Notes under the pieces: model-generated
Seen by the model: only the letters and a program-made list of their open reading frames with translations
The model's database searches: none
What the model was told of the DNA's origin: nothing
Shown here: one piece after another, positions 1 through 39,018 of the stretch
Layout: every line of letters starts with the position of its first letter
How positions within the stretch are numbered: the stretch's first letter is position 1
Assembly (NCBI GenBank): GCA_008632985.1
Contig: QPGO01000363.1
Span: 1 to 39,018 of the forward strand
DNA: 39,018 nt
Direction of reading: 5' to 3'
DNA from: Psammoneis japonica
Lineage: Eukaryota
Program-made: the position numbers and the translations under genes

Positions 1-1096
1 ACATGTCTGAGTCGCAGTGGATCCATCAGCCATCCACCTGCGGTGAATGGCTCCGTCACTGCCACCCTTGACGCCGTCTTGGACAATTGCTCCATCAAAT
101 CTGACAAGCTCCTGGATGCTCACAAGTTTGAACTGGTGTCCATGCGAAGAGCATGGCTTCAACTCTCCCGCGGCGCACAAGTTTGAACATGTTTCTACTT
201 TGCTGTAGAACAACTTTCTGGGGTCTGAGTTGACACCCGACCGTGTGGTGTCACACATTGGCAGAATCAATTGACAGAAAAACAAAGCATCCCGATTTTT
301 CATCCGCTCAGCTTTCATTCCCAACGATCGCAACACATCTGCATCCCAATGATCCTTTCCCAATGGCTGGAAATGGGTTGTCTTTTGATGCACCCGATCC
401 ATTCGGCAGTGACAACATCAGATCTTTGTCATCATCAGCAACATCGTTGTTGGACATGGGCCGATCCCATGCCTGACAAAAGAGCCGCCATCCATGGGAA
501 ATTCGTTTCCCTTCCGAATTCTCAGGTGCTGGTGCGGCACCAGTTGGCAAGCTGTGATGAACATGCTCCTTCTCCCCTCTTGCCTCAAACTCAGGGTGGA
601 GCGCATGTCTGCTCCACCCTCCGGGATTGTCCACATCAGCAAATGGTGGCTCCCCCTTGTCTGCTTTTATTTCAGGTGGCTGCCACCCTTCAGGAGTGCC
701 TGGAATGTTCAACTGTGCCGACGGGTCACACTCACCATGGTGCAGCAGCAAGGCAGTGTGGTCGTTGTCAGCCACAGTCTGTTTGTCACTGTCTTGGTCC
801 ACAACACGTGATCTCAACCGTTCCAAATGGGCTTCAGCACGAGCTCCATCAACATCATTGACATTCTCATGCTCTTCGTCGCCATCACCGCCATCTCCCG
901 TCTCTGTCTCATCCTCAAGGACGTGCTCGGGGTTCACCAGTTGGTTCTCCACGGTTGCGGGACCAAAGTCTGTGGCCGTCATGTGCAGCGGTGGCCCTGG
1001 TTGTTGTGCTGCCATTCCACCAAACGCTTCATTGGTGCTTTCAGAGGCGGCCATCTTCGTCACGACGTTGATGCTCCGACTCACTGAGCATGTCAC
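1..1096 (-). mobile_element. Degenerate piggyBac-like transposase, N-terminal part (runs off the window start), frameshifted and TA-erased
   Basis: ORF 308..1096 contains PFADVDNPGGWS...HSLPTGA..GKR..GW..F.QAW and SGASKDNPFP. The frameshifted continuation to base 1 reads DALFFCQLILPMCD..DPRK/FYSKVE..SN..ELVRFDGAIVQDGVKGGSDGAIHRRW. These motifs resemble, from memory, diatom piggyBac-family (DDE_Tnp_1_7) transposases. Expected Tyr positions appear as Cys or His. No database search was run. Confidence 0.6.
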
Positions 1097-1196
1097 TTTG
1101 ACGACAATGGCGGTGGCTGTGGTTGTTGGTTTTTTTTGTAGTCATCGGCTTTTCAACGTAGACTCAGGCAACATTTCTACGGCGATGCGTCACTGC

Positions 1197-1427
1197 AAAA
1201 AACCCGGGATTCAGTCCCCGAACACCCCGGGTTTCATGCCCACTCCATGTGCAGTGATGACGACAACAAAATGCCAATGTAACTCCAACCGTTGGACATG
1301 TTGTTTGAAGGGTAAACAGTCATTAACATCCCGACTAAAACCTCTGAGTAATGATCAATGGTTGTTGGATCTTTCCGTTCAACGGCTAACGGCTAGTGGA
1401 AAACCCGGGACTGAATCCCGGGTTTTT
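1197..1427. repeat. Pair of inverted palindromic motifs (AAAACCCGGGA-N5-TCCCGGGTTTT), probably subterminal repeats of the piggyBac-like element
   Basis: 1198-1218 (aaaaacccgggattcagtccc) is the reverse complement of 1407-1427 (gggactgaatcccgggttttt). The second copy is itself an 11-bp-arm hairpin at 1400-1426. Confidence 0.75.
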
Positions 1428-1576
1428 CGGGGCGCCCAGACTATCTACCCAACACGCGGTGCAATCCAAAAAACTGTTGATGTCACAGCTCAGCAGTGCA
1501 CACCGGCGCGTGGGAGCTGGAACGAATCTTGGACTGATAATTTCGAGCGCGCGATTAGCACAAAAATCGTCAGTCG

Positions 1577-1973
1577 TCATGGAAGCAATAAAAAGCAAAG
1601 GAAAAATGGCATCACCATGACGAAAGACGACAACTGTGGTAAAGAAGTTGAACCCTCCGATCTCGGATGGTACTTGGTCCTGAGGACGATTTCAGGATAA
1701 AAGGGTGTGGATGCAACCGACCAGAAAGTTATGGGTGTACGACTGTATGACAAACCGAGAAGTTCAGCTGCCAATGGAATAAGAAAAGCCACTGAGCTCA
1801 GCAACACGTTGACAACCAAAATCCATGTTATTTCTCTCTTCGCAACAATTCTTTATTCGAATCCTGGCCAATGAACGATTGGTGGAGTGCAGGTGTGTTT
1901 TGAAGTATGTATACCTTTGCTTATTATTGACGAATGATATACCGAGCATCTTGTCAATAAAGTGAGTTTTCAT
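1577..1973 (-). pseudogene. Frameshifted fragment of a probable membrane protein gene
   Basis: Two overlapping ORFs in different frames (1764..1973 and 1577..1819), the latter with hydrophobic segments (VVNVLLSSVAFLIPLAAELLGL; SSFVMVMPFFLCFLLL). No family recognised. Confidence 0.25.
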
Positions 1974-2440
1974 GCGGTTGCGTTGTTGGTATCGTTGTTG
2001 TGTGTGGTTTGTTTTGCACTCAATATTATCATTTCTAACTACTGAACTTTTGTATTACATACTCGAGGAGTCGTGGACCTCTTTTTGAAGAACATTCTGA
2101 AGAGTGTCGAGGACGGCATGGAGGATACGCTTGGTGGTGGAATATAAGGTGATAACAACCATTTGTTGCAGTACAACAAGACCGAGGACGAGAGTACAGT
2201 ACCTTTGACGTTCTTGTTGTTGTAATTGCTACGTTTTTCTCGACATACGAACGAAAAACAGTGAATCAAAACGCACGATAGTCATCTTGCATCAGAAATT
2301 TCGAGTATTCATAGCACATTACAAAAAGACAATGCCATCGTCACGAGACCAATAAGAAGAACTTGAATGTTCAGGACTAGGCTGACTTGGATGATGATGG
2401 GAATGAATCGGTGAGGAGTCATTTATGGATCGGCCACTGA

Positions 2441-3560
2441 GTGATTTTCATGGCTCTATATGGCACAGCGTTCGTGCAAGTCCTTTCTGCGCAACCTCAA
2501 CAAGGTCTATGTACGTTTGTACGGAGACAAGTTGCCTCCCTCGGAATTGCTAAAAATCTCTGTCTGGCATCGACGCTTTCTTTAGGTTTGGCGGATATAG
2601 GGTGTTACGAAGTCTCAAGGACCCGTCACGGTGATTCCAAAGGCAAAGATGTTTTCTGTTGTAGTGGTGTTGGTTGTGGTTAGCATTTACAATCGACTAC
2701 TCGACTCGGACATTGCGCGACACAAAATCTTTTATGTCTTTGGGTCCTTCTACTTTTGCCCTTTCTTCTTTATTTCATATTTGCTCATGGATGACGAGAT
2801 TGGTTTGGCCAACCAACAACCCCACCCGACTCGTTGGGATGGATCAGCTATTGCTCCATTGAATCCTTTGGCTCCGTTGTGGTATCGCTCTTTTGGTCCT
2901 TCGCCAACTCCAACTTTTCGTTGGAGACAGCCAAGGCCTGTTACGGAGCATGGTGGCCACGGCCCAAGCCGGAGTATCCTTGGTCCTACTGCGTGGTGAA
3001 TCGATACTGTGCGACTTGGGGTCCTGCCAAGTGTTACCTTGTTGGTGCACTCGTACACTCTTGCCGCAGTTTACCATGTGCACCTGTATTCTCATTTATG
3101 GGGTGGCCCGAAGAACAGCTTCTTTATGGTTGAAATGACCATTGTTGATTACACCGTGAAGGTGTCGACGCGAGACTACTTTGGCGAAGGCATGAGTTGC
3201 CACAATCCTGATACCGGAGACCACAGCATGTCGCAAGACGCAACCGCCGCCTGACGCTCCTCTCGTTCCCGCGCTCTGTCTGGTTGTCGTTATCTTTGTC
3301 TGACTTCATCCGACCCTTAACGTCGTGTTTGCAGCCATGATGATGCTCAAGGCTTGTTCCTACGCCTTGAACAATCCTACCAAGGAAACGCTCTACCAAC
3401 CAACCTCGCCCGCGGTCCAGTACGAGGCATTGTCGTGGATTGATACCTTTGGTGCACGTGGAAGCAAGGCAAGCGCAAGCTCGTCTCATACTTGTCACCA
3501 CGAATATGGTGAAGGGCACCCACATCTATATCCCGCAAATGTTTACGGTTTTTCTTTACC
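2441..3560 (+). pseudogene. Nucleotide (ATP/ADP) transporter, NTT/TLC family, with multiple frameshifts and internal deletions
   Basis: Motifs are spread over several frames: IPKAKMFSVVVVLVVVSIYNRLLD, GWISYCSIESFGSVVVSLFWSFANSNFSLETAKACYG, SILGPT, IVDYTVKV, and [28 protein letters not shown]...[13 protein letters not shown]. These are characteristic of plastid/diatom NTT (TLC) carriers. Confidence 0.8.
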
Positions 3561-3663
3561 TTTAGGCTGTCGGCAGTGTTGTGACGAACGCCTTCTCTGA
3601 CTCTGCGTCGTCCTTGGTTGCAAACGGTAGCTTGGTGGGAATGATGGTCGCCTCCTTTTTGAT

Positions 3664-4335
3664 TTGGACTGCCCGCTGCATGGGAAAGAGAATGCACCAA
3701 GAGCGGATATATTGTCGGAGGTGACAATTGTGAATAGCAAAATGGACAATGAAGAGAAGAATTTGGAAATGGCCATGGTGCAGAACGAAGATAAGGATGC
3801 AAGTTGTGCCATTGGTGGCACGAGACTTGGGATTACCGGCGCAAGATTGGTATTGACACGGGGTTGCGGTATCAATACTCAAAACGACATCGGGGCATGG
3901 AGGCATTTTGGCTGTAAACCCAATCCACAGTCCTTGTTGGATTCGCTTGAAGCGGATGGAACGAACAATAATATATTTGATATGCATCGTCAAGTGTCCG
4001 GTGCCACAGGTGTGGGTGATTCGTATTTTAACAACAACGGACAGTCTGAAGCTACAGACAGTAATGACACCAAGGAATACTTACTCGTGACGAGAGAAGA
4101 TACTGTTCGGGCATTGTATTTGGATGGGCTCGACATGGTGATTGTTGTGGGACGTCCCAATGGACCAGATGAGTACACTCATATTGCTGGAAGAACGGGA
4201 CGGGCTGGACGGCGTGGCAAGGTTGTTGCTGTGGTTTCAGAAGACAACGCCGCGGCTTTGAAGTCGTGGGAACGCATGCTGAATGTGACCTTTGAGCTAC
4301 TTGACATGGGCAATGTAGCAACGATCTTGGCGTGA
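3664..4335 (+). pseudogene. DEAD-box RNA helicase C-terminal fragment (helicase C domain only)
   Basis: YLLVTREDTVRALYLDGLDMVIVVGRP..PDEYTHIAGRTGRAGRRGKVV corresponds to a degenerate motif V and motif VI (HxxGRxGRxG). No Walker A or DEAD motif lies upstream, and the ORF abuts the NTT remnant. Confidence 0.7.
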
Positions 4336-4746
4336 AATCTTAGAAATGATATGAACCAAAAGTCTCGCTTTGATGTTGGAGCTTAGTTGCCGGAGAGAGC
4401 TTGTGCACCAGCTAGTAATCGCGCTGATACTGATTTATCACTGTTGAGTTGCAATGACGGCTATTTTAAATACCATGTGTCGTTAGTAGGTTATGAAAGT
4501 ACCTACAAAGGGCTAGTAGAGTGTGCTACAGTACGACTATTGTAGAATGTAGCCCTCTCTAGGGCTGCATCGGCAACCATATGGTAACTACATAGAGCCC
4601 CTTAGAATAACGAACGATCATGATAATATTGTACTATACTTTCCGCTCGAAGCTAACTAATAACATATATCCCCTCGACGCTAATCGAGACTCACTAACG
4701 TCTCAATTCCATTCTCTCCCACCTAATGTCTGATGGTTCCGGGTGC

Positions 4747-5955
4747 TTAAACAACGATTCGAAAGGCGAGCCTGATTTGTTTCAAAGTTGTGTCCCAACT
4801 TCCAATGGCAGGTTCGGGCACCTCAGCAGTTGTCTCGGGTTCTTCCCAGGGTTTCAAAACTGGTAGAGAATCTTGCAGAACGTTCATCAAACGCATTGAC
4901 GTATCAAACACTTTCTTTTCCCAATATTTAGCCTTCCACTCAATCGTTGAGCGACAGTCAGACAGAATTGGGTCCAGAAACGAGACCTTTTCGAAAAGAA
5001 GGTTCGTCTGAGTCTTTGCTAGCGTAGTCAAGCGTGTCGACAATTCCAAAACTCTCTTCCCCCAATGTCCAACGCTCGATTTGATCTCAGAGAGATGGTT
5101 AGACAAGATTGGGTTCCGAAAAAACGGCAAAAAATTATCGCGTTCCTGAAGAACGAGTGCCTGAGTCTGGATTTGTGCGATGACGTCGTTCGAAAGTACG
5201 TCTACAAGTTTCCACCAAAGCTGAAACGCTTCCGACTTGATATCCGAAAAGATGCTGCACGTGTCCGACAAGAAGGCCGACTGGATCTCCAAAAATATCG
5301 TGAACGTATCTTGGAACGGGACTGACTTGGTCTCAACCGTGCTGTCGGGAGTGGTGTTGTGAAAGATGTGCTGGAGGCTGCCGTTGGAGTCGCCATTGTT
5401 GTCCTGAACAAAATATTCATAGACACAATACTCGTTGGCGTCTTCTGCTGGTACAATCGTGGGCGTGGTATTGCGTAGGAGGTCTTGGACGCGACTCGGA
5501 GACTTGTCGCCGTCGTCAAAATAAACGCAGAAGCCGGAAATGATGATGGCGTTTTCAAAGGGAACAGTGTTGGGAGCGTCGTTGCTGATGATGTTATGGT
5601 AGTAGCTGGAGGTAGTGTCGATATCTGAGTAACGGGTGTTGTCCAAAAACTTGCGTAAGAGCTCTTGGTTGATCGTGGCGATGCTGTCGGTCGCCGTGGT
5701 GGCCTTGATCGACAAGGCGCTAACGCCGCGCTTTGCCGCATCAACAAACGAGGCAGAGAGAGGACTGATAATGGCACCAGCGCTCATGGCGGCTATGATA
5801 GCAAGGACAAAGTTCATGATTTTCATGATGGACTGTGAACTGACGAGCAATTCAGAAATTGTGAGAGCACTCGAACGAGGAGAGATTCTGTCTGCAATGG
5901 AGGCGCCGTCGTACACGTAGAAATCTACGTGGCGTGGGCCGTTTCCCAGTTGCAT
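4747..5955 (-). CDS. Hypothetical protein (402-aa ORF; likely real start at ATG 5826, MKIMNFVLAIIAAMSAGA, signal-peptide-like)
   Basis: Long uninterrupted ORF with normal Tyr content and a hydrophobic N-terminus. It has an internal repeat (F..PILS....I......W.K.V...S.RL twice). A mutated paralog lies at ~18.9-20.1 kb. Confidence 0.55.
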   Translation of the reverse strand: MQLGNGPRHVDFYVYDGASIADRISPRSSALTISELLVSSQSIMKIMNFVLAIIAAMSAGAIISPLSASFVDAAKRGVSALSIKATTATDSIATINQELLRKFLDNTRYSDIDTTSSYYHNIISNDAPNTVPFENAIIISGFCVYFDDGDKSPSRVQDLLRNTTPTIVPAEDANEYCVYEYFVQDNNGDSNGSLQHIFHNTTPDSTVETKSVPFQDTFTIFLEIQSAFLSDTCSIFSDIKSEAFQLWWKLVDVLSNDVIAQIQTQALVLQERDNFLPFFRNPILSNHLSEIKSSVGHWGKRVLELSTRLTTLAKTQTNLLFEKVSFLDPILSDCRSTIEWKAKYWEKKVFDTSMRLMNVLQDSLPVLKPWEEPETTAEVPEPAIGSWDTTLKQIRLAFRIVV

Positions 5956-6059
5956 TGAAGTTCGAAGAAAGTTTCGCGATGGTTATTTTGGCGCAGTTGG
6001 TGCTCCTATCGAGCTTAGATGATCGTGCTATTCCACGCAGCTAGCACATTAATTCTAGA

Positions 6060-8450
6060 GCGCCAGGCTGTCTCTGAGAGGTTTGACTCTGCTCACCACT
6101 TTCCTCTCCTGACTTACAAAGCAGCATTTGGAGCAGGAGTGAAGAGGTTTTCTGTGGTTTTGCAAGCAAGAGCTGATCCATTCTTCACTGACAGAGGCCA
6201 AGAAAAATCGGCTGGGGCACGCTCAGCTTGTGCCTTCCAACTGTGCTGGTGGTGGCTTCAGGGAGGATGCAGTCCTGCACTTGCATCAGTCTTGTTGAAA
6301 GCTCATGCATTTGATGACACTTGTGAGATCTATGAGTTTGATGGAGTGGTGCCAAATTGTGAGTTGTTTGAGGCATGTTTGACGTGCGCTCTCTCTCAGC
6401 GCACGGTGCCTCAAGAAAGTTCTTTGAGGCCACTTCGGTGCTGCAGGTCCTTCATGTGGCTGCAACATCAGGACTGACAGTTGCAACCATTGCAAGGAAG
6501 GAAGAGTGCACTTGTCTGGTCAGGAAATGGAGCACTGTGCATCCAGAACAAATTCTTTCCTTGTTGGGCAACACCCCCCCTTCTTGTGCGCCCGACGACT
6601 TTTTTCATCACCTTCAACCAGGAGAGTGCNAGGTCATTTGTGTGGATGAGAAGGTGATGAGTTGCTGAGGCAGATGCCAGAGGATCTTGGTGTGGATGCT
6701 GAGAATCTTAGCCATCTTGTCTGTTCTGCTGCGAGTTCATTTTGTTGCCAAGGACAAAAGGTGTCATGTGCAGTTGTCTCAAAGCTGCTGAATCATTTGC
6801 ATTGAATGCAACAGGGATCATCTTTCATGACCCATGGCATGGTTTGAAGAAAGAAGAGCACTGCTCAGCATGGCATGCTCCCATCCATGAGTTGCACAGA
6901 TGTCACATCATCCACAGCATGGTCGCTCTCTCAACGCTCCTGACCATGCCAGAGGACTCAGGGGAATGCAGCACCAAAGGAAACAATGCAACCTGTGCCA
7001 CTCAAGCACTCTTCATCCAGTGTGGCATTGTTGCACATTTTTTGAGTCTTTCCCTTGCCCTTGCACACATGTCATCCACAGCAGGTTGGTTGAGTGAAGA
7101 CAAACTCAAGCACAATTCAGGACCGGAACAGTCTGCGTGCCTTTTGGGGGTGGTCTGGCCCTTGCTTGCACAGGGATTCCCAAGCATTGGACAGCTGTGA
7201 CATCAAAACACTTGATGCATTGAGGGACTGCACAGTGGAAATTGTTGGTTTGTGCATGTTGCAAGCTGAAATGTGCAAAAAAGCACCCAAATTGTTGCAG
7301 GACAAGGAGTTCGTAAAGGCACATGTCAACACAATGGGGAGGGATGCGCTGCCAGGCAACACACTGCTGACTGCAAAGAGCTCTGCAATTTGCCAAATCA
7401 TCGGACAGAAAAAGTGAAGAGGAAGAAGCATCCTTGAGTGCTCATGAAGCACATGCACTGGGCCTTGGGTGACTTTCTTGTGGTTGGAGACAGTGACTGG
7501 TGGATGCAAGGCAGAGGAAGAACAAGTCTTGCACTTGGAGACTGGGTGTGAGCAGCACACGATTGGCCATTCACTTGCAGAGAAGCGATCATGGCATTCA
7601 GCCAATTGCACTGGGAAACCAGTCAAGACTTGTTGATTGCATCCTTGGGTTTTGTGGAGTTTGTTGTGGCTGTGCAAAAAGGCCTTGTCCTCCCTCAAAC
7701 AAAGTCTTTCCAAGCTTGAAATCCATCAACCCCAATTGCCTGACAGTGAGAAGGTGTGGCGCTCACACATGAAAAGATTGGCGCCCTTTCCAAGGCCACA
7801 GGGCACAGTCAGAAAGCAGAAACTGCCTTTCAAGAAGCTCTGTGGATTTGCAAGCTGGTGCACGGCAAAGATCATGAGCTGGAAGGGGCTGTTTTGCATG
7901 AGCTCAGTGACTTCTTGGCAGATGACATGGGTGATTGTGATCAGGCAATGAGATGCCAAGCTGTGGCACTTGGTGTTCCTTGCAAGAGCTTGGGGCTGGC
8001 TTGTGAGGACATTGCAGCCACTCTTTGCACAGCATGGGATTCATGCTGCACATTCAAGATGAGCCAGAACAAGCTTCACAATGCTTTGAAGAGGCTTTGA
8101 ACATTCAGAAACTACGACTTGGCAAAGACTCCAAGGAGGTTGGTGACACGCTGAACATGATGGGCTTCCTGCTGGCAAGGCGTGGAGAAATGGATGATGT
8201 GAACTCATTGCTTTGGGATGCTCTGAGAATCCAGAAGCACCAAGAAGATCTCATTAAAGTGTGCGAGACTCTCAAGAACATCAGAAACGTGCACAGAGAG
8301 AAGCGCAAACATGATTTTAATGCCTTGTGCTGTGAAGAATGTCTCCACATTCGAAGAACCGAGTTGGGTGATGGTCACGAGAAGGTTGTAGATGCATGGG
8401 TTGCAATCGGCAACATTGGCAGTGACACGGAAGAGACGGAACCCGCAATG
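6060..8450. other. TpA-erased (hypermutated) domain
   Basis: TA is nearly absent and CG is strongly reduced between ~6060 and ~8450, with TA returning gradually over 8450-8750. There is one N at 6630. Confidence 0.9.
6880..7200 (+). pseudogene. Fragment of a 7TM/GPCR-like receptor gene, TA-erased
   Basis: ALSTLLTMPEDSG...KGNNATCATQALFIQCGIVAHFLSLSLALAHM..GWLSEDKLK resembles the 'GN.ATC..QG.FIQ.G...Y..SL..YY....W.E..L' pattern of the expanded diatom GPCR-like family. Tyr positions read as His or Cys. Confidence 0.4.
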
Positions 8451-8741
8451 CAAGAAGCGTGCAAGGAGGCGCTTACGATTCGAACCATGGTTTGTGGTCG
8501 AAACGACGACAAGGTTGCTGCCGTACTTCAACACATGGGAACCATGGAGTTTCGATCGGGTGACTTTGACAGCGCACAACGCTGTTTGGAAGAATTTGTG
8601 CGCATTCGCCGTGAGAATCATCAAGCCGAAAAGCACGTAGCTCGAGTTCGTGGAAAGCCATGCCAGGATTGCAAAGTGTGCTTTGTGATAACACCCAATT
8701 ATCAGGTGCATCTTACGTTGACTAGAGACTGCCCCATTTAG
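7570..8741 (+). pseudogene. TPR-repeat (kinesin light chain/nephrocystin-3-like) protein, frameshifted, 5' part TA-erased
   Basis: Repeating ~42-aa units: FQEALWICKLVHGKDHELEGAVLHEL, FEEALNIQKLRLGKDSKEVGDTLNMMG, EECLHIRRTELGDGHEKVVDAWVAIG, KEALTIRTMVCGRNDDKVAAVLQHMG. Confidence 0.8.
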
Positions 8742-8931
8742 TCTAAAAGAATGTTATCCCGCACAATCTTCTCTAACATTTGTATAGTCAACGTCAGCAG
8801 ACAGAAGTCTATGACTAAGAGTCTTCCCACATTTCAGCGTCGTGTCAATCTCGGCAACACAGAAGTGCGCGCTGTCGTTGACTTGGACACCGACATGAAG
8901 ACGTGTTGGGCCCCCCTTGCGTTCAACAAAT

Positions 8932-9336
8932 TCAATTACCGTCGCCATCCATTGCAGTATCTGGTGCGCAGCCATCAGCGCTGTCCATCGTCAACGGCGC
9001 AGCATCAACGCCAGTCATCATTCCGACGACCTGCTTGAGACATTCCATGTTCCGCTCCTTGTGTTGGTCGTTGATCTGTTGGATACCTTTTCGATTGCCG
9101 CTGATGCAGGTTTCCAACGCCTGGTTATTCTTGTCCTGCGTGTCGGCCAATGCCTGCTTCATTGCCTGGCTGTTCTTAGCCTGCGTGTCCTTTCGAGCTT
9201 CATCATTTGCAGATGACAAAGCAGCGGCAAGAGTGTTGGTTTGTTGGGTGTTATTTCCCATCATTCTTTCCATCATATCAAACAAATGCTCATTCCGATG
9301 GCGTTGGGGTGTCTCTCCGGTGCCAGTAGCGTGCAT
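8932..9336 (-). pseudogene. Truncated 134-aa derivative of the 872-aa RCC1-repeat gene
   Basis: MHA is joined in frame to TGTGETPQRHRNEHLF...DTAMDGD, matching the 30622..33240 protein. The C-terminal domain is lost. Confidence 0.85.
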
Positions 9337-9554
9337 GATTTGAATAAAGAGCCGATAAACCGCGGAGCGAGTGGTCGTTGTTACTGTAGCCCTACCGGTA
9401 TTGTTTGAGTGTTGCTGTGAGCGCGGAGGGGGGGGATTGTGCGACGGTGGATGGCTTGAACCTCATGCGTAGATTCTACGCAGAAAATGTACTGAAAAAA
9501 TGATGCATTCTCACTCGCAAAACTTTATGTGTGTATACGTTCTGAATAAATACA

Positions 9555-9705
9555 TTGCGATGTTTTCGTCACGCGAAATTAATGAATGTGTTCGGTCTTT
9601 AATAACACATTGCGATGTTTTCGTCACGAAAAACGATGTTTTCGTCACGCGATAATCAATGAATGTATCCCTGCTTTAAGTACACATTGCGATGTTTTCG
9701 TCACG
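9555..9705. repeat. Four copies of (TTG)CGATGTTTTCGTCACG
   Basis: Copies at 9555, 9610, 9634 and 9687. A near-identical array lies at 33430-33580. Confidence 0.95.
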
Positions 9706-10611
9706 GATTCAATATATACAGTTTGCATACTACGAAATGCTAATCAATTGGGCGACTCCGTTCGCGCAGCCGCCAATCACGTAGAACCACGTAGAATTTG
9801 TACCAAATGCCGTTGCACGTTCCTTTTTTTCTCCCCTCCACCTCCGATCAGTGGTGCTTTGTACCGTACCGTACGAGTCGAGTAAGTAAGAAGCAATTGA
9901 TCAGTACACAGCATGGAGATCGAAATGGGTATTTCAACCTTTGCTTCCAAGCAGCATGCTGAATTCATGGCGGCATCCAAGGCACGGTATTCCATAAATT
10001 TGTGGTGCACGAGGGTAAGGCAAAAAGAAATATGATGTTTATGGAAAAGAAGTAATCCCACTTGAAATGTGTGCATGTTATCCTTGGTTGACATTAACGG
10101 AAACATGGCTCGCCTTGATTCACTTGCAGTGTTGAGCGACGAGGAGAATGGCCAGAAAGTTGAGGGCAACAACACGATCATAGAGGATACTGAATTGCAC
10201 CAAAAAAACGCAAAGTAAAGAGTGAAAAGTCTTCTCAAACTACCGTAGTAGTCAAGACGATTACGCATCAAAACCTGCGCCAACAGATAGAAAGAGGGTG
10301 CGATATCTCAGTTGACCGAATGGGTCGGCCAATATGTTGCTGAAAAGGTTGTTGCAATGCTACTTAATTTTGGAAGAATGCAGTAGCGAGGGACGAGGAA
10401 ATGATGGTAAAGCTATGGAGAAAAATGTCACATTGCCACCAATTACAGAGAAAACAGTTCGACCCGACTTTTTCGAGTTTGTCCTATCCAAAGAGAACGC
10501 AGATACGAGCATGGCGATCAAGGAAATCTGCGTTTGGCGTGGGTTTCGCATTCTCTGCCGACGAACGATTATATTTATCTGACCGATTTTTTTTTTCTTT
10601 TTTATCCTCCA

Positions 10612-11208
10612 GTTTTTCATAGGCGGCTCGTAAGAACAAAGATAAGCAGTGCAGTTCCACCAGACTGTGCTCCCAAATCTAAGCCTCTGATTTTTGATGA
10701 GGACATGACTTTCAATGTCGACCCGAACCGTGATGTAGAGTACGTACGAGGAGAAGTCATCGGATTCTGTGAGGTTACAGAGCGACAGTTTGGACTAGGG
10801 GAACCGTATGATTCTGAAAATGGACGTGGAAAAGCCGTGGTCAAGAGCGCTCGCAAGAGTGGTATCGGTTCTAATCTTGTAGATGCATGTGAGAATGCTG
10901 TGATCGAATGGGACGAAAACTGTTCACGTAGATACAATGAGATTATTCTGGAAGTGGAAGCAGCTATTCCCAAGGCGCTGGATTTCGATGAAAAAAGAGG
11001 GTACAAATCAGTGTTTGACAATCCGGCAAGCCGAAGATTTGATACGAGCGGATTTGTCTTGCGTCGTGTACAGTGTAACAAGATTTGCATGCGCAAGACA
11101 CTCGATTTTCGTCGTGCCCTAAAGGAGAATGAAAAAGACAAAGCAACCCTCGGCGACTTGGGGAAGAATATATTTGGAAAGCTTAACATGTTTCAAAGCC
11201 GCAGCTAG
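10612..11208 (+). pseudogene. GNAT-family N-acetyltransferase, probably with an internal deletion
   Basis: GEVIGFCEV...AVVKSARKSGIGSNLVDACE...EIILEVEAAIPKALDFDEKRGY contains the acetyl-CoA motif A (RxxGxG) and the C-terminal 'A..FY.KRGY' motif. The expected '...xNL' strand before AVVK seems to be missing. A polypyrimidine tract ending in CAG (to ~10612) precedes it. Confidence 0.75.
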
Positions 11209-11373
11209 TCTATCATTTGAAGATTGTGCAGAAGACTTATCAATAGTGGCGAATCCATCACGGAAACAATTCTGGATTCGCCAGCACTGCATCAACTGAA
11301 GTCGTATCAGACAAAAGGTCGTCTGTGTCTTTGCAGCGACTGCTCGTCTCTACTTGTGAAGGATCCTTGTGAC

Positions 11374-12400
11374 TTAAGCTTTGTATTCCTCTTCGTCTGA
11401 AATCTCTAAATTGAGCAAGGCTTGTTCAAACGCTGCATCATCCAGCTCTTCTAGCTTCTTCTTATCCGCCGAGACACTTGCCACTTTCTCGTTTAGAAGA
11501 CTTGTTATGTCCAGAGCTGCAAGCTGTTGCTCAAACAAAACGTCTTGGATATGCTTACAGATCTCCGGTGGTAGTGGCACTGGCGCCCCGCGGAACTGCA
11601 TCATTCGGCACTCGAGGATCATGACAAGACTGGACACACGATTTGCTCTGCAGATCAACCGTCCACAAAATGTTGTTGCTCTTGTGTGCACGGCCTGTCC
11701 GCTCACACCATCGATCACGGCACATTTTGATGGGTGATGGACTTGGGACTGTCAGCATTGTCACTGTCGTTGCATGTGCTCTCATCCAGAGACCAAACCT
11801 GAATGGCGCCCTCGACACCACCACGAGTTCCAAGTTTGTGAAGAACGAAATCATCTGGCAAGGGAAAAGGTGAATTTTCGACTCCAGATGAAGACACAAA
11901 GCTCCTGCTTTTGGCTTTTGATTTGCTGGGATGCGACGAGCCATGTTGAAGCAGCTCGGCTTCAGCATCCTGCTGTTGTAAAATTGGAAAGTCCATCAGA
12001 GCACCAAGAGCAAAACATGAGATGTTTCAGCCTTCACCTCTCACTTTTTGTTTCACACGAATCCAACAATCGCTCCACGCAACTTGCCACATCTTCTTTT
12101 GCCAACCTCTCCAACGCGTCGCCATTGTCAAGATTGGCATTCTTTAATTTCCACTTCATGTCAGGGACGTAAAAGCACGTGTTGTCAAAACCATCAGGAA
12201 ATGGAAATTGGTTGCCAGACCCCACTCTCAGTGAGGCAAATGCTGGCTTTCCAAATTTCAATGAACCAAGCAACCGTGCTGAAAGAGTCATCGCTTTCGT
12301 GCACAGATGCCCAAATCAATGAAGCAAGTCTTTTGCTGAGTTCTTGGAGGTGTGACAAGCAAGTGAAGGAACTCAACATGTTGCACAGTGGACCTGGATT
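11374..12400 (-). pseudogene. PRIMPOL: PrimPol (primase-polymerase) C-terminal half, frameshifted and largely TA-erased
   Basis: KTCFIDLGICARKR..(F)RLLGSLKFGK compares with PrimPol FVDLGVYTRNRNFRL..SSK.GK. The UL52-type zinc finger RWCERTGRAHKSNNILWTVDL..KSCVQSCHDP(E)CRMMQFRGAPVPLP compares with RWCENIGRAHKSNNIM..VDL....YQKCHDP.C. Confidence 0.85.
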
Positions 12401-12595
12401 TGATTGCTGCTGCTCTGCAGGACAGAGCCAGGGTTGGCGCCAACGATGCTCCAGTGTGCAGCCTGCTCAGCAAAAAATTGGTCTTTGACAGCCAGGAGTG
12501 GCCCTTCATCAAGCCACTCAATTGGGCCATGTAGGAGGGGAGTGGATGCCAGGGGCTTTCTTTCCTCTTGTCATGACCCTGAAGAGGCTGGCCAA

Positions 12596-12830
12596 GCTGC
12601 CCCGCAAAAGAACTCCGGAAAACCAAATTTACGCAGAAGGAGTGCGCCAGGGCCCCAGCAGAAATGCCAAATGAGTCCGGAGTGTCCAGAAACTGCGTAG
12701 AATCCATCGTAGAATCAGCGCCAGGGATGTCAAAAAATCACAAAATTCCGGACTTGTTTGGCAGTTCCACTGGGGCCCTGGCACTTCTTCTGCATAAATT
12801 TGGTTTTCCGGAGTTCTTTTGCGGGGTGGC
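12596..12830. repeat. Foldback/MITE-like inverted repeat (~85-bp arms, ~65-bp spacer)
   Basis: 12596-12681 (gctgccccgcaaaagaactccggaaaaccaaatttacgcagaagg...gtccgga) is the reverse complement of 12747-12830, with mostly transition differences and a small indel. Confidence 0.9.
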
Positions 12831-15800
12831 AAGGTGCAGCTGCCACTCAGAAGAGCTGCACACATGCCGAGAATGCTGCCATGACATGCGCTGGATGTGC
12901 TCACTTTGCTCTTGACTGACAAGTCCTCCACCACCTCCTGAAAGCAAAAGACAAACTCCATGATCTTGGAGAGCCAGCGCAGCTGGCTGAGACCAAGCAA
13001 GTTGCAGACTTCCTCAAATGAACATCTGACCCACAACATCAAGTCATCAGGAAGCAGCTGGCCAAAGGGATGCATTTGCTCTTGGTTGGCTTTTCATGTG
13101 CAGCTGTCTGTGGCCCTTGTGCTGCAGGGAACTCAACTGTGAACTCTCCAGTCATGGATCTGACTTTTTCTGTGGGCTGGTTGCAATCCCCAGCATTGTT
13201 CTCTGCCTGGTTCAACAACAACAAAATGAAACTGCAACACTTGCTTTCAATGCATGTGAGAAGCACAGCAGCATGTTTCCTTCATTGTCATGAGACCTGC
13301 TGCCCCTCTGCTTTTCTCACTGCAGTCATTCTGGACAATGTGGCCATTGGTTGACACTGCCTGGAAAGTTTGATGGTTCCCTTTCCCATGCCTTTGTGTT
13401 GTCCTTGAATTTCCCAATGCAAAAATCCTCCACAACCTTGCTTTTGACAGACCAACACACGAGGGGAAAGGATCAGCAAAATTGCTCCACAGTGGACAAG
13501 AGGCAGGTTCAACATTTCCACATTGGCATGAAAGGCATGAAATGCTGAGATTGAGAACAAAAACCAAAGAAAATCAAGACACAAAAGGGGGCACAGAGAA
13601 GCCAATTTGAATGTGGACATTGCCGCCTGTGCAGCAAGAGGACAAAACCAGCCTTGTGCAATGTCTCCTTTGCAACTCTTGGTTGACAGTCAAAGGGAAA
13701 AAAACACAAGCCATCCAGAGTCCAGAAAAACATCATTTTTGGAACTCCACAAGTCCATGCCTGTTCTCAAATCTCCAGCACCTGGGGATTGCTTGACAAG
13801 CTGATGCTTGTCATGACTGCCGCCAATGCAAGTCACATGACTCTGGATCAAACAAAGAGCTGTGTCATCCTGGATGACCCTTTTCTCCGCTGCAATGTGC
13901 GGAAGAACACAGCAGACATGCTCTGTGGCCACCTGGGCAATTGACAATTTCAGCCATCATGGTTCTGAGTGATGCTTTTGCCCACTGCCACAATTCCTTC
14001 AGTTTTGCACACAACACATCAAGCCCACTTCATGCAACTGAGATTGACACATTTGAGTGCTGTCTGAAACAAAGCTGCTTCAAGTGTTGATGAAAACTGA
14101 AAACCCAAATGAGCTGAAATGAGCCATTGTCCAGCAGCTTTGGATGGAGCAATGTCTTGCAACTTGCAACTTGAGTTGCTCTCTGATCTTCTGTCATGAA
14201 TCTGTGGCACAGGTTGCTTCTGTCCACATCTCTTCCTCATCTTGTTGCTTCAGTCTTGAAATGCGGGCATGGCAGTTGTCACCAATTGCTGGACAACGAC
14301 AATTTTGTTCCACGTTCTGGACTCAGCAGGAGCAACACCTGTGCAGCTGTCTTTTCTTCTGGTGGTTTGGCACTGTGTGTTGCAGTTTGGACAGCAAACA
14401 GCAGATTGCAACTCTCACAACCAATGGTGGAGCATTCCTGTGCAACATTTTTCTGGGGGCAAACAGCAAGTTTTTTCTCGATGGCACACTGCAGCATTGG
14501 CACACTTTCTTTCCTTTGTTGAAACATGTGGCATTTTTGGTTGAAACCAGCCCATGACATCTTGTTTTCCACTTGCAAACATGTGGTGGGCCCCCTAAAA
14601 AGAAACCCCACGTCAGTGCTTGACCAACCAGCGTGAACATCTGGGGGCAACTCCACCCACACTGCCACTTTTGACATGTCGCTCTCAACGAGTGCATGAT
14701 GTGCCTTTTTGTGCACTTTGGTCATGGAGGCATTTGCGACCTTTGATTGGGTGGAGACAACAACAGCAAAAAGGCATGAGAAGCACAGCAATGTGAGTGA
14801 AAGCATCCAAAGGAAAAAGTTGAGCGGCACAACCGCTGTGCCACATGTTTCTGATGTGACTTGGAAAGATGCTGTGCAGTTGAGTTGCTCACCCACATGG
14901 CCCCTCCATGCAGACTCTGGCTCGTGGCATGCAGTGGTGCATGCCATGCACCAGTGCTCACGTCATCAGCACAGGCACTCACATGGCCTTGGCACTCAGT
15001 GCAGGCAGCAAGCAGCGGGTGCTCGCACAGCATCAGCAATCAGCAAGCAAGCAAGCACATGGCAGCACCGTTGCTCACATCATCAGCACAGGCACTTGCA
15101 CAGCATGGCGCAGGCACTTGCTTGTTGCGTGTGATGCAATCGCTGGCAGCCAATGGAGTTTTTTCTGTGCAACCATGATGAACGCGCAATGATTCTGACA
15201 GCAACAAGTTGGTTTGTTCTCAACAGTGCATTGTGGAACTGCCATGTGTTCTTTTTTTCATTGAAGCACGCAACCTTTTTGGTTGAAAACAGTGCGAACA
15301 TCTTTTCATCGGCTTGCAAACATGAACCACCCAAACATGAGATCCAGGAAGAAAAAAGGATGCAGGCAGGGAGACCACGACACAAAAGCCTTTTCTGGCT
15401 TTATGAAAAACATCATGAGTTTGTGTCTCAGTTTCCACACAGACATTTGTTTGAGGCTCTTGTGAAGGAACAATCTGCCAGAGATGAGTGCATCACAGAG
15501 AAAGAGATTGCCATCCAAGAAAACAAGCAAAAAAGATCCTCGCATTTCTTCAAGCTGTTGTCTTGAAAACAGTTGGAGATGCCGGAAAGGTGATGCCCAG
15601 CTCCAGTGGACTGTTGCAGTCCAAGTCGAGAAACGGTCCCACTGCAAGTGACAATGCTGTTGATGTCAAAATGAAAGACACCAGTGACATTGACACATCC
15701 TGGGGCACTGGCTCAACAACAATGGAGGTTAGAGGGGGCTGGCAACACATTGAATGGAAGTGCTTCCTGTGCTGTCACCACCTTCAAAACTGAGCCGTTG

Positions 15801-17049
15801 TGCAGTGTTCCCTCTGCATGTCATGATGGCAACAATCAAAAAGGCAGTTTGCATGAAAACAAGACTGAGCACTCAAATGCCATCATTGAGTCAGACGAAG
15901 GGCCATCCAGTGGTGTTTTGGAACTGTCTTTGTACATTCTGTCGATGTGCAGTGCAAAAAAGCAACACTGGTGCATTCCAAAAAAGAGATTTGGCAAAAA
16001 CCAGCTCAAAAATCTGTTGTTGTTCCTCTTGAAATCAACGTGAATTGTTTGTTTGTGCTGTTGCCCACTTCACCCCCAAGTTGCCTGCTGTCTGGCATTT
16101 GCCTTTTGTGTGTTGCGCGACACTGTGATCTTGGGTTGGCTGAACATTGTGGTGCACAACTGACAACCGTGAAGATGCCGAGCACGCATTTTTCACAGAT
16201 CAGCAGTTGATCTCTGCATCTCAACCATGGAGGCTAAAAGGTGAAGCACAAAGAGAAGGAAGGCTTTTCAAGACACGTCTTTGTCATCAAGTGATGAATC
16301 AGAGAGTGGCTCATCTCAGATCACAAAGAGGAAGATGGCCAAGGCCAAGAAAGACAACCCGGCTGATTCCGCATTTAATTTCCAGTTTGCACCTGTGATT
16401 CTTCAATTTTCCAGTCACTGGAAAGAAGAAAGTTTCATTCAATGACAACTTCTTGGAGGGGAAAGTGACAATTGGTCCTGATGATGATTGGACCGCATTG
16501 CACTCAGCCGCAAAGGGTTTGACAATGGAAGAGAAGCTTGAGGCACTGCAAACAAAAGAGAAGAGAGAGCCAATCCCATGTCTCTTGAATTTGAGCTGGT
16601 TGAAGCACTCATTGTGGGGGAAGGTGACATTGTGTGTGGCAGTGACAAGTGTGAAGCAGGTGGGGAAAATTGGGGAAACATTGGTCAGTCGCACAATGTC
16701 AACAGCTCTGGCACGTGCATCATGCTGCGCTCCATCTGTCAAACATTGTGGCAGGCTGTCTGTCAGCCATTGTGCCAGGTGCACCACACTGCATTCTGTC
16801 CATTGACCATTGCAGCAAGTGCAACAAACTCTGTTCTAATCTGCTGGAAACATTGCAAATTTAAGTTAGAGACGGTGCCTCTTGCTTGCCGCCACGGCAA
16901 GCACATGCCTCCATTGCCTCGTGTGCTCTGAGATTGGGCCCTGGTCTTTGCAGCTCGGTTTCCTTCTCAAAAGAGGCCGCTGAAGGGCAATGCTTGCAAC
17001 TGGGGACCTGACAATGACAGCAAGTTGAGCGAGCCATTTTGGGAGTGAT

Positions 17050-17960
17050 GCTGTCAAGAGCGCCAAGGTTGTGCTCAACCCACCTTGTGCTCCCATGTCA
17101 CTTCAAGCATTTTTTGCAGTGACCAGACATGATCATTTCAGTGGGATTCAAGCCAGGGCAGTGTGGGGAAATGAAGACAAAAGTGGCTTTCTTTTCTTCA
17201 ATGATGTCCATGATGCACTGTGAGTGGTGAGTTGATGCATTGTTGAGCACAACAACGGACCTTGGCTCCCAGTGCAAGGAGCCAGTTTCTCTTTGAACCA
17301 AAGCTCAAATTGCTCCTGACAAACTTTTCCAATGAGTGGGTTGCTCTCTTCATCTCTTGCATTGCCCTGAGGAACAATGTCGCAGGCCTCCTTTGTGAAT
17401 CCTTTGATGTCACAAGCTGCAAGCAATGAATGCCAAGCCCATTTGTTGATCTCAAAGGATGTTGATCGAACAGGAGTTGCACCTCGTCAAGACCACCAGC
17501 ACCATCGTCTTGATGAATTTTGATCTTTGTGTGACTCATCCAAGTGTGACAGCATTTCAGGTCAACAAGCTGCAGCCTTCAATGCTTGGAGATGCGACTG
17601 CATTTCTTTCTTGTCCATTTCCATGGCCTTGTTTGTCACAACGTGAAGGGAGCATCACACTTCCTTTCTAAGTTTCTCATGCATCTGGGCTGGGCTCCAT
17701 TTCTTGTGAGCAACCTGGTTCATTTGGATCACTGGCTCATCCAGATGAAGCTGGGCTCTTGACCAACAATGTTCCTCACAGGATGTGGTGCCCCCCTCAG
17801 TCCACAAATGTTGCTTGTGTCCAGTGTGAGATCTGGCCATCCATTTGTCAGTTTCTGCTGGAGTCTCACCACAGAGAAGACAGTGATCAAAACATCATTG
17901 ACATGTCAAAGAATCATGGGTGCTCCTTGGCAGATGGAGATCAGACATGTTCCAGCCACA
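17050..17960 (-). mobile_element. Degenerate IS630/Tc1-mariner (DDE_3) transposase
   Basis: Across frames: ..HLDESHKDQNSSRR.., LLAACDIKGF, QFELWFKEKLAP, EPRSVVVLNNASTHH (cf. VVVLDNASIH), and FISPHCPGLNPTEM (cf. PPYSPDLNPIE). The sequence has stops, frameshifts and Tyr-to-His/Cys changes. Confidence 0.85.
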
Positions 17961-18914
17961 CGCGAACCAAATTGTGCACGAAAACAACACATTCGCACAA
18001 GTTTTGCGTGGTCCCCAACTTGCTGCAATCAAGCTTTCACCACCACCAAAAGCACAGATTTGTCCAAATGTAAAATGTCTCGCAACACTGACAAGACTTG
18101 CATGAGTGTTGCAGCATCATTGTTTTTGTGCAATGTGTGTTTTTCATTGCAACAAAAGAATCCCAACACAATGGATGATTTTTGGCAAAATTGTTGCCGT
18201 CACTTTGATGTTGTCACAAACAATTTTTTCTGCGATGCTTGCTCTCTGGCATGAGCTCCAGTGCAAATCTCTGTGTGCAATGCACTGACGTGCAATCCAC
18301 ATTGAGTCCACTGAGGGAGTTTGTGATGCATGTCCCAGGAGGACCATGAAATCAAGAAATGCTGTTTGTTTGTTCCAAATGCCTCTTTCCCCCAACATTG
18401 CCCGCTGTCTGACAACAGCCTTTTGTGTCTCAAACAACATCGTGCACTTGGTGTTGTTGAAAATGATGGCCCACAAACAACATTCAGTGACCTGCCAAGC
18501 ATGGATTTTCTTCTCTCTGGCAGTCATCGGCCAAGCAAAAGAGCAACCTAAATGGACTGTGTTTTGTTGAACTGGCCAATTCATTGCCACAAAGATCAAC
18601 CCTGCTCTGCACAGGTGTGGTTGCCGAGGTTTTCAGCAGGCAATCATTTCATCAATTCTTGTTGGCCTTGGGTGAAAATGCCGTCCGCGTCTGAGCTGGT
18701 GCTAAAACTCAGTGCTCAAACCCATGTCAGCAAGCGAGTGATCAACAGCTGGAGTGTGCTGGCTGCAGCGCAACTTCAGAGTGCAGCCACAGGGCTGCAA
18801 CCATGTGGTGACTGCATGGAGACCTTTGTAGAATGGCAAACAACCATGATGACATTGCACTGCACTTTCTGCCCAAAGCCAGCCAATGACATGAATCCCC
18901 TTGATGATGCCAAT

Positions 18915-20140
18915 CAAGACTCACTTGTGTCTTGACAACATTCTCTCCCACCTGACATCCAATGCCTCCAGGTGCTCAAACAATGGTTCAAAAGGCAAGC
19001 ACCTGATTTGTTTCAAAGCTGTGACCCAACTTCCAGTGGCAGGTTTGGGCACCTCAGCAGCATTCTTGGGTTCTTCCCAGGGCTTCAAAACTGGCAGAGA
19101 ATCTTGAAGAATGTCCATCAAATGCATTGACATGCCAAACACTTTCTTTCTCCAACATTTGGCCTTCCACTCAATTGCAGAGTGGCAGTCAGACAGAATT
19201 GGGTCCAGAAACAACAAAACCTTTTCAAAAACCATGCTCGCCTGAGTCTTTGCTGGTGCAGTCAAGCGTGCCGACAACTTCAAAACTCTCTCCCCCCAAT
19301 GTCCAACACTCGATTCCATCTCAGAGAGATGGTTGGACAAGATTGGGTTCCGAAAAACAGCAAAAAATTGTTGTGTTCCTGCAGAACAGGTGCCTGAGTC
19401 TCTGGGTTTGCATGATGACGTTGTTCAAAATTGCATCTGGAAGTTTCCGCCAAAGCTGAAATGCTTCTGACTTGATGTCTGAGAAAAGCTGCTGTGTGCA
19501 CCCAACAAGAAGGCAAACTGGATCTCCAAAAATGTTGTGAGCGCATCTTGGAACGGGGCTGACTTGGTCTCAACCATGCTTTTGGGAGCAGTGTTGTGAA
19601 AGAGTTGCTGGAGGCTGTCGTTGGAGTCGCCATTGCAGTCCTGAACAAAATGTTCATGGACACAACACTTGTTGGTGTCTTCTGCTGGTGCAATCGTTGG
19701 CATGGCATTGCTCAGGAGGTCTTGGGCATGACTCGGAGACATGTTGCCATCATCAAAATGAGCCCAAAAGCTGGAAATGATGATGGCATTTTTGAAGGGG
19801 ACAGTGCTGGGAGCAGCATCGCTGATGATGGCATGGCAGCAGCTGGAGGCAGTGTCAACATCTGAGCATCTGTCGTCCAAAAACTTGTGTGGTTGCCTTG
19901 GTCAACAAGGTGCTGATGCAGCACTTTGTCGCATGAACAAACAAGGCAGAGAGAGGGTCAATGATTGCACCAGCACTCATGGCGGCAATGATGGCAAGGA
20001 CAAAGTTCATGATTTCTTTCATGATGGACTGTGAGCTGATGAGCAGTTCAGAAATTGTGAGAGCACTCGAGGCGCCGTGGCACAAGACACATGAAATCCA
20101 TGTGGCGCGGGCCATTTCCCCATTGCGCTGAAGTTCAAAG
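18915..20140 (-). pseudogene. Hypermutated copy of the 4747..5955 gene and its flanks
   Basis: Collinear with ~4690-5975 (e.g. LQDSLPVLKPWEEP, MNFVLAIIAAMSAGAII). TA is systematically replaced by TG/CA and many CG by TG/CA, and there are frameshifts. Confidence 0.95.
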
Positions 20141-21049
20141 AAAGGTTGTCACACACACGACACACACACACTCACAAAATTGACAACGTTTTTGGCACAG
20201 TTGGCGTGTGCATCAAGTTCAGCCAATTGTGCTGCTTCAAGTTTCATGCTCCAATTTCCAATCCGCTGCCGCCATGTTGGCTGCACCACTGACAGCAGGG
20301 CTGCTTGCTGTTTGCTGTTTGCTGTCACTCAAATTGCAGAAGAAACCATGTTTGATGTTTTTTGAACCTTTTGGTGGGCTGCAATGACACACTGCTGTGC
20401 TGCCTCAATCCCAGTTTTTTCTGTTGTGGAGGCTGCACTGTTGCTGGTTGAGAAAAGTCATTGCACTTGTGGGGCACTCACTGACACCCACCAATGGTGC
20501 AATTTTCACACTTGTTGCTGGTTTGAGGGCAACAAGTTTGCTTCATGGGCCTCAGTTTGCCACCAGCAACAAATGTCATGATGTCACACAAGCCCAAAAT
20601 GCCATTTCTGGTTCAACCTGCAATGCACACACAAGTGGCAACTTGTGTTTGAATTGAGATGTGGCCGTTGCACCATGGTCACATTGTCCCCCTTTTTTGG
20701 CTGCAAGGCTGCAATGCAACAAGACAACACAGTGCAGCACAGCTGCAGCAATTGCCAGCCACAGCTCAGCACTGTTGCAGGTTGGGGGGAATGACTTGGA
20801 CAGCCATCAATGTTGTGCATGTTTGCAGCAGGTTTTGGGGGGACATGAGTGCATGCTCACATTCAGAGGACAAAGGAGACAGCTGGCTCAGGAGAATGTG
20901 CGCTGAATGTTGCTGGCATGACAGGGGGAGCAACATCATCTGGGATGCCAACAATCTGGGTCTGACTGTCTGCCACAATCTGGGTGTTTCTTGACTTTAA
21001 TGCCAGCGTGTTGTCAACTTGTGAGCCAATTCTCTCCTTAAATGTAACA

Positions 21050-21445
21050 GACGTGTTCCAGCTCTAGGTGGGACCTCGTACTGCTGAACTGTGACATGAT
21101 TATTTTTTATCATCCGTCGTATGTTTCGCACGTACATATCTACGTGTTCTATTATAAAAAACTGTTCCACACTGCCTGTTTTGCGAAGCCAAAGGCTTTC
21201 TGTTATCTGCACTTATGTCAATAAAAATGCGCTGGGTATATTCTTTAATGTCTAAAGAATATACCCGGGCATACTGTAAAGAATGTACTTCAAGTGTGGA
21301 GGAGGAGATACGTTCGCAAAATTGCCTCTTTTTCTGTTGGCGATCATTCATATATCCATTGCTTAATAATTTTACTACGGAGCTCGCACGTAGAATTCTA
21401 CGGGCCCAATGTCACAAAAAGTCCCACCTAGGACTGGAACCCGTC
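21050..21445. mobile_element. Unmutated AT-rich island with terminal inverted repeats and a central hairpin (MITE-like)
   Basis: 21055-21074 (gttccagctctaggtgggac) and 21421-21440 (gtcccacctaggactggaac) match 18/20 as inverted repeats. A perfect 14-bp-arm hairpin lies at 21234-21266, close to the centre. TA content is normal. Confidence 0.55.
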
Positions 21446-21859
21446 AACATGAGAACTGCGCAAGTTTGTGAGCTTCTAAAACCCAAATCGCTTCTCACTT
21501 TTAAGTGCGATCATTCTTTTCACACAATGCTGACCTGCGCCCCAATTGACATTTGCGGTTTCTTGTTCTTTGAACACAAATGTTGCTGCTTGTAATCCAC
21601 CCTCCTTTTCCACCAACTCGTCCCACATTTTGTCTCTTTGCTGTGTCGTTTTCAAATCCAAACCCCCAATTGCCACACGTTCTTGCATCCAAACCGCATT
21701 GCAGAATGTTTTTTTTTATTTTCGCTTGTCTGGATTTTGTTGCTTGTTTCAAATTACGTTTGCACACCAGTTTGGTTGGTGGCCATTGCGGCATTTGCTG
21801 CCGCTCCGTTGCCTGCAGCCACCACCTGCAATGGTGGGTCCTCTCCCATCGGCGCCACC

Positions 21860-22882
21860 CACCCTTCCTCTCTCTCCTTTTTTCCTCTCTTTTGCGTTTC
21901 TTGTTTTCCTCCTGAGACAAGTTTGTCTTTTCTCTCGCCTTCTCTCCTTGAACCATGCACAGAATCCCTGGTTGTTCTCTCTGTCTTTCACCACCCACTG
22001 GCACAGATCATTGCACTTCTTGATCCCCTCCTTGCTCCATCCTTGGTTCCTCTTTGCCGACTCCCCCACCACCTGCGCTGTGCACTTTGCAGGAGCAGCG
22101 TCTTTCACAGTTGGCTTTCTTCTCCTTGCAACATTTTCTTCCTTTTCCAATTTCTCTGCCATGTCCTTCACCTTGTTGCAGTGGTTCAAGTGCACTGGCA
22201 GAGCAAACGCCTCTGACAAAATGGAAAGCCACTTCTGAAGCATGTTGGTTGTGCTTCCACCAAACTGCGCTTGTCCCACCACTGTTGGCACCACAGTTTC
22301 CAAGAACCATGCGTGTGTGTCCTTGTCATTTCTTCCCTTTGTCAAATCTTTGCAACCCACCAGCGATCCCTCTAAAGCAGCAACTGCACAGACAAAAGCA
22401 AAGGAAGTGACACTCATCCCATCAGACAATCGCCTCCAACACAATCAATGGCACGCACACATCTGCTCACCTGTCATTCTCCTCCCAATGTTGTCCTGCA
22501 CATTGCTCCTCTTTCAGTTGAGTTTGGTCCTGAGCACCTCTTTGCATTCTTCCCAGAACGCCTCCGGTGAAGACGCCATGCTCCTCAACTCCTGCAGAAC
22601 CAATTTCATGCAATCTCCTCCTGCGGCGAGTTCATGATCGAAGATTGTGAACTTGTGACATGGCCAAACACTCTCATTGATGACCTTTGTCAACATCAAT
22701 GCCATCAATTTCTTGCCCACCGCCGGTGCACGATCCAACACAAGACATCCCTCTGTGGGAGTCACCACCGAACTTGAATCCCCACCTGCGCATTGGAATC
22801 TGTTCAATTCCCCATGTTCGTTTCTTTGTGCGTGCAACAAGGCCGCCACCGCAGGACTCATGGTGACTTCATGTGACACCAC
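21860..22882 (-). pseudogene. Transposon-associated conserved hypothetical gene (possibly intron-containing), TA-erased
   Basis: VWPCHKF...EAFWEECKEVLRTKLN*KRSNV, then HAWFLETVVPTVVG...LSEAFAL..LN...AKCT....RNQGWSKEGIKKCNDLCQWVVKDR. This matches the 'SDEAFALL..EN..KYT..GWS.EG...FN.L...V..DR' pattern I associate with accessory ORFs of diatom DNA transposons (from memory). Confidence 0.45.
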
Positions 22883-24464
22883 ACAGACAAACCCAATTCT
22901 GTTGGTTCATCAGCAACTCTTTGTCATGTCCTTTCTCAACCTCACTTGCCGCTGGAAGTTGCGCTTCCTCCCTCCGTCACTCCTGTGAGAACCGTGTCCT
23001 CCATCTTTTTTGCCTTCCCAGTGGCCTCCTCTCATTTGGAACTTCCGTCCTTTCCTGTCACTTTGTGAAAGGCAAGCCAAGAAATGAGTGCACTTTGCAT
23101 GTGATTTTCTCGGTTTTGTCGTTGCTCGCATGTCCTCTCTCGATTCAAACAGGTCTTTGCATCATTTTTGAGTGCTCATTCCCAACCCCATGTTTGAATT
23201 TCTGTCAACGTTCCACTGTTTTGAATTGTGCACCTTTGTCAGCCAATCCAATGCACCAATGAAGATTGCAACATCATTCAAATCAATGTCAAACAATGTG
23301 TTGTGTCTCCTCACATTGATGCGTGCATTGCGCCTGCTTCCTGATGCAACATCTGTTTCATTTGGTTTGTCAAGTCGTGTCAAACCTCCCATTTGTTTGT
23401 GCAAATCCATGTCGCTCATTGTCTCATGTCAATTTGTCCCTGTCTTGGTGGGTCATTCTCTCCACTTCCCTGACACCACATCTCTCCAATTGCTCTCTCT
23501 GTCACCCAAATTGTCCAATCCACTTTCAATGGCTGCCAAAGAGGGGTGTCATTGTCACTGAGATGTGGTTGTTGTGAGTCGTTCCCGTCACAGGAACGTG
23601 GGTTCCTTCTGTTGCAATCACATGCCGCCAATTGATGATCAAATTGGTCGTTTTGCTGGTGGTGGTGTGGTGGAATCACATGGTGGTGCGGCAAGCTTTG
23701 CCTTCTTTGCCAAGGTTGTTTGTAACCCCACTCTCCTTGCGGCCCAAATTCGAAGCCCTTTTAATTTCTTCGACGTTGGTGGTGGTGTTGGCGGTTTTGC
23801 AATTGCCTGTCGTTTGCTTGTTCCTGCCTGCAATGCCTGCAGCATCGAGTTCCACCGCCCCCATCATGATTTGGGCTCTCAGTGATGTGATGCCATCTGG
23901 CATGACCACACCAGTCGCTGTCCTGCCCTGATCAATCAGGACTTCCTCTCTGAAGATGATGCTGTGCATCGGTTGCACCGTCTGAACAACTTAAAGATTT
24001 TCTTCAACAACTGCAATGGGCGAATGCTTTTTGACAACAATGCGACACAGAACCAACTCGAGGAGACACTGTCCAACGAGTGTCCTGAAGGTGCCATCGT
24101 TGTTTCACTGGACATGATGTTTTGTGTGCACACCCACAAATGGAGGCATGAAGCATTCTTTGTTCCTGCCTGTCCAGACGATCTGTCATGGGGAGGTGGT
24201 GTCGACAGGCACCTGCTTCACAAGCACACCAAGAAAAGAGACGATGCCGTGGAGCCAAGGCATTCCACCAGGAATGACCCAGGGTCTGTCATCAAACAAA
24301 AATTCAAGCCTGCCAAAAGTGGGTGACTTTTCAATTCCCCTTTGTTCACAATGCAACTTTCTTCTGTGTGAGCAATGCATTGTTGATTGGCCCTTTGCAC
24401 AAACCCACTTTTTGCCTGCACCAACTTGCTGCTTCGCTGGTTTCGCATTCCAACAACTGCTTGT

Positions 24465-25100
24465 TCACATGCTTGCCATGTCAAAATTGTGGACTGGACA
24501 TGCCATGTTCCTTCGATCCAAATTTGTTTTGTCAGGCAAAGCTCGGTGCAACATTCTTGCATCAAAAACAAATGCAGTGCCTGCTTCTCCAACCAGCAAT
24601 TGCCCCTCCAAACCCAGCCTGACCAGCTGTCTTTCGCGTTCCTTCTCATTCAATGTCACCTCACAACCATCCGGCCATGTCTCAACTGCACCATTGTGAT
24701 CCGTTGTGTCATCGAGGAACAGAAACATGGTGAAAATTTTGTTGCCAGGCAACAATTTTGTTTCCATGAAATCATGATGAATTTCCCCCTTTGACCAGAA
24801 GTTTGATCTTGAACTTGAAGCAGGAGCATTTGCTGCTGTGTGCCGGGACATCTTTCTGCAAAATCACCTGCCAGGGGAAAGCCAGGAATCAACTCCAACA
24901 TTTTTTCTGCCAACTCAACACCTTCCGCCTTGTCCTTTTTGTCAATGGCAAACTCACCCACAAAGCGGTGTCCTTCCTTCTCTCGCTTGCCACTTGGTGC
25001 CTTGTTTGCCAGCGTTGTTGTCTGGTTGAGCAGGGGTTGTGGTGATTTGAATTTTTGCAAGCAGCCTTTTTTTCCTTCCTGGTGCACTCTTTCTTTGGAC
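24465..25100 (-). pseudogene. 2-oxoglutarate/Fe(II) dioxygenase (PhyH-like), frameshifted and TA-erased
   Basis: GEIHHD (HxD)...FTMFLFLDDTTDHNGAVETWPDG...LVGEAGTAFVFDARMLHRALPDKTNLDR (distal His, then Arg). This is the canonical PhyH-family DSBH motif order. Confidence 0.7.
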
Positions 25101-25659
25101 CCAGCTGTCTCACTCTTTACGACATGAGATTTCATCTCGCCCAGTTGTGCCAGCAACTTGCCATGTTTCTGACATGACGTTGTCAGCCAACGGGCAAATT
25201 TCCAGCACCCGCCAACAGAACACTTCCACGCCATTCTCTGAAAATGCCTGTTCCACCAAATCAAATGGTGCCTGGTCTTTTTTTTTAAGTGGAACAGACC
25301 CAATTCAGCGAAAGTCTGCATCCATCACTGTGCAACGAAAACGGCTTTCTTGCTGAACATGTGTTGCCAATGGCAGTCCATCTGTCGGGTGCACCACAGA
25401 TGCTTTTTTCATAAATGGTCCCATGTGACATGATCTTCATTGATCCTGTTTGCTGCATGATCTCATCAAATGGGTCATCCTGGCCATCTCAAAAGCGTGG
25501 AAAACAATTTTGTTGCACACTGTCTTGCCAGTGTTGTTGTGAGACATTTTCATGTCGCCACCGCGGCAGACACAAAGGAACAGCTGCCATCCACCATTCA
25601 TTCCGCACCACAAACAAACTCTTTTGGAAGAATGTGTGTGATGAACAATTGCAAATGAC

Positions 25660-25860
25660 AGGTGTCACTTTTTTGTCAACACACCCATCTGTCAACAGAG
25701 CAATTTGGCATCACTTTTTCATTGTTGCAACCATGTGTCGACAAAGTAATTTGGTGTCACTTTTCTGTTGTTGCACACACATGTCAACAGAAGAATTTGG
25801 TGTCAGTTTTTTGTCAATGCGTGCATCTGTTAACACACACCTTTGGCATCACTTTTTTGT
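25660..25860. repeat. Degenerate ~44-bp tandem array (tgtc.ac.a...aatttgg(CA/TG)tcactttt)
   Basis: About five units contain ggtgtcactttt or ttggcatcactttt and tgtcaacag/tgtcgacaa at roughly 43-46 bp spacing. Confidence 0.75.
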
Positions 25861-25879
25861 TCACACACTTGACACCAGC

Positions 25880-27005
25880 CTGCACATTGTCATGACATTG
25901 AGCACATCTCCCGCAGCAAACCACACTCTCCCGAATCTTGTCCAAGTCGCTGATCAACTCATGTTGAGCAGCGAACAGATGACGTTTGGGCAACTCCATC
26001 TCTTGTCCTCCGCAGCCTTGTCATTCTCTGCTGGGTGAGTGGACTGGAGGCACATTGAAATCCTCATCGGGTGCGATGTCACGCGGCGGGCCAAGAGGGT
26101 TGTGTTGATCGAGGGAGGAAACAGGCTCTTCTGTCAGAAGGGAAATTGAAGGGGACCCACAACTGCCATCGCAACGGCGGCTCCAATGAACTCAGGAACT
26201 TCTGCAGGACTGTCCTCTCCAAAGGCAGACACACCATCATCTGCAAACAAAACAAATCGGCAGGCGTTTTGGGAGGCTGCACTGGCGGCAGCAACGTTGG
26301 CGGCTGAGCGCAATTGACCAGAGCATCTGACGGAGGGTGGGCACAGCCCATTTCCAGCAGAGGGAGGACAAGCTGGAGAAGAGCTGTCCGTTGGTGTGGG
26401 AGGAGATGGAGCTGGATTCCAAAGGACTTTGGGGAGGGGAGGAGGGGGTTCATCGTCAGAGAAACCAAACCAAGCAGGATCATCATGGTCATCCAGTGAT
26501 TCATCATGGTCGTCCAGTGATTCATTGTCTGGAGGGGGAAGTGCATTGGCGGCAGCAGAAGATGCGGCATGCAGGCGAAGGGACATTTCCTCCTTTTCAT
26601 GGCAGGGCAAGCACTTCTGTAGATGAAGGGTGATGTTGGAAAAGGGGACATGGCAATGGGGGCATTTGGGTTTGTTGGTGTTGGATCCAAGGGAGCCAAC
26701 GGAGGCGGAATCCAGAGGATGAGAGGAAAGAGATGTTCCGCCGGATGAAGAAGACAATTGGGCTGTGCGGCGCAACTGTGTCAATGGGGGATGGAGACCA
26801 GATGCTGCAGTGCAGTGCCAAGATGGGTGATGTTGCACATTGTTTTTGGAGTCAAATCCCCATGTTGTCCACAATGAGGACAACCAAAAGACTTGGTGAA
26901 AATGGCGGAACGGAGGCAGTTAGTTGCGATGTGCCTGCTGAGACCACGTTCGGAAAAGAAACCAGTTTGTTTGCACCATGGACAAACAAGACCATCAGAC
27001 GACAT
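25880..27005 (-). mobile_element. N-terminus of a probable Plavaka (CACTA-like) transposase: C2H2-type zinc fingers plus acidic linker, truncated before the catalytic core
   Basis: MSSDGLVCPWCKQTGFFSERGLSRHIATNC..GCPHC..; KCPHCHVPFSNITLHLQKCLPC; acidic DNESLDDHDESLDDHDD; then ELPKRHLFAAQHELISDLDKIR. This architecture is recalled from diatom Plavaka-type transposases. No catalytic domain is present, so the family call is inference. Confidence 0.4.
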
Positions 27006-27776
27006 GGCCGATGTGCAGAGACAAAGGAGTTGAGAAGAGAATCGAAAGGAAACAGCGTGTGCAGCAACAATCACTTGGGGACATGGTGAGGGCAGAAACA
27101 TGGAGAAACAACATGCAATCGACATGGAAGGCATCAAAGGATGGAATGGGCAGGGAGAGAAAATTGAGAAGACAATTTTGAATCTACATTGACGGACACA
27201 GGCGGCGATTTTGATCCAGAAAGTTGACCAACACACAATCCAGAAACCAAAACAGAACCAAATGTGCACACAAGGCTTGTCGGATGGGGGGGGCAAACAG
27301 TTAAATTGAGGAAAACAGATGTTTGTTGTTGAACATTTCAGAAAAGCTGACTTGACAAATCAGCACGATCTTGGATCAAAGGGAGTCAATGTCGGGTTTT
27401 GTTTCAAGAAATCTTGATGGCCAGTGCGACACCTGGATTGTTGGTGTCCCAGATGATTTCTGGTTTTGTTCACTGCACACAAAAAACTGGCAATGCCCAA
27501 AGCCACCAATGTCCCAAATGTTTTTGCTGGTGCAAGCCAGCAGTTGAAACTTTCAATTTGCCAGCAATGGCCATGTTGCAGGCAATCTTGCAGGCTGTGT
27601 TGTGTTGGGGGTTGGTTGGCAGCAACTCCAAGCTTCTTCAACAAAAACCACACAGGAAAGCAAACTCACAAAGGCACATTTTTGTGAAGTTTGCTCATTG
27701 ATGATGTGTGTGTGTTCAAGCAGCACAGAGCAATGGGAGGCAAGCATCGTGATGTGTGCACTTTGCAGCCCTGAGT

Positions 27777-28162
27777 TTGGCCCCCCATCATGTCATTCCC
27801 TCACTTTGTCAGAGCATCTTTGCCAGTGAGTTGTGCGCCAATGTTCCCATCTTCAATTCTTTGCTGGGGCACAACCCAGCAGGATGCACCACAAACAGAT
27901 GGCAGGCAGCAAGGGCACAGCAACTCACCACACTCACCACCCCATCATTTTCAATTGACCACATTCTGCTGATGGTTGGGGAGGGGTTGGTCCCCCACCA
28001 TGTGTTGTTCCTTCACTTTGTCAGAGAATCTTTGCCAGTGAGTCGTGCACAATGTGGGTCCCCATTTCAATTCTTTGCTGGGAAACAGGGTGCACCACAA
28101 ACAGACTGCAGGCAGCAAGGGCACACAGCAACTCACCAACCCATCATTTTCAATTGACCACA
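27777..28162. repeat. Tandem duplication of a ~200-bp unit
   Basis: 27777-27963 and 27987-28162 share ttgg.cccc...tcactttgtcagag.atctttgccagtgag...caattctttgctggg...gcaccacaaacaga..gcaggcagcaagggcac...ccatcattttcaattgaccaca. Confidence 0.9.
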
Positions 28163-30089
28163 CAATGTGCACCCACATTCTGCCAACAGTTGGGCAGACA
28201 TTGGGGTGTGCAACAACATTTGGCCTGCAGATTCCTGTGCACAAGCTCTGCAGCAAAATTGTTTGGCAGCTAAAATGTGGATGATTGCCAACAGAAAAAG
28301 AGGCAATTTCAGCCAATGTTCTTCACAAAACACCTGTCTTCCAGCATGGAATCCTCTCCTCTGCCACCTGCTGCCTTGCTTTGTTCTTTCTTGCCTTCAA
28401 CTCACAAATCACAAAGCATGGCAATGTGTGTGCTGGCCCTCTTCCTGCTCTCCATGTCACTCTCAGGTCCCAGCCATTCAGTTTTCCACTGCAGTTTCCA
28501 AAACAAGTCTTGATGACAAACCAGGTCTTCTTGAGTCAAGCAACATGCTCCATCAGCCAACAAACAGTCAAAGTCAAAGGGTCGCTCTGGCAGCAGCAAA
28601 GTTGCTGAGTCTCATTGAGCAAAGCAAGGCCAGAAGGAATCCCACCATGGCACAGTCGTGCTTCAAGAATGCCATTCGCCACCACATGTCGTGTTTGGCT
28701 TGTTGCAAGTCACGCTGGATGGATTTGATCTGGGCCACGCACTCGTTTTTCAACAAACTCAACGAGCATCAACGACAAGGACAACTGCTCAAGCTTGACG
28801 AGAAGAAGCATTTCGAGTTCAGAGTTGATCTTGAGCTTCATGCCCAAGGGCTTCAACCAGGAGAACTGCTTCTCAGTTCAAAAAACATTCTCCTGAAACA
28901 ACGCGAGGAGTTAAAAGGAAGGAGTGTCAGCAGCAGGATTGGCATCAATGCAAACAAGTTCTTTGACATTTAATGTGCAGCACTGAAGAACACATGGTCC
29001 TCTTCTGCCTGCACTTGCCTTGTCACTGCTGTGTTGACTGCGGTGGCGTTTTAGTCTCTCGGCAATTGTGCCCTTTGCTCATCATCTGCTGCTGATCGTT
29101 GCATTGTTTCGGGTTGATTGATGAGTGATGCGTGATGCCTGATTTTCAGTCGGCAAAAAAATTGTCTCAAACATTCATTTTGTGTGTGTTTTTATGATGG
29201 GGTCTTTCAGTGCAAAGTTGGAGCCATGGAAGAATCAAAGGATCATTGTCAGCAATGGTGGGCAGGTCCAGAGCACTGTGAAAAATTTTGATGCACAATG
29301 ACAGCTCTGACATGTGAGAAGAAAGAGGCTGGATGGTGGAAGGCATTGAGATTTGATGGTCTTCTTTCACATCTGCCTTGCTTCTGTTGGCCCTGTTCGT
29401 CCAATGCCAAAAGAAGGAATGGCGGCATTGTGTGTTCAAAAGCAATGATGATGGCCAAGCAAAACAAATCCAAGTGTGAAGTTCCTTGACAAAAAACAGA
29501 GCAGTGGCTGCATCCACATGTGCTGTGCAAGCTGTGTGCAAGCAACAATGAAGTGCAAACAAAATGTTGCTTGCACAGTGGGATTGATGAGATTTTGCAG
29601 TCTGCCGTCATCCATCCAAATGCTGCGGCCATCTTGTGTTCTGTCAGCCCAAGCTTGAGGCTGGGTTGAAGAATTGTTGGAAATCCAGTTGAAGCTGCAC
29701 GTGATCAAATGGGCAGTTCTTCCACTTGTCCAGTCTTCTGAGTGCTTCCAGGATTTTGAGGTCAAGTTTTGATGTTGTGCAAGGCAGAATTTCTGTGTTG
29801 GGCAACAACAAGTCCTTCATGCTGCTGCAGCATTTCTCTTCTTTCTGCAACAAGTCTTTTGCATGGAGAGGAGTGAGCGAGCTGGAAGGGGAGTGTTGAC
29901 GTTGAAGCAAGGCAATGAATGAAACTGTGCCACATGTTTTGCAAAGGGAGCATTATAAATGAATGAACAGTGTGGTGGTTCGGATTTGACACTGATGGTC
30001 TTTGAAAGATTCGAGGGATTTGTGAAACACCACAGATCGTGACTTTCAAAACGTGAGCATTGTGGTGAGGTCATTCCAACCGACTACGA

Positions 30090-30343
30090 GGCAATTGACA
30101 ATTTGGACCATTGTGACATGGGAGACGGAACCCACAATGCAAGCGTACAAGGAGGCGCTTGCGATTCGAACCATGGTTTATAGTCGAAACAACGAAAAGT
30201 TGGCTGCCGTACTTCAACACATGGGAACCACGGAGTTTCGATCGGGTGACTTTGACAGCGCAAAACGCTGTTTGGAAGAATTTGTACGTATCCGCCGTGA
30301 GAATCAAGCCGAAAAGGACGTAGCTACACAGCTAGTAGTCTAA
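30090..30343 (+). pseudogene. TPR fragment, less-mutated paralog of 8430-8640
   Basis: QAYKEALAIRTMVYSRNNEKLAAVLQHMG compares with QEACKEALTIRTMVCGRNDDKVAAVLQHMG. Confidence 0.85.
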
Positions 30344-30621
30344 GAACATCGCTATTCTTCTCCCATAACCCTCAAGTTTCGTGGAAAGCCATGCCAGAAC
30401 TGCAAATATGATTTGTAATCACATCCAATTATCAGATACATAAAACGTTGACTAGTGACTACCCCATTTAGTCTAAAAAAATGTTATCCCGCACAAACTT
30501 CTCTAACACATGTATTGTCAACGTCAGCAGACAGAAGTCTATGACTAAGAGTCTTCCTATATTTCATCAGCGTCTTGTCAATCTCGGTAATACAGAAGTG
30601 CGCGCTGTCTTTGGTCTCCAC

Positions 30622-33240
30622 TCAGTTTAGAGGCTGCTGTTCTGCTGCCTTCATGGAGACTTGGACACCGACATGATCTCCGCCGGTTTTCATCGACAGG
30701 AAGTTGGTAATCTTGCCATCCACTTGGATGGGCGAAACGGTGCTCCCCACCGTTACCAAGCCAAAGTTGCCATCACTCTCTTCTACCATTGCATACTGCG
30801 CCGTGTCAGCTAAGGCAAGCTCTTGAAAGTTGCCGTCTCGATTGATCGAATTTTCCCAATCTTTCCCGAAACAAGCGAGGCGGCCTGCCTTATCAATAGC
30901 GAATGACCGATTCCCTGTTGAGAAGATAGCTGTCACGTTTCGATCCATCAGACCACGAACAACTCTTAAAACGCCCGATGAGCCACCTCCATGTCCAAGC
31001 TGGAAATGGCTGTTACTACCAGCGACGTACGCCCGACCTTCAGGCTTGGCATTGTAGAGGGCGTGTACGACACAATGATTGTGCCCGCATGATACACCAG
31101 CTCCTCCTGTCCATTTTCGTGGCAATACAAGACGCCCTTTGTTGATATCGCACTTCAACGGGCCCTCTTGGTCGCTGTATAGGGCTGCAAAAGGTACATC
31201 ATGAGAGGGAGGGATAAAGAAGAAACGAATCAAAGTGTCGAGGCAAGCGCACTTACGGATGCAAAATAGTTCTTCCGTCACAAGGAGCTTGACAAGGACA
31301 AACAATCCACCAACATACACATGCCCAATGCTTTTACCATAATTTTCGCCCAGGCTACTCGCTACAATTTCATGCCAACTATCAACCACCTCGCCGCCTC
31401 GCACTAGATCCAACATGCCATTTTGATATAGCACAACCAAGTAATCCTCGCCTGGAAAGAGACGATCAATCATGCTATCAGCCTTGAGTCCTTTGATTTC
31501 CAAGAGCTTGGTTTGTTGATCCCCAGTCTGGCACTTGATCCTGCGCTGCATGTCTCGTTGATCACGTTCCAGAGTGAAAGTGTGGGATCCATGGGCAGCA
31601 ATCAAAATGATGCGCCAGCCTTCGCCACTGTGAACAAGCTTCTTGCTGATCCCTTGTCCAGTGCCCCTGGCTTCTTCCTCTCGCTTCAAGAACGGATAGG
31701 CCGCAACTGTGCCATTCTTTAGCAAAAAGGATGCCCGATGCCGACTCATACTCCACTGCTGTACTTCGTTCTGCCATCCAGTAGAATCACCCAAAGTGTA
31801 TGACGTTCCATCCGGGGATGCAATGATGAACCGCGTAACACTACCAGGAGGTGTGCGCAGTCGGCGCTTCGCGACTTTCTTGCCTGTGCTATACGACAAG
31901 GCTTTCGTTGCCGAGCTGTTTGCTTTCGCCGCTGCACTTCTGGGGGCACGGGGAGGTAGTCCAGTTGATCGCTTACTGGAAGCACTCTTTTTGGAAGATG
32001 AATGAACCATTGGAGTGTCGTACAATCGTTGCTCCTTCCCAGCTACTGGTGTGACTGTATCTTTTTCGCGAAGGCGCTTTTTGGCTGTGGTGGCAATAGG
32101 GGCGGCATACGGCTTATCGACAATCGAGGCATCAATACCATCAATGGGTGGCGTTGGTGTCTTGGCCGACTCAGCAATCGGGGTTGTTTGTTTCTTGGTA
32201 ACATTTGAGGCATCAAAGCCTGTCAGTTCCTTGCTGGAATCAATCATCACGGCTGGCTTGCCCTGGGAAGCAGTTGTGGTGTCGTATGCTGCTGCAGGCG
32301 TGGGGATACCAAGGAGCGAATTTGGAGCCGTCGGTGAAACAAATTGATGACGTGTTGGCCCCCCCTTGCGTTCAACAAATTCACTACTGTCGCCATCCAT
32401 TGCAGTATCTGGTGCGTAGCCATCAGCGCTATCCATCGTCAACGGCGTAGTATCAACGCTACTAGTCAACATTCCGACGACCTGCTTGAGAGACTCCATG
32501 TTCCGCTCCTTGTGTTGGTCGTTGATCTTTTGGATACCTTTTTGATTGCCGCTGATGCAGGTTTCCAACGCATGGTTATTCTTGTCCTGCGTGTCCTTGC
32601 GTGCTTCATCATTTGCGGATAACAACGCAGCGGCAAGAGTGTTGGTTTGTTGCGTATTATTTACCATCATTTTTTCCATCATGAGCTCAAACAAATGTTC
32701 ATTCCGATGGCGTTGGGGTGTCTCTCCGGTGCCGGTAGTCTCAAACGACAACATGCGTACCGGCATTGGTGAACCGGCTGGACTCGGCGTCACGCCCCGG
32801 CCACGCGGGGTGCGCACGAATTGGATGGGCGAGGCCTGTCCGTGCACAGGCGAAGGCAAGGTCTGTCTGTCTACACCAGCATTGGGCGAAGGCATGGCGG
32901 CTTGTCCCTGAGCTTGTTGGTTTTGGCGTTGAAGAATGATTTTTTTTTTGAGACGCGTGCGCTGGTTTATAACTCGTTTGCGTTCCACCTCGTATTGGTC
33001 TTTGATGGCTTTCTTTTCCTGCTCTGACATGTTCACTAGCTCTTCCTCCGATGGATGCGCCGGAGGAAGAGGGAGCTGCTTGTTGACCTCGGCAGCGACT
33101 GAATCACGAAAGGCCCTCTCCATTGGACTTCGATGGGCCTTTCGATCACGATACAATTGACTCCGTTCAGCAGTTGTAAGACTCGATTGACTCGAGACAG
33201 CCGAGGAACCCGAGTCGCTGTCGTACATTGCAGCGTGCAT
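30622..33240 (-). CDS. 872-aa protein with a basic/coiled N-terminus, a long S/T/P-rich disordered linker and C-terminal RCC1/BLIP-II-like repeats
   Basis: Uninterrupted ORF with normal composition. GVSCGHNHCVV...GRAYVAGSNSHFQLGHG...VRGLMDRNVTAIFSTGNRSFAIDKAGRLACFG and IILIAAHGSHTFTL match the RCC1 repeat consensus (xxCGxxH...G.VY.WG.N..GQLG). Confidence 0.8.
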   Translation of the reverse strand: MHAAMYDSDSGSSAVSSQSSLTTAERSQLYRDRKAHRSPMERAFRDSVAAEVNKQLPLPPAHPSEEELVNMSEQEKKAIKDQYEVERKRVINQRTRLKKKIILQRQNQQAQGQAAMPSPNAGVDRQTLPSPVHGQASPIQFVRTPRGRGVTPSPAGSPMPVRMLSFETTGTGETPQRHRNEHLFELMMEKMMVNNTQQTNTLAAALLSANDEARKDTQDKNNHALETCISGNQKGIQKINDQHKERNMESLKQVVGMLTSSVDTTPLTMDSADGYAPDTAMDGDSSEFVERKGGPTRHQFVSPTAPNSLLGIPTPAAAYDTTTASQGKPAVMIDSSKELTGFDASNVTKKQTTPIAESAKTPTPPIDGIDASIVDKPYAAPIATTAKKRLREKDTVTPVAGKEQRLYDTPMVHSSSKKSASSKRSTGLPPRAPRSAAAKANSSATKALSYSTGKKVAKRRLRTPPGSVTRFIIASPDGTSYTLGDSTGWQNEVQQWSMSRHRASFLLKNGTVAAYPFLKREEEARGTGQGISKKLVHSGEGWRIILIAAHGSHTFTLERDQRDMQRRIKCQTGDQQTKLLEIKGLKADSMIDRLFPGEDYLVVLYQNGMLDLVRGGEVVDSWHEIVASSLGENYGKSIGHVYVGGLFVLVKLLVTEELFCIRKCACLDTLIRFFFIPPSHDVPFAALYSDQEGPLKCDINKGRLVLPRKWTGGAGVSCGHNHCVVHALYNAKPEGRAYVAGSNSHFQLGHGGGSSGVLRVVRGLMDRNVTAIFSTGNRSFAIDKAGRLACFGKDWENSINRDGNFQELALADTAQYAMVEESDGNFGLVTVGSTVSPIQVDGKITNFLSMKTGGDHVGVQVSMKAAEQQPLN

Positions 33241-33429
33241 GATTTGATAAAAGAGCGGCGGAGCGATTTGTTGTTGTTGTTGTTCGTGTTGCTGGACGCG
33301 GCGGGCGGGGGATTGTGCGACGGTTGATGGTTTGAACCATATGCGTAGATTCTACGCAGAAAATGTACTAAAAAAACGATGCATTCTCACTCGCAAAACT
33401 TAATGCTGTATGCGTTCTGTATAAATAAA

Positions 33430-33580
33430 TTGCGATGTTTTCGTCACGCGAAATTAATGAATGTGTCCGGTCTTTAATAACACATTGCGATGTTTTCGTC
33501 ACGAAAAACGATGTTTTCGTCACGCGATAATCAATGAATGTATTCGTGCTTTAAGTACACATTGCGATGTTTTCGTCACG
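33430..33580. repeat. Four copies of (TTG)CGATGTTTTCGTCACG upstream of the RCC1-repeat gene
   Basis: Copies at 33430, 33485, 33509 and 33562. Confidence 0.95.
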
Positions 33581-33875
33581 GATTCAATATATTCAGTTTG
33601 TATACTACGAAATGCTATTGGCTTTCGCGCGATCCGTGGGATTCAGCGCGGCGAGACTTTGCGTGTGCTTTGGAGATGACGCTGCGCCGACCCATACTCG
33701 GCCTTGTTTGAGCTATTCTTCATCGTTTTCGTTCATTGAAGACACGGATATTACTTTTAGAAGGTCTTAGTAATAGGTAAGGTCCTTGGTTTGGCGAGAA
33801 ACGGTGTTGTGGTTGTGTAGAAATCGAAAGATGGGTCTTTTTGATTTTGTCGGCCATTTCTGAGCGTCAAAGCCT

Positions 33876-34268
33876 ATACTTCGATGTTTATTCGTTCATT
33901 TCACTTCATCTGATGACTACCTTTGCTTTTATCTACTCACCATAGTCACGAAAAAATTACCCTGTCTGGGTATGCTGTGGGTGGGGGCTGTCTCGAGAAA
34001 CATCTTTCTCTCGTATCGACAAGAAACACCAAAACACATGGAATTGACGCGATCCATACTTTGATGTTTATTCGTTCAATACACCTCCTCTGTTGCGTGC
34101 CATTGCTGGTATCTCTTAGTATAGATACGAAAAATCCCCTGGCTTGTGCATGTTGTGTGGTGTTTGATTTGTGGCGAGCAATATCGGTTGCACTCGTGTG
34201 ACCTCGCATCGGCATTTTTTGACTGACACCGAACACCGACCCATGCTTTGATGTTTATTCATTCATTT
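33876..34268. repeat. Three dispersed copies of ATRCTTYGATGTTTATTCRTTCA at 180 and 187 bp spacing
   Basis: Copies start at 33876, 34056 and 34243. Confidence 0.85.
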
Positions 34269-34459
34269 CGTCTCTTTACTCACACTTCTTTGATTGAATC
34301 TCTTCGTCGAGAACCGAGCGTGAAATCGTAAAGAGACACATATAGTAGACGACGCCGAGAACTAATCATAAAATAAGCAAGATTTTCTAGCATTACTGAC
34401 GTGACTATTCAATGAACTACTGAAGTCCACGGCATTCATCCGACACGATGTCCTGACCG

Positions 34460-35640
34460 CTACTCGCCCTGTCGCCGGACCCATTCTGCAAACATTTTGG
34501 CCCCAAAGCCTGTAGCTCCTGTCTTGTCATCCCAATCCTGAAAATTGATTCAATGAGAAAGATGAAAGATTAGATACGATACTAAAGCAACGTATAACAT
34601 GCCGTTTCAAAAAAGAGAGTTTGACTCACGGGGCCGGCACGTCAATGTGCGCAAAGGGCTTCTTCTTGCTCACAAAGTTCTGCAAAAAGAGCGCGGCCGT
34701 AATGGCCCCACCATAGCTAGCGAGTACCACAGTTCTTCAAATCGGCAATCTTGCTCTCGAGCTGGTCATTGTACTCCTTGGCCATTGGCATTCTCCATCC
34801 TTGTCTCCCGTGGCTTTGTACGCTGTCAAGTTCTTCGGCCAAGTCGTCATTGTCAGTCCAAACGCCACAAATCTTCTTCCCGAGAGAAACCATGCAAGCT
34901 CCGGTGAGAGCAGATGGTTCAATGATGGACTCGCATTCCATCTCCTCGTCGGCAAAGACCAAGGCATCCGCAAGCGTCAGTCTTCCTTCGGCGTCCGCAT
35001 TGACAACTTCAATCATCTTGCCATTTGAAGCCGTCAGCACATCGCCAGGAACCATGGCACGCTCATTATCATGTTCTACAAAGATAGAGAGCAACAAGGA
35101 CAGTTTGAATAATGATCTGACTCGAGGATTGAAAACAATATACACTATACTACGCTCACCTCGCATGCCGCCACGATGAAATGAGCCTCGACACCTGGCG
35201 GTTCCAACGCAGCCGTAGCCCTAGCTGCCCCAAGGACAGCAGCCGCACCACCGCAATCGAATTTCATGAGTTCCATGATGGCTGTCTTGATATCGTATGC
35301 ACCTGCAAGACCGAGCATTGTAATGAAAAGAGTAATGCAAAAACCGTTGTGGTACTGGTTAAGGCTCCATAAGAGCATTGTAAATCCATTGGTAAACGTA
35401 CCTGTATCAAAAAGTAGACCCTTTCCAACGATTCCCACCTTCTTATTTGTTTCTCCACTCATACCTCGCGATTCACATTCCTTCTTTCCGAGAACATTGC
35501 AGTTGATGCGCCCATTGGATTCAGAAGCAATGCGCTTGGCCGCATCGGCTAGACTCTCTGAATTCAACACATTGTGTGGCGCATTGGCAATGTCTTTTGT
35601 CAAAAAGACACCTGTAGCAAGCTCCTTTCAGGTCAGGGTG
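34460..35640 (-). pseudogene. M17 leucyl aminopeptidase, intron-containing, 5'-truncated with an internal deletion and frameshifts
   Basis: TKDIANAPHNVL, VGIVGKGLLFDTG|GAYDIK..ELMKFDCGGAAAVLG, ACE|N..ERAMVPGDVLTASNGKMIEVVNADAEGRLTLADAL, LTGACMVSLG, GGAITAALFLQNF..FAHID, TGFGAK. GT-AG introns appear at ~35402-35304, ~35160-35075 and probably ~34630-34540. The 'GAYLGV..GS..EP.FIHLTY' segment after ESRGM is absent. Confidence 0.9.
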
Positions 35641-35884
35641 CATAGGGTTTTACTTTGGCACCGGTGCGGAATCGATTGTCGGCATACATGGTTGTATGCA
35701 TGGAGGTGGAAATATCTTGCAACAAGGACGGTTCACAAACAAACGATTCAGGCAGCAAGACCTTGCAGTTGACACCTTTTTTCAGCGTTGCACTTTTCGC
35801 CAATGGTTTTTCACAGTGCAGAAAAATGTGAAGCCTTGTTGCTAGCATCATCGTGTCTCCTTGGCTGGTGTACCCATACCAACA

Positions 35885-36132
35885 ACGTTTGGAGGGATAC
35901 ACGGTATCTCCCGTCCACAAGAATGCATCCGGCTGCGTCTCACGAATGGCCCTCCAAATGACGGCCGTTTGTCCAGTGTATTTGCGTCTATGACACGAAC
36001 ACGAGCCAAACGCCAATTTGTAATTGTCGCGTCCTTGTGCTCCACGTCCGCTGTAGCTTGTACTCGACTGTCACAAACTGACAGGGAGAGACATAGCCAC
36101 GACAACGACAAACGATGCATCCAAGAGGTCAT
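35885..36132 (-). pseudogene. PhoD-family alkaline phosphatase, N-terminal fragment
   Basis: Signal-peptide-like MTSWMHRLSLSWLCLSLSV, then after a frameshift AFGSC...IWRAIRETQPDAFLWTGDTVY, a PhoD N-terminal metallophosphatase motif. The rest of the gene is absent. Confidence 0.7.
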
Positions 36133-37749
36133 GATCTTGTGCTTTGTTGAGGAGTCGACGGCATGAGCGGTCATTGAGTGTTGTTTCTGCCATCTACTTC
36201 TACCTACCGTACCGTTAGGTACAGTACACAGCAGCAATCGATACGTGTTCACGGAAATGCGCGGAATCTGCACGCAACTCCGGCAGAGATTTTGCGGGGG
36301 GGGGGGGGCGCTGTGTTACTTGAGCCCCCCCCCATGAAATCCGGCTGCTTTCCGTCACAGCTCCATGATGCCACGTGTAAAAATTAACCTCCCGTTTTTA
36401 ACCAAATACCCACCTCGATCGACTAACAATATACAGATACGAAGCTTATGACGCTTTTGGGGGCCTAGAATGGGGGTGAACGTGCGTTAGTTAGTTACTA
36501 AAACCAATCACTCAAAATCGTCCCTCGTACTTTCACGTGTAATAAAGGTGCTCCACGAAAAGTTGGTTCTATTTTGAAATACCAGATAGCATGAACAACA
36601 CATACCTATTACATTCTTGCAAGACATCGGTTTAATGAGGATGAGACCGATAATGCTCATATCTTTTGTATTTTGTTGCTCTAGCAGGGGTCAAAGTCTA
36701 GCTAAAACTTCCAAAAAATTCGAGTCGAGCGGGACACACGGGATTCAATACTCGTGACTCGCTGTACGATGAACGATGAAGTGAAATTGACCCGTTCTCG
36801 ACACCGAGATTAGATGACAACATCATCACAAACCGATTCTATGGCAATGTTCAACTTTCTAATTTGTCTTTGACCTCGTGACAACTGCATCCGACCTCTT
36901 TCATGCTGTGAATGGGTGAAGCAATCCACCAATGCTCATTCACACGCCACACTTTTCCATTTTCACACTTGACACTTGTGTCTTTGCGATCAATCTAGAG
37001 AGCATGTGCAAGCCAGGGAGGAGATCTGTTCACTGTTGTTTGTCATTCCACGGAACAATGGCATCAGAATGTTTTGTCAACCATGTTTGACTGCTTTTTT
37101 CTTGAACCGTGCGCCAACTTCATTCTTCATTTTCACTCTCATCCGCCCGACTCTCTCCCATTCAAGAGTGCTTGGCTGAATGCATTGCAGTTGCTTTGTC
37201 AAAGTCTTCAAAAATGATCGTCCAGTCAATGCCATTGGTCAAATGGGTTTGACGATGTGATGACGACGTCATGTTCGTCGATGTGCTCATGCCAGGAAAA
37301 CAACAAGAGCTGGCTGCATCCGCAAGAAAGTTGAGTGAGACAACAACTGGTGAGCCTTGGATGCATTGATGGCACCATTTTGATTTTCAATTTACTTGCT
37401 TTTTTAAAAACTCAGACTTTGACTCAGTGGGTGCCGAACATCCGGCAAATGGTGAGTCGATGCATCGTCTGCATGCAACATGGCGTCACGAACGGGTGTG
37501 ACGGCGTGTTTGCACAAAACTCGACTCTCCGCCGTTCTCTGATGGTCCCTTTACAACCCCAAAAGAAAGACAGTGCAACAAACCTGCTGCAGTGATGGGA
37601 CCAGAAACGACGACTGTTCAGACACCTTGTCTGCCGCGTCAATGTCATCGTCGGCTCCGGCGGTTTTTTGACAAGTTCTCCGTGTTGTCACCGCGGTGGT
37701 CTGTGCGCTCATCCGGAGCACGCCTGCCATGCCAGTTTGAAGTCACTTG

Positions 37750-38241
37750 AGGTGGCACGGGTGCAAAAGTGGGCCAGATTCCATGCACGCAGAGCTTAGT
37801 GTGTTTTCTACACAAATCGCCAAAGTCGGCTCGCCAACTTGAACCCTCTCCAGGACGATGGAAACTTAGACATTTCACATGACAAAGTGTTTCGACTGCT
37901 CAGCTGCACTCTCCTCGACTTGTTTGGGGAGAGAAGTCACAAGTTTTCATGGGTTTCTGAGGACATGCAACGAATCTAATCAGAAAGGTGCCGAAATCGC
38001 GACGTTCGAGTTTCAAAGAGCTGTGCAAAACGAGAAACCCATGGAAACTTGCAACTTCTCTTCACAAACAAGCAGAGGGGAGTGCAACCAAGTGGTCCAA
38101 ACACTTTGTCATGTGAAATGTCCAAGTTTCCATCATCCTGGAGAGGGTTCAAGTTGGCAAGCCAACTTTGGCGATTTGTGCAGAAAACATGCTAAGCTCT
38201 GCGTGCATGGAATCTGGCCCACTTTTGCACCCGCACCACCT
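37750..38241. repeat. Long inverted repeat (~209-bp arms, ~75-bp spacer)
   Basis: 37750-37958 is the reverse complement of 38033-38241 (ggtgcaaaagtgggccagattccatgcacgcagagc...aagttttcatgggtttct), differing mostly by transitions. Confidence 0.95.
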
Positions 38242-38327
38242 TGGGGCCTGGGTCGCACAGCTGTTGGGGTAAAAGAGAAGACACATGGGCAGACGAAAAA
38301 TGCATGACCTTCGGCCATGCATTTGCA

Positions 38328-38644
38328 ACCCTGAGTTTCCTGACCACAGCAGTTTGAGTGCTTTTTACAGTCATGCTTGTGACCTCGGCAACTTTCGAAA
38401 TGACCTTGGCAAAATTTGAAATGACCTCGGCAACAGAGAAAACCCTGAGTTTCCTGACTGTGGCAGTTTGAGTGCTTTTTGCAGTCACACTTGTGACCTC
38501 GGCAACTTTCGAAATGACCTCGGCAAAATTTGAAATGACCTCGGCAGCCGAAGTCATTTCCTTGGCAGCCCAGGTCATTTCTCGGCTGCTGAGGTCATTT
38601 CAAATTTTGCCGAGGTCATTTCGAAAGTTGCCGAGGACACAAGT
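38328..38644. repeat. Nested repeat: 21-bp units (GAAATGACCTCGGCAA...) inside a ~114-bp tandem duplication, followed by an inverted copy
   Basis: 38328-38441 and 38442-~38546 are tandem. ~38489-38551 (acttgtgacctcggcaactttcgaaatgacctcggcaaaatttgaaatgacctcggcagccga) is inverted at ~38582-38644. Confidence 0.9.
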
Positions 38645-39018
38645 CAGGGTGCTTTTTTTCTACGCAGCAGAGTGGAGCGCAATTTAAGGCCCGGCATGAT
38701 TTAAGGCCCTTGTGCTGTCAGGCTCAAATGATGGATTCGAGGTGCGAGCTCCACAAAAACATGGAGGGAACAGTGCGCGACCGTTTCCACCTGCAGCGCA
38801 GCTGCAAAAAAATGACTGTGCCACCACAAATGGAGGTCTGAATGAACAACACTGCACCAATCCTCAACATGTCGATGCGTGAATGGATCCTGAGCAGCCT
38901 TGTCTCTGCAGTCCATGGATCCATTGGCCTTGCTCCTCATGGCTCTCTCCTCTGTTTCTCCAGTGCCTCTCCATCTCATTGAACTCTTCTGGCTTTTGAA
39001 AATTTCAACTGGTTTTTC

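Follow-up and report, generated by a model that had tools for sequence, protein, structure and literature searches.

Within the TA-erased blocks of a 39,018-nucleotide stretch of the Psammoneis japonica genome (contig QPGO01000363.1, analysed whole and called the window here), TA steps have been converted to TG or CA almost completely. A TARA(W) flank on either side of a TA cuts the mutation rate of that site about 2.6-fold, and the few TAs that remain adjoin a short purine run, as mutation is slower in that context. The flank effect is specific to TA, as CG steps in the same DNA do not have it.

Residual TA steps in the erased blocks

Erased blocks were delimited by an HMM on TA occurrence, giving five TA-erased and four normal blocks in the window. 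In 500-bp bins, the observed/expected ratio (o/e) within erased blocks is 0-0.18 for TA and 1.35-2.1 for TG/CA, while TA o/e outside is 0.4-0.9. The blocks and the features within and beside them are listed below; a feature carries no strand unless one is given.

1..1138: TA-erased block; 3 of 3 residual TAs in TARA/TYTA
4573..5974, minus strand: intact paralog of the gene at 18797..20147, with a 411-aa stop-to-stop frame (4747-5982) and no Pfam match
6116..8637: TA-erased block, TPR gene remnant; 5 of 9 residual TAs in TARA/TYTA, the exceptions mostly toward the right edge
8433..9742: partly mutated copy extending out of the 6116-8637 block
11573..20997: TA-erased, CG-depleted block with 22 residual TAs
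Residual TARA/TYTA in 11573..20997, first ten: 11979, 12145, 12170, 12630, 12698, 12710, 12795, 14596, 15402, 15730
Residual TARA/TYTA in 11573..20997, other ten: 16235, 16376, 16837, 16862, 16867, 17669, 18071, 18549, 18703, 18829
12600..12826: foldback element; both arms keep TTTA (12630, 12795)
15402..15403: TTTA (TYTA class); TG in a single-copy independent contig
18797..20147, minus strand: erased copy of an unnamed gene; sole residual TA at 18829 (TAGAA)
20998..21502: very high-copy insertion, unerased, separating two erased blocks
21503..29953: TA-erased block of multi-copy repeat DNA; 15 of 21 residual TAs in TARA/TYTA
30122..33617: less mutated counterpart of 8433..9742, used as its proxy ancestor
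36861..39018: TA-erased block with inverted and tandem repeats; 12 of 14 residual TAs in TARA/TYTA

An earlier note on this DNA had counted 20 of about 22 residual TAs of the central block in TARA or TYTA, where roughly a quarter would be expected by chance. Recounting the HMM block 11573-20997 (9425 bp, 22 TA, 161 CG) gives 20 of 22, of which 16 are TARAW/WTYTA. The two exceptions named, 12532 and 15933, are the only ones, and all ten sites cited as examples carry the letters claimed. Normal blocks supply the expectation, with 163 of 660 TAs (24.7%) in TARA/TYTA, against which 20 of 22 has a binomial p of 1e-10. In 5000 draws of 22 normal-block TAs each, the lowest p among 225 degenerate two-base motifs was never below 3.5e-6. 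The bias described for two further blocks is likewise present in 1-1138 and 36861-39018, and the two blocks outside that claim (6116-8637 and 21503-29953) show a weaker one, at 20 of 30 (p=1.5e-6). Pooled over all five erased blocks, 55 of 69 residual TAs are TARA/TYTA. A W follows TARA at 44 of 55 erased sites versus 89 of 163 normal ones (p=8e-4), a post hoc comparison. Clustering of survivors is not significant (20 vs 14.3, p=0.12); CGs are enriched near survivors (2.94 vs 2.29 per 100 bp, p=0.0045), so exposure to the mutator is patchy.

Independent contigs (run X1) allowed 13 of the 22 TAs in 11573-20997 to be compared, and 12 of these are confirmed: 11979, 12145, 12170, 18071 and eight of the nine TAs within 12802-17102. 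The slow TARA/TYTA class is still polymorphic, as seen at 15402. Against single-copy contigs of that run there is one TA/TG and one CA/TA difference in total; at 13565, the window and the contig differ as TAAAG versus CAAAG, unpolarised.

The repeat content of the window was also surveyed. The insertion at 20998-21502 has terminal inverted repeats (21050-21074 / 21421-21445), and an erased relative of it lies at 28216-28309. Contig depth is high across 21503-25500. Frame 21752-22444 has His or Cys for Tyr relative to metagenome relatives. Pfam named no transposase in 11573-20997 (91 frames of the window, 16 + 75; 104 long frames in erased blocks and normal-block genes considered), and protein searches returned no matches for 10411-11205 or for 21752-22444. 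A HMMER search gave 81 relatives. No relative turned up when metagenome contigs were scanned with 1-417, and two alignments contained no stretch of sufficient conservation to search with. Scanning by motif returned 32 loci; relatives are encoded at 5 of them, and the 27 others were set aside as unrelated. In all 5 relative-encoding loci, both TA erasure (TA o/e 0.60-0.97) and TARA enrichment (19-28%) are absent.

Mutation spectrum

The intact gene copy at 4573-5974 served as proxy ancestor for the mutation spectrum of its erased copy. Over the paralog pairs, 64 ancestral TAs could be followed: 33 became TG, 24 became CA, 5 changed otherwise and 2 were kept. The 57 changes to TG or CA are A/T to G/C transitions centred on TpA and affect both strands. 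In the same pairs CG was kept at 33 of 106 steps and AT at 69 of 99, and TA was gained only twice in 1612 aligned columns. Outside TA, A>G occurs at a lower rate (44/693). By step, the counts are 57/132 for TA, 15/262 for AA, 20/233 for GA and 9/198 for CA, and a 3' pyrimidine is favoured outside TA (32/309 vs 12/384, p=1e-4). The process recurs: where the 5' neighbour of an A had turned to T, the A itself also became G in 16 of 18 instances.

That neither drift nor GC-biased conversion underlies the pattern, as had been proposed, is borne out: 62 of 64 TAs were lost while CG decayed in the opposite direction in the same DNA. GC-biased conversion is ruled out by this decay of CG to TG/CA alongside TA loss. 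The erasing process matches the TpA hypermutation of Bigelowiella natans.

Reach, size and specificity of the flank rule

The earlier note held that the flank specificity reaches two bases out, and survival rates agree. Among YTAR sites survival is 0.316 with TARA and 0.064 without it; at mixed sites the values are 0.169 and 0.021. The effect is not due to the +1 base alone. A simulation with only the +1 base yields 36% TARA, and simulations lacking a +2 rule span 25-36%. Decay of neighbouring bases was rejected as the source of the motif, as its simulation yields 25-26%. At +3, TARAW survives at 0.34 and TARAS at 0.093. The reach is two bases and probably three, the third having been recognised post hoc.

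The CG control establishes specificity. Normalised to YR steps, survival with an RA flank versus the rest is 0.221 vs 0.019 for TA and 0.362 vs 0.439 for CG, which rules out general regional shielding. Duplex stability fares no better, as the best survival (0.39, TTAA) and the worst (0 of 339 steps, ATAT) both belong to all-AT sequences. Under model A, with uniform exposure assumed and paralogs taken as ancestors, rates are 1.46-1.55 for TARA and 3.94-3.98 for other sites, or about 1.5 versus 4 hits per site. Because of saturation, this roughly 2.6-fold slower rate translates into an approximately 12-fold higher survival (22% vs 2%).

The flank slows mutation without preventing it, so the earlier description of these contexts as protected is an overstatement and, as an absolute rule, is not supported. 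In the saturated pairs aligned by blastn, 13 of 13 ancestral TARA/TYTA sites are mutated. More TARA sites are TG in sister arms and in one independent contig, and the TARA/TYTA TAs at 37809, 37867 and 38366 are TG in a sister copy. The one ancestral TARA survivor is 18829, a survivor and not a new TA because it aligns with the TA at 4603 of the intact paralog. Overall, 13 of 14 ancestral TARA sites in the in-window pairs were lost, and the losses fall on either strand. Both arms of the foldback do keep their TTTA with the neighbouring CG turned to TG in one arm, as had been reported.

A comparison of mutated and spared contexts between paralogs had been suggested as a check, and the partly mutated pair gives a result in the expected direction. 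In 8433-9742, ancestral TARA/TYTA sites number 10 kept and 2 transitioned, and other TAs 24 kept and 22 transitioned, with four more TA sites altered in other ways. Retention is thus 10/12 vs 24/46, a weak difference (p=0.049 one-sided, 0.097 two-sided). Of the CGs of 30122-30325, nearly all are kept where its TAs are lost.

Duplex or single-strand reading

A joint fit to survivors and 76 mutation directions gives a factor of 0.47 (95% 0.25-0.74) on the A preceding RA and of 0.40 (95% 0.25-0.61) on the opposite A. It rejects a reader of 3' bases only (p=3e-8) and does not reject a palindromic model (p=0.21). A one-sided TARA seems to slow both strands, a result that comes largely from one gene pair. 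When direction is related to per-strand survival rates, the exponent comes out at about 0 (95% -0.45 to 0.25), and in 7 of 18 cases the loss fell on the A of the TARA strand. Y- and R-flanked As were mutated 11:11 in the main gene pair and 12:5 in other pairs, and at CTAC/GTAG the A before C was mutated 14:2. Both this bias toward A before C and the 3' pyrimidine preference are specific to one strand, as expected of a TadA-like enzyme, and they count against a duplex reading. A flank on both sides (TYTARA) brings no better survival than a flank on one side (3 of 15.3 expected vs 52 of 234), which neither model predicts well.

Three classes of enzyme had been put forward for comparison. The context of TadA-derived adenine base editors (ABEs) agrees in part: 5' T is preferred, 3' C is up and 3' A is down (g: A 3.1, C 4.9, G 4.0, T 5.9), whereas 3'-only reading does not hold (p=3e-8). 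DNA polymerase eta is not supported, as AA is not mutated more than GA, and ApT, the step of an adenine methyltransferase, is not the target, with AT kept at 69/99 vs 2/64 for TA. With the TadA-like 3'-only reader rejected by the joint fit, the DNA-shape option raised by the earlier note is the better one left. In simulations, according to the accessible part of PMC6511876, hexamer context shapes TpA conformation, which makes shape readout plausible.

Proposed mechanism and rival explanations

The residual TAs may be the slowest class remaining after a repeat-targeted mutator has taken TpA to TpG/CpA almost to saturation; the mutator would act on the duplex step and sense its shape, an account that in our judgement has an even chance of being right. 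The editor would treat the double-stranded TpA step as a unit, either as a duplex-binding or as a dimeric protein, and one of the two adenines would be deaminated, most likely to inosine, and copied as G. Recruitment would be to silenced, CpG-methylated repeat domains, with repeated action. A purine run or short A-tract next to the TpA (TARAW/WTYTA) could make opening or kinking harder and so slow attack on both adenines; alternating R-TA-Y flanks would be fastest, with an extra preference for C after the edited A. From sequence alone, adenine chemistry (A>G) and thymine chemistry (T>C) are indistinguishable. A wider proposal, possible though on balance doubtful, is a natural dsDNA-adenine editor guided to silenced repeats, with a roughly palindromic TpA site of at most 8 bp (R-TA-Y fast, TARAW slow) and deamination of either strand. 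The same family would act in Bigelowiella, as a widespread eukaryotic defence opposite to RIP.

Unlikely, yet deserving serious attention, is a TadA/ADAT-like deaminase acting on transiently single-stranded repeat DNA, reading the 5' T and the 3' bases (TAC/TAT fast, TARA slow) independently on each strand. It would explain the 14:2 ratio at CTAC/GTAG, the 3' Y preference outside TA and the 12:5 split in the smaller pairs, and per-strand models fit survivor counts best if direction is ignored (AIC 651-655 vs 678). Engineered editors, in the accessible part of PMC8989541, are more active on an A preceded by T, with activity raised by C and lowered by A in the next position, and an ADAT2 candidate was proposed by Mettrop et al. 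However, under per-strand rates the faster strand should take 45.8 of 63 events, and it took 25 (z=-6.1); model D predicts 40.1 of 57 where 32 are observed (z=-2.4). Two-sided survivors are over-predicted as well (10.3 vs 3, p=0.008), and it is the 3'-only model that the joint fit rejects at p=3e-8.

Thymine chemistry is improbable as the source. In this scheme a TET/JBP-type oxygenase would mark the T of TpA in repeats (5hmU to 5-formyl-U), and the flank rule would be that of the oxygenase. Formyl-U mispairs with G, giving T>C, and T>C on one strand cannot be told here from A>G on the other. Dinoflagellate TET/JBP homologs make repeat-enriched 5hmU (PMC11572971), although the accessible part of that paper describes no TpA preference and does not mention diatoms.

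Shielding of a mutator that is blind to flanks beyond R-TA-Y, by a protein bound to short A/T-rich purine runs and covering TARAW, is quite improbable. It would explain why both strands are protected, why the footprint extends to +3 and why two-sided sites gain nothing further. Against it, equally flanked CG, TG and CA steps show no shielding of CG decay, though the protein may need TA, and survival is graded across many contexts.

Very little credence is given to the residual TAs being new, that is, to flank-blind erasure with TARA re-made through C to T changes specific to the CARA/TYTG context. Such a course predicts direction-blind erasure, as observed, and the unpolarised difference at 13565 would make TAAAG from CAAAG. 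Yet none of 88 RA-flanked non-TA steps turned to TA in erased copies (3.2 expected had every survivor been a gain, p=0.04), 18829 is ancestral, and ancestral TARA was kept at 10 of 12 sites against 24 of 46.

Error-prone repair of the polymerase eta kind, set off by T:G mismatches from methyl-CpG decay and yielding A to G, has scarcely any claim to belief. CG decay does co-occur within the same blocks, and WA hotspots follow mismatch repair in somatic hypermutation (PMC6423074, accessible part). The WA rule nevertheless predicts AA above GA and CA, where AA is 15/262, GA 20/233, CA 9/198 and TA 57/132. TA was also lost far more fully than CG (kept 2/64 vs 33/106), including at 30122-30325, where nearly all CGs stayed. 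Artefact or selection, with TAs arising from sequencing or homopolymer indel errors or kept as stop codons, is negligible: AAA or TTT lies in the hexamer of 37 of 69 survivors, but the 32 without such runs hold 18 TAGA/TCTA (vs 74/571 normal, p=3e-8), frames that stop at a surviving TAR show no clear excess in length over those that stop at TGA (median 29 vs 22 codons, p=0.064), and independent contigs confirm 12 of the 13 checkable TAs.

Comparison with known systems

Base editors derived from TadA are engineered and edit one displaced strand, whereas here a one-sided flank appears to slow both strands. Eukaryotic 6mA has ApT as its target step, which is not the target here (AT kept 69/99, TA 2/64). 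RIP in ascomycete fungi resembles the present case in its sharply bounded repeat domains, dinucleotide-specific transitions and effect on duplicated genes. RIP creates TpA; here TpA is destroyed, and TA gains of 2 in 1612 columns show no C:G to T:A rise in TpA. As to a RIP-type homology trigger, erased copies coexist with intact paralogs (4573-5974, 30122-33617), and one element of very high copy number is unerased. RIP is, as given in Mettrop et al. (bioRxiv 10.64898/2026.01.13.699255), a C to T change.

ABE8e and ABE8.20-m, in the accessible part of PMC8989541, share A to G change with 5' T preferred, 3' C up and 3' A down; their 5' T preference is 25-52% overall, against near-exclusive TA targeting here. 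Polymerase eta shares A to G at TA near deaminated cytosines (accessible part of PMC6423074), whereas the window has no AA excess and almost pure transitions.

The closest system is the TpA hypermutation of integrated viral DNA in B. natans (Mettrop et al., 10.64898/2026.01.13.699255), where the rate is raised about 1000-fold per generation and is on or off by line; an adenine deaminase is proposed there, with ADAT2 as a candidate. Both cases show A/T to G/C transitions limited to TpA on either strand (TpG/CpA) in foreign or silent DNA, with TpA-depleted, CpA+TpG-rich clusters. The alga was caught in action in mutation-accumulation lines, with single-copy viral insertions having 3-9% TpA left, whereas the Psammoneis window is near saturation and adds transposons and captured gene copies, CpG decay and the flank rule. 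The accessible main text of that preprint does not contain the words flank, context, trinucleotide, CpG or diatom. A literature search for a flank rule or a diatom report, covering mostly papers outside subscription, found the preprint alone to be relevant.

Significance

By that search, TpA-specific hypermutation is known from one 2026 preprint on one alga, whose main text gives no preference beyond the dinucleotide. The window adds a quantitative flank rule of about 2.6-fold, over two to three bases and apparently on both strands. The rule is a specification for any candidate enzyme in vitro, for example with single- and double-stranded randomised NNNTANNN libraries, and it separates duplex editing from single-strand TadA-like editing. 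It can be compared at once with the 231 de novo mutations recorded in Bigelowiella. A natural dsDNA adenine editor, if true, would be of interest to the base-editing field. For the genome itself, the rule offers a clock for repeat domains, in which TARAW sites date old copies and fast sites young ones.

Blocks, genes and repeats

The HMM divides the window into normal blocks and TA-erased blocks, in which almost every TA step has become TG or CA. GC content is alike in both, and the erased blocks are depleted in CG and over-represented in TG/CA.

Features of the window
1-1138, 6116-8637, 11573-20997, 21503-29953, 36861-39018: five TA-erased blocks (69 TA in 23.7 kb)
Rest of window: four normal blocks (660 TA in 15.3 kb)
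7750-8741 (+): TPR gene remnant, inside an erased block
11558-11995 (-): frame with a Pfam Herpes_UL52 match (E 3.5e-7, residues 91-128), at the left edge of block 11573-20997
20998-21502: unerased short element of very high copy between two erased blocks, TIRs 21050-21074 and 21421-21445
24468-24863 (-): 2OG-Fe(II) oxygenase gene remnant, inside an erased block
25661-25857: four 46-bp tandem units
28216-28309: erased relative of element 20998-21502
33876-34301: three spaced 59-bp repeats, normal DNA
38327-38644: 21-bp unit in nested direct and inverted repeats

Frames for helicase-C, GNAT, RCC1-like and M17 peptidase proteins lie in normal blocks, and the TPR and oxygenase remnants indicate that host genes of ordinary appearance are erased too. 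The Herpes_UL52 type of zinc finger also occurs in PrimPol-like primases. Erased frames at 1-1141 (-), which resemble a piggyBac-type transposase, gave no Pfam match and no relative among the metagenome contigs searched. The window holds one N, at 6630.

Flanks of the surviving TA steps

The earlier note had counted 20 of about 22 residual TAs of block 11573-20997 in TARA or TYTA, against roughly a quarter by chance. Both figures are reproduced, at 20/22 with exceptions at 12532 and 15933 and a normal-block frequency of 163/660 (24.7%; p=1e-10). When post hoc choice of a motif was allowed for in 5000 null draws, the best p was only 3.5e-6. The two erased blocks uncited in that note give 20/30 (p=1.5e-6), and all five together 55/69. 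Independent contigs of sequencing run X1 match the window at 12 of 13 checkable residual TAs, 15402 being TG in X1. The bias is real and highly significant.

Normalised to all TA/TG/CA/CG steps sharing the same flanks, survival of YTAR is 0.316 with TARA and 0.064 without, that of mixed sites 0.169 and 0.021, and that of RTAY 0.006; CG survival is indifferent to flank (0.36 vs 0.44). In forward simulation, a flank-blind mutator leaves 25-26% TARA among survivors and a +1-only mutator 36%, against 80% observed. The footprint seems to extend to +3, with survival of 0.34 for TARAW and 0.093 for TARAS (p=8e-4, post hoc).

A graded rate rather than protection

The flank class had been described as protected. 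It does survive more, but it is only slower to be lost: in the saturated paralog pairs, all 13 blastn-aligned ancestral TARA/TYTA sites have mutated. One further site, 4603/18829 (TAGAA), survived, and within the repeats the TAs at 37809, 37867 and 38366 each face a TG in the sister arm. The pair 30122-33617 vs 8433-9742 is mutated only in part; there, TARA/TYTA sites were kept 10 times and transitioned twice, compared with 24 and 22 for other TAs (p=0.049 one-sided, 0.097 two-sided). Fitted hits per site are 1.5 for the TARA/TYTA class and 4.0 for the rest, and at saturation this 2.6-fold difference suffices to produce the striking motif. The flank effect is thus a graded rate rule.

The spectrum was read from 1612 aligned columns of the intact gene 4573-5974 against its erased copy 18797-20147, plus two shorter pairs, with paralogs standing in for ancestors. 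Loss occurs on both strands: 64 ancestral TAs became TG (33), CA (24) or other (5), and the 2 kept lie at a block edge. The 106 ancestral CGs became TG (34), CA (35) or other (4), with 33 kept. Outside TA, A>G affected 44/693 sites and was commoner before a 3' pyrimidine (32/309 vs 12/384). As whose 5' neighbor had turned into T changed as well in 16/18 cases, so the process is recurrent.

Strand preference and candidate mechanisms

With an enzyme that senses nothing but the sequence 3' of its target A, the choice between TG and CA should track the faster strand. With per-strand rates fitted to survivors, 45.8/63 faster-strand events are predicted and 25/63 observed, the best exponent from rate to direction being ~0. 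When survivors and 76 mutation directions are fitted together, an A with RA after it takes a factor of 0.47 (0.25-0.74) and the A on the other strand one of 0.40 (0.25-0.61); this fit rejects the 3'-only reader (p=3e-8) and does not reject a palindromic model (p=0.21). Against a both-strand reading, the long gene pair is 11:11 while other pairs run 12:5 toward the Y-flanked A, the A before C at CTAC/GTAG is hit 14:2, and two-sided TYTARA survive no better than one-sided sites (3 of 15.3); exposure is patchy and ancestors are represented by paralogs.

From these patterns we infer, at roughly even confidence, an editor that would be recruited to silenced repeats and act on the duplex TpA step, probably by adenine deamination. 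An abutting purine run or short A-tract would slow it on both strands, possibly through DNA shape. In PMC6511876, simulated TpA geometry varies with hexamer context, and PMC9146901 similarly treats TA deformability.

TadA-like editing of single-stranded DNA, a comparison suggested earlier, is the leading rival, though an unlikely one: the base ranking in PMC8989541 (a preceding T preferred, a following C favorable and a following A unfavorable) is common to both, but strand independence is absent here. Thymine oxidation by TET/JBP enzymes (PMC11572971) is less probable, and shielding of sites by a bound protein slightly less again. Context-specific TA gain is improbable: RA-flanked steps turned TA in 0/88 cases (3.2 expected, p=0.04), which makes newly arisen TAs an unlikely source of the residual ones. 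Pol eta, also proposed for comparison, fares a little worse, its WA test (PMC6423074) having failed. An artefact is hardly credible, as TAGA/TCTA make up 18/32 survivors lacking an AAA/TTT run vs 74/571 (p=3e-8), which sets homopolymer errors aside.

CpG decay and erasure boundaries

From block 6116-8637, TA loss tapers over ~700 bases into 'normal' DNA at 8433-9742 with CG mostly kept, so TA erasure is separable from CG decay. The latter is most simply deamination of methyl-CpG; diatom transposons are methylated and silenced by DNMT5, according to PMC9998398. Across 11736-20936, most listed differences from single-copy X1 are sites where the window has CG but X1 has TG/CA (10 sites), and 2 of those listed run in reverse (17908 and 20460, a single contig each). 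CpG decay thus appears ongoing or allele-biased. Element 20998-21502, unerased between erased blocks, is younger than erasure or escapes it; X1 contigs join across ~21040-21450, like empty sites.

Relation to known systems

RIP is excluded by its opposite polarity. In Bigelowiella natans, viral DNA integrated into the genome undergoes TpA hypermutation that works alike (bioRxiv 10.64898/2026.01.13.699255), and both of its sequence hallmarks that can be checked here are present. Our literature search found no paper on the process in diatoms or on the flank rule, and the B. natans supplement might hold flank data. For one repeat protein, the five relatives examined from metagenomes are neither erased nor biased toward TARA/TYTA. 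Frame 21752-22444 (-) and several of its public protein relatives (P0001, P0005, P0006, P0013) carry His or Cys at conserved Tyr positions, which at the protein level may hint at the same scar in other organisms. The finding belongs to a kind of genome editing barely described so far.

Follow-up and report, generated by a model that had tools for sequence, protein, structure and literature searches.

The 39,018-nucleotide stretch of Psammoneis japonica DNA analysed here (the window) appears to represent another instance, after Bigelowiella natans (Mettrop et al., bioRxiv 10.64898/2026.01.13.699255, 2026), of TpA hypermutation, and one that has gone much further. Judged from its base sequence, the repeat-type DNA of the window has been mutated in place, at the DNA level, from TpA to TpG or CpA, on both strands equally and to near-zero TA, and decay of CpG to TpG and CpA runs several-fold slower in the same domains. 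Where a younger insertion begins, the mutation ends abruptly. On balance, the whole is probably best explained by a TpA mutator, with an adenine deaminase as its presumed enzyme, that is aimed at silenced chromatin and represents the same process as in B. natans. The new elements provided by the window are a duplicate pair counted in full, the coupling of the TA loss to a lagging CpG decay, a graded domain edge, an unmutated young insertion and a negative test for a pol-eta-type polymerase.

Five TA-free domains, delimited by a 500-base profile and by the positions of the TA dinucleotides, make up 23,224 of the 39,018 bases (59.5% of the window), in agreement with the figure of about 60% given for the signature in the initial annotation. 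Base composition predicts 1529 TA and 1369 CG for these domains, whose actual content is 65 TA and 513 CG. Four of them lie at 1-1138 (TA observed/expected (O/E) 0.048, CG O/E 0.63), at 6116-8400 (0.048 and 0.24, with the 5′ part of a TPR pseudogene inside), at 11573-20997 (0.035 and 0.29, with a primase-like remnant, a Tc1-like remnant and the broken duplicate, copy B, described below) and at 21600-29953 (0.036 and 0.39). The fifth, at 36997-39018 (0.10 and 0.68), is a younger, TA-poor domain that contains a 490-base palindrome and tandem repeats. TA O/E is 0.035-0.10 in the domains and 0.58-0.62 outside, CG O/E is 0.24-0.68 in the domains and 1.0-1.09 outside, and TG and CA are raised in the domains to 1.49-1.83. 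The G+C content of the domains (0.48-0.53, against 0.45-0.48 outside) is nearly unchanged, since TA loss adds about as much G+C as CG decay removes. The domains reach lengths of 9.4 kb and take in a DNA-transposon remnant, unrelated repeats and spacers; the gene-bearing parts of the window are spared the TA loss. A Peptidase_M17 exon, compared with a protein atlas as a check on the taxon, brought up bacterial-labelled clusters only and is uninformative on this point. Most of the TA-free DNA has no Pfam family match and no recognisable transposon domain. The earlier proposal that transposon-rich DNA is the target is sound in that the domains are sharply bounded and of repeat type, but derivation from transposons is established for a small part of the TA-free DNA only.

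The process can be followed site by site in one duplicate pair. Copy A (4603-6073, minus strand; TA O/E about 0.5-0.9) is unmutated, probably belongs to a family of repeats and has a 411-codon open frame at 4747-5982, and copy B (18829-20282, minus strand) is its broken, hypermutated copy. The two are collinear, as had been claimed for 18915-20140 and about 4690-5975, over an alignment of 1526 columns, of which 127 are gapped, with 81.8% identity over the remainder. Among the 55 TA of copy A that align without gaps, 24 have become CA in copy B, 23 have become TG, seven are changed in other ways and one is kept; the five conversions quoted in the initial annotation are all present as written, and its statement that every aligned TA is converted has to be restricted to 47 of the 55. 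Only one base is altered in each converted TA. The TG and CA outcomes are equally frequent, so that either strand is affected, as first suggested, and the split is 12:11 (TG/CA) in a second pair, formed by a copy at 8.4 kb and its paralogue at 30 kb. The CG of copy A, a dinucleotide whose conversion in this block was absent from the earlier account, are CA in copy B at 34 of 93 places, TG at 32 (66/93 together) and kept at 19. When the A/B substitutions are tabulated by dinucleotide context, A/T bases within TpA show transitions at 47 of 112 sites and other A/T bases at 58 of 620 (Fisher p = 1.2e-15), which confirms the expected enrichment at TpA, and C/G bases within CpG show them at 67 of 188 sites and other C/G bases at 25 of 479 (p = 5e-22). 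The transitions of A/T outside TpA are also more frequent than those of C/G outside CpG (58/620 and 25/479, p = 0.011); this excess may reflect weak off-target activity or ordinary GC to AT change in the lineage of copy A.

Relative to copy A, copy B carries 58 transversions and many indels. Its frame is broken by several of these, two of them large deletions that remove 41 and 27 bases, and holds three stop codons made by CGA to TGA changes. The frame of copy A has a signal-peptide-like start, no Pfam match and no homologue among 5293 candidates. Summed read-contig depth, which does not measure copy number, lies at 1000-1800 over copy A and at about 63 over neighbouring TA-free DNA that looks single, and up to six distinct contigs lie over one place and disagree with the window at single positions. 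Since several distinct read-contigs pile up over its frame, copy A is probably one unit of a repeat family rather than a host gene in single copy; the description of it as an intact gene is correct as regards the open frame and goes too far in the absence of a family match or a homologue. No convincing terminal repeats flank the unit of copy A within 900-6400.

TA and CG are the ancestral state and TG and CA the derived one, changed in place, as was held for TA from the start, and four independent lines of evidence lead to this direction. The first is the pair itself, in which the open frame of copy A is broken in copy B and the 179 differences over 384 aligned codons are spread evenly across codon positions (65/53/61), as expected for changes accumulated in an unconstrained copy; the ten Tyr codons of copy A read Cys in six cases, His in three and Ile in one in copy B. 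Since no outgroup was found for copy A, the polarity of this pair rests on its open frame and on the codon positions.

The second line is the loss of conserved tyrosines in a transposase. When the Tc1-like DDE_3 remnant (17101-17486, minus strand) was run with HMMER against 1.84 billion representatives, 20 protein relatives were found, and the four that were tested are all DDE_3 transposases. The Tyr of the RY[TS]L motif is present in 11 of 12 aligned relatives, that of the PYSP motif in 8/8 and that of the xYK motif in 6/6, and each is a His in the remnant; the catalytic (DDE) Asp of the DNA[ST] motif is an Asn. A further remnant, primase-like and of the Herpes_UL52 family (11558-12317, minus strand; Pfam E 3.5e-7), contains the word DLGIC given in the initial annotation.

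The third line comes from repeat arms, those of two palindromes and two tandem pairs inside the TA-free domains, where 11 of the 21 cases of two adjacent differing bases are CA/TG doublets. The youngest pair (38327-38432 and 38441-38546, 92.5% identical) has eight differing bases, six of which lie in such doublets. A CA/TG doublet needs two changes, unless the arms have each resolved an ancestral TA or CG independently. The fourth line is the state of the transposase outside the window. The metagenome loci that encode relatives of it have TA O/E values of 0.36-1.09 with a median of 0.70, and all 80 of 80 are normal. No TA-poor copy of the family (TA O/E below 0.3) is found among the 80 loci, the minimum being 0.36, in a scan that used intact conserved motifs, is biased against mutated copies and speaks only for a TA-normal state outside.

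The TA that survive are not a random sample. A TTA or TAA context surrounds 51 of the 65 in the domains, whereas in unmutated DNA the figure is 226 of 609 (p = 1.6e-10). With each tetranucleotide pooled with its reverse complement, the domains and the unmutated DNA contain, respectively, 15 and 22 TTAA, 17 and 51 CTAA/TTAG, and 13 and 69 GTAA/TTAC, while the 110 ATAC/GTAT, 49 ATAT and 24 CTAG of the unmutated DNA have no counterpart at all in the domains (0 in each case). The mutator reads the flanking bases, and TTAA and other TTA/TAA sites escape. The strand in which A is followed by C is converted somewhat more often (23/44, against 44/126; p = 0.05), and single flanks show no significant effect on the choice of strand (chi-square p = 0.19 for the base 5′ of T and 0.20 for the base 3′ of A). 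All six ATAA sites have gone to TG, a rule that the CTAA/TTAG sites do not obey. Clusters of the kind left by a processive single-strand deaminase, suggestive by eye, were rejected by shuffling, and shuffled runs tests find no strand-coherent clusters among 23 sites (P = 0.20) or 47 sites (P = 0.39).

The domain edges are of two kinds. On one side, the A/B homology ends at 6073, just where the DNA switches to TA-free (dense TA ends at 6056, and the next TA are at 6115 and 6331), and the domain at 6116-8400 begins no more than about 60 bases beyond the copy A repeat unit. Since the end of homology and the switch coincide, sharp domain edges can be the edges of younger insertions. On the other side of this domain the edge is graded. 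The segment at 8422-9742 is a shortened paralogue of the unmutated 30113-33617, which serves as its reference, and its part at 8422-9329, adjoining the TA-free domain, has lost about half of its TA with CpG almost intact. Moving away from the domain, whose end lies near 8100-8400, 13 of 26 TA are lost in 8422-8887 (with one change in the reverse direction), 7 of 14 in 8896-9329 (none in reverse) and 3 of 23 in 9409-9742 (one in reverse). The first two segments together have 20 losses against one reverse change (binomial p = 2e-5). TA loss leaks about 1-1.3 kb into the neighbouring DNA at this one edge. Upstream of the duplication (7300-8435 against 29000-30125) there is no homology, the alignment score of 36.5 comparing with a shuffled maximum of 36.0.

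The same segments set the order of the two losses. CG has gone to TG or CA at only 2 of 30 sites in 8422-8887 and 2 of 25 in 8896-9329, and since about 50% of the TA is lost where CpG is nearly untouched, the TA loss is several-fold faster than CpG decay and is seen earlier. The domains follow the same order, the young one at 36997-39018 having a TA O/E of 0.10 with CG still at 0.68, and older ones having CG at 0.24-0.39. The gradient is no proof of separate targeting, and two clocks of unequal speed in one silenced domain fit it equally.

An island of normal TA at about 21000-21500, surrounded by TA-free DNA, is an unmutated element of about 400 bases (21048-21449) with 25-nt terminal inverted repeats (TIR) at 21050-21074 and 21421-21445 that are 88% complementary. 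Its depth bin stands at 77,084, where the DNA alongside has about 64, and in four contigs the two flanks are joined directly, with the element missing. Since the six TA just outside it all stand in the spared TTAA, CTAA or GTAA contexts, the unmutated part is the element itself. Either this abundant, TA-rich repeat is very recent or the mutation process is slow or episodic.

The A:T to G:C transitions at TpA fall on either strand alike and continue until almost no TA remains. In the mechanism that we favour, an enzyme would deaminate the adenine of 5′-TA in DNA and turn it into inosine. This is the simplest chemistry and most likely the one at work, and the predicted adenine deaminase could be of the TadA/ADAT type or of a toxin type. 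Its target would be silenced chromatin with CpG methylation, and duplicated sequence as such would be no trigger; of the observations made here, only the co-located CpG decay points to this chromatin. The outcome would be the death of transposons and stray gene copies through changes of Tyr to Cys or His and the loss of catalytic residues, and the process would be the one that operates in B. natans. TadA acts on A in the context U-A-C, and TadA/ADAT targets carry T or U before the A; the A-then-C preference fits this context. The putative enzyme would resemble TadA/ADAT and the TadA-derived adenine base editors in targeting A after U/T, with the weak preference (p = 0.05) for a following C. 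It would differ from them in its substrate, since the natural enzymes act on tRNA and the engineered ones on single-stranded DNA. We know of no natural TadA/ADAT-type enzyme with a role in genome defence, and neither a natural DNA adenine deaminase serving as genome defence nor TA hypermutation in diatoms was found described in the literature searched. Biased gene conversion was considered as well and was set aside, because it would not single out TpA.

From the sequence, A to G on one strand and T to C on the other would look the same, and a thymine-directed route would fit the data equally. In such a route the T of TpA would be modified in silenced DNA, for example to 5-hydroxymethyluracil (5hmU) or a J-like base by a TET/JBP-type oxygenase, and would then mispair with G or be misrepaired to give T to C. 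The palindromic TpA has a T on both strands, which suits the 23:24 symmetry of the outcomes, and dinoflagellates carry 5hmU preferentially at TpA. Nevertheless, to our knowledge no such modified base or enzyme occurs in this group, and we know of no precedent for a modified T yielding T to C at saturation, and we regard this route as unlikely.

It also seems improbable that duplication itself marks the DNA for mutation, as in RIP. Copy B and the 8.4-9.3 kb segment both duplicate sequences that lie elsewhere in the window, and the leakage into the flank resembles RIP, which leaks into flanks too. However, in each pair one member alone has been mutated: copy A keeps the 55 TA that were compared, and the losses in the second pair run almost wholly one way. 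In addition, copy A and the TIR element, both with very high summed contig depth, are unmutated, even though both may be young. A trigger by duplication is thus not supported.

The close company of CpG decay and TA loss in the same domains could suggest a by-product of repair, in which T:G mismatches from the deamination of 5-methylcytosine (5mC) recruit patch repair with an error-prone polymerase of the pol-eta type (WA to WG), another candidate of the initial annotation. This is very unlikely. Transitions of A are not raised in the AA context (8/122, against 15/187 for CA and GA together; p = 0.83), there is no strand bias, and TA loss amounts to 50% in places where CpG has hardly changed. 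The pol-eta changes of somatic hypermutation thus share with the present ones the A to G change at TA, and differ from them in the AA context and in strand bias.

An artefact, in which errors of base calling or assembly at modified bases cause TA and CG to be read as TG or CA, is more improbable still. The only sample with this stretch (runs X1-X3) may be the assembly's own source, and the library type of the source run is not on record. Against this, k-mer contigs of the run reproduce the TA-free DNA, one of them covering 4301 bases (12802-17102) with 10 differences, and the repeat arms are fixed for differing TG/CA outcomes. Errors of base calling at modified bases would not make the transversions and indels of copy B, which has stop codons as well. 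The contigs of run X2 cover the gene-bearing parts and leave the bins at 12414-20827 uncovered, an absence that carries no inference. Among the data sets listed as containing the stretch there is none of RNA.

Foreign DNA, for example viral, in which TA and CG were scarce before its arrival would suit the lack of a recognisable family in most of the TA-free DNA, but is hardly credible given the collinearity of copy B with the TA-rich copy A, the CA/TG doublets between local repeat arms, the TA-normal relatives of the transposase and the graded edge. ADAR-like editing of transcripts followed by reverse transcription would bring the 5′ U preference typical of ADAR (10.64898/2026.01.13.699255, in the part of the text accessible to us), but can scarcely explain domains of up to 9.4 kb that cross a DNA-transposon remnant, unrelated repeats and spacers and that grade into their flanks, or the absence of strand-coherent runs (P = 0.20 and 0.39).

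TA-free blocks of this kind are easily overlooked or misread. Since their G+C content is near normal, screens based on G+C miss them; since they have few stop codons, they give long false open reading frames; and the transposon proteins inside them drop below the thresholds of family searches. For cytosine, RIP and APOBEC are established cases of genome defence by targeted mutation. An adenine- or TpA-directed counterpart is described so far in one preprint, without a known enzyme, and the window adds another lineage, distant from the first, in which the process has gone to saturation. The window also constrains the enzyme, which should act strictly at TpA and equally on both strands, spare TTAA and other TTA/TAA sites, show no excess at AA, outrun CpG decay, require more than duplication alone as a trigger and leak about 1 kb into neighbouring DNA. 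The most specific form of the adenine reading, in which a natural chromatin-directed DNA adenine deaminase, perhaps active on cytosine as well, erases TpA from silenced repeats, as a genome defence in the mirror image of RIP, and is shared with B. natans, is put forward only tentatively. If it is true, a deaminase common to this alga and B. natans would be old within the stramenopile-alveolate-rhizarian group, and nature would for the first time be seen to possess an enzyme such as had to be made by engineering for the adenine base editors.

Of the known systems, the CpG decay of 5mC-methylated transposons shares the change of CG to TG or CA in the same domains (66/93 in copy B; CG O/E 0.24-0.68). 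It differs in that it accounts for the CpG half only, the TA loss being faster here. According to the accessible part of PMC9998398, DNMT5a methylates transposons in diatoms and many diatoms have RID-related DNMT4 genes. The DNMT5a findings fit the CpG half, and TpA is not mentioned in that part of the source. RIP of ascomycete fungi has in common with the process in the window that local, saturating transitions inactivate repeats in sharp domains with some leakage into the flanks. Chemistry and direction are both reversed, as was recognised at the outset, since RIP changes C to T and makes TpA from CpA, whereas TpA is destroyed here, down to the 65 that remain of the 1529 expected. Moreover, RIP mutates both duplicates, while here one member of each pair is spared (copy A keeps its TA, and the second pair has 20 losses against one).

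The closest system is that of B. natans, and the view that the process had not been described as a system can no longer be held, since TpA hypermutation is reported in that preprint (10.64898/2026.01.13.699255; the statements below refer to its accessible part). In mutation-accumulation lines, an integrated giant virus and a virophage are hypermutated about 1000-fold, 230 of the 231 changes being A to G or T to C and all of them falling on TpA, and the authors suggest that an adenine deaminase is responsible. The B. natans genome also has TpA-poor clusters rich in CpA and TpG, defined by Rho TA of at most 0.43 and Rho CA+TG of at least 1.52 and enriched for transposon domains; the domains of the window, with a TA O/E of 0.035-0.10 and TG and CA at 1.49-1.83, belong to this type. 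The two cases share the change of A/T to G/C at TpA, giving TpG or CpA according to the strand. In B. natans the change is confined to foreign or mobile DNA, and here the DDE_3 and primase-like remnants lie inside the domains, most of whose DNA has no family match. The lineage is different, and the process is saturated here (TA O/E 0.04, against 0.45 in the viral region of B. natans), affects about 60% of the window, where both transposon remnants and segments that are duplicated have been hit, and has a flank rule and a graded edge. The rates in B. natans are experimental, whereas those of the window are derived from its sequence. CpG decay runs alongside the TA loss here, while neither CpG nor diatom appears as a word in the accessible text on B. 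natans.

Within the TA-free domains, where TA and much CG have been turned into TG or CA, the stop codons TAA and TAG are lost and TGA is the only remaining frame terminator. Long spurious ORFs are therefore common in these domains, such as one of 227 codons at 14282-14962, and real transposon remnants score under the threshold in family searches. A TPR-repeat pseudogene at 7750-8738 (TPR_12, E 5e-18) spans the edge of one TA-free domain; TA is wholly absent from its 5′ part, in which the frame is also shifted, and its 3′ part is mutated by half. Large imperfect palindromes lie within TA-poor DNA at 12600-12826, 37750-38241 and 38376-38644, with arms that are 82-89% identical. In many of the places where the two arms of a palindrome disagree, they do so by a CA/TG doublet, as would result if each arm had independently resolved an ancestral TA or CG.

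Each copy of a segmental duplication, 8422-9742 and 30113-33617, starts right at the edge of a TA-free domain. Two stretches, of about 1.7 kb and about 0.55 kb, are missing from the former and present in the latter, which carries a 909-codon open frame on the minus strand (30622-33351) with a weak RCC1-like match. Upstream of the duplicated genes, both paralogous segments contain tandem units of about 72-76 bases that are 88-90% identical (9558-9705 and 33372-33580).

Two open frames on the minus strand at 34720-35627, with strong matches to Peptidase_M17 (leucine aminopeptidase; E 2e-37 and 3e-17), sit in unmutated DNA and are apparently exons of a single host gene. At 10013-10129 and 8207-11812, contigs from X2, a run of the one public sample matching the window, map to gene-bearing parts and contain a GT..AG joint at which 115 bases are skipped. 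The joint looks as if it came from splicing of a transcript from the GNAT-domain gene (10411-11205), so X2, which is labelled ‘DNA?’, may be cDNA-derived.

Two stretches have a high summed contig depth, a measure that is not a copy number. That of 17823-18423, in TA-free DNA, is about 1500 versus about 63 nearby, and this stretch is probably a repeat family in which every member is already TA-free. The other is a TA-rich TIR element of about 400 bases at 21048-21449, with inverted ends of 25 nt and TA-free surroundings, whose depth exceeds that of its flanks about 1000-fold. In four contigs these flanks are joined without the element, which looks like a member of a MITE-like family that is very abundant and has recently been active.

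What the first reader, a model, noticed from the sequence alone, without database searches (positions are those of the whole stretch)
36860..38000. TpA loss is uncoupled from, and apparently precedes, CpG loss
Seen: here and in 1-1140 TA is almost gone while CG is plentiful (e.g. gacgatgtgatgacgacgtcatgttcgtcgatg near 37250; cgtcgccatcaccgcc near 880). In 12.8-20.9 kb both dinucleotides are depleted. Known: methyl-CpG deamination gives slow CG->TG/CA decay, and diatoms methylate CG in transposons. Inference: TA erasure is a faster, saturating process distinct from 5mC decay, so the CG level could date how long each block has been silenced.
Basis: partly seen in the sequence, partly recalled or inferred. 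Interest (0 to 1): 0.7.

Follow-up and report, generated by a model that had tools for sequence, protein, structure and literature searches.

The report
TpA erasure outruns CpG decay
In this diatom, repeated DNA first has almost every TA step rewritten to TG or CA by a fast targeted mutation process and only later loses its CG steps, so the CG left in an erased stretch gives a rough age for when it was shut down.

Summary
Confirmed, with one correction. 36860-37745 is the right part of a 1.4-kb repeat whose family is not TA-poor: 19 of 30 copies keep normal TA. Against intact copies, 37 of 39 TA became TG/CA/CG while 31 of 35 CG stayed. A sister haplotype shows the order. A fresh tract at 8480-8870 changed 9 of 23 TA and 0 of 23 CG. 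In long-erased blocks 30 of 207 CG sites differ between haplotypes, against 1 of 463 outside. Half-erased copies lost less CG than fully erased ones (26/165 against 119/267). The correction: the two losses differ in rate (TA about 9-30 times faster) but share their location. CpG decay occurs almost only inside TA-erased DNA, about 40% of 360 kb sampled. CG works as a rough ordinal clock, not a calibrated one. The closest known process is TpA hypermutation of viral DNA in Bigelowiella natans (2026 preprint, which mentions neither CpG nor diatoms). The enzyme is unidentified; an adenine deaminase is my inference. This scan noted the same process, and the same order, many times elsewhere in this genome.

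The parts
36344..37752 (+). 1.4-kb non-coding repeat (probably a non-autonomous transposon; class not established), at least 43 copies in the genome
   Evidence: 42 and 45 matches; shared ends in alignment; 19 of the first 30 copies TA-intact; the longest ORF inside an intact copy has no Pfam match
36344..36860 (.). Left part of the repeat, not erased
   Evidence: 25 of 29 ancestral TA and 19 of 19 CG kept; also spared in five other half-erased copies
36861..37752 (.). Right part of the repeat: TA erased, CG largely kept (the finding itself)
   Evidence: 39 TA: 22 TG, 14 CA, 1 CG, 2 kept; 35 CG: 31 kept, 3 TG/CA, 1 other; last kept TA at 36860, first changed TA at 36886
37746..38259 (.). About 500-bp element with long inverted arms at the repeat's end; TA erased, CG partly lost
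   Evidence: Inverted match 37750-38241; against the intact copy in L023, 31 of 35 TA changed and 5 of 24 CG became TG/CA, 2 transversions in 497 columns
1..1137 (.). TA-erased repeat in which CG loss is under way
   Evidence: TA o/e 0.05, CG 0.62; 9 of 51 CG sites differ from haplotype C464; the 10 differences checked against paralogues all lie on ancestral CG, none on 52 TA-type columns
8480..8870 (.). Fresh, partial TA erasure on this haplotype only, beside the erased block 6069-8254, in and next to a TPR gene copy
   Evidence: 9 of 23 TA changed, 0 of 23 CG, 0 transversions in 389 columns; the paralogue near 30113-30613 keeps TA at the sites it covers; TPR_12 at 7750-8741
6069..8254 (.). 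Old erased block, both dinucleotides depleted
   Evidence: TA o/e 0.04, CG 0.20
11575..20997 (.). Old erased block of nested repeats, including a DDE_3 transposase remnant
   Evidence: TA o/e 0.03, CG 0.29; DDE_3 E=4e-8 on the minus strand within 16400-17949
18797..20070 (+). Erased copy of the intact segment 4573-5874 of the same window
   Evidence: Of 50 TA: 26 TG, 20 CA, 1 kept, 3 other; of 79 CG: 31 TG, 29 CA, 15 kept, 4 other
21049..21446 (.). Young 400-bp element with terminal inverted repeats and a 4-bp target duplication, intact inside old erased DNA
   Evidence: 33 TA and 18 CG; 96-98% identical copies; 12 of 12 fetched copies have erased flanks and keep 26-34 TA
21506..30075 (.). Erased block with intermediate CG, holding host-type gene remnants
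   Evidence: TA o/e 0.04, CG 0.39; weak 2OG-Fe(II) oxygenase match, below the curated cut-off, at 24465-24863

Best explanation
Two mutational processes act on the same silenced domains of this diatom genome. (1) SHOWN: after a repeat has inserted, and after a lag, a local process changes A to G in 5'-TA-3' on either DNA strand (TA>TG or TA>CA). It works site by site and independently in each copy, prefers TAC and TAT, and goes on until about 85-95% of TA is gone. (3) INFERRED: the CpG loss is deamination of 5-methylcytosine written by DNMT5b or a chromodomain DNMT4 (about 0.75). The TA change is deamination of adenine by a TadA/ADAT-fold enzyme brought in by the same silent chromatin (about 0.45). 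Silencing probably switches both on together, and TA only appears to come first because it is faster. (4) Residual CG therefore ranks blocks by time since onset, to within a factor of about 2-4; it does not date insertion. The confidence given is for steps 1, 2 and the ranking.
For: Polarised counts against intact copies. TG/CA choices agree between most copy pairs only slightly above half, and 16-19 CA<>TG flips separate paralogues that differ by just 2-10 transversions, so erasure came after insertion. Haplotype pair: fresh tract TA 9/23, CG 0/23 (p=0.0015); CG sites differing 30/207 inside against 1/463 outside erased blocks (p=2e-15). Short-read contigs of the same sample carry several of the alternative alleles (8398, 8494, 9215, 9399, 7678, 12078). 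L-shaped distribution in 719 sampled windows. Half-erased copies lost 26/165 CG, fully erased 119/267, p=0.0004. Rate ratios 32 (window), 9 (adjacent element) and 9 (pooled half-erased copies). Context: TAC 114/183, TAT 165/330, TAG 73/210, TAA 53/218; AAG 0/278, AAA 13/559. A Tudor+DNMT+SNF2 locus and a chromo+DNMT locus are in the genome, matching DNMT5b and diatom DNMT4 as described in PMC9998398. ADAT2-like and TadA-like genes are present.
Against: No methylation, inosine or chromatin data. The deaminases found look like ordinary tRNA or metabolic enzymes, so their presence is no support. No strand clustering, which a processive single-strand deaminase might give (225/420 against 217+-8.5, p=0.20). 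The CG clock is uneven: block heterogeneity p=0.003 (p=0.32 without the contig-end block) and haplotype asymmetry 21 against 9. CG loss against transversions is only borderline (rho 0.60, p=0.05, n=11; rho 0.47, p=0.05, n=18), and TA loss and CG loss are weakly correlated too (rho 0.47, p=0.05). The calibration predicts about 9 transversions between 1-1137 and its closest paralogues; 2, 4 and 10 are seen. New CG arises from CA/TG at a few percent, which puts a floor under the clock. C464 may be a recent duplicate rather than an allele. The fresh tract could be gene conversion from an unseen erased copy.
Confidence: 0.8

Rival explanations
1. Spatial, not temporal: CG-rich erased DNA is an unmethylated margin that the TA mutator reaches and methylation does not, so CG level says nothing about age.
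For: The finding and the fresh tract both lie at domain edges. CG o/e is 0.66 in the first 100 bp of erased segments against about 0.33 further in.
Against: The CG-rich block 1-1137 has the same high CG turnover between haplotypes (9/51) as CG-poor blocks (2/27, 12/113). Beyond 100 bp CG o/e is flat (0.29-0.36), and the first bin is diluted by uncertainty in placing the boundary. CG-rich erased stretches run for many kb.
Confidence: 0.1
2. The TA change is not adenine deamination but a thymine modification that miscodes (oxidised T read as C), or an error-prone Y-family polymerase working in repair patches within silent DNA. The order TA-then-CG would stand; the enzyme would differ.
For: A>G and T>C cannot be told apart from sequence. 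No dedicated deaminase was found. No strand clustering.
Against: AAA (13/559) and AAG (0/278) are barely hit, whereas polymerase eta hits both TA and AA (recalled, no call). The TET/JBP search found nothing, but its control was silent too, so it counts neither way.
Confidence: 0.3
3. CG loss is an active, RIP-like C>T process driven by the chromodomain DNMT4 (RID-related) rather than passive decay of 5mC, so it would come in episodes and not tick evenly.
For: A chromo+DNMT locus on C34. RID and diatom DNMT4 may form one family (PMC9998398 passages). The per-C rate is about 55 times the transversion rate, and it is uneven between blocks and haplotypes.
Against: Loss is gradual and lacks a sharp flank rule (ACG 42/219, CCG 16/159, GCG 12/102, TCG 50/233). 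A ratio of this order is near what passive methyl-CpG decay gives in human germline data (about 30-fold; recalled, no call).
Confidence: 0.2
4. The elements are intrinsically TA-poor, or were edited as RNA before insertion, or TA was removed by selection.
For: All fetched copies of the 1-1300 family are TA-poor.
Against: 19 of 30 copies of the finding's family are TA-normal. The boundary falls inside the element. Both strands are hit about equally (22 TG, 14 CA). Close paralogues made different TG/CA choices. Host-type gene copies are hit too.
Confidence: 0.02

Closest known systems
TpA hypermutation of integrated NCLDV and virophage DNA in Bigelowiella natans (Mettrop et al., bioRxiv 10.64898/2026.01.13.699255; parts 1-3 of 5 read plus passages; most of the methods and all supplements not seen)
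   Same: TpA>TpG/CpA on both strands, confined to regions, leaving clustered TpA-poor and CpA+TpG-rich windows linked to foreign or transposon DNA; not always active; an ADAT-type deaminase proposed but unproven.
   Different: Here a diatom (stramenopile), not a rhizarian. Near saturation (o/e 0.03-0.1 against 0.45 in their viral region) over about 40% of sampled DNA. Targets are DNA-transposon relics, small repeats and gene copies. A 3' C/T preference and a weak secondary (A/C)AY target. Followed by CpG decay in the same DNA: the preprint's main text holds 'CpG' 0 times and 'diatom' 0 times. No mutation-accumulation measurement here.
Repeat-induced point mutation (RIP) of ascomycete fungi (search listings and abstract starts; otherwise recalled)
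   Same: Permanent, dinucleotide-specific transition mutations that wreck repeats, act on both strands and leak into neighbouring genes.
   Different: Opposite chemistry (RIP makes TpA from CpA/TpG; this removes TpA). Most members of a family with more than 90% similar copies stay untouched (19/30), and one partner of a duplicate pair is spared, unlike homology-triggered RIP. No strand clustering.
DNMT5-dependent CG methylation of transposons in diatoms (PMC9998398, abstract and passages) and methyl-CpG decay
   Same: CG>TG/CA loss confined to repeats; a DNMT5b-type locus is present.
   Different: Methylation not measured here; methylation alone does not explain the TA change.
TadA/ADAT2-fold adenine deaminases and engineered adenine base editors (PMC10661471 and PMC13109818, passages)
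   Same: A>G outcome; the best context here is TAC. TadA/ADAT2 is listed with 5'ACG and one engineered editor with YAC.
   Different: The natural enzymes edit tRNA; ADAR prefers 5'UAG on RNA, a weak context here; no enzyme is tied to this process.

Membership tests
Bigelowiella-type TpA hypermutation | Substitutions almost only TpA>TpG and TpA>CpA | tested here: met
   36 of 37 changed TA in 36860-37745; 46 of 49 in the in-window pair
Bigelowiella-type TpA hypermutation | Confined to regions, rest of the genome spared | tested here: met
   Bimodal TA o/e, 283 of 719 windows below 0.2; sharp boundary at 36860/36886
Bigelowiella-type TpA hypermutation | Acts on DNA in place, recently or now | tested here: met
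   Haplotype-specific tract 8480-8870; 5 of 30 residual TA in erased blocks differ between haplotypes
Bigelowiella-type TpA hypermutation | Targets integrated viral DNA | tested here: inconclusive
   No viral gene identified in the window's erased blocks (one weak Herpes_UL52 zinc-finger match). Erased gene-rich DNA on C297/C301 gave no viral marker in 17 ORFs scanned
Bigelowiella-type TpA hypermutation | About 1000-fold raised rate per generation, in a subset of lines | not testable with these tools
   Needs mutation-accumulation lines
Bigelowiella-type TpA hypermutation | ADAT2 with HxE, PCxxC and the Asn linked to DNA editing (candidate enzyme only) | tested here: inconclusive
   The L117 gene has HAE, PCIM(C) and CRNDRFGG read across a probable intron; such a gene is expected anyway as the tRNA enzyme (recalled)
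Fungal RIP | C>T at CpA, raising TpA | tested here: not met
   CA/TG>TA in 0 of 114 sites in the erased part; TpA is removed, not made
Fungal RIP | Triggered by homology between duplicates, hitting both copies | tested here: not met
   19 of 30 copies intact; one of two in-window duplicates intact
Fungal RIP | Tied to the sexual cycle and dependent on RID | not testable with these tools
   A chromo+DNMT locus exists; its function is unknown
Methyl-CpG decay | C>T confined to CpG, both strands, gradual | tested here: met
   120 of 713 C in CpG against 49 of 2365 other C in erased segments (sums); loss 9-72% across copies
Methyl-CpG decay | 5-methylcytosine present at these CpG | not testable with these tools
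   No methylome; candidate writers present

The most novel reading that the evidence does not exclude
Diatoms, and perhaps SAR eukaryotes broadly, have a natural chromatin-guided DNA adenine editor with a TAY preference: a 'reverse RIP' that is switched on together with CG methylation, nucleates at set places inside an element, spreads into neighbouring genes and has rewritten about 40% of this genome. The fast TA step and the slow CG step together give an internal two-stage record of when each repeat was silenced.
Probability: 0.35. Interest if true: 0.9.

Novelty: new variant of a known kind. Interest (0 to 1): 0.72.

Why it matters
TpA hypermutation has been measured once, in a 2026 preprint on viral inserts of one rhizarian alga. 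Here it is saturating, covers about two fifths of the sampled DNA of a diatom and has a readable time course. Time since silencing (as opposed to time since insertion) is normally invisible in sequence; a fast mark followed by a slow one makes it estimable per copy and shows that young inserts can sit unmutated inside dead DNA. The flank preference is a fingerprint for finding a natural DNA adenine-editing enzyme. In practice, standard transposon ages, gene models and codon statistics are distorted in such genomes: erased elements keep long tyrosine-free reading frames until CG decay breaks them.

Tried and rejected
Strand-coordinated runs of TG or CA looked suggestive in the window copy but failed a site-wise permutation test (p=0.20). 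A CG gradient from domain edges was not found beyond 100 bp. No TA-intact copy was found for the 1-1300 family among the loci fetched, and few for 12800-18700 (L059, L072 and a second copy in L061 are TA-richer), so those blocks are polarised by paralogue and haplotype comparison only. The TET/JBP search was empty with a silent control, so it is uninformative. Deaminase searches gave TadA-like, ADAT2-like, dCMP-deaminase-like, two A_deamin loci, a deaminase+2OG fusion, a RibD-like and a nucleobase-deaminase-like gene; the labels beyond Pfam names are my reading of the sequences, and none stands out as the mutator. No RNA holder was listed for this organism, so expression was not assessed. The laid contigs come from one sample that may be the assembly's source and are not independent. 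Pfam did not confirm the piggyBac-like look of 13000-14300; 21506-30075 was scanned only as open frames, so its element types stay mostly unknown. Five 'CG loss above TA loss' copies (L015, L018, L161, L162, L164) have 4-6 events each and are intact-type copies, three of them far from any reference; I treat them as background. L170 (poor alignment), L021 and L024 (no left part) and L163 (only the end hit) were left out of the half-versus-full test. PMC10953296 passages on 'YAC' were irrelevant; PMC12344493 passages mention neither TpA nor Bigelowiella. Seven literature searches found no report of this in diatoms; the library lacks most subscription journals.

Full report
OBSERVATION. 36860-38000 has TA o/e 0.12 and CG o/e 0.80; 1-1140 has 0.06 and 0.62; 12800-20900 has 0.025 and 0.25. 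An HMM splits the window into five TA-erased blocks (23.5 kb) and four normal ones (15.5 kb). Erased blocks have CA/TG o/e 1.5-1.8 and unchanged GC content. The window is contig C365 of a 91.4-Mb assembly. Among the 120 listed relatives of its leucyl aminopeptidase, those with a readable organism name are diatoms.

WHAT THE REGION IS. 36344-37752 is a 1.4-kb repeat with at least 43 copies. Of the first 30 fetched, 19 have normal TA (o/e about 0.65), so the family is not TA-poor. Taking as ancestral the state on which the three nearest intact copies agree, the window copy's right part (36860-37745) changed 37 of 39 TA (22 TG, 14 CA, 1 CG) and kept 31 of 35 CG. Its left part kept 25 of 29 TA and 19 of 19 CG; the switch lies between 36860 and 36886. 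The 19 intact controls lost 49 of 1293 TA and 28 of 1001 CG. An in-window duplicate shows the later stage: from 4573-5874 to 18797-20070, 1 of 50 TA and 15 of 79 CG survive.

THE TA PROCESS. It is A>G in 5'-TA on either strand. By trinucleotide: TAC 114/183, TAT 165/330, TAG 73/210, TAA 53/218 (the two strands of a TA compete, so these are relative). There is a weak secondary target, AAT 53/440, CAT 33/372, CAC 22/235, AAC 19/279, and little at AAG 0/278, CAG 2/138 or AAA 13/559. Copies chose TG or CA largely independently (one pair, L009/L024, agrees at 10 of 10 shared sites). Paralogues of 1-1137 only 2-10 transversions apart differ by 16-19 CA<>TG flips. So the change happened in place after insertion. 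Neighbouring changes do not share a strand more often than chance (p=0.20).

ORDER OF EVENTS. Four lines agree. (a) Copies: among 18 erased copies of 43, TA loss is 61-95% in 17 (40% in one), CG loss 9-72%. (b) Stage: six copies are erased on the right and intact on the left, with the edge near 36850-36950; no well-aligned copy shows the reverse. They lost 26 of 165 CG in the right part, nine fully erased copies 119 of 267 (Mann-Whitney p=0.0004). (c) A sister contig, C464 (19,181 bp, 97-99.7% identical). At 8480-8870 the window changed 9 of 23 TA and 0 of 23 CG, with no transversion, against 5 of 331 TA differences in other normal DNA. Inside old erased blocks 30 of 207 CG sites differ by TG/CA, against 1 of 463 outside (p=2e-15). 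In 1-1137, 10 of the 11 such differences were checked against six paralogues; all 10 lie on ancestral CG and none on 52 TA-type columns. TA erasure there finished before the two haplotypes split, while CG loss went on after. Short-read contigs of the same sample hold several of the alternative letters; this argues against assembly error but is not an independent sample. (d) Genome sample: 36 fixed-offset 10-kb stretches, 719 windows. 283 have TA o/e below 0.2 (HMM: 153,275 of 360,000 bases). CG o/e is below 0.4 in 178 of 231 windows with TA<0.1 and in 1 of 369 with TA>0.4. First-order rate ratios TA:CG are 32, 9 and 9 in three sets, with lower bounds 2-6.

The processes are uncoupled in rate and chemistry but coupled in place. 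Young inserts escape both: the 400-bp element at 21049-21446 keeps 33 TA and 18 CG inside old erased DNA, as do 12 of 12 fetched copies, all with erased flanks. The simplest reading (inference) is one silencing switch that starts both, with TA appearing first because it is faster. Sequence cannot separate that from TA erasure preceding methylation.

IS CG A CLOCK? As a ranking, yes. In units of the haplotype split, onset ages come to about 1 for 36870-37745, 6 for 1-1137 and 16-21 for the old blocks. Against precision: rates differ between blocks (p=0.003; 0.32 without the contig-end block) and haplotypes (21 against 9, p=0.04). CG loss tracks transversions only weakly (rho 0.47-0.60, p about 0.05), though some scatter is expected because transversions date insertion. 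The calibration overpredicts transversions for two of three close paralogues of 1-1137 (2 and 4 seen, about 9 expected). CG is also regenerated from CA/TG at a few percent. The rival that CG-rich erased DNA is an unmethylated margin is disfavoured by the CG turnover in 1-1137 and by a flat CG profile beyond 100 bp from edges, but it has not been excluded for the finding's own segment.

MECHANISM. CG loss is CpG-specific and gradual, about 55 times the transversion rate per C. The genome has a Tudor+DNMT+SNF2 locus and a chromo+DNMT locus, fitting DNMT5b and diatom DNMT4 in PMC9998398 (passages), where DNMT5a loss removes CG methylation from diatom transposons. Passive 5mC deamination is my best guess (0.75), an active RID-like step the rival. 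For TA, adenine deamination by a TadA/ADAT-fold enzyme fits the T-A-pyrimidine preference (context notes in PMC10661471 and PMC13109818, passages), but the deaminases found look ordinary; I give it 0.45. Likely consequence (inference): promoters, tyrosine codons and TAA/TAG stops go first, leaving long tyrosine-poor frames (for example a 1058-aa reverse-transcriptase frame with 2 Tyr), and CGA>TGA breaks them later.

KNOWN KINDS AND NOVELTY. It works like the TpA hypermutation measured in Bigelowiella natans (bioRxiv 10.64898/2026.01.13.699255) and meets three of its features tested here; viral targeting is inconclusive and the rate is untestable. It is not RIP: the direction is opposite and homologous copies are spared. 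Seven searches found no report for diatoms, and the preprint's main text does not mention CpG; its supplements were closed. I found that preprint, before consulting the scan's notes. Those notes show that the process, the TAY preference and the TA-before-CG order were recorded many times in this same genome (2203 findings matched one word set); they are unchecked and are not counted as support. What this window adds is the haplotype pair, the recurrent boundary inside one element and the stage test.

VERDICT. Real; a new variant of a recently described kind; interest 0.72.

Noticed in passing
window 36344-36860 and L009, L013, L166, L167, L171: Erasure has a recurrent edge inside the 1.4-kb repeat: six copies are erased on the right with the left 500 bp spared, even when both flanks are erased (L013); L009 and L024 are hit internally while at least one flank is normal. 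This suggests a nucleation site or a protected end.
   Followed up: partly
window 21049-21446; L147-L158: A young 400-bp inverted-repeat element with a 4-bp target duplication sits in TA-erased DNA in 12 of 12 fetched copies (0.43^12 = 4e-5 if random; these are the 12 best matches of at least 42) yet is itself intact: insertion preference for, or tolerance in, dead DNA.
   Followed up: partly
window 7750-8870: A TPR gene copy straddles the edge of the erased block 6069-8254, and fresh erasure has entered its 3' part on one haplotype; a paralogous segment lies at 30113-30613.
   Followed up: partly
all erased blocks of the window: TTAA is the most resistant TA context (ratio 0.33 against 0.00-0.20 for the others). 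It is also the piggyBac target site (recalled).
   Followed up: no
G000 C297 and C301 (L123-L125, L140-L146): Tens of kb of TA-erased, CG-rich DNA with long tyrosine-free frames and several bacterial-looking C5 methyltransferase copies; origin not identified, possibly foreign DNA.
   Followed up: partly
G000: 27 C5-methyltransferase matches, including five intact stand-alone genes (L118-L122) besides the DNMT5b-like and chromo-DNMT loci.
   Followed up: no
L116:319-1791 (minus strand): A CDA-fold deaminase fused to a 2OG-Fe(II) dioxygenase in one 491-aa frame; role unknown.
   Followed up: no
window 10013-10129: A contig of run X2, listed as 'DNA?', skips a GT..AG stretch here and covers the GNAT-like frame at 10411-11208, as a spliced transcript would.
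   Followed up: no
window 34717-35627: Leucyl aminopeptidase (Peptidase M17) pieces in two frames on the minus strand, directly left of the repeat; TA normal.
   Followed up: no
window 6630: A single N in the window sequence.
   Followed up: no
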